Shown here: positions 1 to 64,000 of the stretch, piece by piece | Position numbering within the stretch: the first letter of the stretch is position 1 | Layout of the letters: each line of letters opens with the position of its first letter | From: Tubulanus polymorphus | Taxonomy: Eukaryota > Animalia > Nemertea | Length of the DNA stretch: 64,000 bases | Direction: 5' to 3' | Assembly: GCF_964204645.1 (NCBI RefSeq) | Contig: NC_134032.1 | Location: forward strand, 9,536,275 to 9,600,274 | Program-made: the position numbers and the translations under genes | The notes under the pieces: model-generated | Database searches by the model: none | What the model was told of the DNA's origin: nothing | The model's input: the letters and a program-made list of their open reading frames with translations, nothing else

Positions 1-140
1 CGACAAGCGACCTTGCTTTAAATGAGCACCTACCACTGATATTGCAACATCCTTTATAAATATAAAATTTGTTACAATTTCTTGTGGAAATAAAGTATTA
101 TTATTATTACACGTTTTACTATTCCACTGTTTATTTCTAG

Positions 141-3100
141 TATTTGCGTTTGGCTCGTACGTTGAAATTCTACGGGTTCATACAGTTCAAAGCGTGTTAC
201 ACGGACTATCCTCAACCCGACTGTCGTGTGGTCATCTACGCAGGAAACAGAGAACTCGTATTTAGGGTACAAACTGCAAATGTAAGTCTGATACGAAATT
301 CTTTATCAAATATGATTGGTAAATCTGAACCCCTGCCAGAAAAGTACCTTATTGAATCCCACCTATGATATCATCGAATTACCCCTAAAACTCTTAGATA
401 AAAATGGCTGCCTCCACAAATACCACCTATGATGTCATCAAATTACCTCTCTTTATACACTTCCAGAAAAGATGCCTGCCTTCAATTATCACTGACGTCA
501 TCTCAATTATCCATATAGACCCATCCACACAAATATGATATCCCCGTGAATGCTTTGAATCATCCAAATAGATATATGGCTGCCTCCATAAATTCCCCTT
601 TGATAAAATATCTATAGACGGACTAATCCAGTCATCATGAATACATATATGTTTATTTTTTTGGTAGGACCAAATAAAAGAAGGTCTTTTCAAGGTCACA
701 CGGATGCGTTGTTGGAGAATTACCACGACGGTATGAAAGAATTTGGTTCCATTGGTTATTTTGCTCCCACAATCAATCTAACGAATCAAAAATGGTGAAT
801 GGTCTTATCTATTGGGGAGAGCTGAAATCCTGGCCCTTATTCATTTTGGACGCTCGTCAATGGAAACCCTTCGTACCTGTTAATCCCAGATGGCATGCCT
901 AACAGCAAGACATTTCAAGCCCACTTGAAAAAAGGAATAACTCTATTGAAATGATGGATCCTCACTTGCCACAAGTAAAATTTTCCACTGTCGCAGTAGT
1001 TGATGTCCTACTGTGCACTAGCGCACCTGGCGGATTCTCACTTGCCACATGTGAAATCCTTATTGTCACAAGGGTTGATGACCTGCTGTACGCAAGCAAC
1101 ATCTGGTGGATCCTCGCTTGCCACTAGTGGAATCCTCTGATAACAGTAGTTTGTACCCTACTGCACACTAGCACACCTGGTGGATCCTCACTTGCCTCTA
1201 GTAGAACCTTTTTGCAACAGTAGTCGATGTCCTACTGCACGCTAGCGCACCTGGTGGATCCTCACCAGCCTTGCCACAAGTGGAATCCTCAATTGCCACA
1301 GTCGACTATACGCAGTCCTCGTTGATAGAAAAACCTTCGGTATATATTTCAACGATGTCATGTATTGATTGTTTTTTCTGTGTTGTTAGTATCCGGACTC
1401 TGTGAATGGAAGCGGCGATGATCACCTGTCGAACGCCGGTCAGTTGGAACTCGCTTTCGAGTATCTAATCGCTAAAGATACGTTAAAATGGATCCGAATC
1501 ACGAGTGAGGAGGTACAAAAAATGGGAAACTTAATTGTCATTAATTTTTGGGATTCGAGAACTTTTGGAATGAATGTTCATTTTCGGTTTTTCAGGCTAT
1601 CTTGATGAGCATGTGCCTACAGGGTATGGTCGACGAGCTGCTCATGAAGAAACATGGAAAACGCATGAAGCGGGTAAGCCAATCATAATTTCACTTAATC
1701 GAAAATGATAGTAATGCATGTAGCAATGATAATTTTTTATGTTTATATTCATCATGTACAACAGTGTTTCAGTTGTAGTAACTAATCATAATTTTACTGA
1801 TCGTTGAAGTCTAGTAACTAATCGTAACTTCGCTAAATCGTTGAAGTCATCGACAATGAGAAAGTGCTCATTCGTAACTACGGTAATCATAATTTTACTG
1901 ATTGTTGAAGTTTAGTAAATAATCATGATTTTACTAAATCGTTATCAAGAATGAGAACGCGCTCATTAGTAACTGAAGTAATCGTAATTTTACTGAATCA
2001 TTGAAGTCATTAGTAACTAATCATAATTTTACTGATTGCCAAAGTCATTAGAAACTCATCATAATTTTACTAAATTTGTTACAGTCGTCCAGAATGAGAG
2101 AGTACCCATTAGTACGTAACTCTGAAATGTTGTTACTAATCATAATTCTACTATTTCAGCAAATAGTTGAAGTGATCAAGAATGATAAAGTCATCATAAA
2201 TCGTGCTTTTACTGATTATTTTCAGCCGCAAGATCGCAACAAGAAATCTGCGGCAAGCACAAACTTCTTAAAGCGTGATGGTGCAAGCAATATATTTGGT
2301 GCTGAGGTAGGTTTCATTTTGAGAAGCTGTGTCACGTCGATTAAGTTCGTTTATCAAATCCAATTAAAAATCCAGTGACTATTAGTTGAATTATCCGTAA
2401 TTTTGGGTTCAGATTTAACTTTTTGCCGTAAAATGATTATTGATATTGTGTGACTGGGCCAGGCTGCTGCATTTTGGAGCTAGCGCATGCGATTGCCAGA
2501 AAAACGCTTCAAAAGCCTTGCAGTGTTTATTCCTTGGTTTCAGGCGTATCTCGTATTCTGGGCCCAGATTAAGGAATTATCCCTAGGGATAAATTTGATG
2601 AACCATCTGAAATCAAACCAAGGTTAATGATTTATCCTTAAGGGATAACTTTGATATCGAGTCTATAAAACTGGGTCTGGATGAAGGGTTATCCTGAGGG
2701 TATGGATACCTTGAATACTAGTGTATCAAATACCAGTCTATCAAATTGGTTTTCACGTTTGGGATTTATTTGGGATTACTTTTGATACGTCAATAAAACC
2801 GGGCCCGAATTAAAACCCATATCCCAAGGGCATGGATTACTTTAATGGCATGTCCAGAAATTAGCCCAATGTGTACTCTTTGATGGAATCATTGCTTCCC
2901 AGAACGAAATTTTATATACATCTGTTTGTGCTTTGCTTTTTTTCTCCTAAAACAAAAAATACTATAACACAAAAAAACAGCTTCAACGTCGATTACAAAG
3001 AAAGCGCCCCCATGCGGCGAGCGTAAGATTTACGTCCGTCAGTGCGACAAATGGTGATGTATGTATGTTTATCGACGTCTTAATGTTGTTTGAATTCATT

Positions 3101-5492
3101 GTTTTGGTGTTGGAGGATTCATTCATAAAATACTCAGGGTATGCGAAACGGTAAACCGTTGTGCTTTCTTAAGATGCACAGATGGTGTGTTGGGGAGCAA
3201 AAGACTTGCAGTCGTATTTTGTGAATGGTTCCGCATGTTAGTTCTTTATTTCGTTTCTTTTTATTCTGTTGTGATTTATTATTTTTGATAACTCATTTTC
3301 TGATGCAGCTTTTTATCAACGACACTTAATTTTTCTGGTTTTAACTTATGCAGGGGTCGCTATGACTCCTTGATTCCTTAAAAACTCCTTCTAAACGGAA
3401 AATGCTTTGGAAAGTGCTATAAACTCCTTTAATTTGAGCAAAATGTCAGAATTCAGATTCCCTCAATTTTCAGAAATAGGCAATCAGAAGTTGTACTTAA
3501 GACTATGCCTAAATCAGTACAATTAGAACCAAGATTGTTATATAATTAGGCAATTACAGAATTAGTGACTGAGTTTTGTAGTGTAGAGGATAAAAACTTG
3601 CTTATGAAACCACTGAAGTACCGATAAACAGTACCGATTTATGAGGAGTCTACTGTAATTGGGATATGAAAGTAATGCAAACGCTCCTCGATAAGCTTCT
3701 CCTTTAAACCCCTTACTACCAGGAATGACTGATCTAGGGATCATATTATAACCCAAAACTGAACTAGGTTTATTCAATTGCTTGCTATATCATTGAATTA
3801 CATTTTGTCGATTTAGATTTAATTTTAAAAGTGTCTCCTATGTACTTGTTTCCCTTGTGTTGTGTCTAGGTATTATGTTGCTTTTAATTTTTTGAAATGC
3901 TAAATGTGTACACATGGTTTTCATGGTTTTCACTCATGTTACTAATTGTCTTACACTTCCCTTGATAACCGAGGTACATTTAATACGTAGCATGTGCTTA
4001 AGTAGATAAGTAGAATAAGGCATTTATTGCGATGCTGTCGGAAATATACTCGGCCTGATTTGTGAATAATTTCTGCTTTATCTGTTGTTAGTTTTTTTTC
4101 CGAGTCACAGTACCGAAAAATCGGGAAAAACTTACGGAAATTATATTTCCGAATTTGGAAATTATTTTACATCTTACGTAGCATTTGCAAAGGGCAACTT
4201 TCAACAGCAATCTTTCTTGAAAATCACCTCTATCGAACAGTGTCACCGCTAAAATGTCAACCTCCTTGTACGATGGTATATGTTCATTTCCTTTTGGGAA
4301 AATTGAAATATCACCCATGAAATACACTTGGAAAAAACATTGGAATGTCGAATTCACGTAACTATTGGAATCCATGGGTGACTTCCCACCATAGTATTAA
4401 CAGAAAAGGGCCATTTTCCAGCCAAAATATCCTTATTTATTAATGGAGAATATATATTTATTATGCTCCATTCCTTAACTGACACAGTCTTAAGAGTCTT
4501 CATGAGGTAGACGTTATTGAAGTTAAAGTTTAAACGTTATATCCTGACAAATGGCACAAAGGCACCAATATTTCAATCATTGTTCGCACTAACTTAACTA
4601 CAGTCATAATTGGATCCACCCGGGAACCAGAAAATATTGCTATATATGATACTCCGTATAAGATTTATGCTGTTCTGAGAAAAATCTGTTCAGTTCTGAA
4701 TTTTGGTTACATCCAAATGTAAATCAGTTTGTTACAATGCGTGGTTGCATTGATAGGAGTTGAAAAGATAAAAAGTCTGAAAAGATTAAAAAAACTAATT
4801 CAACACGCTTGTATTTATGAAAGAACCCATTATTTGATCCCATTTGGAAATTTTTCTGCATTTCAGACTGAAGATGGCAGCACGGCCCAAAAAGCTCGCG
4901 AATCGGTAAAGAAAATTCAGGTCAGTTTGAAGGGGACTGGTCTTGAAACTACTGGACTGTACTCATCATTTTCTTTTTCGTCGCTCGGAAATCTTCTGTC
5001 ACACAGAAGAAAGGGAGAATAATTTTCGAAGTTTCAACTTGGAGCACCCTCCAAGGCTTCAAGTTATTAACTTGAAAGGGTAAACTGTTAGCCTTTCAGT
5101 GCGTCTACACCATATGTTGATGCGTAAATAAATCGGTGATCGACTTGGCTAGTACGCCGCATCGGGTTGTATTGATGTTATTAGTAATAAGTTTTTATCT
5201 CTATTGAAAGATGGCAGCACCTATCAATTATGTGAAATATCAGTAACAAACGATACATTGCACTGTGGTGTAGACCTCTATAGTGGTATGCCCATTAAAC
5301 AACACACTGGGGTGGAGTTTTTCGTGATTTTCAAATAATCTCCAGCGCTCTAGGCTCTCATCTTTGATTCTTTTTTTTTTTCAGGACAAGTTTTCCGCCG
5401 TTTCGATAAAAACATCGTCGGGTGTCGGGAATTTACGTGGTCCGTCGCAGAACGACGCGTTCGAAGACGCCATCGGCGACGACGACCTGTAA
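141..5492 (+). CDS. SNX17: Sorting nexin-17 (3' part; 5' exons lie upstream of the window)
   Basis: AG/GT-bounded, phase-compatible exons 141-281, 668-730, 1390-1512, 1596-1673, 2226-2306, 4867-4920, 5385-5492. They encode FERM-F3 motifs YLRLARTLKFYG, FKVTRMRCWRIT, LELAFEYLIAKD, AILMSMCLQGMVDELL and the SNX17-type C-terminus AFEDAIGDDDL-stop. Confidence 0.93.
330..640. repeat. Intronic degenerate ~60-65 bp minisatellite family (ATGACATCATCAAATTACCC...CCAGAAAAGATGGCTGCCTCC)
   Basis: The same unit recurs at ~22530-22890, 23150-23500, 25740-26030 and 26930-27060. Confidence 0.7.
950..1305. repeat. ~72-bp tandem repeat (GCACACCTGGTGGATCCTCACTTGCCAC...GTAGTTGATGTCCTACTGCAC)
   Basis: About 5 degenerate units. 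The family recurs at 8345-8600 and as a fragment at ~17820-17860. Confidence 0.8.
1680..2215. repeat. AT-rich degenerate tandem repeat (ACTAATCATAATTTTACTGATCGTTGAAGTC)
   Basis: The unit is visible many times in this SNX17 intron. Confidence 0.7.
5087..5352. mobile_element. Truncated copy of the piggyBac-type MITE at 27106-27393
   Basis: Collinear similarity (CCTTTCAGTGC.TCTACACC...GATGGCAGCACCT.TCAA...TCTCCAGC); the right TIR is missing. Confidence 0.7.
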
Positions 5493-8344
5493 CGACAATC
5501 GGCAGTTTCAAACTCGTTTCAATAGGAGGTGCTAAAGGACAGAAGTGTGATATATATAAACATTGTATTATTATTCGTTCTAAAAGAAAACATTTAATTC
5601 AATCATGTTGATATTTTGTAAATAATATTGGACTCGGACACTCTGGTTGAAAGAAATTAAAATCAAATTTTGGATTTAAAGTCGAATTGAATCCGCGGTA
5701 ATGTGGTAGAAATGATTTTAACGACTTTATACAGGTACCAGTATCAGTGTGCAGCCTGGATCCAGCAGCCCACTTAGCCTGTACCCTACGCCCTCTCAGA
5801 CATCCATTTTTAAAATGCTTCGCACATGTTCAGGACGTACCTGAAAAGGAACTACAAACGAGAGACACTAGATATTTTATCAGCGCACTTTCAAAAAGTG
5901 ATCGTCCACACTTCACACTACCATACTGAGTCTGAAGTTACAGGGTCAAGACTGCTGAGTGTCTGAAGGCATGCAGGATGTTCCAGGCTGCATATTGATG
6001 CCTGCATAAATCCAACCGAGTTTTTCGGTCCTCTGTATATGAAGGAAGCAATACATACATGTATAACCTGAATAATTCTCAAAATTCATTTTTTACTTAC
6101 CAGTAATTAATTGAGTTTTGCGTGTTATAACTTTTTTTGACATACCACATAATTACTTAAGTAGGCCATTGACAATATGACACTTGTGCCGAGAACCCAG
6201 CTTAGAGATTTATGTAAGGTGGAAATTTTACCTCGGTTGGCTGACTGGAAAATTTCAGCACTTAATTCCACAGCGTTGAGGTGAAATTTTACTTGAAGAG
6301 CTTAGATAATGGAAAATGAACTAATCTAGCTCACAGCGTCATATTTTAACTCGCAACTGTGGAACTCAAATCATTTTGGATAATTTTGCCTCATTAGGTT
6401 AGTGCTGTGGGCTCAGAACAATTTCAAATTTTCGGCTTTTGTGAGTTCATGCAAGAACTCAAGAACTATCCATCTCCGAGCTTTTGAGCTCGGCATGAAT
6501 TTCATATATCTGCGGCCCATTCATGTACATAACTTTCTTGTATGATGAAAAAGATGATATTTTTTTTCGAGATTTTCAATCTATGCAACGATTGTACATT
6601 TATATGTATGTTTGAAAGTATTGTCGCTATGTAGCTTTACTACCTGACTGTGTTTAACTGTATTCATTATTCTACCAGTATGTATATTTTCAAAAGATGT
6701 CGGCACCCAGTTACACAGTAGTGAATTTGAAGTGATTCGTTTGAATTCCATGAGTTGAAAACAGTGTGATTAGGCTAAAAAAATTGATACATTGTTTCTC
6801 ATTCTGCTTAGATTAAAAGTTGCTACTTCGTGCATTACTTTATTCAAATCGAGCTTACCATAACCGACTCGGAAGCCATGGAAATGAACTGATTACAAAT
6901 CGTCTTGCAGTTTACAAAAGTGTGTGGCCAATTATGAAAACAAGGGATCATTTTATTTTAGCCTAAATACGGAATTTGGGCCGGAGTTGTCAATTGAATT
7001 GGACTCTTTAAGAATAGTAGACTGAAGTAGTTTTGAGCTATCGAACAGGGTCCATTTCCACAGTTATGAGATTTGAAATGAAATGAACTTGAATTTAAGC
7101 CCTGGGGTTGAAATCAAATTCACAACTGCACAGATGGTGCCGTAGATCGCAGGGTTTATCAAATGTAGTTAGGGTCCAAAATCGAAGCTGTATCCTTATA
7201 CACAACTTAGGATACTGAGGGTTTGATTCTGGAGCCTTACGGGACAGGCATGTGCTGTAGATATTCCGTTGAAAATTATGCAATTTAGGCAGTGTAGAGG
7301 TTGTGTACTAAGAGAACATTAGTTTTTGTTTAGCTGTCAAAAGCTAAATTCAGAGTAAAACAAGTCGTCTTTTGTTCAATTTTTGTTAAATCTGTCTAGA
7401 AAAGTAATAATGTTTTGTAGCGGGCATTGATTCGGTTTTTTGTTGTGATTGGCCAGTTCATTGCGCATTGTGATCGGTTGAGTATTTTGAATGCATTCGT
7501 AGGTCAGATGATGATTGGGTATTTTATGAATGTTTATACTCGTTTTTGCATTGCATGATTTGTGAGACGGATGCTGATTGGATAGACATACTAGTTGGCT
7601 TGCGATTGGTCAATTTGTAAAACTAATGCCATTCGTAGTATAATGGCGACCTTATGTATAATCTCATAGGTTCTAAGTGCTAACTATATCCTAATTAGGA
7701 ATGCTATTCATCCCTAATTGGGGAGATCGGTGCTTATCATTCGTAGAATATGGACGTGATCAGGTTCGAATCCCGATCAATACGGGATTTTTTACACTTC
7801 CCATAATTGTCTGATTTGGAAGCGGTGGTTGATGTGCGGTTGAAATTTGAATTTACTTCAACTAATCCCTCCGGCTCCCCTGCAAATTTTGGGAAGTGTC
7901 ACGAGAATAGATGTTTGTCCAACTATATTTTTTTCATTATATTCATGAAATAAAACTTAAAACTCTTCCATTTTCTTAATACTTACTGGTTGATAATTAT
8001 GCTAATTATTCTCATCACGATTGATATTCATGAATCATTTCTTTAATTAATATTTTTTCATATTGCATTAATATCTATGATAAACATGAAAATGCTCCTT
8101 TAGTATAGCAATTATATTGGCTAGATATAACGGTGGTGTTATAGACGGTTCCTGTTGGTTATACTTAGTATGAATACCTATTTTGCTAATTACTGTGTCA
8201 GGATTTCAGAAGCACGTCATAATTCGAATTTTGGAAATTTACATTGACTTATGGATAGTATAAAGTAAGATTTTATTCATTTGAGTGGGAAACGACTGGC
8301 TCATCTGTTAGATGGTGTCTCATATCGTTCTACTGTTGCGTCCA

Positions 8345-8600
8345 GTCGATCCTCACTTGCCACAAGTGGAATCCTCTATTGCTACAGTAGTTGATGTCCT
8401 ACTGTACATTAGCTCACCTGGTGGATCTTCACTTGCCGCAATTGGAATCCTCTATTTCCACAATAGTGGATGTCCTTATGTACTTTAGCGACACCTGGTG
8501 GATCCTCACTTGCAATATCGAATCCTCTGTGACCGCAGTAGATGATGTCCTACTGCACACTAGCACACCTGGTGGATCCTCGCTTGCCACAATTGGTATC
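8345..8600. repeat. ~72-bp tandem repeat, same family as 950-1305
   Basis: CACCTGGTGGATCCTCACTTGC units, about 4 copies. Confidence 0.8.
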
Positions 8601-9829
8601 CCAACATCCCGCAGTAGCACTTTAGCAAAGTATCAAGACGTATTCATATTTTCTGTCTAAAACAAGCTAAGCAGAGTAAAAAAAAACGATGATAAGAATT
8701 GTGTACATGCATTACATTTCTATTTTTGGAAATCTGAACGGCGGCAGAGTAAAAAGTGTGGTGGAATGATAATACCGTCCTCTATGTAAATTCTTTGCTC
8801 ATTCACTTTCCAATAGATCAATAAAGATATATATATATATATATATATTATTTGTAAAATAATGAATATTCTCAAGAGTTTTCTGATGTTCTTAATTCAC
8901 ACATCACGGAAATGCACGTATTCCCACATGATGCGTCATCCAGACTGGTCCTGAGGATGCATTCCCATGAGATGTTACCCAGCTGCCATTGACCGATTCA
9001 TCCCGATCGATGCTGTTTAATGTTACCGAGCTTCCGGGCTTATTTTACCAAATTAGTTAATTAGTGAGAGCCTGTAATAATCGTTCTGATAATCAAATGA
9101 AATCGAGGTTATCTATACCAAATAAACGATGGACAACGACGCCATCTATCAGAATTTCCCGGAACTAAAGGTATTTTACGATCCCACTTTATTCATGCTA
9201 AGTGCGATTTACACACATACGCCATCTACGAGATGGAACCAGAATTACAATACATATATTCTGTTAATTCTGGAGTGGGTAACCTTGGTTCGAACTTGCC
9301 TATTGATATTGATTCTTGCGTGCTCTATGGTACGAAAATAGTTGTACAATGAATCATTGTAAATATCTCATAGTTAACAGGTTGTAAAATGTCCATTGGT
9401 TTTGAAAACAGGGAAAATACGGGTCATAGATAACTTAGTTCATTATTCAGACACATAAATTCACGGACCCTTAGAAATTCTCAAAGGAAGTTCTATACCT
9501 AGATTCGAAGAGGAGACATCCGGGTGCTAACCAAAAGAGTTCTTAGTGTATACGGTCGGGCTCAGTATGTAGGCTTATCTGGTCACTTACAATTCAAAGT
9601 TAGCCGTTTTTAGTTTAAACTTTTTTCACAAAACCGGGACCAGGAGAGTGGGGAAAGCCGAAAACGTCGTGTTTTTAACTTTTGATTTTGATTGTTGATT
9701 TTTTGATTGTTTAGATTTTGATAAAAGACCTTTGACCTTCAAAACTTGTATATACCTAGTTTTGACATCAGGGTCAACGATAAATAGGGTTTGAAGTTGT
9801 ATTGAGCGAATCAAAATGAAAATCAATGA

Positions 9830-10780
9830 TTATTTGACTGAATTTCTACAGCGGATTTTCATGCAGAAATATTCACGAATTTCTCTTCCCAGTAAGAGAT
9901 AAGTGTAAAAGTTTACCGCGTAGTTACATATTAGGAGTTGTATGAAAATATCCAAAACGAATTCTCTCTGTTGCAGTGAGAATGGTAAAAATGTAACTGT
10001 AGTTGGTGGAAGAGTGAATATTGCAAATGAGAATGAAACTGTTACAAGCATTATTGTTGTACGTTTAGATTTTGTAGTTTTCTGATCGGACGAAACCATT
10101 TTTGAACCTGCTCTGAATAACTGAACTATGATTAGAGAATTGGATGTTATGATCAGGGTTAGAGGTATAATGTAAATGTGGACGACATAGATGGTGTAAT
10201 ATCTTATTTGGTCAATTAATTCATCGTAACATATGAAAGAATAGCCGGGAAAACGTATCAACAAAGTAGGAAGCAGAAATATAACCAGTATATTCACGGC
10301 AGTAATCAGCACTGTAGCAAATCTAGCGAATCTCGGTGTACAGACCAAACGAGATTTGAACGGGAAGAGCACAACTGCCGCACGTTCTAGAGATATCGCT
10401 ACTATCAACCACGAACTAGTGCCGGTTGCAAGCCCCGTTACAATTTCATAGATTTGACAACTGATCAGTGAATCAACTAAGAGTATTGAACCTGTTTTTA
10501 AATGCAAGAGAACTAACTGTAAAACAGGCACGAATGCTAAGTGAATACAGACAAAGAAGTCACTGACTGATAAAACGATAAGATAGTTTGCGTAAGACAA
10601 ACTACGGAATCTGCGACTTATCATAATCAGGAAAGTAGCTGAATTTCCGAAGGCTCCCGAGAAGAACACAACAGGCAGAATGAACAGTGATAAAGTACGG
10701 TAGATTCCAGATCTGTTCACCACGGACATGATGACATTGTTGCTGGCATAGAATTGACCAGGCATCCGAGTTAAATTCAT
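9830..10780 (-). CDS. Intronless rhodopsin-family (class A) GPCR, peptide-receptor-like, orphan
   Basis: 316-aa ORF with 7 hydrophobic segments; GN in TM1, LSVSD in TM2, SLERA (DRY-equivalent), TLPP in TM6, NYAVNFYTY (NPxxY-equivalent). Confidence 0.9.
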   Translation of the reverse strand: MNLTRMPGQFYASNNVIMSVVNRSGIYRTLSLFILPVVFFSGAFGNSATFLIMISRRFRSLSYANYLIVLSVSDFFVCIHLAFVPVLQLVLLHLKTGSILLVDSLISCQIYEIVTGLATGTSSWLIVAISLERAAVVLFPFKSRLVCTPRFARFATVLITAVNILVIFLLPTLLIRFPGYSFICYDELIDQIRYYTIYVVHIYIIPLTLIITSNSLIIVQLFRAGSKMVSSDQKTTKSKRTTIMLVTVSFSFAIFTLPPTTVTFLPFSLQQREFVLDIFIQLLICNYAVNFYTYLLLGREIREYFCMKIRCRNSVK

Positions 10781-11203
10781 GATTCACGAGGACCAAATTA
10801 GACTGTACTGCATATCTCTGTCTTAGAGCCGATGGCCCAGTCTGCTGACTATCTGAGCGTGTTATGACTGCCTGGGAGTGTACTGACTGTCTGAGAATCT
10901 GCTGGAACTGCCTGTGCCTTCTGGCATATTGGGAAATTAATTCAACTTTCATATAAACATATCATGAATCCTTTGTCACAGCTACAATTTATAATTTTAT
11001 CACAGCTACAATCTTTTATAACATTTGCTTTTCGCATCAATACATGTAAATTAGATCTGGCGCAATAGACTCAGATATATGTAAAAGTTTAGCGCAAAAC
11101 ATAAATTTAAACGATTAAATATGAACATTCGTTGTACAAGTATCCATTGAAAACTGTGAAATAGTAACACAATAGCATCCGATGGGTTCAAACATGAGAC
11201 ATC

Positions 11204-11559
11204 CAGGGGCGGATCTAGAGGCAGACAATGACAGGAGCACAGAATTAAAAAAAGGGCAATTCATAAGAAAAGGCACTATCCATGACAGGCGAGCGACGAA
11301 GGCGCGAAGCGTTCGGGGGGTCTGGTACCCCAGATAATTTTTGAATTTCAACCCATTTTAATGCAATTTCCAGGCACCTGAGACACAAAAATGACATTCT
11401 GCAACAATTCTTTAAGAGATGGGAATTCATTAATATGGAAACAATGTGATAATGAACTTTATAGAATGAAAAATATTTTTCGCACTTTTTTCAAAAAGGG
11501 CACTCAGAATTTGCGACAGGAGCACGTGCTCCGCGTGCTCCCGTCTAGATCCGCCCCTG
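11204..11559. mobile_element. Non-autonomous DNA transposon (MITE) with 16-bp TIR and 5-bp TSD
   Basis: CAGGGGCGGATCTAGA ... TCTAGATCCGCCCCTG, flanked on both sides by ACATC. Confidence 0.85.
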
Positions 11560-11639
11560 ACATCCCTCATCAGCTTCGATTCTTAGTTCCATAGAATACG
11601 CTTTTAGAGTTAAATCGAGCAGAACTAGGATCAATCAGA

Positions 11640-11985
11640 CAATGGATCCGAACATGGGACACACCTTTTCATCCTCGATTCAGCATCAGGACCACTCATA
11701 ATCAGTATCAGTAGCCTGGATTTGAACCCGGGAACCCTGTTTATCCACTATACGAATGGAGGACATTCCGTGTTCATCCTTTATTCAGTATCAGGGCCAC
11801 TCATAATCAGTATCAATGGACTGGATTCGATCCCGGGACACCCCTGTTCATCCCCTATTTCGCATCAGAACCTATCATTATCAGTTACAATGGACTGGGT
11901 TCGAACCCATGACATCGCTGTTCATCCTCCATTCGGCATAAGGACCAGTCATAATCAGTATCAGTGGACTCGATTCGAACCAATT
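11640..11985 (+). repeat. ~68-bp tandem repeat carrying a tRNA B-box-like motif (GGTTCGAACCC)
   Basis: Units GGATTCGAACCCGGGACACCCCTGTTCATCCTCTATTCAGCATCAGGACCACTCATAATCAGTATCAAT, about 5 copies. Confidence 0.8.
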
Positions 11986-12078
11986 ACGGGTTTAGTCAGA
12001 CACCCTTACCATTCGGCCATCAAAGTGATCTGTACGATTCCTCCAAATTGACCAGTTTCAAACCCACGTCTATATGTC

Positions 12079-12578
12079 CATATGAAAAATCTATATGATT
12101 CTAAACAAAGCATCCATTGTGATTTTAGTTCACTGAAATTCTGACAGAGGGGGCTAAGCATTGATACCTGTTTAGAGACCACAAAAAATATAAAACATCT
12201 CCTGAAATGAAAATATGTAGTTATATAAACAGATCTATGAATTCAAAACATATTCAAATTACTCGTAAGTTATTTAATTAGGCAACGTAATTATTTGTAT
12301 AACGTATCTGAACTTATTTATAAACGACTGTTTAGTGTCAGAATCATTGAAATTCAATGGAATTCGGCTTCATAAAATATTACAGTCGTTTCTAAAATAA
12401 GTTCAAATACGAATTCATGGATGTTTTCGAAACACTGTGTATTTCAATTTCGGGAGGTTTTTGTTATTTTCTTAGGAATCTAAATGGCATTTCGATGTTG
12501 TACCCCCTCTGGTGGATTTTCACTGAACTAAAATCACAATAGATCCCTTGAAATGAATTCGTTGAAATTTTCATATAG
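12079..12578. mobile_element. Foldback/MITE-like imperfect palindrome, copy 1 (internally deleted)
   Basis: Ends TATGAAAA...TTTTCATATAG; inverted arms GTGATTTTAGTTCA / TGAACTAAAATCAC. Confidence 0.8.
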
Positions 12579-12959
12579 TAATATGAAGGCGACTTGAGAA
12601 TGCTATCGCGGCAGCAGAAGGATTCTTTCTCTGGCAGTCGAGGGTTTATTCAAAGTAAATATATGATATATTAATTAGTGTCATTGATTCCTTTTAAACC
12701 TTAAAAACAGCAGTGTTCCAAGCTCGAATCCGGTTTAAATTTATACTGAGTCTTAGTTTCCCCAATATCAAATTGCTGCTTATCAGGATTCTTTTCAGAG
12801 TGGTCCCGGTGCTTTATTAGGTAAGCAGCATCGATTCAACATCAGGACCACTCCGAATCAATATCACTTGGCCCGGGGCATCTACTCTAAAATCCTCAGA
12901 AGCGTGTTCTAATTCTATAGAATACGGCTTGAAACTGCGTTAAATCGAGTAGAACTGCA

Positions 12960-13470
12960 TCAGGATCAACCAGACATGGGTTCGAACAGATTCACCCCTG
13001 TTCATTCTCTATTCAATACCAGGATAAATTACAAGCAATACCAATAGACCGGGTTCGAACCCGAGACATCTCCGAGAATTAGATAATAAGGATCAAGAAT
13101 ACTCTTGAATCTGTTCCAATACGTCGGGTTCAAACCTGACACACCCATGTTCATTCTCTATTCATCATCAGGACAACTCCTAATCAGTATGAATGAACCG
13201 GATTCGAACCCGGGACACCCCTGTTCATTCTCTATTCAGCATCAGGACCACTCATAATCAGTATCAATAGACTGGATTCGAACGCGGGACACCCCTGTTC
13301 ATCCTCTATTCAGCATCAGGACCACTCATAATCAGTCATTATCGACCGGATTCGAACCCGTGACATCCCCTTCATCCTCGTTCAGCATCAGGACCATTCA
13401 TAATCAGTTACAATAGACTCTTCATTCTCTATTCCCCTGTTCATTCTTTATTCAGCATCAGGACCATTAT
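12960..13470 (+). repeat. ~68-bp B-box tandem repeat, second block
   Basis: Same unit as 11640-11985. Confidence 0.8.
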
Positions 13471-13666
13471 TCGTTACTGTTTTAAGTTTAGAAAAAAAAG
13501 AAACAAGGTTTGTAGATATGTATATAAAGAATAATAATGTACCGGTAATCACGTATTTTAGGGGAATCGGCGAAAAACAAATCACTGGTATAGTCTGACA
13601 TCCGAACCAAAAGATCTGTATGATCCCTTCAAATTGACCGATTTCAAGCCCACCTCTATATTAAGA

Positions 13667-14227
13667 CTATATGAAAAATCTATATGAATTCTATACAAAG
13701 CATCTTTTGTGATTTTAGTTCACTGTAATTCCGACAGAGGGGGTTGAGCATCAAAAACCTGTTTAGAGACCACAATAGATTGAAACAATCTCCCGAAATG
13801 AGAATATATAGTATTATAAACACATCTATGGATTCAAAAAATATTCAAATTACTCGTAAATTATTTGATTAGGCAACGTAATTATTTATCTAACGTATTT
13901 GAACTTATTTAGAAACGACTGGTTAGTCTCAGAATCATTGAAATTCCACGGAATTCGGCCTCAAAAAATATAAGAGTCGTTTCTAGATAAGCTCAAATAC
14001 GTTAGACAAATAATTACGTTGCCTGATTGATTAATTTACGAGTAATTTGAATATGTTTTGAATTCATGGTTGTTTTCAAAACACTGTGTATTTTGATTTC
14101 GGGAGGTTTCTATTATTTTCTTAGGGGTCTAAAGGGCATTTCGATGATGTTCCCCCTCTTGTGGATTTTCACTGAACTAAAATCACAATAGATCCTTTGT
14201 AATGAATTCGTTGACATTCTCATAAAG
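13667..14227. mobile_element. Foldback/MITE-like imperfect palindrome, copy 2
   Basis: ~250-bp inverted arms (e.g. AGGCAACGTAATTATTT / AAATAATTACGTTGCCT) around a ~55-bp spacer. Confidence 0.85.
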
Positions 14228-14482
14228 TTATATGATGGTAAGTTGAGAGTGCTACTGTTCGAGCCCGGGACACCCCTGTTCATCCTCTGTTCTGTATCAG
14301 GACCATTCACAATCACTATCAAAAGACTATGTTCGAACTCAGGAGACCCCTGTATGTGTTTTAGGGATTCGAAACCTGGCGAAAGAACAAATCACAATTA
14401 TAGTCTGACACCCTAACCACTCAGCCATCAAAGTGATCTGTATGATCCCTTCAAATTGATCGATTTGAAACCTTACTCTATT

Positions 14483-15040
14483 TATATGAAAAATATATAT
14501 GAATTCTATACAAAGCATCTTTTGTGATTTTAGTTCACTGTAATTCCGACAGAGGGGACAAAGCATCGAAAACCTGTTTAGTGATCACAAAAAATTGAAA
14601 AAACCTTCCGAAATGAACATATTTAGTATTATAAACACATCTATGGATTCAAAACATATTCAAATTACTCGTAAATTATTTAATTAGGCAACGTAATTAT
14701 TTATCTAACGTATTTGAACTTATTTAAAAACGACTGGTTAGTCTCAGAATCATTGAAATTCCACGGATCGGCTTAACAAAATATTACAGTCGTTTCTAAA
14801 TGAGTTCAAATACGTTAGACAAATAATTACGTTGCCTAATTAAATAATTTTCGATTAATTTGAATGTGTTTTGAATCCATAGATGTGTTTAAAACAATGT
14901 TCATTTTCATTTCGGGAGGTTTTTGCTATTTTCTCGTGGTTCTGAAGGGCATTTCGATGTCGTATCCCCTCTGGTGGATTTTCACTGAACTAAAATCACA
15001 ATAGATCCTTTGTAATGAATTCGTTGACATTTTCATATAG
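14483..15040. mobile_element. Foldback/MITE-like imperfect palindrome, copy 3
   Basis: Near-identical to copy 2. Confidence 0.85.
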
Positions 15041-16720
15041 TTATATGGTGAATTGAGTATGCTGCTGTGGCAACCGAAGGATTCTTTCCCTGGCAGTAAT
15101 AAAAAGGGGCGTTCCAGGTTCGAACCCAGTATACTAATAAAGATAATAAGATATGTTCCAATACTGATTCGCTGCTTATCAGCAGATTCTTGTCTCAGTG
15201 GGCCTGTAATGAAAATAATTCAGTCTCGATTCAACACCAGGACCACTCTTGGAATCAGTTCCAATAGTCAAGTTCGAACCAGGGACACCGACTCCAAAAT
15301 TGACAGTAGGGTGAAGTTCTTGTTTCATCTCGTAGATGGCGCATGTGGGTATAAATGCAAACGCACGAATTCACAGAACTATACATCATAAAATCAGTCA
15401 GTTCTGGGGAATTCTGATAGATGGCTATAGTGTATCTTCCGTAGATTATCTAGATTCCATTTAATTATCAGAATTATTAACTCGGAGAATTGATGAACTC
15501 ATTTGGAATACGCCTTGAAGCTGAGTTACATCGAGCAGAACTGTTATCACTCAGGACCAATCAGACAATGGATTCGAACATGGGACTCTCCATATCAGAA
15601 TCGATTCAATAACAGCTATCTTTCAGAAAAAGTACCAATATAGCAGGTTCAAACCTGGTACACCCCTGTTTACATTATTCATTATCAAAATAAGTTGGTT
15701 CCATTCGAACACCGGTTGCTCATAACTATCCTTTAATCATATTATCATGTAGTTCTCTTTACATCTAGTAGATGGCGCATGTGTAGCAATGCGCACGCAA
15801 ACGATTCATAGAACTAGATCGCAAAAACTCTCAGTTCTGGGAAATTCTAATAGATGGCGATGAGTATCAATCGTTAAACTATGTTATAAATATCATGAGT
15901 AGCGTTTTTTTTTTTTAAATCAATCACAAATTTAATCGATAAATATCGAAGCCCGGAAAACGAGTTAAATCGAGTAGAACTTGGGAAAGCACTTCTTATC
16001 CTCTGCTCAGCATCAGACCACTCTGAATATCAGAATCCTTACATCGAGTTTGAAACTGGGACATCCTCATTTATCCCCTCTATTCGTTAACAGGACCAGA
16101 TCGAAAATATAACAATCAACAATTCTTAATTATCAAGATTTCACTTTTATTTCAGGGGTAGATTATGAACACAGTTGAAAAGTTATCAAACACACATAAT
16201 TTGTTATTAAGTACAGAGAGACTTCGGGCCATGACTTTTTTTTACTGAACTCTCCTCTCCGTATCTGCTTGGAATCGGTTCAATTTGAGATTCGAATAAT
16301 GTCATTAGAATTCTAACTAATTCCCGCTTAATTCCCAGTTAATGATTTAATAGTCATAAGACCGTTTTTGGACTAAAAGCATTTCGTAGTTAAGGGCCTC
16401 ATTCCATTTATGATTTAAGTAAAGATTTAAGTGAAGAACAAACTAAATTTGTTATTTTGGTCATATGAACAGTATATCCAGGCAAGCCCCAAAGTTAAAC
16501 CATATTTCGAGACTTCAGTCATTGGGTCCGGTAGCTCGTTCTACAATGGTTCTTATTTCAAGGTAAAATCCCAAGGATTATTTTCACCACCCCTGAAGTT
16601 TGAAACAAAGAATATTACGAAAATAAATAATAGCCTAGCACATATAGGGAAAAAACTGATTGATGTTGATAGGGTAGAAATCTCTCTTCCAATGCCAGAC
16701 TAATTCGAGTAATCTGTTTG

Positions 16721-19700
16721 TTAATCATGCCATTCCATTCCCATGGTCAAGGTCATGAAACTGTAGACATCAGTGAGTTCTTCGATCTGAAAAAAATAAC
16801 AGAGACTATTCTGAATGATTTAAACTCAAGCCTAAATCCTTGCACTTCCACTAGTCCAAATTTCTGAAAGACTAAATCTTAAACCTAAAATGTATACATA
16901 GTTTAGTCGTAAATTCTAAATGACTAAACCTAAGCCCGAATAGTGACACTAAACATTAGTCTCTCATTCCAAATGACTTAACTTATGCCTAAATCACCAC
17001 ACTAAATGACTAAATCAAAGCTTTAATTGTGGCACTTCCATTACTTTAAAGATCATTCTTATTCAAATTGTGACTTGTGGTAGTGCAGTGATTTAAGCAT
17101 AAGTTAAGACATTTGGAATGAGAGACAAGTCACGAATTCATTCTAAATGACTATATCAAAGCTTTAATCGTGGCACCTCCGTTACTTCAAAGATTCTTAA
17201 TCACTTTTTAGTTCAAAATCCTACATTTGAGCCGAAATCATATCCAATTCATCCGAATAATGTCTACAAATGTTTTACTCCCAGGGCAAAACTCATAAAA
17301 GCCTGCTTAGCTAGGTTGGTAATTGTCTTCTAATGCACTAGTAGCTAAGGTTTGGTAAACTTTCATGAATTCGGCACCTGGGACAGTCTGCTTTTAAGAA
17401 ATCAATCATACCAATTTTGCCGTTGGTTTTCCAAATCCGTGCCCTGATTTGGTGTCGACTCGAATCATCAGCGGGTTTGTCTGCAAAGTAAAGAAAACCC
17501 TTCAGAAATATTTCAAAATCAAGTATGGCAAAACCAAGGACCCACAGTTCCATGGAAGTGGATTAACGTTTGACAATGGAACCGTAATGTCGTTTATTTA
17601 TTTCCTATATCTAGTAGATGACATACGTGCAATTAAGGCTACACATTAAGAATTGTTTAATCAGTTATTTCTAGAAAAGACTAATAGATGGCAGAAATCT
17701 GTATCTATTGTTAATATCATTATCATTTTCTTCATCGAGATGATTAATTACAAGCTTTTAATTGGAAAATCTATCTATAAGGGATGACTAAGGCTTAGAC
17801 TGTGGAACTTTATCGCTACCCACAAGCGCACTGGTGGATCCTCAATTGCGACAGTAGCGTCATTTGGCAGTTCCGAATTAAGCGAACGACTGACTTCACA
17901 CAAGCGCTCCTTTGTAGAACAATTGCCCCAGTAGCAAACAGGGACCCCAATACGTAATACCGGTACTTCAATAGTTACATATTAACACCCTTCCATAACG
18001 GGGTATTATCTGTTTACCTGTTTCTCCACGCCGGACATCACGTGGTGCAACTGCGCCATGTATTTCAGGGAATGTAGGGGAACGACGCGGTCGTCGTGGT
18101 CAGCCGTCAACAACAATACGGCTGGATACTGATTGTCACCCGCGGGTACTGCGATATTGTGAATCGGGGAATATCTAGAAAAAGATGGAAACATTTTTTC
18201 AAATGCACGACAACATCTCATAGCTGATCCTTCTTATTCAGTGTTGCATTTGCATGCTGATTGGCTGGCTTTGTGACCAACTCATTCCTTACAATACTGG
18301 AAACCAGGAATGATGTTCTATAATGGCGATTCACTCACTGTACTATTGAGTGTATAAAGTCTACAAGTTTACAGCGTTCCTTACTTGATGAGGGTTTCGA
18401 ATTCTTCTGGTTTTTCCGAACAGCCGTACTCCGTGGTCCACGCGTGACCAATTGTAAACTTGTGGAATCTCAACATATCCATGACTCTGAAAAGTTAAAC
18501 AGCAGGGTTCATAGTGATAACGTATAAGCCTACAGTCAAATTAAGCACTTTAAGCTTAACGTACATCGACAAAGCGACTGGAGACAACTAGTTGCTAGTG
18601 AGCGAGTACCCTGCGCACATCGAAAATCTAATGAAAGCCAGCAACTGCGAGGCCCTTGCCGGTCGTTAGGTCCATAGCGCATAATCGACAGCAACTGAGA
18701 TGTGTTATCAAGCAAATATTCTTGAGGGCATCTACAGCAACAGGACAAATTGCTTTGTTTTAGTCAGTTGAGGCATGTGTTGTTGATTATGGAGCGTGCA
18801 CCTCGTGCACCTCGGCGGATATGCCTGCGACTTGAGTGCAACCAGTTGCTCGAAAGTAGAACATGAGCCACTGGCTGGAACTGGAGATAGATGGACGCTA
18901 ACCAGTCGTAAGCTAGCGTACATCGACAAATTGGAGCAACTGATTGTATCCAGCCAGTTCCTCTCATGCGCCGGAAACTGCCCGGCAACTAGTTGTCTCC
19001 AATCGCAGTTTCGATGTACACTAGGCTTTAAGCACACTTTCATAATTCAATTAAGCATTGTTGGATGCAACTAACCCAAACCCAGCAATATGAAAATGCT
19101 CAGCAATCCTACTTTCGAGCGATCCCACTCACTGAAGTTAAGAACTTTGAAAGGCCCTTTTAGACGAATCTCACAATTCAGCGCTTTTAAACCCTTAATG
19201 AACTATGACCCCTTTAAACAAAAACTAATTAGCAGTAGCTAGTCCAGGCGATTATTGAACCAAGTGCGCAAAAAAGTTAATTAACCCACCCTTTGAGTGT
19301 TTTATAGGTCCCAGGATTCCTTTGTTACCATGGCAATGATGGCTAAATTTACCCAAGCCATACTTGAGAAATCCAGTTTTTCTACATTTCAGGCATTCGT
19401 AACGTTGCTTAATTTTTACACGAAATAGCGTTTATGAGTGTTTTTCCTGAAAATTCTGATTAATTTTAATGTACCGTTGCCATGGTAAGCACAGGGAGGT
19501 TGATTTTTTTGGTATTCAGTGTTTTCAATAAGAATTCGACAGGGCCCTTTGAAAAACAGGTCCCTTCGTCAGGAGGGTCCCATAATTTGCTGCAGGCAAA
19601 GAATATTAGGCCAAAGGCCTGCATCCCATACAGGTGTGCCAGTCAGTCAGCAAACCGGTTGAAGCCAGTCTATGGGGGGGGGGGCGTTCCCTCATCCCTA

Positions 19701-22700
19701 GAAGCTTTTGCGGTTTTCTTGTGAATCCCGAGACGCATTATAGGGTATTTCACTCACAGTTTAAGTCCAGGGGAGACTTGGGCAAACCTTTTGTTGAAGA
19801 ATAGAAAATAAACAATGAATTTCTTATGATATTTCTTGCCATTTATACATAGAATAACATCTCAATTTCTAATCCTTCAAAATCTGAATCATTGAGGGAA
19901 AAACAGTATTGATGCATAATTATCACATAAGCAATTGGTTATGTTTTAGTGATTGTAATATAACAAATGCAGCTAATTAACTTATTGATCCACTATGTGT
20001 CACCGGAACCGAGCACTAATCACAAAGTAAATCATTTTGATTGCTACAATTATTTGTAAGTAAATTCATTTCAATATTCGACACTACTTCATTAGCCGTT
20101 GATAATTCGCAAAGTGTAGACCACATCTATAGACACATGAGCTGACAGGTGAGGTCACATGAATGACGAAGTAGAGAAAACCCTAGCTCGGACGCTATAG
20201 CAGAGATCAAAGGTGACGTTTTCATTTCATGTCCCTTCGTTTTAGAGCCTATGGTTGAAAAATTTGAAAAAGAGCAAATAGATCCGATGAAAGAAATAAA
20301 GATAACTCATTCGTGAACATGTGACAGTTATTCGAAAACGGTGCGTAGTTTCTCTTGCTGTATTGGTACATTTTCCCGAATTCGCAGACTTCGTGGACAC
20401 TACGCGAACTAGTGCCGCTCACTCCGGATATAAATAACGATTGAAATCCTGTTGGCCGCCAAGTAATTTTGCAACCGGGTGATTTCCCCGAACGACTATG
20501 ATGAAATCCTTCTTTACCCCATTCGAAGATGTAATCTTTGTACTTAATCAAGCTATGATACGGCGAGTATTGCCTAACTCGTGGTACAGAAGATATCGCC
20601 ACGCTATCGGCAGTCCTTGATCGTAACACGCAATGTAAACTTTGGAATCATATTTCAAATTGCGTGCGGAGTTCGGCGACAGCAACATGCGATGACACTA
20701 ACAGTACGAGAATCACCATTTTAAGTACCAATTTCAATACCATTTTCAAAATTGTTTAAATTTCTATTTGAAATCACTGGCTATTAGTCATAAAGTAAAC
20801 AGCACTGCCTGAATGTACGTCTTATATGGGAACCATTAGCTTATCAAGTATTCGCTCTTTAAGTTGAGAAGATAAAACTGAAAATAGATTACCGTCACAA
20901 GACTTCACCCGATAAACAAGAGTGTTTCTTAGAATTTTCGCGATAAACAACTGCTAGCATTTCACTGAAGAGTTTTTTTTTCGTCAATGTACAATCATGG
21001 TCAATGAAGATGGATTGTACACTATTTATCTTGGTGCACAAAGGGAGAGACGTAAATCTCGAGAACAAGCATCTGAACGAACATTTCGGGACTGGGTAGA
21101 TTTCAAAGTGTATACACAACTCTAGTAGTGAGATTCAGACCGGCCCTCAGGCCTTGGGAGAGGGTTTGGCTAAGCTGTTTGAAAGTACGCAAGAGTGTGT
21201 AGTCTTAAGGAAGTTGTTCGATGAAAAAACCCGTTCACTTCATATGAGCCTAGAAACCCCATACTCCTACGACTATAAGGGGAACATTTAAATTTTTGAA
21301 GAATAATAGCAGGGGGGAGTTCTGAGGGTTCTGGAGGAATATCGTCGAGCTGTGTCTGTGCCCCTTGGAGATGCCCCTAAATCCATGGATTTGATGTAAA
21401 AGTGTCCTCGCTTGGAATGATTTGGCGTAGTAAATACCCCCGAAAACCACAAGTTTGCTGTTAAGCCCTTTTTTGCCATGATTTGACATAGAAATTGCCA
21501 GCCCTCCCTCATAATAGTGAGTGCCCTTATACAATTCTGAACCTCCTCGAGATAGAGCCCTGGATCCACACCTGAATAGGGACCAGTTTCCTAAATGTGG
21601 GGTCAAAATAGGGCTTTCATCTACTCACCCGACATGTGCTATTCCGCACCCGTACAGTTCCGGTCTCTGATTGAGGCACGCACCGACTAACAGCCCGCCG
21701 TTCGATCCACCCTCTATTGCTAACCTGTGAAAAAAAACAACATTTCAACCATATGAGAAAATATATAACACCAAGGGTTTATTGTACTTTAAGGGTCAGG
21801 TTTTCCAATACGGCACAATATGGTAGACTATTCAGGGTCCCTACTACAGATCAGTCATTACAATGCTGAATATAAGGAGTTTTCGAGGATGACACTTACT
21901 TTTTAGGCTGCGTGTATTTATGATCGATCAGATATTGAGCCGCCGCGTGAAAATCATCGAATACGTTCTGCTTGTTCGCGATCATACCCGCCTTATGCCA
22001 GTCCTCGCCATATTCGCTGAAATGTCGATTTAAAGAATAATTGCAACTTTTTCAACTGCGTCTCCCAAACTCTCCACTTAGGGCACTAATCGGGACTTCT
22101 CTAAGAATACGCTTACCCTCCGCCGCGAATGTTCGCGATGCAGGCGATTCCGCCGAGGTGTTGCACGAACGTGATTCGCGACACGGAAAAGTACGGCGAT
22201 ATCGGAATCGTGAAACCTCCGTATCCGTACAGAACAGTCGGATGAGAGCCGTCTAGCGCGATTCCCTGTAATAAGGTAGAAAAGTTAATTTATCTTTGAA
22301 AAATATTTTTTTCGTCTCAAAATTGCTGTCAGTTATTTCATGCCCCTACCCTGTTTAATCTACCCGGCCTAAATATTTTTTCACCCGACGAACCTTTCTG
22401 TGGATGATGAACATCGGTATCTTCGTTCCGTCCTTGCTCGGATAGAAAACCTGCTTAACTTCGAACAACGACGTGTCCAACCCGGATACCTTAATCTCAC
22501 GGAAAACCTGAATTAGAAAATGAGTCTCCCTATGACGTTATAAATTCGAAACTAAAATAGGCAGCTGCCTCGATGACATCACTTGCAGCACGCCTAGGGA
22601 CAATTCCAGAAAATGGGGCTGTCTAAATAACATCACCCTATCACATCATCAAATTAATCTTATAGACACATCCTGAAATGACAGCTGCCACTATCAATCC

Positions 22701-25700
22701 CCCTACGATATCATCAAATTACCCGATAGACACTTGCAGAAAGATGGCTGCCTCAATCAATCCTCCTAAAATATCATCAAATTACCCTGCTAGACACTTT
22801 CAGAGAAAAGATGTTTGCATCTTTACAACCCTTCCAGAAAAGATAGGTTCTTCCATAAATCCCCCTCTCCTGTTTTCATCCAATCTACGATAAATGGATT
22901 GAAATACGTCTTAGATATCAACTACCGTGGGTTTAAGTTCCGGCTGTGTGAGGTCACAGTTAAAGATGATTCCGGGTGTGAGGAATGATTTGAACTGATA
23001 GAACAACTGAGTGTCCTTGCGTCTGCCCGAGTATCCCATGATACTGCCGATATCCAACGGAAATTCCATCTGGCGTGTACCGCTTTCTAAACTGTACAAA
23101 TACAACACATTCTGAAAATGGAGAAAATATCACTCAATATTCATTAAAAGCCCTATGACATCATCAATTTACCGCGTAAACCCTTTCAATTCAGAAAACA
23201 TGACTGCCTCCATCAATCCACCTATGACATAGTTAGATTACATGAAACACTTCCAGAAGAGATCGCTAACTTCATAAATCTCCCCATGACATCATCAAAT
23301 CATCCCTATGACATCATCAAATTACCGCTAGACATTTCTTGAGAAGAGGCTCCCTTCATAAATACCCCTATGACACTGTCGATTTACCACATAAACCCTT
23401 TGAGGAGACATGGCTGCTTCCATCAATCATCTTACGACATCGTCAAATCAACCCAATATACCGGTTGATTCTATAAACCCCCTATGGCATCATCAAATAA
23501 AACACTCAATGGGTTTCGAAAAACAAACCTTGACGTCGTGCAGGTAACACAAAACTAGTTTGTTCTCGTTGACGCAAGCAGCCCATTCTAATACATCCTT
23601 CTCGTGTTGATCCACCAGGGTGATCCACTGTTCCTACAGAAAACAAAATCATCGATGTAGAAAGAAGTACACTAATATGTGAATAGACTGATGTTATCTT
23701 AACCCTCAACTCAACTGAGCAACTGGTCATATTTTACGTCTCTTCTTTTTAATGAACTAAATTAGATGGGCTTAGCCTGGCATTATCTTTAAGCCTCTAC
23801 CTTCTAGATGATTGAAAATGAGCATAATCTGAAGAGTCGACTCTGGGACTCAACTAAGATAAGCAAAAAGACTGGTCTTATCTTCAGTCTTTGCTTTCTA
23901 AGGTGACAAAAAGAGGCTTTGACTGGTGTCTCAAAATACGGATTGAGCAAAAATTAGCTTAGCCTGGTCTTATCTTTAGGCTCAACTTTTATCTTGACTC
24001 AGGAACCTTAATTTACAGCTCAGAGTGCGTACCATATCGTGATTGCTGAAGTCGATGTTGATGAGTTTATAGCGTGGAGCGTTGTGGTTTGTTTTGAAAG
24101 TGAAAACGGTTCCGTTGTTCGTAACGTAGTCGTATTCGGCGTCGAAATTATCGACGATCTTCACCAGCGGTAGAATACCTGAAATACAAACGCACATTTA
24201 ATACTGTGTAGGTACGTATTATTTAATTAGCGATAGAGGGAGAAGGCAATTGGGAGGAGCAGGTGAAAGAGAGGGAAAGTCAAGAAGGACAGAAAGAGGT
24301 AGAGAGAGTAGATAGGAGGGACAAGGGATTTTTGAACCAGTAACCTAGTTACAATACAAAAAGAACTTTTTTCTATAAGCACCTAGGATACTGGGGCCAA
24401 AAAACTTTTGTGTCAGGTCCCTGTGTTGAGAGGGGCTGGTGAAAGAGAGGGATGGACAGGAAGGGCAGGGAGAGACATAGGAGGGGAGGTAGGAGGAAAT
24501 AGAGAAGGCAGTTGAGGAGCTGGTTAGAGGGAGACACAGGAAGGTCAGGAAGAGAAGTAGAGAGAAGAAATGGAGGAGAGAAAGGAGAGGGGAGGATCTA
24601 CGATATCGTGAAATTCTATACAATCAAATTCAATCAGATACTGACCTTCGATTCCGTTCGGTAAAGCTTCAAGGTCGGTGTAGTAGAGTCTGTTAACGGG
24701 GTCGCAACCTTTACGTATCAGAATCAGTAAATACCTGCCGCAATCGCTGACCTCGGCACCTCTGAGTGAGTGATGGTTGGAGGGGAGAGAAAATAGAGTT
24801 AGAACTAACGTTTTCACATTCATTGCTGCCAGGTTTCTTACTTGCTACGATGAGTTATCTCGTAGTTGAAGATAGAGCTATTACATAGTCAGCCAGTGTT
24901 CAAAATTGACCAATGAACATTGAGAATGAAGCAGAGTTCGTTCATATGGCCAGCCAATCAGGAACTGTGTTTCATTTGCCAGAGAGCAAACATCAAAAGT
25001 GATTAACAAGGATCAGCTATGAGATAACTCATAGTGGCAATGATGGTGGAACTAAAATATGAGATAACTTGTAGTGGTAATGGTGGTGGAACTGGAACTA
25101 CGAGGTAACTCATAGTGGCAATGATGGTGGAACTGGAACTATGAGATAACTCGTAGTGGCAATGATGGTGGAACTAAAATATGAGATAACTTGTAGTGGT
25201 AATGGTGGTGGAACTGGAACTACGAGTTAACTTGTAGTCGACATTGTTATAACCATCAAGTCAGCCATTTTTACGGAACGATCATTACTCACATCATCCA
25301 TTTCGGATGGTCGGGGAATTCAGCGCACAGTACGTCGTCCGTCTGCTCGGTTCCGAGGCGATGGTAGTACAGCTTCTGATTCAAATTACTGGCCGTATCC
25401 CGACCGTGAGCCTCGCCGTGTTCCTCCGGGTAACTCTACAACGAACAACAATTTAACCCTTTTATTGCTAATCCCTAACCTAATGGACTATTTTAAAATA
25501 GATGATACGCCTCCATAAATCCCCCTTTCCTTGTTTGTTGTTTTTTGGTGTTACGTCACTTGGATCTCGGTTTCCCAAGACTATAACCCTATTGGATTAT
25601 ACATTTAACCTCACGACGGGACGGCCTATGAAGTGTTGCCCGCACACTGTTAACAGCCAGTAGGACTCGAACCCACTTTGTCACTCAGCACTGATAGTGG

Positions 25701-28700
25701 ATGCAATAGCATCTCGCCTTATCTCACTGAGCTACTACGGCTGCTATGATATTATCCAATTCAGAAACCCTTCCAAAAAGATGGCTGCCTTCATAAACCC
25801 TCCTAATCATCCAGTCTATAGACCCTATGACAATATCCAAGACTCGTTCAACAAGGATGGCGGCCTCCAAAGATCCGGTTCCATAAAAATAATCAATCCT
25901 TTAATCCAGCAATCACATTGTCTAATCAACCCTAAAGCTTTACATAAACCTTGGCTGCTTTTATTAACTCCCTATGACACATCATCAAATTACTGCATAG
26001 AGACCCTCTTTCTATCATAGACTACCGCAAGTAACCCTCCATCAGATACTACTTCCTTGATGGCAAAATGTTGATTACTTACATTATAGAAGATGCCTTT
26101 ATGATCGTGCGTCCAGGCGAGACTGGTGAATTTCACCCTCGTTATAACATCCGCTAAATCTTCGCCGGTCGAAACACTTCGGAACTGTGGAGAAAACAAC
26201 CATCAAATACATACTGTAATTACATAATACAGTCTGACGATGCGGATGCAAGAATATTTCCAGTCTTATTTCAAAGCATTTTTCCAAATCATATAAAAGA
26301 ATTATATCGTCTTTGCCAAGTAATTTTGTTGTCTTTTTCCACATATTTCCATGACTTTTTCAAATTAGACCTTTTCTAAAAGCAGTTTTTTTTCAAGCAT
26401 TTCCAGATATTTTTCAAAACACTTTCAAGATGTTTTCTGAGTATTTTGAAAGGTCTTTTTCCATTATGAGAAACTAAAGGTTTCTTTTAAGTATCGTGAA
26501 AAATTTTTAGGAAAGTTTCATGGAAAATTCTCAAATAATTTTTTACAAACCTTCACGGAGACCCAATCTGAACCCTTTTCGCTGAAACAATACGCGAATA
26601 TTTCGCCATCCTCCGAGAATTCGCACGTTCTCAAAGCCGTCGTTCCGTCGTCGGATAACAAGTTCGGGTCGAGGAAAACTCGCGGCTCCCCGTCCAACGA
26701 GTCCTGTACGTACAAAACGCTAGAAACAGAGACATTTTTTCAAAAACTTCATTCTCGCTAAAATCAAAGAAAACTTTTCATTCATTTCCGAATTTTGTTC
26801 TTACCTCTGATTTTGAAGGCCCGAGTTGTGGTAGTAGAAATAATGCGAACCCCTCTTGAACGGACAGCCGTACTTTGGGAAATCCCATTTCTCCGTAATT
26901 CTGCGGAAATGATTTCAAGCATTTAATGGAAAATGGCTGAATCCATAAATCCCCCTATGATATCATTGAATTTCCCCATTACTGACACACATCCATGGAA
27001 GATGGCTGCCTTCAATCGTAAAATACCCTACGACTATTAATCTTCAGTTTACCCCCATCAAATGGCTCGACATATCCCCCTACAACATCATTACATCAGA
27101 TTTAACCCTTTCAGTGCATCTACACCGCAGTGCGGTGTATGAATCGGTGATGGATTTTGCTAGTACACCGCACTGCGGTGTATTGATGCAATTAGTAATT
27201 AATTATCATCTCTCTTGAAAAATGGCAGCACCTGTCAAACATAGTGAAATACTAGTAACTAACGATTCATCGCGCCGCGGTGTAGATGCACTATAGTGGT
27301 ATTCCCGTTAATGAACACACTAGAGTGGAATTTCTCAAAATATTCAAATTATCTCCAGCACTATAAGGTATCAATTAGTCAGCACTGAAAGGGTTAAGCA
27401 ACCGTTCAACTCACTTGTTCTGAATTTTATCGCGAATTTCGCACGATTTCAAGAACGGCATTGAGATGTCATTTTGAGCGTCGACAAACTTCTTCGTTTC
27501 ATCGGCGTCCGGATCTTCCAACCATCGGTACGGGTCACTGATCTGTGAAAAGAGGAGAAATTCCCGATTGCTGGGCCGTCGGAACGGGGGCGGCAGGGGC
27601 GGCCACAGCCGTCCAACTTTATTGCTGAGCTAAAAATATTTTTTCAAATGTTCTCTCCTCTCGTAATGAATATCATGATTTTCATAACCAGATTCACTCA
27701 GAATCAATCTCAGAGCTTGAGAAAATAAAAAAGAAATTGGGGGGGGTCAGATCATCAATACAAACAATAGCCGCCCCACTGAAATTTCCCTTCCGACGGC
27801 CCTGGATTGCCACGATGACATTACTGCGGTAAACTCTCAAACGCTGACCGAATGGAAAAAGAATTATTTATTTTCGCTAGGGTTTGAACGAAGGTCCGAG
27901 TAGATTTTAAGGGTAAGGGAAAATTTCAGGGTTAGGGTTAGCTTGAGGGCTTAAGTAACTTCTAGTGTCATGGACATGTTCTAGAAGGTTACTCAAGCAT
28001 CAGGAGCTGGATTAAAAAAACCTTGATGCATCAGTATCAATGACCTATTCACTTTGTCTCATATTATGATATTTAACTTGATATTCCTCGCTCAGAATTT
28101 CGCCGATTCTTTTCGTTCCTGCTTTCTCTCAAGCTGTTTTGTCAGCCTTTTTTGTGTGATTTCTGCATGGGGAGCAGTTTTGTTCGTCACAACAGGCAGC
28201 AGCCACATCTTTCATCTGTACATCTATCCAACCCTTTTAAATTATCTGCAACCCCTACCAGAGTGGATGTCAATATGCTGATAACTGCTTTGAAATATAT
28301 CAGGAAATGGATATTAGGAGGACCCCATATATCATATAACAATAAAATCATTTTATTGGGTTTAGGGTTAGGGTTTCGATAGGGTTAGTGTCAAGAGTAT
28401 GAGAGGAGGGTCAAGAGGGTTCCGTTTCACAACTAGGGTTAGGGTAAGGTGAGGCTATATGTAGTTAAAACATTCGGGTGGTTTTCAGCAAGCTCGGTGG
28501 TCTAGTGGGGAGACGCTGCGCTTGTAATTTACTGGCCCAGGTTTGAGTCTCGCTCTACTTTCTCTCTGTTCTCCATACTACCTTCGCGCACCTCTCTGCG
28601 CATGCGCGGAGTAAATCAGCCAATTAGAGACAATATCCGGCAAAATATCATTCAGAAGTCGGAGACCGGATCTGGCTAAATAACTACACAGCCTAAATTT

Positions 28701-28813
28701 AAATTTAAATTTCATTTTCGGTTTTGAGATTTTTGGAAAGGTTTTACCTTTTTGCCGTGGTAGTCTTCGACCACAGTCTCATCTCTACGGGCGCTCGGGT
28801 AAACTATTTTCAT
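16721..28813 (-). CDS. PREP: Prolyl endopeptidase (prolyl oligopeptidase, S9A), complete, 18 coding exons
   Basis: Exons 28748-28813, 27415-27542, 26805-26900, 26551-26719, 26083-26184, 25293-25435, 24646-24761, 24033-24178, 23529-23633, 22926-23111, 22394-22507, 22117-22265, 21900-22016, 21629-21724, 18385-18486, 18018-18174, 17412-17480, 16721-16786, all GT-AG. Motifs [23 protein letters not shown]; catalytic GGSNGG (Ser), DHDDRV (Asp), KSGHG (His). Confidence 0.97.
18552..19029. mobile_element. MITE with ~44-bp imperfect TIRs in PREP intron 14
   Basis: GTACATCGACAAAGCGACTGGAGACAACTAGTTGC versus GCAACTAGTTGTCTCCAATCGCAGTTTCGATGTAC. Confidence 0.7.
20249..20743 (-). pseudogene. Nested intronless gene for a secreted permuted papain-like (PPPDE/LRAT-like) protein with one in-frame TGA
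   Basis: ATG 20743 opens a signal-peptide-like [26 protein letters not shown] at 20650-20648 is in frame with the 126-aa ORF, which has a His motif [16 protein letters not shown] and a Cys motif [15 protein letters not shown]-like CATATAAG at ~20821-20828. Confidence 0.6.
24230..24600. repeat. Purine-rich (GA) low-complexity tract
   Basis: Almost only G/A on the + strand, in a PREP intron. Confidence 0.7.
25018..25240. repeat. ~39-bp minisatellite (ATGAGATAACTCATAGTGGCAATGATGGTGGAACTAAAAT), about 6 copies
   Basis: Directly visible tandem units with alternating variants. Confidence 0.85.
25530..25735 (-). mobile_element. tRNA-derived SINE
   Basis: Reverse strand reads TAGCTCAGTGAG (A box) ... 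GGGTTCGAGTCC (B box) ... CATAGGCCGTCCCGTCGTGAGGTT with an A/AAAC-rich tail; homologous to 31942-32178. Confidence 0.7.
27106..27393. mobile_element. piggyBac-type MITE
   Basis: TTAA|CCCTTTCAGTGC ... GCACTGAAAGGG|TTAA: TIRs with a TTAA target duplication. Confidence 0.88.
27571..27804. mobile_element. MITE with 14-bp TIR and 5-bp TSD
   Basis: CTGGGCCGTCGGAA ... TTCCGACGGCCCTG, flanked on both sides by GATTG. Confidence 0.8.
28491..28556 (+). repeat. Degenerate tRNA-derived sequence (pseudo-tRNA or SINE head) in PREP intron 1
   Basis: GCTCGGTGGTCTAGTGG (A box) and GGTTTGAGTCT (degenerate B box). Confidence 0.45.
28597..28608. promoter_or_regulatory. NRF1/ewg-type palindromic site near the PREP 5' end
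   Basis: TGCGCATGCGCG, with a CCAAT about 13 bp downstream, in the first intron; motif match only. Confidence 0.35.
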
Positions 28814-30341
28814 TCTGGAAACAGCGTTTCGGTTCGAAGGTGGATAGGGGGAGGAATTCCACTTGTCAAAGCGAAAAATCGGAAATATTGCTCCAAGCCG
28901 GTGAATCGGATCGCGAAGCAAATTTGTTACGCACCGGCGGTAATAATTTCTGAATAATCCCGGGAATACTCTGGATTCGAACCCCATAAGAATCTATCTA
29001 CGAATTCTGCGCTCAGCCTGGAGCCTTGCTGCACAATGTATTGAGCCTAAACTTAATTTAGTTCAATTATGAGCTATATTTCCGTAAACTCCTCATAAAA
29101 TATCCCAGTGCGGTATTAACGAACTATAAAGAAGTTGTTTTGTACAGCGGTATCAATTTTATGATAAATATTCGGGATTCGAATCCCAATGCAACCCAGC
29201 CCAGAGTGCCCGGTAACGTTGATTGGCTAAAAAACCCTAGGTAATCTGAATATTCAATCCGTAGAAATCCTCACCACCGAAGACCATGACGTCTATGAAA
29301 TAGAAAACCCCTATTGCGCAATCATCTGAGGACACGTTATAGTGCAATGCTTTAACAGTGACAGTCTCTTGTGCAACACGGTAAAATTATATGAAGACTC
29401 GAACATGATTTCACACAACTTAAATCTAGAGCACCATGAAGAAGCTCTGACTAAAGGAATTTTATCAAAATCTAAATAGGTAAGGACATAAACATTTACA
29501 GTTAGGTGAGCGATAATTTATGCTATAAAGATTAGGAATTGATTACGACCTGAAGATATAAGGTATCAACATTTATCAAAACGAGATATATTTCTTATCA
29601 AAATACGAAAAAGTAGTTTTCTACAAGTGTTCTACGCAACGAGGTAAGCGCTCGCTTTTACACATTTCAAACACTCACAACATTTTTAATATAACGATAA
29701 TCCGACAATAAGACAAGTCCGAAAATGTTTCCTTGACATTCGACATTCGACGTGTCTAGTCTGAGTATTCCTAACATTTTCGGATCTCTTTTTTCCGTCA
29801 TTATTGTGGGATTCTCGTTATATCTTCGTCACAACACTGATATAGTGTCTTTTCAATGGTGGAGAAATTGTTTTGTTTTGCTGGTTTTATTATACATTGG
29901 CGCGCCGGTAAATTTGATCTGAAAAGAAAATTGGGGGTTATCCATAATTTGGTTTCGAGCTTCCTAGTCAGCTATGAACATGCTCAAGTACTTCGTGTAT
30001 ATACTATGAGACATGTACAATGACTGGCAGGGTTATCACGTGGTATATACTCTTTGGGTTTAAAAGTGGGAGCTTAGTCGTTGAGGGCATTCAGGGGGTA
30101 GCTAAAGTAACATATTGATTTTAATATAATTTCTAGAAAAAATGAAATTATCGAAAATTGTCGTGAGTTAAGTTTAGATCTAGTCGTGTATGGAACTCAA
30201 TGTCGTCGATGGTCTGATTTTGAGGACCGGTTTAGACGGATCGCGTTAGAAATAGCATGCGCAACATGTAAACTTGATCTATATAATTAATGAAATTCTA
30301 ATTACAGGTCTCCTCATTAAGACATCCCTCATATACTCACT

Positions 30342-33300
30342 ATGAGAGGCCAGCAACCTGTTGATTTCGATACGGAACCGAAGCGGTTTTTAACGAGCGC
30401 TGGAGTCACAGCCGATGAGCACTACGCCGTACAAACTAAGCAGCCGATGCGGTACATGGCTGCGATAAAATTATTAGAAGAATACGGTATCGAGATGCCG
30501 CAAAGTAAGAGTCTGCAATTTTCTAGCCTTTCTTGTCCTAAGAAAAATGTCGACTTGGAAATCCATAGGTGCAAAGAATTTTGAAAGGGGGCTCGTTTTC
30601 GAACGAACAGTTCTATTGTTTACGAGTCTTATATCCTCATCATGTGTCTTAATATCGCCAGACTTGATTAATTCAAAGCTATACATAGGTCCGGCCTTGA
30701 CCACCCGTTTTAATTCAACCCTGGGTGGTATACCTCAAATGACCACAAACAAAGCCAATAACCCATAGTATAGTAGTTTATTTGTCACCAACAAGATGTA
30801 CAAATAACAAAATAGGTTACAGATAATGAGGTGACAGGAGCCTGAGCAGAGCCAGAAAGGCTGTTTATCCAAAAGGAAGTTCAGACACGTTTACATAAAC
30901 ATGAACTAATTAAAGAAAAAAACAAATGAAAAGGGTGAAGATGAATTTATATCATGCAGAAGTCTCTCTGCTGGATGAAAATATATATCTCTTTTGAACC
31001 TACTTATTACGCGGGTGCTCATAGTTGGAGCAGATTTAATGAGTACAGGTTGGTTTTGCCAAATTGAAGGAACTTTACAGAGGAATGACTTATTGAAGAT
31101 GCTAGTTTCGTGGGTCTGGATTCTGCGGTGGTTTCGAGCTCTGGTATATGGGCCAGAGTATTATTTGGTCTTAAAAAGTCTAGAAGTTAGAGTTAAGACT
31201 GGTCTTTAAAAACTAGCCTCAGTAGTCAAAGAACAGTTTGAAAACGTTGAAATCGTCGACGCTTTTGACATGTTGGCACGAGAGGCAACGACTTTGCTAA
31301 AAGACTGTCTGCACTCAAGACGAACATCTCCTGGCTACGGGCTTCCTATAAGTGTATGTTCTCCCTCTTCTCGATAGGTTCCCGGGTCCGAGCATTAGCT
31401 ATGTCGATAGCGAGGGCTGATAACGACATGACGAACGCCCTGTTGACGGATAGGGAGAAATTTGGCCCGGTCGAGGTGTATCGGGCAATGCAGGTGCTCG
31501 ACTCCGGTCGACAGGTGCGCGTCGAACAGAGGAAATTAGAGCGGCTGCAAGCGTTGCAGGCCACTTCCGGTAAAGTCAAAGCGAGGACGCTCGGTAAGAT
31601 CAAGTCGAAAATCGACAATTTAAACCAGCATAAACCAAAGGTAAGATCTTTAAGCGGACAAATGGATGCATACATGATGCGTACGTATGATAAAGATACA
31701 AATAAAAACTTGAGAATAAACAATCATATCATTTGATTGTACAAATTTTGCACCAAACTCCGGTTGTTGAGGATGGATATGACTCAAGAGTGAAACGGAT
31801 TAATTCATATTAGATTACTTTACCTAAAACTCTTTTTAGTTGGATTTTATTTACCACTGTAGAATCTGGGTCCTCTAGCTGCGTGCATGGATTCTAACAG
31901 ACTAAGACCGTTTATTTTATCGAGCTTAGTCGATCTCACCTTAGCTCAGTGAGGACGTGATGCTGTTGCAGTCACTATCAGTGCTGGGTGACAAGCGGGT
32001 TCGCGTCGGGCCAGCTGCTTACAGCGTGCGGGCATTTCATAGGCCGTCCCGTCGTGAGGTTATATTAATATTCCAATAGGGTTAGTCTTGGCTACGAGCA
32101 ATCATCTCAAGATTGAGATGATTGCGTGTAGATCTTGGAAAACCAAGATCCTAACGCCGTAAAGCAAAAACAAACACTTCAGAGAGGAGAGGTTTGGTAG
32201 TTATTTCCGAATCCAGAATTGAATTCACACTCTCTTTATTTGAATTGCGCTCATTTTTTGTTTTTCTAGCACGGTTCGGCAAGCGGCGCCGTTTGCAGTA
32301 AACTAAAAGAATGGGTCCGCGAATTCAGCAAGGCTGAGTTGGAATTTATAGCTTTACATTTCCCGACCAAAGCCTGGAAAGGGCTGGCAGAAATCTGCCA
32401 TTTTAATCCGGAACAGGTATTAATGCTTTTCAATATAAACGGCGCTGCCTTAGAGAAATCCCGTAGGCCGTCTTAAAACTGTACACCCCTTTAAGAATTA
32501 ATGAAGGCCTTCACATATTCGACAGGACATCATCTATGTGCTACTTGGCTCGATCGGTCCAAAGTTCTACAGCATGTGGGCTCTGTGACTGAACCCTCAT
32601 TTATTGATGTTAACTCGCATTTATATCGTTCATTTCATTGATCTTTAAGTGAATAATGAATCATAACATTGCTTCTAATACCCAAATTATACCTACCTCG
32701 GGTGGGTTTGGTTTGATGTAAAAATGATCTATTTTTTGTTACATTAGGATTTTCCGGAACTGCCCTGGTTTTTGCCGTTCGTATTCGGAACCAGCCCACC
32801 GGTCGACTCTTTAGTTTATCAGTGTCGCGATTTAAACAAGAAAAACGTTAACAAAATATTGAAAGGCGGCGTCAAAATCCCCTTCAGTCATATAAAACAG
32901 TATCATAAATATCTAACAGATGAATCGAAACTTTTCATCGCAGTTTCATGTCCGAAACTCGACACAATTATTTGGTAAGTAGAAACCTTCAAAATTAAGC
33001 TTTTACTAAGTCAGAATTAATACAACAAGACGAATCGTACTTTATAAGTTAACTTAGTTTATTTGACGCACGGGCTTTCGCTACTGGTATATAGTAGGTT
33101 CGTCAGGGGAATTGCACACGCTTTCGGTGTATCACTGAACTCGGTTATGAATTGAGAGGGGCATGGTTGACTGCAGATATACTTCTTGTTCTTACACTCC
33201 TTGAACTCGCGACCGGTGGCGAAGATAGTGGTGGTGGTGTTGGAGATGGTGGTGTTGTTAATAATCACGGTAATGGTGGGGATGGCGGTGATGCTGGAGG

Positions 33301-36300
33301 AGGCGATGGAGCAGATGGTGGAGACAATAATGATGATGATAGTGATAGAGATGGTGATGGGCATGATGGGCGATGGTGGTGATGTATATGATGGTAATGT
33401 TATCCAGTCGTCTAGTAATCTAGTAAATCTAGTCATCTATTCCTCCAGTCGACCAGTATACCATGTCACATGTGTACAGTGCGTCTTCGAATCACGTCAA
33501 AATTAAAAACTGGATCACTACCAACGTAAGGAATATTCCCCAACACTCTTGCGCTATTACCCCATATTCTAAACTTGGGTCAGCTTGAACTCCGATTAGC
33601 GAGCTTCATTGCCCCATCATAAAAGTAAATGTACACTGTCCAGTGGATTATCATTTAACCGATTGAATGGCCTCATATTTCAATTGACCATGAAGAAAGT
33701 TAAGGACGACACATCTGTAGATCTTGTAGAAAAAGACGAAAAGGTGGTTGGTAACGCTGAGTATGGAGCTATAGATACCGTTAACCATTCTATTCATGCC
33801 GATTTCCAGTCTAAAGATACCGGTAACCAGTCTAAAATACAACCAAATAAGGAGCAATCATCATATATATTTTCTTGCCAAATCCGCCGTCGGGCAAACC
33901 CGGTTATCGTTTGTTTCGTTAGTCTTTCGGGGTTATCGTCAATATTTCATCAGGAACTTTACTACCTGTACTGAGTGAACTTCAAGATGGATTCCGCAAT
34001 AACTCGTTGTTTGCAGATCATCATATTGCCGAAGACGTGGCCATCACCAAAACGGTATTCGATTGTGGAATGGTGCTTGGAAGCGTTTTTCTGTGGTGGA
34101 TTGACATTTAAATATGGCAACGTATACCCGTTTTCTTTATTGGGCTCTCTAGGATTTATTCTAAATGCCGGATCGACGATGGTGTCATCTGAATTCAAAA
34201 ATGAAGGTAAAATAGCTATAGCATTGGCTATCGTGTACAGTCTAAAATATGCCGCTCCTGAAATTGGTTACACAAGCCGTTTGTACGAAATCAAACACGT
34301 CGACTATGCCGTATCTTTATTGATTCCATTCTGCGTCTTATTGATACTTATAGTAATATGCGCTTTCTTTAAACTAAATAATAAAGATGTAAAAAACCCG
34401 TACATGTTGAGCTGATCAAATCGATGTTGACTGATGCCCAAACGTTGGTAATATTCGGATTCAAATGTATTTAAACCATAAGTACAAATCTTCATTAAAT
34501 ATATATATGACATTGTTGATTGAGCAGGTCACATCCTGATGTAAAGCACTGGCAAATAAAGGTACACTTATACTGGGGCCGACGGCCATCAACCTTCTAG
34601 GCGCGAAACTATTTGGATTCATAGTGGCCAAAACTAAAAATTATCGTTGGGTTTATCTTATAATTTATTGTCTGATTACGGCAATTTCATTCGTTGCGTA
34701 TCCGTTCGTTGCAAATGTCTGGCAAGCATTAGGTAGCTCTATAATCTGTAACTTGTCGTTTGGGCTTGCGCTAGTTTTAGTTTTTCCTGGTTTTCGGATG
34801 TCGCCGATAAGAAGTTAGACAGTTATTATGAGACGATATACGCAATAGATACCACGGCATCACGCGTGGCATTAGTACTACTAACGTTAGTAGCCGGCGC
34901 CGTAGAACCACGCGATTTTTATAGGTGTCGGTGTTGAATTTCATCTACTTTTCTACGTCTTTTGCTGTTAGAGATATTTGAATTAATCCAGAGAGACCGT
35001 AGACCTCAGCTGAATTGTAGAAGAAATGAACGGTATATAACGAAGTAGAAATAAATTTACATTTGAACTTCAAGCCGATTTTTAATTTTCATTTAACTTT
35101 CATTAGAGTTAACATCAGGGCCCAATTACGCAGTCGTGACCAACTCTTAGTCTAAAAGACGCCAAACGTCGTCTATTCTAATATCGGTCTCGTGTTGTTA
35201 GATTGGCTTACCATCGCACGTGGCTTAAAACCGTTTCAACATGACCCGAGTATAATCATAATCTAACCTTGCTAGACAGATTCTATGGATTTGATACTTC
35301 CTCGGTTTTGACTATGACTCCCCGGATCGAATCAACATTTTCTACGGTCTTGATCGGTAGTCAGTTCGACAGACGATATGTCTTGTCTAACACACGAACA
35401 CTCCCCGATAGAAGCGGTGGGGCACGTGGACTTTTATACCAACATAGACAATACGCAACAGGTAAATATCCAAATTCGCAATTGCGCCCTGTACAAAAGC
35501 TCGAGTTAGGACCAATGTATTGCAATGATTCATCGAATGAACCTACAAATTTGTATTTCTAATTTCACCTCAAACAGATTTGCTGGTTAGGTCACCAGAT
35601 TACGCACAACTCGGCATCAAGGACACTTACTTTTCTGCTAATTGATTTCGATTGATGAGATGGTCTGTTGTTCAAGTCGCTCGAAATAAAGTTCAATGTA
35701 TCTTCTCCATTTAGGAAATCTTTGGTATATCTTTAGTCACGTGAACAGACGCGTGAAAGACTTTTTCAATTCGTTAACGCATTAGCGAGGATTTTTAATG
35801 CGTAGAATCCGCTTTATATGGAATCCACTAATGGATTTTGGTTTTAACTATGCGTGAACCTCGATCGGTAGCCAAATTACCACTGAGTGACACTATACGT
35901 ACACTGGAAATGTAGAAGTAGCTTCTGGAAGATGATTACTGATTGAAACTCGACAATCACAGGTGACGCTGTTACAAGTCACGTGTTTCAATCTCGTACG
36001 TGGCAGAACGTTGTTTGGTACGCGTTCAATGTTTACATCAGTAATAGGGGTAATAGGCTTTCAAGCCAAAGGTCGAACGGTCGAGCTCGTAAAAAATGAA
36101 AAACATAAAAATAATAACAATTTCTACTTGAATTACTCGCGAAACTCATAAAAATGAAAAATAAATTCTCACACGCTCGAATATATTTTTCATTTTTATG
36201 AGTTTCGCGAGTAATTCAAGTAGAAATTGTTATTATTTTCATGTTTTTCATTTTTTACTCACCCGCCCGTTCAACCTTTAGCTTGAAAGCTTATTACCCC

Positions 36301-39300
36301 TATTACTCTTAAAATATTCATATAAATGAATAACATTTAAATTGACAGATTATTCAATATAAAAGTGTAAGCTCTTATAGGATATATATATATATATAAA
36401 TAGTTATTTTATAAATTTATATTCATATGGAAATTGTAGTCTCAGTAATAATTTTGAACCTTTATTATTCTTTAATTTATTCATATATTCATCATGTAAT
36501 TCAGTAGGTATAATTTGATTTTCTTCCAATGATTGTTGCATAGATTTTCTATCTTTGTTATAAAATAAAACTAGAAATCTAATGTTTTCTCTAAAGTCTT
36601 TAACAATTGAATTATATTTTTGATTTAAAACCCATGTTGTTATCCCAAAATGTCACCGGAGAAAGCTAAATAACATAACTCACTTTCTCTAACTTTTGAA
36701 TCATGTAAATTTGCACAATCATCTATAATGAATAATGTATTTGATCCTTTATAAGTATCAATTGCTATTTTTATACAATTATCTAAATTTTCTTTTACTG
36801 TTTTAGGATTTAATATAATAAACTTTTTCATCTTAACTATATCTCTATTATATGTTTTATTCATTTCAGAAGTAGGACAGAATAATATTATATTATCAAA
36901 ATGATTCATATAAATAGTTTCTAACAAATCTAATATGAAATGTGTTTTACCACAATTGGTTACTCCAGTTATTAACATATTATGCGGTTCAAATATAAAT
37001 AAATCTTTATTCATTTATTCTTTTAATTTTACTAGATAAAATCCATTCATTAAATTTATCATCATATCCTTTATATTTCACCAAAGAATACTTTTTTCCT
37101 TTAAGAGTTTTTGTTTTCAATACTTTTTCTATTTTGTATTCTATTTCATCTGGATTTGGTACAAGTGATAATTCTTGTTCATAGAAATAACCTAATATTT
37201 CTTCATCTTTTAAATCTTCTAATTTATAAACAAATGGTTTAGTTAATATTATCTTTTTAATCTTGAATATTTCTTCAGTAAAATTTGGAGTATAACCTTT
37301 ATAAAAGGTTTTTCTATATTTAGATATTCTTACGTGTTGTCTTATTTTAAATTTAGGTTCTCCAAAATCATGTGTAACAAACGCACCATATAAATTATTC
37401 CATACTATTTCTGAATTATCTTCTTTTCTAGCTTGTATAGGTTTCATATTTATAGAACTATGTTTAGAATTATTATAACCTTTCACCAAATCATCTAACA
37501 CATCGATATATTTATATGTTTCATTAGCAGTAAAATATTTCCACATTCTAGTTTTCAATGTTTTATTAAATCTTTCTATAATAGATGCTTTTTTGTCTGA
37601 GTGTGTTGAAAAATATTTTACATCGTTATCAGATAATAGTTTTTTGAAATGTTTGTTATAAAATTCCTTACCTTCATCAAATTGTATCTTATCTGGAATA
37701 GCTTCTTTAAATATAGATTTAAAAGCATTTGTAACTTCTATTCCAGTTTTATTTTTGATTGGAATTGACCATGCGTATCGACTGAATATATCTATAACAT
37801 TCAGTATCCAGAAATATCCTTTGTTGTATTCTTCTAAGTTCTTCATGTCAATTAAATCTGCTTGCCATTGTTGATCGATATATGAAACCATAACTTTTCT
37901 TGTTAAATAAGTTTTATCCATTTTCTTGTGGATTTGATATGTTGGTTGATTTTGTAACCATGATTTCAATTCACTATATTTTATATTTTCATTATCAGAT
38001 TTAATTTTATTCCATAATTCTGAAACGTTAGAATATGATACTTCACTTTCTGGGTTATAATATAAATCTCTTAAATATTGTTCTTTTTTCATCTTATTTT
38101 AATCCATTAATAATAATTTAGATTTAGTTTCAATGACTTTATGATTTGACTTTTTTTCTGGTATGATAGGTTTACTGTCTGTACACGGATAACTAAGTTT
38201 CCGATTATCATTGGAATCATTATTGTTATAATCAGATTTATACTTATATTTATATATTACACCGGATAATATAATAACTGTTACTAATCCAATTGTAATA
38301 TATAATTTATAATTGCTTCCAGCATTAGAAGAATTAGATGGATTATTATTTGAATCAATATCAGATAATTTCTGTGATTCATTTATATCAGTTAATTTCT
38401 TTTTCTTAGCTTTTTTTAATTCTGAAGATCTTTTACCTAATTCTCTTGCCCATTTAATTTGTTTCTCGGATCTAGCCTTTTTCTTAACTCCATCACTCAT
38501 TTATTTTAGTTAATTTTTGTTCTGATTCATTTTCTGTTTCGACGTTTGGTTGTAGTACATCTGTTTCGTTCTTACCTGATTTATATTCCATAGGCTTGAT
38601 GTTCGAAAATGTTATGACGCCAGTAGAAATTAATGTCATAACCGATCCTAATTGAAATGAAGCATATCCAACCCATTTTTGTAATTCAGTCATAACTAAG
38701 TAGTCATTTTTCAAATCACTATATAATTTATTTTCATCATCAATTGGTATTAACTGGTTAAATAACTTAGAATAACATTTGACAATACCATTCGAAATAG
38801 AATCATTTATTTTAGCTAATCTAGCTTCTTCATAAATCTTAAAATATTTTATTACTTTATCTGGTTTCATAGAGTCTAGTTCTTGAAAAGTAATGATTCT
38901 ATTTAAAAACTCCTTAGATTTCCCGCCAGCAATTAATAATTCTAGATGGTGTTTACATGTTAAATAGTATTCATAATCTATATTGTTATTAACTTGAATA
39001 GAATTAGAAACAACTGTATCTTTATTATCACTAATACCCAAATCATCTAATGTCTTTTCAATATCAATACTATTCTTATTAGATTTCTTTGACATTTATA
39101 TTAGAGAAAAAAGCAAAAAAAAATATTATAAGTATTCTTCAAATGATACTAGCTAGTTAAAGGTAAAGAATTTTAGTATTAGTTATTGTTTTTTTAGTAT
39201 TTTTTATTTGTGATATAAAGTATTCTCTTTTGAAAAGAATTGTAAAAGAAAATATTAAAAATTAAAATAGAAATAATGGCTAGTTGAAGTTAATGTTTTT

Positions 39301-42300
39301 TAAATACTTTTTATTTAAAATCTATTTGATATCTCACTACTTTTGTTTATCTATTAGGAGCAGTAGTTATAACTGTCCAGATAAGTCATTTCGGATCCTT
39401 GATATCAAATTCCTCAACGTATTGTTCATTATTTGGATTATTGTTCCATTGATCAATAAATTTCTTTGCCTTTGTTAACTGTTCTAAATATAACTGTAAA
39501 TCTAGTTTATTAGATTTAATTATGTTTTCCTTCTTTTCTAAAGGTCTTAAATTCTTCCAACCCCAAATAAGTTTTTTATTGTATTCATCATTCATGTTAA
39601 ATTTAGATATTGGTAACACGTGATCAATATGGTAATAATCCCCATAATTATCTATATTCATTTTATCATCGAATTGAAATATAATCCATGATTTGAGAAA
39701 TTCATCTGAACAACCCAACACATTAGATAATGTTTCTGAATGTGTTTCTTTGTTGAATAATTGTGTTAATCTAGACCGTAAACATTGTTTCAATCTAAAA
39801 TTAAGATCTGTTTGATATCTTTCTCTCATATATTCCGCCATATAATAATTATAATGTTCTATATTATCTTCTCGATATTGTTTGGTATATAGTTTAGTAC
39901 AAGTTTTACAGCAATATTGAAAACCATCTTTGCTAATCTTACGCTTACTAAATTCTGTTAAAGCTAATTTATCTAATTCACATTTAGAACACTTCTTGTA
40001 GTATATGCTTATAACGCCAGTGTTATTTGTAATATTTATAGTTTGTGGTTGTTCTGGTTCCATTTATTATACATATTTTTTTACTAAATTGATTTTAGAA
40101 GTTATTCATTTATATGTTATTCATGAATACCTATGTATTAGATACCCTATTAGATACCCTAATACCTGATACCCTAATACCTGATACCCTATTAGATACC
40201 TTAAATACTTAAAACCCCCTTTTTTATTTACTATTATTTTATACAAATTTCAACTAATATTATTATTTGAGTTAAATATAATTAATATCTTAATCACTTT
40301 CACTATCAGACCCTAACAATTTATTCAAATGCTCTACCGAATCTACATCAATAGTTGTTTTATTTATGTTTCTATTTCTTTATTTTTATCAGTTCATTCT
40401 TTTCCTAAAGTTCTAATCTTAAAATCTCTTATACTTTTATCATGCGCAATTTTATCAGATGCATTTCTTATACTAATAATCTCTCTAATTGCTTTATCAG
40501 AAAATATATCTAAATCTTCTAATTCTTGATCTGTTGCATCAAGTAATCCATTCGGTAAAAGTTTTTCAATTGGAACTTTATTTGATTTAAGTTTACTATT
40601 TGTGGAAGTTATATTCTGTTCAGAAGTTGTTTCTGTTTCTGATTTCTTTTTGATTATTTCAAATAATTCATTAATTCTTTGTTTAAATACTTCTCTATTT
40701 TTATTCATTTCTGTTTGTGTTAAATATTCTTCTATATCATTAATATTACTTATTCTTCTAATTCTATCTGGATCTAAATCACTCAAAGTTGATTTTGTTA
40801 ATATTTTATTTTTATTATTTTTATGAGTGATTGCAATATAATAATCATCTTTCAAATGATAATAACATTTACCATTATCTAAAAATATTAATTGATCTGC
40901 TAAAGGTCCAACGTCTTCATCATTTATGTTAAGTTTAGATTTTTTAATTAAATCTTCTAATTTAGCTATTTTGTTTTCATTATCTAAATCTTCTTTTACT
41001 AAATATGGGTCTAAATTTTCAGGATCTAATTGTGATTCAGCATTTTTAATATAATCAGGCATATTTAAATTATTATTATATTCTGGGTCATTACCGTCAT
41101 TAAAACTTGTTTCATCAAAATCAGGTGGTTGTTCATCACTTATACCAGGTTCATCTAAAGGATCCAATGGAAAACCTTCTCCACCTTCTACATCCATTTA
41201 CATAATAAAAAAATTAAAATTTAAAATATAATATTCCTCCGATTACAATTCCTATACAAGTTAAAGCTAATTTAGTATTTTCATGGGATTTATTATCATC
41301 ATTAGTTTTAATTATATCATGTTGAATAATATCAGTTTTTATATCTTCTGATGTATTGTAATCTTTTATTTTAGAATCATTATTTAATTTAATATTATTA
41401 GTTTTAGTTTCAGTTGATTGAATATGTTTTTTATTTTTTTCACCTTCCATTAATTTTGGAGCAGTAATTATCTTTTTATTTATATCATTCAATCCAAATG
41501 AATTATTTATTGTTGCAGTTTTAATTAGATTATTATAACCAATTATGTTTCCCATCTTTAATACTAAATCATTAGAAATAATTAATAGATTAGGGCCTAT
41601 ACAATAATTTAATCTAATATGTGATTTATCTAAATAATTTTGATATCTTATAATGTTTTCTGGAATCGATCTATTTTTATCATTATGAATTGAATCTTCA
41701 AATAAAACTTTAAATTGTTTCTGTGTATCAAATGATGTATTCAAATTTCCAATTATCGGTGATCTTGTTTCAACTTGTGATCCTAGAATACAAATCAAAT
41801 AAGTTCTAATAGATTGATTTATTCTTTCTATACCTGATTTAGTAAAACCTTCACTATTTTCTAAAATAAAATAAACACAACCATTATTGTTTTCTTGTTT
41901 TAAATGATCATAAAATTTCGGTAATTTATTGAAATTTAATGTTTCTAAATCCTTTGTTTCTATTTTACCATAACCTAATTTATTATTATAGATATTATAA
42001 AAACTGTTAGATGGTATGGGAAGTGCACAATATTCTGCAACCTTTTTAGGGCAAGGAAGTGATCTTATTGTTCCAATTTTTGTTCTAAAATCAGAATTAT
42101 TTATATCTATATTAAATTCATTGCAAATTTTATAAAACTTAGATAAATTAATATTATTATCTAATTCTTTAAAATATCTTGATCCTGGTAAAGCGCACTC
42201 TAATTCATTTAGTATTATTCTGATTTGAAAGTATGTATGAAATCTAAATAAACTTTGAATTAGTTTATATTTAGAATTATTCAAATGATCATTCCAACTA

Positions 42301-45300
42301 ATTCCGCATCCTGTTTTTGCACAATAAACAGCAAAATCTAATTGGTTCTGCCAATACTTCATATTAGATTTTAATAACCATTGTTTTTCATCTTTCAATT
42401 TTTTTAAATTAATTAAATATACATGAAATATATTTTCCATCTTTGCATTAAAATTATTAGTTTCAGTAACATAAATTTCTAAATTAGTTAATGAATCTAA
42501 AACTTCATTTCTATATGTAATATCTTTATTAAAATCTATTGCTGGAATATTATATTTAATTGATTTATTATATTGGAAAGCTTTTGGAAAACTATCTACC
42601 ATTTATATAATTAAAAAATTAATAATTTATTAATTCTTTTAATAATTTATCTTGTTCTTCAACTGTTATATGGCCATTTAAACTTATTATATAATCTAGT
42701 GTATTCTTTAATTTATTAATTTCTTTTATATTAGTTTTAATTTTTTCTTTATTACTTTTTATATTTAATTTTGAACTTATACCGGTTAAAACACTTGAAC
42801 TTAATCCTAACACACCAATTGATATAGCTAAAGGTGTTAATGGACTGAATATTGCTAGAAATGTTATTACAGAACTAATTGTAACCGAACCACTTATAAT
42901 CAAATAATATATAATTTTACTTTTTAAATATTTTTTTCTTTTTTATCTTTAAGTCACTTTCAAATTCTAATATTTGTTTTTCTAAATATGTTTTTAATTT
43001 AGTTTTATTTATATCATGAGGAATGATATCAATACTATCAACTTTATCTTCCATTTATTTAGCAAAAGAATTACTAATTAGTAAACTTATAAGCAACAAA
43101 TATAACAATAACAGTTCCGCCTAAAATCCATATTATTTCATATTTCTGTTGTTCTTTACTTGGGGTATAATAATCTGATAATTTAGGTTTGTAAAGATGT
43201 AATTTTTCTTTATTTGTTACGGCGTTATATAAACTCATTGCATCATCAACTGATTGAAAATCTCTATGTGAAATCTTCAGATCATATAATTCTTTATTGA
43301 TGTAATCCATATAGTTTTGCCTCTTTTCTCTATATTCTTCTGCAGCTTTATTATATTTCTCTAACGCTAAGTTATGTCTTCTTTGTTCTCCTAATGAACT
43401 ATTTTGATCAATATGTTTAAATAAATATCCACCACCAGTAAATGCCAAAGTGTTAACAATTGCCGATCCTATAATAGTTATAATTGCAGAAGCCATTTAT
43501 TTAGCAAAAAAAATTACGCATTTATATGGGAGGAATATATTTTTGTTTTTCCAAATAATCAATTGTTAAATTAGATAAAGTAACTGCTAATGTTAATTTT
43601 AAGATATCATTTATATCAAATCTATCAACATTAACACTTCCCATTTTAAATACTTTTTTTAATACCATTGAATAACCAACAGTTCCAACTGATAGTAATG
43701 CGCCATTATATAATCCAGTTATTATCCACTTATTATCACTCATTTATTTATCAAAAAAATTACTATCATCAAAATATTTAGTTAACTTATTTATGATTAA
43801 TTCAACATTTATTTCATTACTACTTTTATGATTATCATATATTTCAATTATTATTTTTTTAATATCATCGATGATAAAATCTTCATCTAATTCGTAAAAT
43901 CTTAAAGATTCTCTAATTAAATTAGTAATCTTTTCTACATTTAAAGTTTCTTTATCTATTGTTGTTTCATACTCAAATGTTGTTTCATTAGAAAATGCAA
44001 TATTTTTAATATGTGTAATTACATCATTAACGTTAAATTTCATTTCTTTCTCACGTTTAAAATCAAATCCAAAACATATACTCGGTCCGACAGTTATATT
44101 CATTTATATAGTGAAAAAATTACTCTTTACATCTTATAACTAATTCATATATCACAGGAAAGTTATTCAAATCAATTAAATATCCATTATGATTTCTAAT
44201 TTCTAATTTAAAATTATTAAATTTAGGAATGCATGGTTTAAAATCACATTCTGTTAAATTATAATTTATTTGAGTTCCAAATTGTTTAACATTTTTTAGC
44301 GGTAAAATATTTAGTATACTAGAATTACAAATTGTTTCTTTAGTTGCTTCGAAAGTTTTTGTAGGCTCGATTAAATTGCAATAAATATAAAAGTGTGTAA
44401 AAGGTATTATATTTGAGCTGCCTTCTGCGTTTCCAGTAACTGTAAGCGGTTTAATTCCTAACATTTTAGCCAGTTAACAATTTATGTTGTTCATTAGATA
44501 TCTTTATTCTAATTTTATTAGTACTATCAATTTTATTAAATTTAATTTCAAATACAGAAGTGCCCCCGATTTTCAACCGAGCTCTTCTATTAATTTCCTG
44601 CGCTAATGATTCTAAATTATATAATCCTGGTTTTAAAAATATATGAAACCATTTATCCTTATTTCTCATATAAATCATAAACCCTCTATGTTCAAAAGTT
44701 TTATCCGATACATTGTAAAAAGAATTACATAAACTTATATTAACTAATTTTAAATCTACACAATTCTTAAATTCTCTATCTAATTGAACTAGTAAATTAT
44801 GAGATTTATAATTTGTCAGTTTTCTAGAATCTACAAATATTCTGTATTCTTTTAATTCCACCATTTATTTTACATATTTTCTTATTCGAAATCTATTTCA
44901 TGGTACCCTTTTTCATTCTTACCTTTGTATACGAAATAGAAATCTCCAGAACATAATTCTTCTAAATCTTCACTTGATAATCTATGAAATCTATCAGGTA
45001 AATATGTTCTGAATTTATATGTATTTCCTTTTAATCCTTCATATTCTAAGTGTATAACTAATTTATCTCCATAGTTATTAGTAACTGTATCAATATTTGT
45101 AATTAGATATGTCTTATGGATTGTTAATTCTGTTAACTTTTTGAATTTATAATCTACAGATTTTACATTTGTAGTATCTTTTATTCTATCTAGAAATGAT
45201 TTGTTGTTCTCACTGTGCGCTTGTTTACTCTCCATTTTAATAACATATTTTTTTTCCATAAAATTTGATTAACACGTTAGAATTCTTTTCATTATCTCGT

Positions 45301-48300
45301 TCTCTTTTGTTTCTTCTCTTTTAAATTTTAAGTATTCATCTAAATTACAACCATAAGCAACTGTATGAATTCCATCATCTAATATATATCGTTTATCATC
45401 AAATGGGTTTAGACTTATCTTTTCAATTTCTTCAATAAACATTTCATGATCTTCAGATCTTAAACATCTCATCTTATGTTTTCTAACTTCTTCATTGAAT
45501 ATACAATTTATGTAATCTTTGAAATGAATATTCTTTTCTACTACACTTTTGGTTATTCCTTTTAACTTTTTAGCTTCATGTTCTTTAGTTTTATATGAAT
45601 ACATTTTAGATCTAATACCGATGAATTCAATCATTTCTTCACCACCTAATTCATCTTTGAATTTACCGGGAACTTTTTTATTATCATTGCTAAACAATTC
45701 ATGATTTTTAGGATAATTACTAAAATCAAAATGATGTTTTAATGTTTTTAAATCATCTGTTATGTTATCAGTTTTTATCTTTAATATGTAAGAATCTGTA
45801 TCAAAATATAATATTTCTATATGTTTTTCTCCAAAAAGTGGTTGTAATACATTATAATAGAATTCATACATTAGTAATTTTGATAATTCTAAAACTGAAG
45901 CGCCAACATAGATTGGTTTATTAAATTTTATTGATGTTCTTCTCATTTTAACTGCGGCTAAATTTTCATCAAATATTCTGTTACCAATGAACTTAGGATA
46001 TGATTGTAAATGTCTAATTCTTTTACCATTACTGACTAACTCAATATCATTTCTATTTCTAATATTTTCACAAGTCTTACCATAGAATGCATTATTCATT
46101 AACTTGAAGAAATCTTTCTCGAAATCAGTTTTAGCTTTAGTTCTCTGTTTCGTGTTAAAATCTATATATTTTTCTTAGCACTTAGATTGACTGAATGAAA
46201 TATATCTATGTACTTTTTTTAGAACCATTCCTTGATTCAAATAAAACTTCAACATTCTATAATGTACTACATAATTATATTTATCTTCTTGAGTTACCAT
46301 TAACTTTTCTGTATGAATATGATTTTCGGGTTTAATTCTTTTTTGATAACTTGATAATTCTTCATGAGTTACAGTTTTATGTTCGGGACAGTAAGCTAGA
46401 TTTCTAGATTTAAATTTAATATGTTCAGGATATTCTAAATCTACAACAAAGAAGTAACCAGTATCTGAATCATCTGCAATATCTAGGATTCTTTTCTTCC
46501 AATCAAATTTATCATTATTTTCATTCTGTAAAACTTCAGTTAATTCAAATACTCCATAAGGTTGTGGTTCCATCATTGCCCAACCATACAAATTATTTGC
46601 ATCTATATATAATAACTTATATCCGGGGTTATCATTTACATTGAAATATCTATCACCTAATACACCTGAAACACCTCCTCTTATAGATTTTTCAAATAAT
46701 AATAATTGATCTATATTTGTTAACAAATCCATTTTTATATCTGTAAATTTTAATCCACAATCCCATGTTAATCCTGGTGATGAATAACAATGACAAGGAT
46801 CAATATTGAAATATTTTAGGTTTACATCTCTAAACCTTTCGAATATATCGGTTAATAATAATACATCTGATTTTAAACATAAATCTACTAATTGCCCATG
46901 ATTTTCTATTCTGAAATGATTCCAAATATTCAATGTTCTATTATAGACTTCATCTTTAACATATTCATTTTTTAATTCATCATAGAATTGTTCTTTTAAT
47001 AATTCAGTTATGTTAAAATCATTATGATTTTTATAGAAAGAATATGGAATTGCTCCTTTATATCTCATTAATTTAAAATCATCATTATTTGGGTAATATT
47101 CTTTTAATATCTTTAATTCATCATCAACTAATGATTTTGATAAGTTATCTAATGAACTATCTAAAAATCTATATGAATCTATAAATCTTAAACACCCAAA
47201 TTGGAATGATATATAATTCTCAGATGTTTTAGCTAACATTCTAAATTTATAAGTTGGTATTTTATCTTTTGATCTATTTGAATTTAATATTTCTATTTCA
47301 TTATTGATTTCTTCTATTTTATGGCATAACTGTTAGATAAATAAATGTGCATCATATCCTGATAGATTATGAAATATAACTGGTACAAAGTTAATTTTCT
47401 TAGCTTGTAAGTTACAATTCTCATGTGCAGCGCCTCTAAACTTTCCATTCAAATGATCATGGTCTCTTACTTTTTTATCTTTATAATTAAATATCTTTTC
47501 ACAATAATAACATTTACCTGCAAACGCAAATTCTTCTTTATCTTCTTCTGTCATTATAATTTCTATATTTGTATTCAATAATTTACTAAAACTTATTTCA
47601 TATTCAATTAATAAGTCACAAAAATGATTGATAACATTTTCATTTCTATAATGATAATATTCACTTTCAATTAGTTCTGGATAATCAGATTTTATATATA
47701 ACCCGAAAGCTGCGGCTGATTGATGAATCTTTTTAATAGTATTTGTTTTTGGTGGTTCTTCTGAAAAATCATTTTCATTAGAATTCAATTTTTTTCTTTT
47801 ATAATATATTTCTTTTCTATCTTGATCAGTTAATTCTTTATTCAATGATTCAAAATCTCCATATATGACAAATGGTACTTTATTTTTGTAATCATATTTT
47901 TTGAATTCTAATATTTTATCTTTTTCATTTGGTAAAACTAATTTACAATAATCAGGATTTTCACATAATTGTTTATGATTTAATAATGTACTTTCATTAC
48001 TAAATCTATGTGAACATTTTCTACAAAGATATATTTTATGGTGATCATTTTCTGATTTAAAAAATAAATCGATTTGTTTAATCCACATATAATGATTCTC
48101 ATAATATAGTATATCTATAACATCGTTTGAATCATAATCTTTTGATAGATATAAAGGTTCTAATGTATAATGTTTTATATTGTTACCTTTTGTATTTGGT
48201 AATTTGATTAAATCAAATACATTTATCTTTATATTATTATCTCTTTCTATTTTTGGGATGTCTTTAATTATAACAGGATACTTATCTATCTTATAATTAT

Positions 48301-51300
48301 TTTCAAATGGTTTATAATGAGTTAATCTAAAACTATGTTGTTTATAATCTTCAACTGGGTGTAAAAAACTTTTTATAGCCCATAGAAAACATTTATTATC
48401 AAAATTTTGTAAATTTATTACAGCATTAGTTTTAAATGGTAGTTTAATATAACTTGATGCTTCAATATCAGGTTCTTTATAATATGATAAATTGTTTTCA
48501 TCTATTGGTTTCGATTTAGTTAACTTATTATATTTTGTGTTATAAACATGTAAAGTCATAAATATTATTTCATCAAATATTAAACCAGATCCTTCAAAAT
48601 ATTTCTCTTCTATTTTAGTTTTTACTTCATTATAACATTTATCTAATTTATCATCTATATGTTGTTTTGAAATAATATGTTGTGAATGAGAATTTATATT
48701 ATATATTGGTTTATCTTCAGATTTTATAAACTTTACTTTAGAAGATATACTAATTTTAGGATATTCAACATCTGTAATTATTTTTATTATTTCTTTCATA
48801 TTTTCTAAATGTTTTTTATTTTCTTCTAATGTTTTTCCTTTATGAAATTTAAACTCGATAGCTGCTGGACCAATATCACTTTTAAATGCTTCGGTTATCT
48901 CTATATCTTTTTTATTATCTAATGAATTAATATAATTTCTTACATCTTCCATGTATGGTCTTTTATTGTTTAATTTATTTTTTATGCTTTTAATTGTCTT
49001 CTGTTTCTTATCGTTATCATTATCAAAATAATCTTCACCTAAAATATCATTATTCTTATTTCTAATATGACTTATAGATTTTAAATGTTCTTTATAATAT
49101 CTTTTATCACTGAATGATTGATTACATGTATCACATTTGTATGTTTCTTTTTCATTCTTTAATTCATCTAATTTAGTTTCTAATATATCATCTTCATATT
49201 CTAGTTTCAATTTATTCTCTAAATGTGTTTTAGTTTTATTGTGTCTTGCTTTTTGGGATTTATCTATATTGATATTACATGTTGGGCAGTAGTACTTATT
49301 TGCTTCCATTTTAATACTAAATTTTTTATTAAAATTGATTTTAGAAGTTCAATGATTTAAATGTAATTCATTTATATGAATATTTTAAGAGTAATAGGGG
49401 TAATAGGCTTTCAAGCTAAAGGTTGAACGGGCGGGTGAGTAAAAAATGAAAAACATGAAAATAATAACAATTTCTACTTGAATTACTCGCGAAACTCATA
49501 AAAATGAAAAATAAATTCGAGCGTGTGAGAATTCATTTTTTTCATTTGGCTCGAATACTGTACTCAGCTCGTTGTTTTAATGATCACAAACAGCGCTATA
49601 AATTTTTTCATATATATCGCGAATTTGAAGTCATTTCGCGACGAACTGGTGCGCATTGTGAAACTATGATTATATTCTAACGATGTATTAGGATGTTTAA
49701 AACCTCAAAACCACGTGCACAGTATTTGATTACCGAAACGACGGTATCAATGACTGATCCAAGAGGTCAAGCGTATAGCATAGAAATAAAAATGAAAACA
49801 AGCCCAGAATAACCAAAGGCACAAAACCCGTAACATGGTTCCGAAATCTATGCCGCACATTGCTACGCGTAATGGGCAACTGCCCATTCGTTTTCGCGTG
49901 CGTCACATGTGAAGAACGTAAGGAGCATTTTGTCGGTTAATCCACGAGCAATCATCTCAAGATGATCGTTCGTATAAGGGTTAATATACAGTCAACCTCC
50001 AAAACACCACCGTACTCTAAATACTGTGTAAATCCCAGACCAGCAATGTGAGCAGTTCAACTGTGAAAAAATCCGATAACATTTACTCGAATAAAAAATT
50101 GTCTAATTTCATAGTTACATAATAGCTTTACTGACCACTGGGATGTGCGTTGGATGATATTGGTGGTAAAAGTTACTATACATGATGAGCGACTTGTTAT
50201 CGAGGGCACTAACAACTACTAAATGATTAAGAGAGATGGTTCGAAATGAATAATACTCCTTCCCGTTTAAAAAGTAAATCGATTTCGCTAGAAATAGGGA
50301 TTTTAATGCATAAACTCTGCGTTTACGAAACTGGTTTGGTTACCAATTAGATTCGCTGTTAAGAAGTGCTAGCTAATGGGTAATCGGAGAAGGTTCCAAA
50401 AAAATCACACTGGAATAGAAAGCATTAGCCTCTGGAAGATGACAGTTACTGGAACAAACTCGACGGACGATGTCACAAGTCACGAGTTTCAATCTCGTAC
50501 GTGGCAGAACGTCGTTTGGTACGCGTTCAATGTTTACATCTATTTCTGGATGGTGACCGGTGTTACCGGGGGTTTACTGTCCATAGTCGTCTTGTTTCGT
50601 CTGCGTCGCACGTTAGACGCGTGCACCTTCCAGTATCTGGTACCGCTATGTTTTTCGGATTCTATTTTCGTTATCACTTATTCGCTGAAGTCTCTGGAAC
50701 GAATTCGCATCGTGACCGGCAATTCTCATGATCAGTACGTATTCTACGCCGTTAATGAAGTCACGTGCAAACTGGGTATGGTGCTCATCAATTTCGGAAT
50801 CAAAAGCTCGTCGTGGATTCTGTTGTGTTTTGCCGTGGAACGCAGTTTAGCGGTACTGATTCCTTTGCGCATCAGGAGATTGGTGACCCGGGTTCGACGC
50901 CGGAATCTAATTATATCGGTTCTTCTTTACTACGCCGTAACGGAAGGCGCTCAGGGAATCACCTTCCATGTTAAAACCCTCGGACATGGCTTAAAAAACT
51001 GCCAAACAAACACCGTTTCAGAAATTATGACACGAATAATTATAATCTATTCCTTCTTAACCATGACTATAATTCCTTGGATTAGTTTGATATTTTCGAC
51101 GGTTGTAATTAGTATTCAGTTCACCAGACGAGATGTCCAGTTCAAAAACACTAACATTTCCGAACAGGAACGCAGATGCGTACGAAATCTAATTTGCATA
51201 ATCGTTGCCTTTTTCGTATTGAACGCACCGAATACTGTACTCAACTTGTTGGACTATACAAGTGAGAAACTGGGGCATTTACCAAGACAAATAGAACATT

Positions 51301-54300
51301 TGATGCACCTTATCGGGGGTGTTTTAATGATCACAAACAGCGCTATAAATTTTTTCATATATATCGCGAATTTGAAGTCATTTCGCGACGAACTGGTGCG
51401 CATTGTGAAACTATGATTATATTCTAACGATGTATTAAGATGTTTAAAACCTCAAAACCACGTGCACAGTATTTGATTACCGAAACGACGGTATCAATGA
51501 CTGATCCAAGAGGTCAAGCGTATAGCATAGAAATAAAAATGAAAACAAGCCCAGAATAACCAAAGGCACAAAACCCGTAACAAGGTTCCGAAATCTATGC
51601 CGCACATTGCTACGCGTAATGGGCAACTGCCCATTCGTTTTCGCGTGCGTCACATGTGAAGAACGTTAAGGAGCATTTTGTCGGTTAATCCACGAGCAAT
51701 CATCTCAAGATGATCGTTCGTATAAGGGTTAATATACAGTCAACCTCCAAAACACCACCGTACTCTAAATACTGTGTAAATCCCAGACCAGCAATGTGAG
51801 CAGTTCAACCGTGAAAAAATCCGATAACATTTACTCGAATAAAATATTGTCTAATTTCATAGTTACATAATAGCTTTACTGACCACTGGGATGTGCGTTG
51901 GATGATATTGGTGGTAAAAGTTACTATACATGATGAGCGACTTGTTATCGAGGGCACTAACTATTCTATAAAATGATTAAGAGAGATGGTTCGAAATGAA
52001 TAATACTCCTTCCCGTTTAAAGTAAATCGATTTCGCTAGAAATAGGGATTTTAATGCATAAACTCTGCGTTTACGAAACTGGTTTGGTTACCAATTAGAT
52101 TCGCTGTTAAGAAGTGCTAGCTAATGGGTAATCGGAGAAGGTTCCAAAAAAATCACACTGGAATAGAAAGCATTAGCCTCTGGAACATGACAGTTACTGG
52201 AACAAACTCGACGGACGATGTCACAAGTCACGTGTTTCAATCTCGTACGTGGCAGAACGTCGTTTGGTACGCGTTCAATGTTTACATCTATTTCTGGATG
52301 GTGACTGGCGTTGCGGGGGGTTTACTGTCCATAGTCGTCTTGTTCCGTCTGCGTTACACGTTAGACGCGTGCACCTTCCAGTATCTGGTACCGCTATGTT
52401 TTTGCGATTCGATTTTCGTCATCACTTTTTCTTTGAAGTCTCTGGAACGAATTCACATCGTGACCGGCAATTCTCGTGGTCAGTACGTATTCTACGCCGT
52501 TAATGAAGTCACGTGCAAACTGGGTATGGCGCTGATAAATTTCGGAATCAAAAGCTCTTCGTGGATTCTGTTGTGTTTTGCCGTAGAGCGCAGTTTAGCG
52601 GTGCTGATTCCTTTGCACATCGGGAGGCTGGTGACCCGGGCTCGACGCCGAAATCTTGTTATATCGGTTCTTTTTTACTACGCTCTAACGGAAGGCGCGC
52701 AGGGTTACACCAACCACGTTAAGACCATCGGACATGGCTTAAAAAACTGCCAAATAAACACCGTTTCAGAAATCATGACACGAATAATCTTAATCTATTC
52801 CTTCCTAACCATGACTATACTTCCTTGGATTGGTTTGATATTTTCGACGGTTGTGATCAGTATTCAGTTCACCAGACGAGATGTCCAGTTCAAAAACACG
52901 AACATTTCTGATCAGGAACGCAGATGCGTACGCAATCTGATTTGCATAATCGTTGCCTTTTTCGTATTGAATGCACCGAATACTGTACATATCTTGGTCG
53001 CCTATACAAGTGACAAACTGAAGCACCTGCTACCTCAAATAAGACATTTAATAACCCTTATCGGGACCGTTTTAATGATCACAAATAGTGCTGTAAATTT
53101 TTTCATATACATCGTGAATTTGAAGTCATTTCGAGAAGAACTGGTGCGCGTAGTGAAACTACGACGAAAGTGAATCGGTTAGACCAGGTTTTTAGTCGAC
53201 GTCGTCCTCGTCATAAAAAATATGTTGAAAAATAGACGTTTTTGCATTTTGATTCAACTCCCCTAAATTCATATTTGATCGTGGTAAAATGACACAATAC
53301 TTGATATTGATAGAAATGACGCTACATCTCGTGAAAACGTGTCTGATATTTAGTGTCTAGTGTCTAGTGTTTGATGTTGCCACTGAAAAGTGAAAGTGGA
53401 ATTACGCGCACTCACCGGGAATCGAACCCGGGTCTTGCACATAGAAAGCAAGCGGGCTAACTAGAAGACCGAAAGAGCTAGTGCACCTGGCCAGTGGTAC
53501 AGCTTGTCCAAAACCCTTCATCCAGCCCTGGAGGTGGTTGTATCGACAGCGATCTCCGTCGCTCTACGATCTTATCGTACCCATCTGTGATAAGATCAGG
53601 CGCTATAAGGTTCTCGGTGAATTTGGCCCAAGCTATGATTACTGAAAAATAATTATATTCTTGTTTTTCGTTGAATGAACGCAGGAATTACGAAGAGCTT
53701 CGTTGCGAGGGTCTCGACAAATTGATCAAGAGCCGTCTGCGAGCAGGGGAGAAAATCGCTTTTACCGTACGGCAAAATGATGGAACGTGTGATCGTGTTA
53801 CACGATTTAAACGTCACGGCTCCGTTCATTGAAGACGTCGCCATAGCTGACGATTCACTTTGAAGTGAAAATGAAAACAAACCCAAAAATAACCTAAGGC
53901 AAAAAACCGTATCAAGGTTTCGAGTTCTACGCCGCACATACGACTGTCCCTTCGTTTTCGCGTGTGCCACATGTGAAGAACGTTTAGGAGCATTTCTAAT
54001 CATCGGTTGATACGCAGTCAACCTGCGACACACCATCGTACTCTCAATACTGCCGAAATCCTACATCATCAATGTGGACAGTGTATCGGGGTTAGGCTGT
54101 GATGTAATCCGATAACTTTTACCCAAATAGAAAATTGTCTAATTTCATAATTACATCACAGATTTGCTGGCCACTTGGAAGTCCGTAGGATGAGGAGGGT
54201 GGTAAAATATAGCAGGGTTTAGTAGAGTTTTACGTCCCCAACTGCAAATAACAGTTAGTATATCCCAATAAGTGGGTCTTAAGAGACGGCCAGGGCCTTT

Positions 54301-57300
54301 TTTATAGGTTGTTATCACTACTCACAACCTGACTAAGTTAGCAGAGCTTAGTCCATGTATGTGCACGGACAACTAACACCAGAGTGGGTTTCGGACCAGG
54401 GATCTCTTGGTTCCCAGTCCTCGACTGGGCACTTACCATTCTACAAATGATTAAGAGAGATAGTCTGGTTCGAAATGAATAATAATCTATGTATCTCCCC
54501 ACTAAAGTGTAAATCTATTTCGCTAGAAATGCTTTTTCGCTTTTAAATACATAAACTCTGCGTTTTCGAAACTGGTTTGGTTACCAATTAGATTCGCCGT
54601 TAAGAAGTGCTAGCTCAAGGGTAATGGAAGAAGGTTTTAAAACATTGACGTAATTAATAGTGACGTACACTGGAATAGTTAGCATTAGCCTCAGGAAGAT
54701 GACAGTTACTCGAACAAACTCGACGGACGATGTCACAAGTTACGTGTTTCAATCTCGTACGTGGCAGAACGGTGTTTGGTACGCGTTCAATGTTTACATC
54801 TATTTCTGGATGGTGACCGGTGTTACCGGGGGTTTACTGTCCATAGTCGTCTTGTTTCGTCTGCGTCGCACGTTAGACGCGTGCACCTTCCAGTATCTGG
54901 TACCGCTATGTTTTTCGGATTCTATTTTCGTTATGACTTATTCGCTGAAGTCTCTGGAACGAATTCGCATCGTGACCGGCAATTCTCATGATCAGTACGT
55001 ATTCTACGCCGTTAATGAAGTCACGTGCAAACTGGGTATGGTGCTCATCAATTTCGGAATCAAAAGCTCGTCGTGGATTCTGTTGTGTTTTGCCGTGGAA
55101 CGCAGTTTAGCGGTACTGATTCCTTTGCGCATCAGGAGATTGGTGACCCGGGTTCGACGCCGGAATCTAATTATATCGGTTCTTCTTTACTACGCCGTAA
55201 CGGAAGGCGCTCAGGGAATCACCTTCCATGTTAAAACCCTCGGACATGGCTTAAAAAACTGCCAAACAAACACCGTTTCAGAAATTATGACACGAATAAT
55301 TATAATCTATTCCTTCTTAACCATGACTATAATTCCTTGGATTGGTTTGATATTTTCGACGGTTGTAATAAGTATTCAGTTCACAAAACGAGATGTCCAG
55401 TTCAAAAACACTAACATTTCCGAACAGGAACGCAGATGCGTACGAAATCTAATTTGCATAATCGTTGCCTTTTTCGTATTGAACGCGCCGAATACTGTAC
55501 TCAGCTTGGTTAACTATACAAGTGACAAACTGAAGCACCTGCTCCCTCAAATAAAGCATTTAATAAACCTTATCGGGGCCGTTTTTATGATCACAAATAG
55601 TGCTGTAAACTTTTTCATATATATCGTGAATTTGAAATCCTTTCGAGACGATTTGGTGCGCGTAGTGAAACTACGACGAAAGTGAATCGGTTAGACCAGG
55701 ATTTGAGACGACGTCGTCCTCGTCATAAAAAAGATGTTGAAAATTAGAGGTTTTTGCATTTTGATTCAACTCCCCTAAATTCATATTTGATCGTGGTAAA
55801 ATGATACAATTCTTGATATTGATAGAAATGACGCTACATCTCGTGAACAAGTGTCTGATATTTAGTGTCTAGTGTCTAGTGTCTGATGTTGTCACTGGGT
55901 GGGTGGTCTAGGAGTCTCGCGTTATCACGCATGCATGGCCGCTTCGTGAATATGGCAATGGCTCTTATTAATGATTGAGAAAAGTGACAGTGGAATTACT
56001 CGCACTCACCGGGAATCGAACCCGGGTCTTGCACGTAGAAAGCAAGTGGGCTAACCAGAAGGCCGAAAGAGCTAGTGCACTTGGCTAGTGGTGCAGCTTA
56101 TCCATAACCTTCACCTAGTCCTGGAAGTGGTTGCATCCACAGTGATCTCCGTTGCTCTACGGTTTAAGCGTACCCAGCTGTGGTAAGATCAGGCACTAAG
56201 GTTCTCGGTGAAATTGGCCCAAGCTGTGATTACTGAAAAAAATTCTATTCTTGTTCTTCGTTGAATGAACGCAGGAATTACGAAGAGCTTCGTTGCGAGG
56301 GTCTCGACGAATTGATCAAGAGCCGTCTGCGAGCAGGGGAGAAAATCGCCTTACCTTACGGCAAAATGATGGAACATCTGATCATGTTACACGATTCAAA
56401 CGTCACGGCTCCGTTTATCGAAGACTTGGTCGCCATAGCTGACGATTCACTTCGAAATATCAGGCATGTCTGAAAAAATAAATCGCAAAATCAGATTACA
56501 AGGTTGTTCTAAAACATCGAAATTTTCAACGTGTATCTAAAATTTGAAATCATTTTTTAAATCTTTGTCTTGTAAAATGTAAAATAGAAATATGAAATCG
56601 CTGAATGAAGTGATTAGATTCAAAATCTAAGAATTCTGTTTTCTAATGATAGCTGAATCGTAGAATATAACTTCTAACATATTAGCTCAACTTTCTCCAA
56701 TAATACTCTCGGTTTTGTCATTAGTTTAAATCTTGATTCGCCGGTGGTCGTGTTGGGAGACGCCTCCGCATCGATGGAAGTGGCCATCAGAACAGCGACG
56801 ATCATTTCGAGCCTTTTGACCGCCGTGTGCTCGGCGAAACTTGTGTTCTTCAACACAGTCAACATGGAGCCTCCTTTCCTACCGAAAACCATCGCCGAGG
56901 TTAGTGCGTTACCGCCTAGATACGGGATCTGGACGAATAGCTATATCTTTAGATCCTATAAGTTAAGCTCTCTTCGTATGCGAAGTGAATCAAGTCTCGG
57001 TACCTATCCCCTCAGAAAACCCGCTGATAGACCCTACAGACAATGTGCTGTTTGTACCCACCTTTCAGCCGATCTGTTGCATGAACCAATTTCAGACGCT
57101 CGCGGTTGTCTATCGAACACCCGTCAGAATATCTACGGTACAGTAAAACCCCTCGCACCGCCGTCTTATACACCCGTTCAGACAATCTAGGGCCGGTTGC
57201 TCAAAAGTTGGTTAAAGTTCCTAACCAACTTTTGACCAACCTGGCCCCTACTGTCTTAAACCCTTAAATCTATCGCCATCCTTACAAAAAATGATTGTCC

Positions 57301-58533
57301 CCGGTTTCCTATTCGACTCATTTATACTTAAGGCAAATCAGCAGAAATATGTATACTTGTTGATCCAAATGCCAATTTCAATACCGTGTACATTTGAAAA
57401 TCATTTCCAAAATATACATAGTACATTTGGAAATCATTTCCAAGATGCACATATCGGATCGTCCCGAATATGCCGATATACTGCGTGGAGGGGGGGGGGG
57501 AGGGTCGTATTGAAAACACTCATATATTCGAAATAGAACATTACGTAATTGTTTTGGTATCTGTTGTTCGTGGACAGGTTTTGAAACTAGCGATGCAAAT
57601 GAAGGCGTCCAGGGCGACGGCGCCGGCCGCCAGTCTCTATCCGTTTTACGAGCGGAAGGAAATCGTCAAGACGTTCATCCTCGTCACAGATGAAGAGGAA
57701 AACACGCTCTTCAAAGGATACAGGTATACATAATAGAATTATTCTATGATGTTGGTCTCCATAGGACTGGCATATTTAGAATTGATGAAAAACCCGTTGA
57801 GTCATTTTCAAAAATAAGCAAGCGCAGTTTCATCAATTGTATGAAATGATATGAATACGACACCAGTTTGTTGATACATAGAACGTATATAGAACGCTCA
57901 TATATAGAACGATTCAAGCGGTATTTTCTCAATTCTATCGATTCTGCGTGAGTGTATTCTATGATATACGTTAAACTCTTAATTTGACCGGACTACTGTT
58001 CGAGCTCGCCTTGAACAATTTCTATCCTTAGGCAGTGGTCACTTAAATTGATGATTAGCAATGTTACAGAGGTGCCACAACCACAATCTTGTCTATTAGA
58101 ATACAAATTCCTTTTATAAAAAAGACTTGCAGATCATATTTCTTGCCTACGGAGGTGATGCACATGATGGCCGAAGAAGTTTTTTCGTTAAATGTATTCC
58201 GATTTCATTCTTTTCTTGACTAGATTTACGCCGCTATTCCAAAAGTACCACGTGGAGGTCTACCCTGCCAGACTTGTGCTGGTGTCGTTTCTCAATCAGA
58301 ACGCCGTCGGTCAAATGTACAGCGAACTGGAGCCGGAATTTAAACCGATTCAGTTCAAATTCGATTCGCGACGACCGGACCTGAATAAATTGGGGAACAT
58401 GTTCGGACTACTGGCATCGTTCACGGAGGGTTTCGAGCAACGTTTGGCGCTGATCGAGGAGAAAATATGCGGCGACGGCGACGTAGGGAGAGCCGGGTAT
58501 GCGGCAGTTTTCAAACGGAAAGACCTTGTGTAG
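30342..58533 (+). CDS. Uncharacterised protein: helical TROVE-like N-terminal region plus C-terminal vWA domain (Ro60-like architecture), 9 coding exons
   Basis: Phase-compatible exons 30342-30504, 30569-30688, 31378-31640, 32270-32416, 32748-32974, 56275-56463, 56725-56899, 57578-57723, 58224-58533. MIDAS motif VVVLGDASASM plus FILVTDEEEN. The start codon and the TROVE label are less certain. Confidence 0.75.
31942..32178 (+). mobile_element. tRNA-derived SINE, interrupted by a 41-bp hairpin
   Basis: TAGCTCAGTGAG...GGGTTCG...CATAGGCCGTCCCGTCGTGAGGTT...AAAAACAAAC; same family as 25530-25735. Confidence 0.7.
33215..33400. repeat. (GAT/GGT)n low-complexity repeat
   Basis: Degenerate trinucleotide tract that produces spurious ORFs in three frames. 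Confidence 0.8.
33689..34920 (+). pseudogene. Intronless MFS (SLC16/MCT-like) transporter pseudogene
   Basis: Hydrophobic segments continue across frames: FGVIVNISSGTLLPVLSELQDGF, CGGLTFKYGNVYPFSLLGSLGFILN, LLGAKLFGFIVAKTKNYRWVYLIIY, LSFGLALVLVFP. Several frameshifts and stops. Confidence 0.55.
35897..36039 (+). pseudogene. 5' fragment of a fourth GPCR paralogue, broken by the Polinton
   Basis: ...CACGTGTTTCAATCTCGTACGTGGCAGAACGTTGTTTGGTACGCGTTCAATGTTTACATC matches 52230-52288 and stops exactly at the element's first base. Confidence 0.9.
36040..36342. repeat. Left TIR containing a 268-bp palindrome (arms 36040-36168 and 36179-36307, 10-nt loop TCACACGCTC)
   Basis: AGTAATAGGGGTAATAGGCTTTCAAGC...AAATTC / GAATAT...GCTTGAAAGCTTATTACCCCTATTACT. 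Confidence 0.93.
36404..37014 (-). pseudogene. A32/FtsK-like packaging ATPase, frameshifted
   Basis: Walker A GVTNCGKT, Walker B FIIDD. A 1-nt deletion at the SGRH motif (~36654) shifts the frame; the reading continues HFGITTWVLNQKYNSIVKDFRENIRF to TAA at 36404. Confidence 0.88.
37007..38092 (-). CDS. Retroviral-type (rve) integrase with C-terminal chromodomain, intact
   Basis: DDE residues in WQADLIDM, QFDEGKEF, IIERFNKT; chromodomain YKIEKVLK...VKYKGYDDKFNEWI. Confidence 0.95.
   Translation of the reverse strand: MKKEQYLRDLYYNPESEVSYSNVSELWNKIKSDNENIKYSELKSWLQNQPTYQIHKKMDKTYLTRKVMVSYIDQQWQADLIDMKNLEEYNKGYFWILNVIDIFSRYAWSIPIKNKTGIEVTNAFKSIFKEAIPDKIQFDEGKEFYNKHFKKLLSDNDVKYFSTHSDKKASIIERFNKTLKTRMWKYFTANETYKYIDVLDDLVKGYNNSKHSSINMKPIQARKEDNSEIVWNNLYGAFVTHDFGEPKFKIRQHVRISKYRKTFYKGYTPNFTEEIFKIKKIILTKPFVYKLEDLKDEEILGYFYEQELSLVPNPDEIEYKIEKVLKTKTLKGKKYSLVKYKGYDDKFNEWILSSKIKRINE
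38099..38500 (-). CDS. Element protein, basic N-terminus plus one TM helix
   Basis: 133 aa; hydrophobic YITIGLVTVIILSGVIY; TAAATG start. Confidence 0.75.
   Translation of the reverse strand: MSDGVKKKARSEKQIKWARELGKRSSELKKAKKKKLTDINESQKLSDIDSNNNPSNSSNAGSNYKLYITIGLVTVIILSGVIYKYKYKSDYNNNDSNDNRKLSYPCTDSKPIIPEKKSNHKVIETKSKLLLMD
38493..39095 (-). CDS. Element hypothetical protein with a C-terminal hydrophobic segment
   Basis: 200-aa ORF in AT-rich DNA; TAAATG start; overlaps the next gene. Confidence 0.8.
   Translation of the reverse strand: MSKKSNKNSIDIEKTLDDLGISDNKDTVVSNSIQVNNNIDYEYYLTCKHHLELLIAGGKSKEFLNRIITFQELDSMKPDKVIKYFKIYEEARLAKINDSISNGIVKCYSKLFNQLIPIDDENKLYSDLKNDYLVMTELQKWVGYASFQLGSVMTLISTGVITFSNIKPMEYKSGKNETDVLQPNVETENESEQKLTKINE
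39386..40063 (-). CDS. HNH endonuclease with N-terminal CxxC..CxxC zinc ribbon (NCLDV/phage type)
   Basis: KKCSKC...CCKTC, then LGCSDEFLKSWI..QFDDKMNIDNYG..YHIDHVLPISKF...WKNLRPL...ENIIKSNK. Confidence 0.85.
   Translation of the reverse strand: MEPEQPQTINITNNTGVISIYYKKCSKCELDKLALTEFSKRKISKDGFQYCCKTCTKLYTKQYREDNIEHYNYYMAEYMRERYQTDLNFRLKQCLRSRLTQLFNKETHSETLSNVLGCSDEFLKSWIIFQFDDKMNIDNYGDYYHIDHVLPISKFNMNDEYNKKLIWGWKNLRPLEKKENIIKSNKLDLQLYLEQLTKAKKFIDQWNNNPNNEQYVEEFDIKDPK
40394..41197 (-). CDS. Element hypothetical protein, acidic N-terminus, possibly 3'-truncated
   Basis: 267-aa ORF; TAAATG start; degraded coding-like sequence continues after the stop. Confidence 0.75.
   Translation of the reverse strand: MDVEGGEGFPLDPLDEPGISDEQPPDFDETSFNDGNDPEYNNNLNMPDYIKNAESQLDPENLDPYLVKEDLDNENKIAKLEDLIKKSKLNINDEDVGPLADQLIFLDNGKCYYHLKDDYYIAITHKNNKNKILTKSTLSDLDPDRIRRISNINDIEEYLTQTEMNKNREVFKQRINELFEIIKKKSETETTSEQNITSTNSKLKSNKVPIEKLLPNGLLDATDQELEDLDIFSDKAIREIISIRNASDKIAHDKSIRDFKIRTLGKE
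41214..42602 (-). CDS. Element hypothetical protein, 462 aa, C-terminal TM anchor
   Basis: Long ORF ending LALTCIGIVIGGILYFKF; no signal peptide; TAAATG start. Confidence 0.85.
   Translation of the reverse strand: MVDSFPKAFQYNKSIKYNIPAIDFNKDITYRNEVLDSLTNLEIYVTETNNFNAKMENIFHVYLINLKKLKDEKQWLLKSNMKYWQNQLDFAVYCAKTGCGISWNDHLNNSKYKLIQSLFRFHTYFQIRIILNELECALPGSRYFKELDNNINLSKFYKICNEFNIDINNSDFRTKIGTIRSLPCPKKVAEYCALPIPSNSFYNIYNNKLGYGKIETKDLETLNFNKLPKFYDHLKQENNNGCVYFILENSEGFTKSGIERINQSIRTYLICILGSQVETRSPIIGNLNTSFDTQKQFKVLFEDSIHNDKNRSIPENIIRYQNYLDKSHIRLNYCIGPNLLIISNDLVLKMGNIIGYNNLIKTATINNSFGLNDINKKIITAPKLMEGEKNKKHIQSTETKTNNIKLNNDSKIKDYNTSEDIKTDIIQHDIIKTNDDNKSHENTKLALTCIGIVIGGILYFKF
42619..43054 (-). pseudogene. 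Element membrane protein (hydrophobic hairpin), frameshifted in an A-run
   Basis: TAAATG start at 43054 (MEDKVDSIDIIP); +1 frameshift near 42935; continues IIYYLIISGSVTISSVITFLAIFSPLTPLAISIGVLGL. Confidence 0.7.
43074..43496 (-). CDS. Element protein with N-terminal hydrophobic helix, coiled coil and C-terminal TM
   Basis: MASAIITIIGSAIVNTLAFTGGGYLF ... IIWILGGTVIVIFVAY. Confidence 0.82.
   Translation of the reverse strand: MASAIITIIGSAIVNTLAFTGGGYLFKHIDQNSSLGEQRRHNLALEKYNKAAEEYREKRQNYMDYINKELYDLKISHRDFQSVDDAMSLYNAVTNKEKLHLYKPKLSDYYTPSKEQQKYEIIWILGGTVIVIFVAYKFTN
43522..43743 (-). CDS. Small hydrophobic element protein (73 aa)
   Basis: Two apolar segments; TAAATG start. Confidence 0.75.
   Translation of the reverse strand: MSDNKWIITGLYNGALLSVGTVGYSMVLKKVFKMGSVNVDRFDINDILKLTLAVTLSNLTIDYLEKQKYIPPI
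43744..44103 (-). CDS. Element hypothetical acidic protein (119 aa)
   Basis: TAAATG start; its stop abuts the next start. Confidence 0.7.
   Translation of the reverse strand: MNITVGPSICFGFDFKREKEMKFNVNDVITHIKNIAFSNETTFEYETTIDKETLNVEKITNLIRESLRFYELDEDFIIDDIKKIIIEIYDNHKSSNEINVELIINKLTKYFDDSNFFDK
44120..44864 (-). pseudogene. Minor capsid protein (penton/PX-like single jelly roll), split by a frameshift
   Basis: N-half IFVDSR...LKLVNISLCNSFYNVS; C-half FYIYCNLI...ILNILPL...FKLEIRNHNGYLIDLNNFPVIYELVI. The two ORFs are 1 nt out of frame at ~44465. Confidence 0.75.
44882..45235 (-). CDS. Small beta-rich protein, possibly an OB-fold ssDNA-binding protein
   Basis: FKKLTEL...YLIT...NNYGDKLVIHL...YLPDRF...FVYKG with an acidic/aromatic tail; adjacent to pPolB. 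The second Met (45235) is in TAAAATG context. Function is inference. Confidence 0.6.
   Translation of the reverse strand: MESKQAHSENNKSFLDRIKDTTNVKSVDYKFKKLTELTIHKTYLITNIDTVTNNYGDKLVIHLEYEGLKGNTYKFRTYLPDRFHRLSSEDLEELCSGDFYFVYKGKNEKGYHEIDFE
45269..49309 (-). pseudogene. Protein-primed family B DNA polymerase (pPolB), ~1346 codons with two in-frame TAA stops
   Basis: The three ORFs are in one frame, broken only by TAA at 47333-47335 and 46175-46177. N-terminal zinc fingers, NKCFLWAI/ENHY (vOTU-like), EndoVII-like VRDHDHLNGKFRGAAHENCN, Exo FHNLSGYD, Pol YIDANNLYG, KLMNNAFYGKT, YFDTDS. Confidence 0.95.
49355..49547. repeat. Right TIR, truncated in its outer palindrome arm
   Basis: Reverse complement of ~36150-36342, including the loop GAGCGTGTGA; only 19 bp of the outer arm remain. 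Confidence 0.92.
49552..49669 (+). pseudogene. 3' fragment of the disrupted GPCR paralogue
   Basis: CGAATACTGTACTCA...GTTTTAATGATCACAAACAGCGCTATAAAT...AAACTATGA matches 51229-51416 with an internal deletion. Confidence 0.9.
50376..51416 (+). CDS. Intronless class A GPCR, tandem copy 1
   Basis: 7TM; LCFSD, AVERS, LNAP, NSAINFFIY. Confidence 0.92.
   Translation: MGNRRRFQKNHTGIESISLWKMTVTGTNSTDDVTSHEFQSRTWQNVVWYAFNVYIYFWMVTGVTGGLLSIVVLFRLRRTLDACTFQYLVPLCFSDSIFVITYSLKSLERIRIVTGNSHDQYVFYAVNEVTCKLGMVLINFGIKSSSWILLCFAVERSLAVLIPLRIRRLVTRVRRRNLIISVLLYYAVTEGAQGITFHVKTLGHGLKNCQTNTVSEIMTRIIIIYSFLTMTIIPWISLIFSTVVISIQFTRRDVQFKNTNISEQERRCVRNLICIIVAFFVLNAPNTVLNLLDYTSEKLGHLPRQIEHLMHLIGGVLMITNSAINFFIYIANLKSFRDELVRIVKL
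52124..53173 (+). CDS. Intronless class A GPCR, tandem copy 2
   Basis: Paralogue of copy 1; flanking DNA is duplicated with a ~1748-bp period. Confidence 0.92.
   Translation: MGNRRRFQKNHTGIESISLWNMTVTGTNSTDDVTSHVFQSRTWQNVVWYAFNVYIYFWMVTGVAGGLLSIVVLFRLRYTLDACTFQYLVPLCFCDSIFVITFSLKSLERIHIVTGNSRGQYVFYAVNEVTCKLGMALINFGIKSSSWILLCFAVERSLAVLIPLHIGRLVTRARRRNLVISVLFYYALTEGAQGYTNHVKTIGHGLKNCQINTVSEIMTRIILIYSFLTMTILPWIGLIFSTVVISIQFTRRDVQFKNTNISDQERRCVRNLICIIVAFFVLNAPNTVHILVAYTSDKLKHLLPQIRHLITLIGTVLMITNSAVNFFIYIVNLKSFREELVRVVKLRRK
53405..53480 (-). mobile_element. tRNA-derived SINE head (duplicated at ~55998-56070)
   Basis: Reverse strand GACCCGGGTTCGATTCCCGGTGAGTGCG (B box/T-arm); D-arm degenerate. 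Confidence 0.55.
53685..53863 (+). pseudogene. Dead duplicate of host-gene exon 56275-56463
   Basis: Same acceptor and sequence, but a +1 T at ~53761, a 3-nt deletion, CGA>TGA and no donor site. Confidence 0.88.
54699..55685 (+). CDS. Intronless class A GPCR, tandem copy 3
   Basis: ATG 54699 (MTVTRTNST); 7TM; mosaic of copies 1 and 2. Confidence 0.92.
   Translation: MTVTRTNSTDDVTSYVFQSRTWQNGVWYAFNVYIYFWMVTGVTGGLLSIVVLFRLRRTLDACTFQYLVPLCFSDSIFVMTYSLKSLERIRIVTGNSHDQYVFYAVNEVTCKLGMVLINFGIKSSSWILLCFAVERSLAVLIPLRIRRLVTRVRRRNLIISVLLYYAVTEGAQGITFHVKTLGHGLKNCQTNTVSEIMTRIIIIYSFLTMTIIPWIGLIFSTVVISIQFTKRDVQFKNTNISEQERRCVRNLICIIVAFFVLNAPNTVLSLVNYTSDKLKHLLPQIKHLINLIGAVFMITNSAVNFFIYIVNLKSFRDDLVRVVKLRRK
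57189..57249. repeat. Short hairpin, MITE remnant
   Basis: AGGGCCGGTTGCTCAAAAGTTGGTTA ... TAACCAACTTTTGACCAACCTGGCCCCT. Confidence 0.6.
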
Positions 58534-58777
58534 ATCTGCCGCAGCCTATATTGAGCCGGTCCGAACTATCTATGCAGGATGTAAAACACTGAACTCTAAG
58601 ATGCTTATGGTCTGTTTTAGCGATGTATGCGCCTAATCCCCCAAATATTACTTGACTGATCCAAATCCTTTCAAATTCGGGGCTTGATGCAACAGAAAAA
58701 TGGATATGTATCAAAAGATTCGTGTACGTTTGTACCAACTGTTATGAAAAATTCGCTCAATGCTTCGACCATCTGTA

Positions 58778-60539
58778 ATAAACCATTTTACAGTTGCTAG
58801 CCGCCATTTTGTTAGGGTACTTTTGTCCCGTATTGTTGGGTCATTTTTTTCTCTTTTTTAAAACTATCCGTGATGTGTGTTGTATCATATTTCATCTGTC
58901 CATGGATGGATTTTGACAACTTCAGCAACATTCAAACCGCATAAATCTCTAGTTTTCAGTTATGTAAAAATCATTTCTCAAATTTACAACAATGCGACAT
59001 GAGAGCGATATAAAAATCGGTGGTCAGTTTTTGCCGTGCGCATAGAAATCCAGGGTACTGAACTTTGAAGTTCGTTATTTTCAGAAATAATTTTCTAAAA
59101 AATCCAAACATTTCAAGCACTGTGCGCATAAACACCCCCTTTCAGGTGAATTTTGAAATTTTAAGATATCTTGCCTAGTTTTTTTCCTATGGCACTTTAA
59201 CTGCAGCGCGTGTATTGTCATTCCGAGATTTGGCGCTGTTTTCTTTGCGTGTATTTCAGTATATGGGTGTTATTTCTTCATTTTCACTACACTTGTCTCT
59301 ACGGAAAATGGTTTTAATTGTTGGTACGAGTATCAGGTTTAAATATTACGGCATTAATACTGTATTCCGTTCTCCGGCGCTAGTTCGTAATGGCTGTAAT
59401 GGTAGCCGCTTTTACGGCAGGCAGAGGCTTACGTACATGCACCCAAGAAAACCCAAAATATCACTCTTTTGTTGTAAATGCAATCCACACACTTCTTGCG
59501 TTTTTGTGATGGTAGATGTCACTTTTTACTTTTTATCACGTGCGTATGACATTCGAACTTGATACTTGATATTTCACCACCAAAACAAGAAAACGTTTTC
59601 CTATATTTTCTTCCCAATCTAATCAATCTTGAGTGTACTCATAGAAAGTATTCATAGAAAGTAGCTGAATATTTGCCCCACCCCATTTGTCCAGCTTTTT
59701 GACCACTTCTCCATCCATCTAATTTCAGTAGATTTTTATGTAAATTTATTGATAGACTACTGATTTAAATGGTCATCATACTCGATTTTGAGTGTTATAT
59801 TTCTTTTCTTCTTCCATCTCAATATAGGCCCATATATTCTCTTCCCGCGCGCAACTTCGAATGCGTGATCAAAATGCCGCTCAGTCTCGCTGCTAAAACT
59901 GGTCAGAAAAATCCCTTAAACCCCAACATCTCTAATGTCTTCGACCTATTATATTGCATAAACGACGTGATATTTAAACCTGATACTCGTACCAACAATT
60001 AAAACCATTTTCCGTAGAGACAAGTGTAGTTAAAATGAAGAAATAACACCCATATACTGAAATACACGCAATGAAAACAGCGCCGAATCTCGGAATGACA
60101 ATACACGCGCTGCAGTTAAAGAGCCATAGGAAAAAAACTAGGCAAGATATCTTAAAATTTCAAAGTTCACCTGAAAGGGGGCGTTTATGCGCACAGTTCT
60201 TGAAATGTTTGGATTTTTTAGAAAATTATTTCTGAAAAAAACGAACTTCAAAGTTCAGTACCCTGGATTTCTATGCGCACGGCAAAAACTGACCACCGAT
60301 TTTTATATCGCTCTCATGTCGCATTGTTGCAAATTTGAGAAATGATTTTTACATAACTGAAAACTAGAGATTCACGCGGTTTGAATGTTGCTGAAGTTGT
60401 CAAAATCCATCCATGGACAGATGAAATATGATACAATACACATCACGGATAGTTTTTAAAAAAGAGAAAAAAATGACCCAACAATACGGGGCAAAAGTAC
60501 CCTAACAAAATGGCGGCTAGCAACTGTAAAATGGTTTAT
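58778..60539. mobile_element. Non-autonomous DNA transposon with ~570-bp near-perfect TIRs
   Basis: TA|ATAAACCATTTTACAGTTGCTAGCCGCC... (to ~59349) versus ~59965...GGCGGCTAGCAACTGTAAAATGGTTTAT|TA; non-coding ~615-bp spacer; probable TA TSD. Confidence 0.9.
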
Positions 60540-60690
60540 TATCAGGTACCATTTCCAACACCTTTAACTTGTATTACGCCCTAATTTCAGAGCTCTAATC
60601 TAAAGTTTATTGGAAATAAAGTTTGTAAAAGTAAAGTTATGTAAAGTTTAATTTCACTAAGAGAGATTGATCGAGTAAATGTCGACCCCA

Positions 60691-61746
60691 TCAAATTGAT
60701 GAAATTTTCAAAATGCTTTTGATCCTTGTGAGGACAGCAATGGCCTGGAAACGAAATCTTTTATTCGTCAAACAATAAACTGTAAAATTAACACAAGAAT
60801 CAATCATCGTCATTAACAATGAGACTTTCCTCGTGATCATTCTATCGACGCCACTCAAAATCAGAGTGTAAATTTTGTCTGGCAATCGATCTAAACAACC
60901 CGGAAATTCGCAGGTGATATACACAGCAACAACTGCCGAAACCATTTTCAATATATTTGCATCTTTACTCTGAGCGCCACCTACAAGCGATTTACGGCGT
61001 TTTCTGATCCAGGTATAAACGGCAAATAAGACAGCGTTCACAACTAATAGCATTACGATTGGTAAGTACACCATGCCCACAGCCATTCTTACATCATCGT
61101 CCATCACGTCGTTCATGAAATGATCTTCAAAATAGTTATAGGTTTTGTAATCAGTATATTCCGGCCAATAGACTGTATATGTGTACTGACCTGGTTTCAG
61201 ACACGGCCATCTCGTTAAAGCCGGCACGCGGCGATTTAGGATCCAATCATAGTAAAACATAAATGCCAAGAACAACAGCGTGAAACAGAGTAGATTGATA
61301 GTAAAAGGTCTCCAGAAGCGTCGATAATTGAACGGGAAAACTATCACCATAATTCTCTCCAAACTCACGGCCACGACGAGCCAGTTTCTGACGAACTGCG
61401 AGGGATACAACCCGAAGTAACCTACGTTTATAAACCACCAACCGAAATGCCAGTCATCGTAACGAAAAACCAAGTCACCGAGATTACTGTAGATAAAATA
61501 AGTTCTCAGCGGATACATGATAAAAGAAGATGCACTGAAAAGAAGATCAAAAACCGCTAAGAGACCGATTGTATGATAGCAACTATTGCGTAGTCTGCGT
61601 ATTATGGCAATAGTCAGTGAATTCAACAGAATACCAGAGACAGTGACTGGACCCATTCCTACCATGTAGATGTAAACGCTGAACTGATAGTCCCATCTTA
61701 TTTTCTGGGAGCAAGCATAACCGCTTGTTCTGTTGTGAAGTGTCAT
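60691..61746 (-). CDS. Intronless class A GPCR, FMRFamide-receptor-like orphan
   Basis: 351 aa, 7TM; LAVFD, SLERI, CEFP, DSCVNFTVY. Confidence 0.9.
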   Translation of the reverse strand: MTLHNRTSGYACSQKIRWDYQFSVYIYMVGMGPVTVSGILLNSLTIAIIRRLRNSCYHTIGLLAVFDLLFSASSFIMYPLRTYFIYSNLGDLVFRYDDWHFGWWFINVGYFGLYPSQFVRNWLVVAVSLERIMVIVFPFNYRRFWRPFTINLLCFTLLFLAFMFYYDWILNRRVPALTRWPCLKPGQYTYTVYWPEYTDYKTYNYFEDHFMNDVMDDDVRMAVGMVYLPIVMLLVVNAVLFAVYTWIRKRRKSLVGGAQSKDANILKMVSAVVAVYITCEFPGCLDRLPDKIYTLILSGVDRMITRKVSLLMTMIDSCVNFTVYCLTNKRFRFQAIAVLTRIKSILKISSI

Positions 61747-62642
61747 GATAAGCTGGTTACGCAGTCGTTACTGCCCGAAACGCTAAGTAAAACACAATGG
61801 ATACAAATCCAATTGAATTAAGCTAAAACTCTTCGATTTAGGTTCTGTAATATTGTTTGCGTGAAATTGGCTTCGTGCAATTTGATTGATGCAGTGTTTA
61901 TAAACAATGATATTTCATTGGACACATTTTCGTAGAATTTAATTTATTTTCAGCATTTCACTCGGTGAAGCTTAAATTTGAAAAAAATCAATAACTACTA
62001 CGGCAACGTAATCCTGTGAAGATTTGTGCGTGGCATTTATTCTGGCGTTTGATAGAACAGAATAGTTTATCCGGGAGGTAAAATCTGCTCCGGTGGAGGT
62101 GGGGAGCAGTCCTTATCCGGGTATCATCAGGAGGGATACAACAGCAATCCTAGTCGGGATCGACCGCAGAATTCAATAGTTACTCAGTTCAAAACAGTTC
62201 AAAATTGTTGGCGTTCTGATAAAAAGCACATTTCGCTATGTAAAAGAGTATGGTCGCTGACTCATGTCCAAATACAAACAAATTTCACATTCTGCATATA
62301 AAGCCCCCTTCCGTACACTCCCGTATGCTATATATAGTTTGTCCACATGGTAGCCTACATACAATTACTGAAAGAAACCGTAAGCAGAGCTTTTAGGCAC
62401 TTACAATTTTTTGTTCTTGTAACAAATAACACAAAACCCTTGCACAAACACAAAAAACCCTACTCGAATCAATGCTGCCCGTGACTGCAACCGGTTTAAG
62501 TTCGTGTCAAGGCCTATATTTATACACGACAAACGCCTCTCCGATCGGGGGTTTTCCCAAAAAGTAAAAAAAAAATGATTTACACTATTTTCCCAGCGCG
62601 TTTTCAAGTCGTAAACAATCGCTCGATGGTGACACCGAGATT

Positions 62643-62744
62643 TCACCAACCACATTTGATCGAGTTTCGGTTTAATCCTCGTGTAGTTTTTGTCGGAGAC
62701 GCCTCTGTACCTATGTGACCTGACGTCGATACCTCTCGCTGGTA
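62643..62744 (-). CDS. Possible terminal exon of a gene starting beyond the window
   Basis: ACAG acceptor then YQREVSTSGHIGTEASPTKTTRGLNRNSIKCGW-stop; no recognised homology. Confidence 0.2.
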   Translation of the reverse strand, partial: YQREVSTSGHIGTEASPTKTTRGLNRNSIKCGW

Positions 62745-64000
62745 CTGTATTGTTTGAGGTAAGAAGGTACGTGAAACAGAATTGTATCAAATATACGTAA
62801 CTTTAAGGGCGTATAACGGGGTATGTTGTTATTTTGGTGGGTAAAGGACATTAGTTGTCATCAAATCTGACGCTCGTCATCTCGGAGATTGCATCTGTTC
62901 GGAGGTTTCGCTAAAATAAAGTCTTACTGCCGACAGTGGACCCATCTGTGGCTTTTTGGACTTATTCCGAGGAATCACTCGATTACTTAATTCCTTTTTT
63001 GAACCGCGCCTTCCAATTTTCTTGGATCCGCCAGTATATATGTGACAACAGTTAGAGCGTCAAATTAAAAAGCTGTTTAGAATTGACAAAATTCGATCAA
63101 TTCTTTACTCGACAAACGAACTTCACGAATGTTAAGAAAGACTCATTGTTTCGTAACGTTTCGGGAAATGTGCTTCTGATGGGAAAAGTTGTCCTGCCAG
63201 ACATAACTAAAATAACGGGCTTCGTTATTTTTACGTCTGATTTATGGGCTCTACTTCTACCACCAACTATATAACGACTGACTGTCAGTCTAACACGATC
63301 TTAACCTGTTTTAGTACGTAACTCGGAGGCATTAACGAAAGCAACAACAGTACTTCATAAAGTAGATACTTTAATTTGCGTATATAATGGAACCGGAACC
63401 GAAATATCCAATTATGTACAAAACATTACGTTAATAGGACTGCCGATCACACGCACTAATTTGATTTCCGATTTAAAAAAAAAACAAACCCCGTGTTTCG
63501 CTCCCGGCAAGTGTGTATGGGCGGCCATTCCCGCCAAAAATCAGCGTTTCGTCTATTTTTCTGTACTTCGACAAAATGTCATAGTACACCGCCAAAATGT
63601 GTTAGCGTAACGTCAAATTGTGTAATGCGGCTAAATAACACAGGAGGGCGACACTGTACGGACAGTATTTTGCGGTATTTTTCTCGCATTGCGATCATCT
63701 CAAGGTCGTTTTATTGAAATAATTTTGCGAGTATCAAATCGACAAATCGTATCATATTCCCCAAACCCAATAAAATGATTTTATTGTTACTTTAGTTTGT
63801 TAATACTATAATATATAGTAATAATGTACGGTAAAATAGCGGAAGTAAATACTTTGCCGTAAACCTATGGAAGCCCTGAGACGACATCTTGAGTTCATGA
63901 GTTCCGAGTTCATAACTTCCTGAGTTCTCAAGTTCATGAGTTCGTCTAATGAAAAAGCCTGCGATACCGAAACGTCGAATGTAAACACGATGCTCTATCA

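Follow-up and report, generated by a model that had tools for sequence, protein, structure and literature searches.

Within the analysed window, a stretch of 64,000 nucleotides of Tubulanus polymorphus DNA, a GPCR gene carries the insertion of a Polinton of 13.5 kb with a GC content of 23.5%, the features of which are compiled in Table 1. This copy is defective: genes are split, internal sequence is lost and the right end is deleted, so its sequence need not reflect that of an active element. Pfam profile searches (16 element ORFs, E≤0.05) placed both the retroviral-like integrase (rve) and the packaging ATPase (Pox_A32, in two frames) of Polintons above the cut-off. The terminal inverted repeat (TIR), 100–1500 bp long in Polintons, is retained over 193 columns at 96.9% between positions 36152–36342 and, inverted, 49547–49355. 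Polintons end in 5′-(AGT)2 or (AG)3 (PMC8097293), and the element starts with AGTAAT, which is one base off (AGT)2. Homologues of the integrase number 1,967 at E≤1e-30 among 3,810 candidates, the closest relatives being the loci L001, L002 and L003 with 64–86% integrase identity. In L001 and L003 a capsid-like gene, absent at the window locus, follows the counterpart of the 267-aa ORF; both carry a 415-aa gene whose nearest Atlas clusters (0.97–0.99) are viral and for which four of 30 matches have DJR/capsid families on 10–24% of their members. A tblastn search with three candidate capsid proteins gave no match in the window. The 114- and 132-aa ORFs may be minor-capsid-like, judging by eye only, and the 462-aa protein has no Pfam match, no usable structure model and no Atlas match. 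An adenovirus-like maturation protease, which is typical but not obligatory for Polintons in published surveys, was found neither by Pfam among the 16 ORFs nor by tblastn with the protease of the distant relative L027; given the internal loss in this copy, the family may differ.

Table 1. Features of the Polinton and of the interrupted host gene (positions in the window).
Feature	Position	Strand	Evidence and remarks
Host GPCR gene, 5′ part to about codon 55	35897..36039	+	Adjoins left end; 80% to three intact copies; translation
Outer arm of left palindrome	36040..36168	+	True element end AGTAAT...; outer-type patch at arm positions 28–49
Loop of left hairpin, 10 nt	36169..36178	+	Same orientation relative to element end as right-end loop
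Inner arm	36179..36307	+	Inverted copy of first 129 bases; stops exactly at complement of terminal AGT
Non-palindromic TIR remainder, 35 bases	36308..36342	+	Completes TIR, total about 303 bp
A32-type packaging ATPase gene	36407..37014	-	Two frames (ORF 36640–37014 plus remainder); Pfam Pox_A32 E 4.7e-7; two tblastn pieces with L001 protein
Retroviral-like integrase with chromodomain, 361 aa, open	37007..38092	-	rve E 1.2e-9; Chromo E 7.7e-5
225-aa ORF, weak HNH similarity	39386..40063	-	HNH_4 E 0.047; also in L002
Shortened ORF, 267 aa	40394..41197	-	Matches residues 10–272 of 485-aa L003 protein
Conserved ORF, 462 aa	41214..42602	-	12 homologues among 7,998 scored candidates; low-confidence model
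Two ORFs, 114 and 132 aa	44120..44864	-	tblastn: pieces of one 254-aa L003 gene
Protein-primed B polymerase (pPolB), pPolB2 type, three ORFs	45269..49309	-	Single uninterrupted frame in L002 (1,305 codons)
Shortened right TIR	49355..49547	-	35 interior bases; inner arm 49390–49518; loop 49519–49528; 19-nt outer-arm stub 49529–49547
Host GPCR gene, 3′ remnant	49553..49669	+	About 690 bp missing at junction, further ~70 bp just inside

The left end is occupied by a hairpin of 268 nt, in which 119 of the 129 arm positions are paired around the 10-nt loop; the arms and loop given in the first-pass annotation are thereby confirmed. Folded as single-stranded DNA, the segment 36030–36350 reaches -117.9 kcal/mol compared to -24.3 ± 3.5 for shuffled versions (n=100; z -26.8), none of the 100 being as good. 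Base 1 pairs with base 268 and the 3′ terminal base is thus flush with 36307, which renders priming by fold-back geometrically possible. Comparison of the three arms present revealed ten differing positions, seven of which separate the outer arm from both inner arms and are clustered in arm positions 28–49 (22 nt; chance 6e-5). Outside this patch one more difference lies at position 68 and two (17 and 125) are restricted to the left inner arm. The inner-type patch in the inner arm contains a GC-box-like run. Repetition of the inner arm and loop at the right end establishes, as had been claimed, the palindrome as part of the TIR, and at both ends the loop lies in one orientation. The 19 bp of outer arm originally credited to the right end exist as a 19-nt stub, of which, however, only 17 nt can be aligned with the outer arm (one substitution, 2-nt gap); the earlier figure was slightly generous. 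The deletion at the right end removed the outer arm together with about 690 bp of the GPCR gene and has its breakpoint about 20 nt from the hairpin apex. Consequently, no target site duplication (TSD) is readable, and no 5–8 nt match to the left flank was found within 49300–50000. A terminal hairpin predicts fragile ends, which fits the loss of the right end and of part of the receptor gene.

The left end was checked against raw Illumina reads of a second study (run X5, about 12% of which was read, from study P2), while runs X1–X3, contigs of one study which is possibly the assembly source, were not counted as independent. Depth amounts to 4–14 on the host flank, 630–810 in the element interior and 1,916 at position 36171 in the loop, which is hence covered about 190 times deeper than the flank. 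A total of 1,897 reads (1,603 + 294) run off before 36040/36039 into unlike flanks (agreement 0.34 and 0.35), thereby fixing the exact terminus, and 392 reads exit at 36308–36342 into the interior of the other end. From read depth and run-off into mixed flanks, the palindrome is a trait of a multi-copy Polinton family. The concern that it might be a fold-back artefact of assembly is dispelled by these reads of separate origin (~1,900 deep in the loop, ~10 on the flank). In 71 reads 58 bases of the outer arm are skipped, 54 reads show such a skip at the mirror-image site of the inner arm, and the joints 36103–36244 (26 reads) and 36102–36245 (56 reads) are exactly symmetric about the hairpin axis. 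These data are suggestive of sister copies with hairpins whose arms are both shortened alike, short reads being placeable on either near-identical arm. The same ambiguity applies to inverted (flop) ends, which are absent from the best-supported X5 records, and to one shorter variant represented in both loop orientations (by 56 and by 15 reads), as such reads fit either way. Among the six best-supported loose ends (the smallest with 254 reads) no inner-type arm runs into mixed flanks behind 36307; 368 further loose ends, 39 joints and 124 differences lie outside this set.

The N-terminal ORF of the polymerase encodes zinc fingers, a terminal-protein domain (Ser241), a vOTU protease (Cys307, His406) and an endonuclease VII-like domain. 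Thirty full-length homologues were detected among 7,700 candidates, one of them with PF03175; the three window ORFs themselves gave no match to Pfam DNA_pol_B_2. In the 31 aligned N-termini, Cys307 and His406 are invariant, as are the endonuclease VII-like residues C600, C603, H617, H619, C632 and N633 (Pfam E 4.6e-5), and residue 241, which lies in a G-S-G loop, is Ser in all but one sequence (30 of 31), the exception having Thr. The structure model (mean pLDDT 77) places Ser241 between helix 215–239 and strand 244–256 of an α/β domain, a helix/strand position matching that given for linking residues in extracts of PMC11161782, and we accordingly regard Ser241 as the predicted linking serine of the terminal protein. 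The best PDB matches of the modelled domain are Y-family polymerases, including an isolated little-finger chain (weak matches with E of at least 6e-3); a relationship to Y-family polymerases is described in the same extracts. The nuclease domain is general to pPolB2, as stated in passages of 10.1101/2023.08.22.554363. The earlier assignment of a protein-primed polymerase to the element is thereby borne out, with priming predicted from the conserved terminal-protein and vOTU motifs. An HUH (Rep/NS1) nickase was not detected among the 16 ORFs (Pfam, E≤0.05).

Among the relatives, the best 80 of 546 confirmed metagenome loci were inspected, eight of which contain inverted repeats, only those of L026 and L027 adjoining an AGTAGT end. 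These two are distant Polintons (41–42% integrase identity) with pPolB, capsid-like and protease genes, and their palindromes start 8 nt (L027, z -24.9) and 6 nt (L026, z -9.1) inside AGTAGT. Self-priming would consequently require trimming, and the single-stranded initiation motif suits protein priming instead. In the 33 loci of at least 5 kb, 21 sites with the end motif were found, 20 of which were folded (one with a slightly shifted offset) and four judged plausible by eye, including L014 with a weak stem only (z -2.2) and L063 with none (z +2.0; end uncertain). The closest relatives L001, L002 and L003 stop short of an end, and the inverted repeats they contain are internal. L077 looks on viewing like another repeat. 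In genome_contigs, three of 40 loci (L107, L097 and L102) contain inverted repeats, and no Polinton end is visible in L107. Scanning viral_contigs with the integrase, two capsid-like proteins and a 16-base end pattern yielded no relative; the 30 matches to the pattern align with the TIR over no more than 27 bases and were attributed to chance. A gapless hairpin scan was set aside because it missed L026 and L027.

Based on these data we tentatively propose, at somewhat less than an even chance, that the palindrome is a built-in short panhandle, in which the folded 3′ end of the displaced strand rebuilds a duplex origin for the predicted protein-primed polymerase. This assignment is favoured by the retained priming machinery, the family-wide occurrence in reads, the symmetric variation and the ends of L026 and L027. 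The element would replicate by terminal-protein priming and strand displacement, and the displaced strand would fold locally, such that pairing of ends 13 kb or more apart would not be needed. Linear copying from the end would pass the palindrome on uninverted and keep the outer and inner patches in place, whereas occasional template switching inside the hairpin might transfer the sequence of one arm to its counterpart close to the apex and produce symmetric length variants. As a speculation, the mismatch patch may allow the outer arm to remain an origin or integrase end while the inner arm stays a promoter sequence. According to extracts of PMC11886824, re-initiation on panhandles is the standing model for displaced strands, with direct evidence lacking even in PRD1 and adenovirus; passages of PMC4513846 describe folded 3′ palindromes serving protein priming in Streptomyces. 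Against such a role, pairing of ordinary TIRs would do the same job, the stem is weak in L014 and absent in L063 among the four plausible relative ends, and the flush 3′ end is exactly what self-priming needs; moreover, no copy retaining two complete ends plus a TSD was encountered. The first-pass annotation had also considered a second internal origin, which we reject since the terminus copy in the inner arm faces outward and initiation there would copy only the 268-nt palindrome.

The self-priming or hairpin-telomere replication suggested earlier is sound in its geometry, the 3′ end being flush, but as the main route it is disfavoured by the retained terminal-protein serine and protease residues, the lack of flop ends in the best-supported reads, the missing HUH nickase and the offset palindromes of L026 and L027. 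In a parvovirus-like form, which we consider unlikely, synthesis of the complementary strand would start from the paired 3′ end, protein-primed replication past the closed end would then yield a head-to-head dimer, and the endonuclease VII-like domain would cut one side chosen by the mismatch patch. Such a process would profit from the template following at once behind the pair of bases 1 and 268, and from the invariance of the nuclease residues in all 31 sequences, although this domain is not known to be tied to hairpins; moreover, 6–8 terminal bases are unpaired in L026 and L027. The absence of flop ends does not exclude it, because a parvovirus left end with a bubble is reported in one orientation only (PMC1185569, in extracts), and the same idea has been put forward for protist virophages (10.64898/2026.07.28.741278, in extracts). 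A hybrid cycle is distinctly unlikely: the displaced strand would self-prime on the flush hairpin, a protein-primed dimer bridge would follow, and the endonuclease VII-like domain of pPolB would resolve it on the side of the mismatch patch, this side being deduced from the likeness to the parvoviral bubble. If true, the nuclease fused to the polymerase would acquire a function, and protein-primed and hairpin-telomere replication would be connected in a single lineage of viruses; no description of such a Polinton cycle was found in the literature searched.

It is also conceivable, though rather unlikely, that the palindrome is a functionless by-product, generated when a nascent strand was copied back to its own 5′ end and duplicated the terminus, then spread by TIR correction and kept roughly symmetric by template switching, in itself a sufficient source of symmetric indels. 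The observed halt of the inner arm at precisely the terminal base is what run-off at a 5′ end would produce, and both the variation of apex and arm length between sister copies and the relatives devoid of a strong hairpin are compatible with an accident. However, long palindromes are unstable, as illustrated by the break in the window copy about 20 nt off the right apex, and the family retains them nonetheless. Free copy-back would furthermore tend to erase the seven clustered outer-versus-inner differences (P 6e-5), which persist although the remainder of the arms is paired, and unrelated palindromes occupy the same place in L026, L027 and protist elements; for the latter, extracts of the Halocafeteria preprint (10.64898/2026.07.28.741278) offer accidental annealing as an alternative. 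It appears improbable that the structure acts outside replication, by forming a cruciform or binding platform used in excision, integration, packaging or protection of the end, while the inner arm also serves as polymerase promoter. About 80 bp separate the end of the right inner arm from the pPolB start downstream of it, an interval containing a GC-box-like run and a TATA-like motif; the 72 bp downstream are found again in front of the HNH-like ORF, where TAATAGGG-like repeats precede them, and removal of the terminal protein before integration is an open question in extracts of PMC11161782. Yet the promoter elements are motif resemblances only, and a promoter has no need of a 129-bp paired stem. 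Finally, a fold-back chimera of assembly or library, or a one-off rearrangement of the locus, is highly improbable: no contig among those listed spans the whole stretch, but the arms differ at ten places, the same loop and a stub recur at the other end, and the loop depth in the second study already contradicts it.

To our knowledge, Polinton replication has never been observed, and its models rest on the name of the polymerase and on end-to-end pairing of the TIRs; a terminal hairpin makes the question testable with ordinary data. Poxvirus and asfarvirus telomeres likewise possess an AT-rich, incompletely paired terminal hairpin, but in these viruses the ends are closed covalently and exist in flip and flop forms, whereas the palindrome of the element, examined in integrated DNA and sheared reads, is an integrated open duplex that terminates at a defined AGT. 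Polintons/Mavericks of the adintovirus type (pPolB2) share with the element a pPolB with terminal-protein, vOTU and inserted nuclease domains, the rve integrase, the A32 ATPase, a TIR of about 300 bp with AGT start, the size of 13.5 kb and, in close relatives, the capsid-like gene. The element differs from them in that its TIR is almost wholly a palindrome repeating the exact terminus, and also in the start AGTAAT instead of (AGT)2, the protease not found and, in the window copy, the missing capsid-like gene and TSD. The word hairpin does not occur in the main texts of a vertebrate (PMC8097293) and a nematode survey, and palindromes at Polinton termini are not mentioned in the extracts of PMC11296320, 10.64898/2026.10.13.758929 and 10.1101/2022.07.28.501842; the hairpins treated in 10.1101/2022.05.25.493380 are β-hairpins of proteins. 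Among parvovirus terminal hairpins, the left end with its bubble resembles the element in the palindrome from base 1, the flush 3′ end, the asymmetric mismatch patch and the apparently single orientation; the element, however, is devoid of HUH Rep/NS1 and of Y or T ears, integrates by rve and encodes its own protein-primed polymerase. Streptomyces telomeres, in extracts of PMC4513846, also combine a folded 3′ single-stranded end with terminal-protein priming, but rely on several short Tap-bound palindromes, patch their ends once replication has initiated internally and employ unrelated proteins. Extracts of a bioRxiv preprint (10.64898/2026.07.28.741278) report terminal palindromes in Halocafeteria seosinensis virophages (subtypes 1, 2, 5 and 6) and PLV subtype 4, for which hairpin priming is proposed with accident as the alternative, and which equally lie inside the TIR adjoining the host junction of an rve-integrase element. 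Those palindromes, in a protist, measure 52 nt (subtype 5) and occur preferentially with non-pPolB replication genes, whereas ours, from an animal-type genome, spans 268 nt and contains a clustered mismatch patch, and pPolB is present in L026, L027 and the window element, here with its priming motifs kept. A long, family-wide terminal hairpin alongside protein-priming motifs thus shows that pPolB-bearing elements can carry such palindromes as well, contrary to the suggestion in the extracts of that preprint.

The left end of the defective Polinton carries the imperfect hairpin described in the first-pass annotation: its two 129-bp arms around a 10-nt loop are paired at 119 of 129 positions, with a folding energy of −117.9 kcal/mol compared with −24.3 ± 3.5 for 100 shuffles. 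The right end matches the left over 193 columns (96.9% identity). Towards the terminus it keeps 35 interior bases, the inner arm and then the loop, whose orientation to the element end is that of the left loop, and it stops with a 19-nt stub. The stub aligns to 17 nt of outer arm, slightly fewer than the 19 bp given in the annotation. Folded alone, this truncated end performs no better than shuffles (z −1.2). Seven differences clustered at arm positions 28–49 (P 6e-5) set the outer arm apart from both inner arms, and one more difference lies at position 68. Two further differences are private to the left inner arm.

Four of five source-species runs were aligned to the left end (35650–36850) at 88% likeness. 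In X5, a raw Illumina run from a second study, of which about 12 in 100 was read, the depth was 4–14 in the host flank, 630–810 in the element interior and 1,916 at the loop. Reads running off before 36040/36039 (1,603 + 294) showed a flank agreement of 0.34–0.35, which indicates many insertion sites with one exact shared end, and 392 reads depart at 36342 into the interior of the other end. Depths and junction reads together suggest tens of copies with a window-like interior and roughly at least 100 with related ends. Arm length varies among sister copies while symmetry is kept. Two A-rich repeats bound a stretch of 58 bases that 71 reads skip in the outer arm, and 54 reads skip its mirror image in the inner arm. 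In the joints 36103–36244 (26 reads) and 36102–36245 (56 reads) the two breakpoints lie at exactly equal distances from the axis. A further variant has arms of ~96 bases and a different loop. These variants come from the best-supported rows (15 of 54 for joints, 24 of 392 for loose ends, 40 of 164 for differences), and the 150-base reads may align to either arm. That the hairpin is an artefact is extremely improbable. Read differences at five outer-arm positions point to a second large subfamily.

Inverted (flop) ends would place inner-type arms beside mixed flanks and so show up as loose ends behind 36307. Among the six best-supported loose-end rows of X5, the smallest of which holds 254 reads, none is of this kind; an even mixture of the two hairpin orientations in the window-like subfamily would give ~300–400 reads, as estimated from the 392 interior junction reads, a value near that minimum. 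Near this limit, the data lean towards one orientation and against equal isomers. One short variant has the loop in both orientations (56 + 15 reads), a pattern indistinguishable from reads aligned on opposite strands.

An integrase profile search provided metagenome loci (the best 80 of 546) and 40 genome_contigs loci. The latter (L081–L120) are contigs in bacterial or archaeal genome bins that encode Polinton-type integrases, and are probably mis-binned eukaryotic or viral DNA. In the three closest relatives (L001, L002, L003) the sequence stops short of an element end, and gene order varies among them and the window element. Plausible AGTAGT ends, judged by eye and without target site duplication (TSD), were found at four other loci. 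At two of them the end forms a long palindrome, unrelated in sequence, that leaves the terminal motif unpaired; the first paired base is nt 9 in L027 (palindrome 91%; z −24.9) and nt 7 in L026 (z −9.1). Both loci encode protein-primed B polymerase (pPolB), integrase, ATPase, capsid-like and protease genes. The L014 end forms a weak stem (z −2.2), and the L063 end forms none.

The window copy of the element is defective. Its genes include those for an rve integrase with chromodomain, an A32 ATPase and a pPolB; the pPolB is split over three ORFs, and in L002 it is a single frame of 1,305 codons. In L001 and L003 the ATPase is whole, and both have a capsid-like gene of 415 aa that the window element lacks. 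An ORF truncated in the window element has a 485-aa form in L003, and no protease was found in the window element by Pfam on its ORFs or tblastn. The element sits within an intronless GPCR gene that belongs to a tandem cluster; in the left flank the gene stops at about codon 55, and it resumes ~690 bp further on and contains a second gap of ~70 bp. The simplest account is a deletion that removed the right outer arm together with the TSD and a portion of the receptor gene. Judged from its sequence, the right junction looks as if a short, microhomology-based template switch had mended a break near the apex.

Features of the window and of related loci
Sequence	Positions	Feature	Observation
Window	36040–49547	Insert	13,508 bp, 23.5% GC; surrounding host DNA 40–42% GC
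Window	36040–36168, 36179–36307	Left palindrome arms	
Window	36055–36107	Outer arm	~45 in 100 reads depart from window at five positions
Window	40055–40200	Copy of pPolB leader (82%)	Upstream of HNH-like ORF; preceded by tandem TAATAGGG-like units similar to the element's end motif
Window	41214–42602	Conserved 462-aa gene	Hydrophobic C-terminus, poor structure model; no Pfam or Atlas match
Window	43074–43743	Small hydrophobic ORFs	Adjoin 462-aa gene; 78–90% identity in L003
Window	49301–49371	72-bp leader upstream of pPolB start	Overlaps interior of terminal inverted repeat (TIR)
Window	49548–49557	Right junction	Few bases between stub and host gene resemble hairpin loop-arm junction
Window	35897–36039, 49553–55685, 60691–61746, 9830–10780	Intronless rhodopsin-family GPCR gene cluster	Three genes in 1.7–2.5 kb tandem units; one further copy destroyed by element
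Window	58776–60541	Inverted repeat, 522-bp arms (95%) and 88-bp outer arms	Probably fold-back or non-autonomous DNA transposon
Window	11600–16000	74-bp unit arrays	Alternate with 250-bp inverted repeats
L001; L003	3033–3105; 9082–9359	Internal palindromes	Just downstream of ATPase gene, where window element has left TIR
L003	10340–10981	Deoxynucleoside kinase gene	Pfam dNK E 1.7e-31
L027	41–251	Terminal palindrome	
L026	15330–15479	Terminal palindrome	

Among 31 aligned pPolB N-termini the serine of the G-S-G motif is Ser in 30 and Thr in one; the Cys/His of the vOTU domain and six residues of the endonuclease VII-like domain do not vary. The N-terminal model (pLDDT 77) predicts the alpha/beta topology of a terminal protein and places the serine after the second helix and before the last strand, as described in PMC11161782, which also relates this domain to Y-family polymerases. 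Foldseek with the model gave weak matches only (E 6e-3 and up); they are to Y-family polymerases, an isolated little-finger chain among them. Based on the kept serine, the vOTU residues and the model, protein priming appears to be kept in the lineage.

The most likely role of the hairpin, inferred with somewhat less than even confidence, is that of a local panhandle. Strand-displacement replication would leave the displaced strand in need of a duplex end to restart, and the palindromic TIR would provide one within 268 bases; linear copying would not move the patch, and symmetric indels would arise from occasional template switching. Duplex-end restart is the model of PMC11886824, which itself notes that direct evidence for it is missing. 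A copy-back product devoid of function is rather unlikely. Fold-back priming with resolution of the dimer by the fused nuclease would profit from the flush pairing of the 3′ end, and a single orientation is reported for a parvovirus left end (PMC1185569); we regard fold-back priming as a little more doubtful still. That the hairpin acts in integration, packaging or transcription is very improbable. The second internal origin suggested previously would be unproductive, because the inner copy of the terminus points outward. The hairpin itself is real, and the local panhandle is its leading putative function.

A literature search for terminal palindromes of Polintons or adintoviruses gave one direct precedent: bioRxiv 10.64898/2026.07.28.741278 describes palindromes, 52 nt long in its example, within the TIRs of one subtype of PLV and four of virophages, proposes hairpin priming for them and reports a preferential association with non-pPolB genes; its supplements may list pPolB carriers. 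Surveys of vertebrate (PMC8097293) and nematode (10.1101/2023.08.22.554363) elements report TIR lengths along with end motifs, and the word 'hairpin' does not occur in their main texts. The present analysis adds the palindrome length, the exact terminus repeat and the clustered patch, read-level proof of a family-wide hairpin with symmetric variants, and the coexistence of a long terminal hairpin with priming motifs.

Follow-up and report, generated by a model that had tools for sequence, protein, structure and literature searches.

TAAATG gene starts resembling poxvirus late promoters in a polinton-like element of the nemertean Tubulanus polymorphus

The stretch of DNA analysed here (the window) comprised 64,000 nucleotides of the Tubulanus polymorphus genome (contig NC_134032.1, positions 9,536,275 to 9,600,274). 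A polinton-like element of approximately 13.5 kb with a GC content of 0.24 was found between position 36040 and about 49540 of the window. An interrupted protein-primed family B DNA polymerase (PolB), an rve integrase, an A32-like ATPase, and terminal inverted repeats (TIRs) were present as polinton hallmarks (Table 1). The two TIRs matched over 186 nt with 98% complementarity. The outer 267 nt of the left TIR (36041-36307) formed a near-perfect palindrome with a predicted hairpin of -113 kcal/mol (z -25), and the right end, which was checked for a target-site duplication, was truncated. In run X5, 1343 reads exited the element at 36040 into dissimilar flanks, and the read depth relative to the flank indicated an approximately 58-fold multi-copy family. 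Many insertion sites were seen, amounting to dozens of nuclear insertions. The window copy itself is a decayed relic. PolB, the ATPase, the minor-capsid-like gene, and the gene starting at 43054 were broken, and the major capsid gene carried by relatives was absent. A rearranged spacer was found at its place, and the joint 36342/40103 was recovered in 447 reads.

Table 1 Features of the element in the window.
Feature	Position	Strand	Start context	Basis or remark
Left TIR	36040..36342	.		Inverted-repeat search
A32-like packaging ATPase, two frames, broken near 36650	36404..37014	-	TAAATG, A-rich upstream	Pfam Pox_A32, E 4.7e-7
rve integrase with C-terminal chromodomain	37007..38092	-	TAAGATG	Pfam rve, E 1.2e-9
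133-aa protein, hydrophobic segment	38099..38500	-	TAAATG, overlapping end of upstream gene	
200-aa conserved family protein	38493..39095	-	T-run, TAAATG	
HNH / endonuclease VII-like nuclease	39386..40063	-	TAAATG	PHROG 1035, E 8e-16
Rearranged spacer: short tandem repeats and stretch like inner TIR end	40064..40393	.		At relatives' major-capsid position (L002 gene order)
267-aa 5' part of gene (448-485 aa in relatives)	40394..41197	-	T-run, TAAATG	
462-aa family marker protein, C-terminal hydrophobic anchor	41214..42602	-	T-run, TAAATG	
Two-helix membrane protein gene, two frames	42619..43054	-	T-run, TAAATG	
140-aa conserved protein, hydrophobic ends	43074..43496	-	T8, 6 nt, TAAATG	
73-aa conserved hydrophobic protein	43522..43743	-	T7, 6 nt, TAAATG (TAA = upstream gene's stop)	
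119-aa orphan	43744..44103	-	T-run, TAAATG	Only in TAAATG clade
Putative minor capsid (penton) gene, two frames	44120..44864	-	TAAATG, A-rich upstream	Weak DUF5901, E 0.004
117-aa protein	44882..45235	-	TAAAATG	
PolB, protein-primed, N-terminal zinc fingers and endonuclease VII-like domain	45269..49309	-	TAAAATG	
Right TIR, outer part missing	49355..49540	.		Followed by host receptor-gene sequence

The window ATPase was 78-82% identical to that of L002, the closest related element. PolB contained two in-frame stops (47335 and 46177), and its C-terminal piece aligned to the PolB of L024 (E 5e-24), which itself matched Pfam DNA_pol_B_2. The label of minor capsid in Table 1 is our assumption from gene position and family pattern, and the 117-aa protein is possibly, by resemblance, a DNA-binding accessory of replication; alignment with the L002 ortholog backed its start at 45235 over the first Met at 45259. 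The L002 counterpart of the two-helix membrane protein gave a weak SLATT-like match below the cut-off (E 0.0013). The 462-aa protein had no Pfam or PHROG match and no usable Protein Atlas match, and was ruled out as a capsid by its C-terminal anchor and the separate capsid gene of relatives. The 119-aa orphan had four matches among 1.84 billion representatives and was found in four AT-rich clade members; domain and structure searches, the latter with a low-confidence model, revealed no recognisable domain, and the best PDB match, poxvirus H5, was not significant (E 0.17), so that an identification of the orphan as H5-like was rejected. The major capsid protein of L002 was modelled with a pLDDT of 73.9 and gave a Foldseek match to the PBCV-1 capsid (E 7.9e-15). 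Pfam scans of the window and L002 proteins, the largest of which covered 36 of 99 ORFs with most already assigned genes and antisense frames set aside, gave no family match for an adenovirus-type cysteine maturation protease; hence, the element was classed as polinton-like rather than as a canonical Maverick-Polinton.

A preliminary description of the window had proposed that its genes start at poxvirus-type promoters, with the ATG lying inside TAAATG in 11 of 14 co-oriented genes. At all 11 starts, read on the minus strand, TAA indeed immediately precedes the ATG, and the three deviating starts read as described (TAAAATG at 45235 and 49309, TAAGATG at 38092). The integrase is an exception within the window, as its L002 ortholog begins at TAAATG; a baculovirus-type TAAG signal, which would occur only at this gene, was accordingly rejected. 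The proposed enrichment over other ATGs was evident: TAAATG was found at 11/14 starts and at 21/307 other minus-strand ATGs (Fisher p=4.9e-10), or at 21/249 when only ATGs able to carry an upstream TAA, i.e., out-of-frame and intergenic ones, were counted (p=4.4e-9). Intergenic gaps were as short as had been noted, with 10 of 13 under 30 nt, and overlap of stop and start accounted, as stated before, for 43743 only (one of 13 junctions; one of 12 in L002). Within genes, TAAAT was not depleted (93 versus 82.7 and 87 versus 87.6).

The pattern was repeated in related elements. In six contigs with a GC content of 20-44%, TAAATG was present at 32 of 36 starts, and in the remaining four TAAAT ended 2-3 nt before the ATG; together with the window, the exact motif was found at 43/50 starts. 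All 15 genes of L002 carried it, and the L009 homolog of the HNH / endonuclease VII-like nuclease likewise began at TAAATG. In the GC-richer relatives L007 (GC 0.38) and L009 (0.44), the motif was exact at 5/7 starts and within reach at 7/7, compared with 3 and 4 of 256 other ATGs, respectively. When starts were assigned by homology alone, TAAATG headed 23 of 26 de-duplicated clade starts versus 1 of 225 outside the clade. The motif was also present where the preceding gap measured 290-330 nt and at genes that come first. Head-to-head pairs in L002 (-10981/+11054) and L009 (-3516/+3581), where no upstream gene ends, carried it on either side. Position -3 was a purine at 190/225 starts outside the clade and T inside it. 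Sister clades had a different positioned word, TTGAA, which appears to resemble early promoters of large DNA viruses, suggesting that helper promoters vary across the family. In quick trees with midpoint rooting only, the capsids of L002 and L009 formed one clade (SH-aLRT 95), and the tree of the 462-aa protein did not resolve L007 and L009 with the group of the window. No relatives were found in a viral contig collection searched with three query sequences, nor in a genome contig collection.

Upstream of the motif, the seven T-runs noted before (starts 39095, 41197, 42602, 43054, 43496, 43743, and 44103) were recovered with a criterion of four or more T in -20..-9. TTTT began at -16..-12 in 26 of 42 starts versus 5.1 in shuffles. 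The spacer between T-run and motif was 6 nt in 12 starts, 7 nt in 4, and 8 nt in 9 (25/42 in all), 10 of the 42 had no T-run within 40 nt, and a T-run was also seen at 7/55 non-start TAAATG sites. In published poxvirus late promoters, TAAAT(G/A) is preceded at a distance of 5-7 bp by a T-containing core (PMC5294985), a layout that the clade starts match. The polyadenylation signal AATAAA was not avoided in coding DNA (50 versus 48.4 expected in the window, with 14 inside the PolB span; 65 versus 62.3 in L002); L009 showed no excess (0 versus 1.9), so that this argument rests on the AT-rich members. TTTTTNT was depleted in coding DNA (3 versus 10.2; 5 versus 10.5), and its avoidance as the poxvirus early terminator was dismissed because A5 and T5 runs were equally depleted.

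Neither base composition nor stop-start overlap nor poly(A) signals can account for the TAAATG starts. The reading of these starts as promoters is well supported by the fixed phase, the T-run, the conservation across 20-44% GC, the head-to-head use, the T at -3, and the coding DNA rich in poly(A) signals. The absence of an own RNA polymerase, as had been claimed, agreed with our results: four Pfam scans (17, 10, 9, and 36 proteins) yielded neither an RNA polymerase domain nor a transcription-factor domain for the window copy, which has a deletion, or for L002, which ends inside PolB. From this and the promoter evidence, we infer dependence on a helper. The promoter part of the preliminary description thus stood, and its further parts, a poxvirus-like helper, transcription in a virus factory, and silence of integrated copies until infection, are hypothetical. 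Pfam, structure, and kinase searches linked none of the clade's genes to poxviruses; for the deoxynucleoside kinase of L002, no viral names were among the matches. A scan of viral contigs for the promoter pattern gave at least 120 scattered single matches, of which, among the matches listed, 28 opened a frame and none was recognised by eye as poxviral.

The best explanation, to which we assign a probability of about 0.6, is that the element, like a virophage, depends on a helper and is transcribed by a polymerase of poxvirus type. TAAATG with its T- or A-rich stretch is likely the initiator for such a polymerase from a co-infecting helper, and the clade would then live as an integrating hyperparasite on a poxvirus or a close relative. 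As in vaccinia, the polymerase would read TAAA directly and start on the A's, and slippage would add an untemplated 5' poly(A) leader (PMC5294985, PMC12917281, PMC6211774), so that the T at -3 may never be part of the mRNA. Each gene would need a promoter of only 16-30 nt, able to sit in the tail of the preceding gene. By analogy with mavirus, the rve integrase would insert copies in the nucleus, and these would await infection by the helper for their expression, for copying by the protein-primed polymerase, and for packaging. Counted against this reading were the three deviating window starts, polymerase and integrase included, the undepleted TAAAT in genes, the T-runs missing at some starts and present at non-start sites, the lack of a helper or of any poxvirus-traced gene, the unresolved 462-aa tree, and the reported expression of coral polintoviruses in general in ordinary transcriptomes (PMC11131425). 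Separately, the 58-fold depth and the many insertion sites require repeated entry to the germ-line nucleus, which has to be explained for an element with a cytoplasmic helper.

The motif by itself does not name the helper, because yeast cytoplasmic virus-like elements likewise initiate at TAAAN and show slippage (PMC6211774). The polymerase could thus belong to another large DNA virus lineage or to a cytoplasmic linear plasmid-like element starting at TAAA; ranavirus DNA polymerase promoters contain TAAAT (PMC5294985), and the TTGAA of sister clades fits such a variety of helpers. We consider this unlikely, as the full layout of T-run, about 6 nt, and TAAAT fused to the start codon is a described feature of poxviruses, many conserved genes of salmon gill poxvirus retain TAAATG, and the initiators of African swine fever virus (TATA-type), mimiviruses (AAAATTGA), and CroV (TCTA) differ. 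Somewhat less likely still is an autonomous nuclear virus whose nearly leaderless mRNAs are started at or near TAAAT by host RNA polymerase II, perhaps with an element-encoded activator. The dozens of nuclear insertions, the orphan that accompanies the motif in the four AT-rich members, and the TATA-like word in TATAAATG, which is read at about half of the starts, would suit it. However, at the textbook TATA-to-start spacing, transcription from a TATA box joined to the ATG would begin inside the gene. In addition, a T at -3, where sister clades retain a purine, makes a poor context for nuclear initiation, AATAAA is tolerated in coding DNA at 4-6 per kb, and the orphan, as the candidate activator, has no recognisable domain.

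It is improbable that the motif serves the translation or processing of a polycistronic message, whether by stop-start coupling, as an upstream poly(A) signal, or as a trans-splice acceptor. The genes are co-oriented and tightly packed, and 19 of 37 TAAATG starts read AATAAATG and thus contain AATAAA; nevertheless, the other half read TATAAATG or similar, upstream stops supply the TAA at single junctions, the motif persists at distant, first, and head-to-head genes, and no AG acceptor is conserved (AG in the last 12 nt of 7/50 starts). A by-product of the 76% AT composition might have been expected from the chance occurrence of the pattern in AT-rich viral DNA, as in the contig scan above. This explanation is refuted by the internal-ATG controls (p 5e-10), by the GC-richer members that keep the motif, and by outside loci of less than 40% GC, which had TAAATG at 0/18 starts despite upstream DNA equally rich in AT (0.86 versus 0.83).

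Among known systems, poxvirus late and intermediate promoters share TAAAT(G/A) at the start codon and the T-containing core (PMC5294985, PMC12917281, PMC4542343); those of the intermediate class have a TAAA initiator with an AT-rich core, and both kinds are compact enough to overlap neighbouring genes. Unlike in poxviruses, the motif here, known from sequence alone, lies on an integrating element of 13-16 kb without RNA polymerase and heads nearly all genes, including those of replication. Mavirus and endogenous Cafeteria virophages have in common protein-primed PolB, rve integrase, TIRs, nuclear integration, and a late promoter of helper type (10.1101/068312), whereas the present element has an animal host, another capsid lineage, no detected protease, and a poxvirus-type instead of a CroV-type motif. 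Gezel-14T / PgVV likewise has co-oriented genes, a helper promoter motif, and integrated relatives (10.1101/2022.07.28.501842), and its reported early motif AAAATTGA resembles the TTGAA of the sister clades; it differs in its algal host, Mimiviridae-type helper, tyrosine recombinase instead of rve, and a motif before only five genes. Polinton-like viruses from entomopoxvirus occlusion bodies, one of them integrated in a beetle chromosome, have been proposed as poxvirus hyperparasites, and carry the adenovirus-type protease without rve, the reverse of what was detected here (PMC11296320). Maverick-Polintons and adintoviruses share PolB, rve integrase with chromodomain, A32 ATPase, TIRs, and many copies in animal genomes and, with the relatives of the window element only, the double jelly-roll capsid (PMC8502044; 10.64898/2026.06.19.733378); the present element differs by a membrane-type protein set with no detected maturation protease, and by the loss of the capsid gene in the window copy. 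Yeast pGKL1/2 are also AT-rich linear elements with poxvirus-like promoters, but have their own RNA polymerase, no capsid, and no integration (PMC6211774).

Promoter sharing is thus already known for mavirus and Gezel-14T, as are poxvirus-associated polinton-like viruses, the latter without promoter data (the word promoter does not occur in the text of PMC11296320). In the main texts searched, which included few subscription papers, we found no report of poxvirus-type promoters in an animal polinton. We tentatively propose that this widespread protease-less family of invertebrate polinton-like elements could play in animals the part of endogenous virophages, with every clade carrying the promoter of its own helper, poxvirus late here and early-type TTGAA in the sisters. 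Whether animal Polintons multiply on their own in the nucleus or need a larger virus has yet to be settled, and their virions have not been observed (10.64898/2026.06.19.733378). A poxvirus-type promoter throughout a clade means that reporter constructs of 30 bp and the mapping of 5' ends could address this, and it leads one to expect a poxvirus-like virus in a host for which none has been named. If the proposal is true, the promoters point to undiscovered poxvirus-like viruses of the host animals. An inducible defence against viruses could then reside in the dozens of germ-line copies, and animal germ lines might harbour antiviral elements of virophage type.

TAAATG was found at 11 of the 14 gene starts of the polinton-like element in the window and at 21 of its 307 other ATGs (p = 4.9e-10), and the enrichment was also observed when the control was limited to ATGs free to carry an upstream TAA (p = 4.4e-9). 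The observation of TAAATG starts made in the preliminary description was confirmed, and the short intergenic gaps reported there were recovered (10 of the 13 were shorter than 30 nt). The TAA was the stop codon of the upstream gene at one junction, as stated there. The seven T-run starts described earlier were found among the 14, mostly upstream of membrane-type or unknown genes, and an A-run was present upstream of the ATPase, the nuclease, the minor-capsid-like gene, the polymerase, and two others. The A-type assignment recurred for three genes in the relative L002 and did not for the others, and the two types possibly, though weakly, correspond to late and intermediate classes.

The comparison was extended by scanning metagenomes with the 462-aa marker protein of the element; of at least 546 loci that were confirmed, the best 80 were used. 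Four relatives (L001-L004) were close to the window copy, with 67-69% identity and a GC content of 0.20-0.23; the GC contents of the two further members of the clade, L007 and L009, were 0.38 and 0.44, respectively. Among the members with a capsid gene, the capsid tree grouped L002 with L009 (SH-aLRT 95), and the placement of L007 and L009 with the close group was not resolved in the marker tree. L002 was near complete, had TAAATG at all 15 gene starts, and carried a major capsid gene whose modelled product matched double jelly-roll capsids. The repeat across related elements proposed in the preliminary description showed that the motif was kept: exact TAAATG was present at 32 of 36 starts in the six relatives, curated from ORF lists except for L004:1458, which had been chosen from a motif list and whose inclusion is circular reasoning, and the other four had TAAAT 2-3 nt ahead of the ATG. 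For an unbiased count, starts were assigned via protein homology. TAAATG was then found at 23 of 26 de-duplicated starts in the clade and at 1 of 225 outside it (0 of 18 in AT-rich outsiders); the usual purine at -3 was observed in 190 of the 225.

Several ordinary explanations were considered. Base composition fails as the cause, because the motif persists in the GC-richer members and is lacking in AT-rich outsiders. Coupling of stop and start codons and an upstream poly(A) signal were both rejected, since the motif also occurs where the preceding gap is long and at both genes of head-to-head pairs (L002 and L009), and a splice acceptor was rejected because no conserved AG was present at the starts. 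Nuclear transcription of the element is disfavoured; AATAAA was not avoided in the coding DNA of AT-rich members, which speaks against it.

The position profile of 42 starts showed A at -18/-17, T at -15 to -10, and a conserved TAA at -3 to -1. TTTT beginning at -16 to -12 was present in 26 of the 42 starts versus 5.1 in shuffles, and the spacer between the T-run and TAAAT was 6 nt in 12 starts, 7 nt in 4, and 8 nt in 9, the run being absent in 10. According to the accessible parts of the cited papers, the poxvirus late promoter consists of a T-containing core of approximately 20 bp, followed by 5-7 bp and TAAAT(G/A) (review, PMC5294985), and PMC3741161 lists elements of late promoters with this layout. 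The same sources indicate that the TAAA initiator is read directly by the vaccinia polymerase (PMC12917281), that slippage at TAAA yields 5' poly(A) leaders (PMC6211774), that a fish poxvirus also retains TAAATG (PMC4542343), and that the initiator of African swine fever virus differs (PMC7163114). Counting against a strict reading, a T-run was also present at 7 of 55 non-start TAAATG sites, and TAAAT was as frequent within element genes as expected; TAAAT inside vaccinia genes is likewise reported to be as common as expected (PMC12917281, accessible part).

Four Pfam scans, of 17, 10, 9, and 36 proteins from the element and its relatives, detected no RNA polymerase or transcription factor, in agreement with the earlier claim that the element lacks its own RNA polymerase. 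Given this and the motif, a poxvirus-type helper supplying the polymerase in trans would be the simplest account, in which all steps past the motif itself are ones that we infer. We estimate a probability of about 0.6 that a poxvirus-type helper polymerase transcribes the element, and consider it quite probable that some helper-supplied viral polymerase does so. The account is weakest on which virus the helper is, because searches that included comparisons of the L002 kinase and the clade-specific 119-aa protein turned up no gene derived from poxviruses, and because TAAA initiators also occur outside poxviruses. The poxvirus-like helper of the preliminary description was partly supported, by the promoter layout but not by any poxvirus-derived gene.

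As proposed, the element would work like an endogenous virophage. In the accessible texts, mavirus is described as silent until infection and as relying on the late promoter of CroV (10.1101/068312), whereas Gezel-14T relies on the early promoter of PgV (10.1101/2022.07.28.501842). Polinton-like hyperparasites of entomopoxviruses have already been published (PMC11296320); their gene content is unlike that of the element, and the accessible part of that paper contains no promoter analysis. The word "promoter" was absent from the accessible texts on adintoviruses (PMC8502044), coral polintoviruses (PMC11131425), PLV classification (10.64898/2026.06.19.733378 and 10.64898/2026.10.13.758929), and egoviruses (10.1101/2024.03.23.586382). 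Our literature search found no report of poxvirus-type promoters in animal polintons in the accessible texts; supplements may hold sequences of the family.

The element encodes a protein-primed polymerase, an rve integrase with a chromodomain, an A32 ATPase, an HNH/endonuclease VII-like nuclease, a candidate minor capsid protein, and conserved proteins with hydrophobic segments. Its location within an array of receptor genes shows that the host is an animal. The window copy is decayed, with two stops in the polymerase, three genes split over two frames, and one gene truncated. It lacks a major capsid gene, as well as the deoxynucleoside kinase gene of L002, the closest near-complete relative among the loci listed. 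A maturation protease was not detected among the proteins scanned, and the element was therefore not classed as a canonical Maverick-Polinton. The database entries for the family capsid (P0027, P0039, and P0075) are annotated either as hypothetical proteins in genome bins of bacterial symbionts or, in the sea slug Elysia marginata, as a major capsid protein, which suggests that the bins contain host DNA and that the family is widespread in marine invertebrates.

Coordinates of the element, its surroundings, and side features in related loci
Sequence	Positions	Strand	Feature	Remark
Window	36040 to ~49540	-	Element, AT-rich island	GC 0.21-0.26 vs 0.35-0.46 in flanks; inverted repeats at both ends; all genes on this strand
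Window	36041-36307		Outer terminal repeat	267-nt near-perfect palindrome
Window	35870-36039, 49541-55685		Tandem array of single-exon rhodopsin-family receptor genes	Element inside one unit, central part of which is missing (read by eye); 7tm_1 E 4.7e-18
Window	9830-10783		Further receptor-like frame
Window	12072-15033		Cluster of 150-250-nt inverted repeats	Probably left over from DNA transposons of the host
Window	58776-60541		522-nt inverted repeat pair (95%)	Probably left over from DNA transposons of the host
L002	10340-10981	-	Deoxynucleoside kinase gene	Pfam dNK E 1.7e-31
L014	9967-13359	-	Superfamily-1-like helicase gene	Sister-clade member; gene located where PolB lies in L024
L022	9279-12458	-	Superfamily-1-like helicase gene	Sister-clade member; gene located where PolB lies in L024

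Read evidence from the DNA run X5 covered window positions 34200-42800, where the depth of the element had a median of approximately 58 times that of the flank (range, 6-85). Most reads on the element were 90-99% alike, and 1343 reads ran from its left end into unlike flanks; together with the high depth, these reads indicate that the family is integrated at many sites. Several read joints spanned the centre of the terminal palindrome; a free genome end with this palindrome could fold into a long hairpin. Position 36342 was joined to 40103 on opposite strands in 447 reads and the depth fell at 40227-41087, indicating that the nuclease gene adjoins a terminal repeat in many copies. The copy in the window may therefore have arisen by rearrangement or as a chimera, with 40064-40393 and 36342 as the sites concerned.

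In two large GC-rich sister clades (within L011-L080), TTGAA was found at a fixed distance upstream of the starts, with peaks at -40 to -36 and -30 to -26. It was present within -45 to -24 in 31 of 99 and 27 of 54 de-duplicated starts versus 3.1 and 2.6 in shuffles, respectively, and one of these clades had TATA at -12 to -4 in 26 of 54 starts. The TTGAA word is similar to early promoters centred on TGA, as found in poxviruses, mimiviruses, and yeast elements. Its reverse complement was enriched in one sister clade, and TTGAA itself was mildly enriched within sister-clade genes too (z 3.8 and 5.3), so that it counts as a lead. If the TTGAA signal is real, the entire family may depend on helpers, each clade having its own promoter type.

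Follow-up and report, generated by a model that had tools for sequence, protein, structure and literature searches.

The window analysed here, a stretch of 64,000 nucleotides of the Tubulanus polymorphus genome (RefSeq assembly GCF_964204645.1, contig NC_134032.1, forward-strand positions 9,536,275 to 9,600,274), contains an integrated Polinton-type element of 13.5 kb, with a GC content of 21–26% compared with 34–46% in host bins. Its features are given below in coordinates counted from the first nucleotide of the window; metagenome loci carrying related elements are numbered with the prefix L.

36040..49547, minus strand: integrated Polinton-type element, all genes on the minus strand
36040..36342, no strand: left terminal repeat
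36407..37014, minus strand: A32-type packaging ATPase (Pox_A32 PF04665, E 4.7e-7), frameshifted near 36645
37007..38092, minus strand: rve integrase with chromodomain, 361 aa, open (PF00665, E 1.2e-9)
38099..38500, minus strand: 133-aa protein with a basic N-terminus and one TM segment
38493..39095, minus strand: 200 aa, conserved and helical, C-terminal segment moderately hydrophobic
39386..40063, minus strand: HNH/endonuclease VII-like protein, 225 aa, located after the major capsid protein (MCP) gene in relative L009
40370..40396, no strand: deletion breakpoint region, with a premature stop and the end of homology
40394..41197, minus strand: 267 aa, truncated, the N-terminal half of the relatives' coiled-coil membrane protein
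41214..42602, minus strand: 462-aa tail-anchored protein
42619..43054, minus strand: ~145-aa frameshifted two-TM gene, accessory (3 of 80 loci)
43074..43496, minus strand: 140-aa conserved protein, hydrophobic N- and C-terminal segments flanking a helical core
43522..43743, minus strand: 73-aa conserved small hydrophobic/amphipathic protein
43744..44103, minus strand: 119-aa soluble accessory protein (3 of 80 loci)
44120..44864, minus strand: penton-like minor capsid gene, split into 44466–44864 and 44120–44464
45269..49309, minus strand: protein-primed PolB-type polymerase (pPolB), split in three (47333–49309, 46175–47239, 45269–46099)
49355..49547, no strand: right terminal repeat, without its outer ~112 nt

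All open reading frames named in the original prediction were found at the coordinates it gave, and the ATPase and penton-like genes it listed are present, the former frameshifted and the latter split. Polinton/Maverick features in the broad sense are represented by the protein-primed PolB, the rve integrase, the terminal inverted repeats and the A32-type ATPase. The polymerase matches a PF03175-bearing protein of L024 (E 9e-24) as well as L009 (E 7e-98), and Pfam detects C2H2 fingers and endonuclease VII in its N-terminal ORF. In relatives the penton-like protein is encoded by one gene of 254–264 aa; compared by eye, its residues follow the pattern of the PX proteins aligned in Fig. S2 of PMC4028283, its match to Pfam DUF5901 reaches E 0.004 only, and a sequence search of solved structures with the penton profile gave nothing under E 0.05.

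The terminal inverted repeats measure 193 nt (96.9%), the right repeat being complementary to 36152–36342, and positions 36040–36307 form a 268-nt near-perfect palindrome beginning with AG (z −28 against 100 shuffles). A target-site duplication was looked for; the outer right repeat, and with it the right end of the element, is gone together with 777 bp of a host GPCR gene, in a deletion distinct from the one at 40370 described below. Besides the 40370 junction there are at least five lesions, namely the split or frameshifted pPolB, penton, ATPase and ~145-aa genes and this second deletion. The window's element is a decayed endogenous Polinton copy, unable to make particles, which at best might be replicated in trans by intact elements of the same genome; by itself it is an ordinary decayed insertion.

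Loss of the major capsid gene

No trace of an MCP was detected in the window by tblastn with the family's own MCPs (best E 0.70) or by an MCP profile against its six frames (best E 0.84). Together with a scan for protease families, these searches bear out the prediction that the element has no MCP or adenain ORF. At the same junction, relatives carry a gene of 415–444 aa that is predicted to fold as a double jelly roll. It is present in 24 of the 26 loci whose sequence extends 2 kb or more past the 462-aa gene, and in 33 of the full set of 80 loci; no MCP ORF was seen in the available sequence of the two other long-enough loci, L016 and L042. In the closest relative, L002, whose 462-aa protein is 68% identical, the MCP gene directly follows a full-length gene of ~485 aa, and in L009 the MCP gene is followed by the HNH gene, as expected across the window's junction. 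The MCP model (pLDDT 75.7) has its best structural matches in PBCV-1 and SGIV, with E values of 3e-16 for the PBCV-1 MCP and 7e-16 for an iridovirus MCP; a sequence search of solved structures with the MCP profile returned nothing under E 0.03. One of the MCP homologs is attributed to Mytilus edulis. No relative came up in IMG/VR when it was scanned with the alignments of the 462-aa protein and the MCP and with one ATPase.

The gene before the junction encodes 267 aa in the window, compared with about 450–485 aa in relatives, and homology with the full-length protein of L001 stops at 40370; what is missing here is the entire MCP gene, together with the C-terminal, hydrophobic half of the gene before it. 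When reads of a same-species DNA run were mapped over 39400–41200, 104 reads departed from the window's sequence at 40370. At the premature stop, 134 of 162 reads differ from the window and 28 share its form, so that the form without MCP is not peculiar to this assembly. We conclude that the MCP was lost from the window's copy by deletion at about 40370. A loss of this kind had been proposed for 40.1–40.4 kb, and the relatives do carry an MCP at the junction. As for the candidate scar at 40064–40393, its upper end holds, with the break at ~40370, whereas its lower part (40055–40124) is upstream sequence, 82% alike to the stretch that precedes pPolB (49301–49371). The presence of both MCP and protease at the junction in relatives had been named as grounds for refutation, and only the MCP is found there.

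The membrane block and the 462-aa protein

Six genes had been credited with hydrophobic or TM segments. By Kyte–Doolittle hydrophobicity over a 19-residue window, the segments are clear in the 133-aa (1.95), 462-aa (1.71, residues 444–462), ~145-aa (2.15 and 1.94) and 140-aa (1.87 and 2.0) proteins and marginal in the 200-aa (1.34) and 73-aa (1.16) proteins, whose families have median uncharged runs of 26 and 22 residues, respectively, compared with 11–17 in controls. The 462-aa protein had been taken as the sole large membrane protein; the 267-aa ORF, however, is the N-terminal half of a seventh and larger one of 420–500 aa (~485 aa), with C-terminal hydrophobic helices in 21 of 21 full-length homologs. 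Relatives have, after their 200-aa gene, positional counterparts of the 133-aa protein that are built alike, and intact ~145-aa homologs (L003, L002) are weakly SLATT-like (E about 2e-5 to 4e-5, far below cut-off). N-myristoylation-type starts are essentially missing from the membrane-protein sets (1/57, 0/21, 0/14, 1/18 and 0/12). Sequence comparison with known viral membrane proteins gave no match, nor did the ~485-aa, 140-aa and 200-aa profiles retrieve anything under E 0.03 from solved structures.

The 462-aa, ~485-aa and 200-aa families occur in all 11 long loci, the 140-aa family in 10 and the 73-aa family in 8, three of the 11 loci ending early or being degraded. Clear purifying selection acts on the 73-, 140-, 200- and 462-aa genes (dN/dS 0.07–0.30), and values near 0.7–1.0 were obtained for the poorly aligned, low-complexity 133-aa and 267/485-aa genes. 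Judged by this conservation, the membrane block is real and old, with five genes plus the truncated one conserved across the family. Apart from the ~145-aa gene, its genes are interleaved with those for MCP, penton and ATPase, even where the replicase has been swapped for an SF1-helicase type (L014, L022), and they track MCP divergence with Spearman coefficients of 0.84–0.87 (ATPase 0.91; integrase 0.64, on six loci only). MCP and 462-aa trees from 17 loci have their main supported groups in common. The membrane genes are co-inherited with the MCP as a module, which implies nothing about location in the virion.

As predicted, the 462-aa protein is tail-anchored and has no signal peptide: a tail anchor is present in 44 of 49 homologs (controls, 1 of 96) and an N-terminal hydrophobic segment in none of the 49. 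The family is large, comprising 2,879 clusters at 50% identity. The fold is confidently predicted and mainly helical, with a low-confidence insertion at about residues 180–201; by fold prediction and structure comparison it is not a double jelly roll, a fold that the original prediction had named as refuting it, and the protein was rejected as a candidate MCP. A protease role is unsupported, though conceivable: Q87, C94, C99 and H122 are conserved, but H122 falls within a long helix, some members lack C99, and the matches listed include no protease fold. Foldseek gave no match to the model at E 0.001 or better, poxvirus and NCLDV membrane-assembly proteins included, the ESM Atlas no usable match for the protein or one homolog, and the profile nothing under E 0.03 among solved structures searched by sequence. 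The best VIA score (Z 4.8) is under the noise level of 7–8. The VIA list includes the adenovirus capsid chains 8roq_N (Z 4.4, rmsd 3.1, 55 aligned, 244 residues) and 9lr9_K (Z 4.0, rmsd 3.2, 62 aligned), which align over model residues 263–353; 244 residues is the traced length of IIIa (PMC12517501). This possible likeness of the model to adenovirus IIIa, being below the VIA noise level, may serve as a lead only. Complex prediction with the MCP, penton and 462-aa homolog of L002, run without alignments, was uninformative (score 0.00).

Lineage and the maturation protease

Pfam scans found protease families in 0 of 16 ORFs of the element and 0 of 103 ORFs of seven long loci, none of which is a complete element, and the morphogenetic blocks of the long loci contain no spare ORF of protease size. 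Pfam is insensitive here, having flagged the MCP in only 2 of the 7 loci, so that a very divergent protease could be missed. With none detectable, adenain appears to be absent from the whole lineage. The same ORFs gave no match to PLA2 or gasdermin families, and no Pfam match was obtained for an OTU domain on PolB or for PLA2X, GasderminX and Cupiennin genes.

Polinton-3_NV, N1_NV, N1A_NV and N1B_NV of Nematostella vectensis (Krupovic et al. 2014, PMC4028283) are scored protease-negative in Table S1 of that paper. By eye, the relatives' MCP shares the long motifs 'ETLY..IP.L' and 'RDSEKF.NP.I' with the P3_NV MCP in the printed alignment of PMC4028283, on which the assignment is based. Polinton-3_NV/N1_NV and this lineage also have in common the ATPase, the lack of a protease and a length of 14–17 kb (PMC4028283), and the window's element, which differs from them in lacking an MCP, is best explained as belonging to this protease-less lineage. 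The gene list that PMC4028283 gives for the Nematostella elements comprises MCP, penton, ATPase and protease, with no membrane block mentioned; the literature searched yielded no description of the membrane module.

The P3_NV MCP groups with that of PgVV (PMC4028283; PMC11296320), PLVs are without a maturation protease (PMC4642659), and ATPases from Octocorallia, Hydrozoa and Bivalvia lie near Aquintoviruses (Bellas and Sommaruga 2026). Unlike PgVV/Gezel-type PLVs (Aquintoviricetes), to which the link is literature-based, this lineage has a pPolB or helicase-type replicase together with an rve integrase, resides in animal genomes and carries the membrane block. With Adintoviruses and group 1–2 Maverick-Polintons (Starrett et al. 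2021, PMC8502044) it has in common pPolB, rve integrase, A32 ATPase, penton, MCP, terminal repeats, an animal host and membrane-active accessory genes. Adintoviruses, however, were found and defined through adenain, which this lineage lacks, and it fell outside that adenain-seeded survey (PMC8502044).

Proposed virion architecture

We consider it somewhat probable that the window holds a Polinton-3_NV/N1_NV-lineage copy whose MCP was deleted, with a membrane block that belongs to a morphogenetic module, likely for a lipid-containing icosahedral virion. Whether virions of the intact lineage are icosahedral, free of protease and equipped with a lipid membrane seems to us about evenly balanced. 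Of the two outcomes originally offered, MCP loss holds for the window's copy, and a membrane-containing particle is proposed for the intact lineage. The membrane virion is an inference from gene content and conservation, and related elements share trees in any case.

Animal Polintons are described as adenovirus-like and protease-matured (see also PMC8502044), and Polintons as a whole occupy a position between tectiviruses and giant viruses, both of which contain membranes. With the double-jelly-roll viruses that have an internal membrane (tectivirus PRD1, PBCV-1, iridoviruses and ASFV) and with poxvirus crescent assembly, this lineage has in common the MCP fold, an A32-type ATPase and several small TM proteins without signal peptides; no homology was detected for any membrane protein of the lineage, and the likeness would be functional. 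Lacking signal peptides, the membrane proteins would enter a host membrane post-translationally and leave most of their mass on the cytosolic or nucleoplasmic side. This membrane would be the surface on which MCP and penton come together: the 462-aa protein would act there as an anchored scaffold or as cement, the basic 133-aa protein would link DNA to the membrane, and the 73-, 140- and 200-aa proteins would give it its shape. The particle would be filled by the A32-type ATPase with no proteolytic maturation step, as happens in tectiviruses, and the ~485-aa coiled-coil protein, with its three hydrophobic helices, might act in membrane penetration at entry.

The topology evidence would be the same if a protein-only capsid were assembled and the block served egress or an outer envelope, with tail-anchored proteins in the inner nuclear membrane or the plasma membrane budding the capsids out, in a way that resembles the nuclear egress complex of herpesviruses or baculovirus envelopes. 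Integration requires that the element act in the nucleus; no signal-peptide glycoprotein is seen, and a fusogen role is conceivable for the ~485-aa protein with its coiled coil and hydrophobic helices. We nevertheless regard this as unlikely: an envelope acquired by budding generally depends on a luminal attachment protein, of which none was seen, many relatives have instead two penton-like genes and a fibre-like gene, and no egress or envelope protein appears by sequence or fold among the matches listed.

About as unlikely, in our view, is that the membrane proteins are non-structural, acting beside a plain jelly-roll capsid as pore formers or host modulators in lysis, abortive defence against a co-infecting virus or anti-apoptosis. 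Holin-like and SLATT proteins are reported in these viruses (bioRxiv 10.64898/2026.10.13.758929), and adintoviruses have membrane-active accessory genes (PMC8502044). However, the gene whose weak SLATT likeness would fit this role occurs in only 3 of 80 loci, and the other membrane genes keep their place in the MCP/penton/ATPase block and track MCP divergence despite the replicase swap. A particle that is capsid-less by nature or packaged by a helper, with the membrane block or the 462-aa protein standing in for a jelly-roll MCP, would fit the MCP-less window, L016 and L042 and the 28 of 162 reads, but is most improbable and for the lineage refuted, because 24 of 26 informative relatives have a double-jelly-roll MCP beside the same block, the junction halves a conserved gene and the window's copy has at least five other lesions.

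Returning to the membrane-containing virion, a tentative wider picture, which we hold to be possible and short of probable, is that integrating viruses of 15 kb form a very large lineage associated with animals, with tectivirus-like lipid virions and no maturation protease. Its six-membrane-protein set, not previously described, would include a new-fold tail-anchored scaffold and a coiled-coil entry protein, and MCP-less derivatives, the window's copy among them, would spread in the genome aided by intact copies. The genes described here offer specific markers by which natural particles could be recognised. If this picture is true, a conserved membrane module combined with a PgVV-type capsid would represent the membrane-containing state in a minimal eukaryotic form.

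The capsid gene of the relatives and its loss from the window copy

A 13-sequence alignment of the 462-aa protein was used to scan metagenome contigs for relatives of the element; it matched at least 600 stretches, at least 546 of them confirmed; locus counts refer to the best 80 of these (at least 546) confirmed stretches. The element parts concerned are:

36040 to ~49547: the element, a low-GC island (GC 21–26%, versus 34–46% in host bins)
41214–42602, minus strand: 462-aa gene
40394–41197, minus strand: 267-aa ORF

ORF clustering revealed a 415–444 aa family, missing from the window, in 33 of the best 80 loci and in 24 of the 26 that continue for 2 kb or more past the 462-aa gene; it was not found in the other two, L016 and L042. 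The structural model of the member from L002, the closest long relative among the best 80 (69–80% nucleotide identity over most genes), has a pLDDT of 75.7 and a pTM of 0.80. Its best matches are major capsid proteins (MCPs), at E 3e-16 for PBCV-1 and 7e-16 for grouper iridovirus; those of virophages score below these. On this predicted fold, the family is a double-jelly-roll MCP, and a new structural module in place of a jelly-roll capsid, one alternative of the original prediction, does not hold for the lineage.

Gene order in L002 is penton, 119-, 73-, 140- and 145-aa genes, 462-aa homolog, ~485-aa gene and MCP. The window keeps this order until halfway through the ~485-aa gene, where it passes to an HNH-like gene, which in locus L009 comes after the MCP. 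The 267-aa ORF aligns to the N-terminal half alone of the full-length ~485-aa family, no trace of whose C-terminal half remains in the window. Protein homology to a further relative, L001, stops at 40370, and 104 reads from a raw DNA run labelled as the same species (∼12% examined) depart from the window sequence at this position. At the premature stop, 134 of 162 reads differ from the window and 28 carry its form; read depth falls from ∼210–250 at 40437–40619 to 33–75 at 40132–40375. Since relatives carry the MCP at this junction, the alternative offered originally, deletion near 40.1–40.4 kb, almost certainly accounts for its loss from the window copy. The absence itself was correctly noted, as the family's own MCPs match nothing in the window, not even a remnant (E no better than 0.70 by tblastn and 0.84 by profile). 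Reads with the window's form could come from a single locus or from an amplified sub-family; the MCP-less arrangement may represent a small sub-family.

ATACCC-type short repeats occupy 40132–40375, which separates the junction from the HNH gene; reads there are mostly unlike the window (67 of 71 at 40247, 29 of 33 at 40345); 549 reads depart from it at 40091. Many relatives (L011, L013, L014, L019, L021) have two penton-like genes (e.g. L013 1211–3370), which often flank a fibre-like gene (weak matches to tail fibres); the window's sub-lineage has one penton-like gene.

A conserved block of membrane proteins

The ORFs were present as originally described. Of the six genes credited with membrane segments, TM-type segments are clear in four and marginal in the remaining two. 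Among the best 80 loci, 11 are long, and the 462-, ∼485- and 200-aa families occur in all 11, the 140-aa family in 10 and the 73-aa family in eight. A 133-aa-like gene (basic N-terminus and hydrophobic segment), recognised by position and build and not as a single sequence cluster, follows the 200-aa gene in loci reaching that far. The ∼145-aa gene is unlike the rest of the block, being weakly SLATT-like and found in three of the best 80 loci. dN/dS is 0.07–0.30 for the 73-, 140-, 200-, 462- and 145-aa genes (integrase, 0.24) and 0.7–1.0 for the 133-aa and 267/485-aa genes, both poorly aligned. Pairwise divergence of the membrane-block genes follows that of the MCP (Spearman 0.84–0.87), and MCP and 462-aa trees from 17 loci have their main supported groups in common, with long-branch warnings. 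Because kin have common trees, this agreement shows, at the level of sequence comparison, co-inheritance of the membrane genes with the MCP as a module, and not binding. The block is retained across changes in gene order and strand and across the replicase swap in L014 and L022. The genes for MCP, the penton-like protein, the ATPase and the membrane proteins together make up a single conserved module, in which no protease was detected.

The swapped replicases carry an SF1-helicase domain (L014 9967–13404, L022 9276–12458) beside the same morphogenetic block; no similarity to the window's pPolB was found.

The 462-aa protein (2,879 clusters at 50% identity, E up to 0.001) is tail-anchored without a signal peptide, as predicted: 44 of the 49 complete homologs end in a hydrophobic tail (controls, 1 of 96) and none of the 49 has an N-terminal hydrophobic segment. 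Its confident model (145 sequences; pLDDT 83.3, pTM 0.80) shows a domain of ∼380 residues, mostly helices, followed by a disordered linker and a helix at the C-terminus, so that a jelly roll, double or otherwise, was rejected. Foldseek searches of PDB and BFVD returned nothing at E ≤ 0.001, and VIA reached a Z of 4.8 at best; the lack of a match, the more so at such length, does not amount to proof of a new fold. An in-frame stretch at 41951–42067 is unalignable with the closest relatives, exceeds theirs by ∼19 residues and is modelled with low confidence; its source was looked for and not found.

Tectiviruses and large membrane-containing jelly-roll viruses assemble on a membrane and are filled by an ATPase. 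Similarly, the membrane proteins here would insert post-translationally into a host membrane, facing cytosol or nucleoplasm, the capsid would assemble on it and the ATPase would fill the capsid. The ∼485-aa protein, built of an acidic N-terminus, a coiled coil and three hydrophobic or amphipathic helices, might act at entry. We slightly favor a lipid-containing virion for the lineage. That the block instead serves egress or an outer envelope appears improbable, and non-structural pore formation by these proteins a shade more so.

Protease absence and lineage identity

Full-length relatives were to be checked for both MCP and protease at the junction; only the MCP was found there. In seven long loci, none of them complete, no peptidase family matched any of the 103 ORFs with 110 aa or more, a negative limited by Pfam's recognising the MCP in only two of the seven; their morphogenetic blocks hold no unassigned ORF of that length. 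The adenain reported missing from the window is likewise unrecognised, no protease family matching its element ORFs. Polinton-3_NV, N1_NV, N1A_NV and N1B_NV are ATPase-positive and protease-negative in Table S1 of PMC4028283, the Polinton-3_NV-type MCP groups with PgVV according to PMC4028283 and PMC11296320, and PLVs lack the maturation protease according to PMC4642659. Both this lineage and the missing adenain are therefore known already. Compared by eye, the printed Polinton-3_NV MCP and the 415–444 aa family have long motifs in common.

The membrane module is real and widespread and apparently undescribed, and its role is putative. No description was found in the literature searched, which covers portions of PMC4028283, PMC11131425, PMC8502044, PMC4642659, PMC11296320 and PMC12517501 and of bioRxiv 10.64898/2026.06.19.733378 and 10.64898/2026.10.13.758929. 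Supplements of both preprints and PMC11131425 may list these families as unnamed groups. For coral polintoviruses, unknown proteins are frequent and 'membrane' or 'transmembrane' occur 0 times in the text portion of PMC11131425; holin-like and SLATT proteins are reported for these viruses generally in bioRxiv 10.64898/2026.10.13.758929.

The integrated copy, its ends and nearby repeats

Bounded by inverted repeats (193 nt, 96.9%), the element carries all its genes on the minus strand, including a split pPolB, an rve-chromodomain integrase and a Pox_A32 ATPase. The splits in the pPolB, penton, ATPase and ∼145-aa genes, together with the junction, mark the copy as decayed. It is an ordinary deletion derivative of the known protease-less Polinton lineage. 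The flanking DNA matches intronless rhodopsin-type GPCR genes arranged in tandem (period ∼1.75 kb), which points to an animal host; the element occupies one copy:

35870–36039 and 49571–49669: remnants of the occupied copy
50376–51416, 52124–53173 and 54699–55685: intact GPCR copies

Compared with the next copy, the left flank ends at the position matching 50540 and the right flank restarts at that matching 51318; therefore the host gene has lost 777 bp and the right repeat its outer ∼112 nt, which explains why there is no target-site duplication.

The left terminal repeat (36040–36307) is a 268-nt palindrome in its own right (z −28). Six of the best 80 loci contain local palindromes of 60 nt or more, several of them immediately outside the outermost penton-like gene:

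L013 1–206
L061 3588–3771
L072 153–252
L020 3666–3764
L040 144–266
L002 9082–9359

These could be signs of hairpin ends, or of replication that is self-primed, in the lineage. In L002 (9082–10981) the palindrome lies between the ATPase and 200-aa genes and is followed by a deoxynucleoside kinase gene (E 1.7e-31), a position that suggests an end-to-end junction or tandem copies. A 72-nt stretch 5′ of the HNH gene (40055–40124) is 82% alike to one 5′ of pPolB (49301–49371), possibly a shared early promoter. Elsewhere in the window, a 1.7-kb unit with 522-nt inverted repeats (95%) at 58776–60541 is probably a non-autonomous DNA transposon, and 11600–15600 and 25017–25238 contain tandem units of 74 nt, dispersed and with inverted repeats nested in them, and a 41-nt minisatellite.
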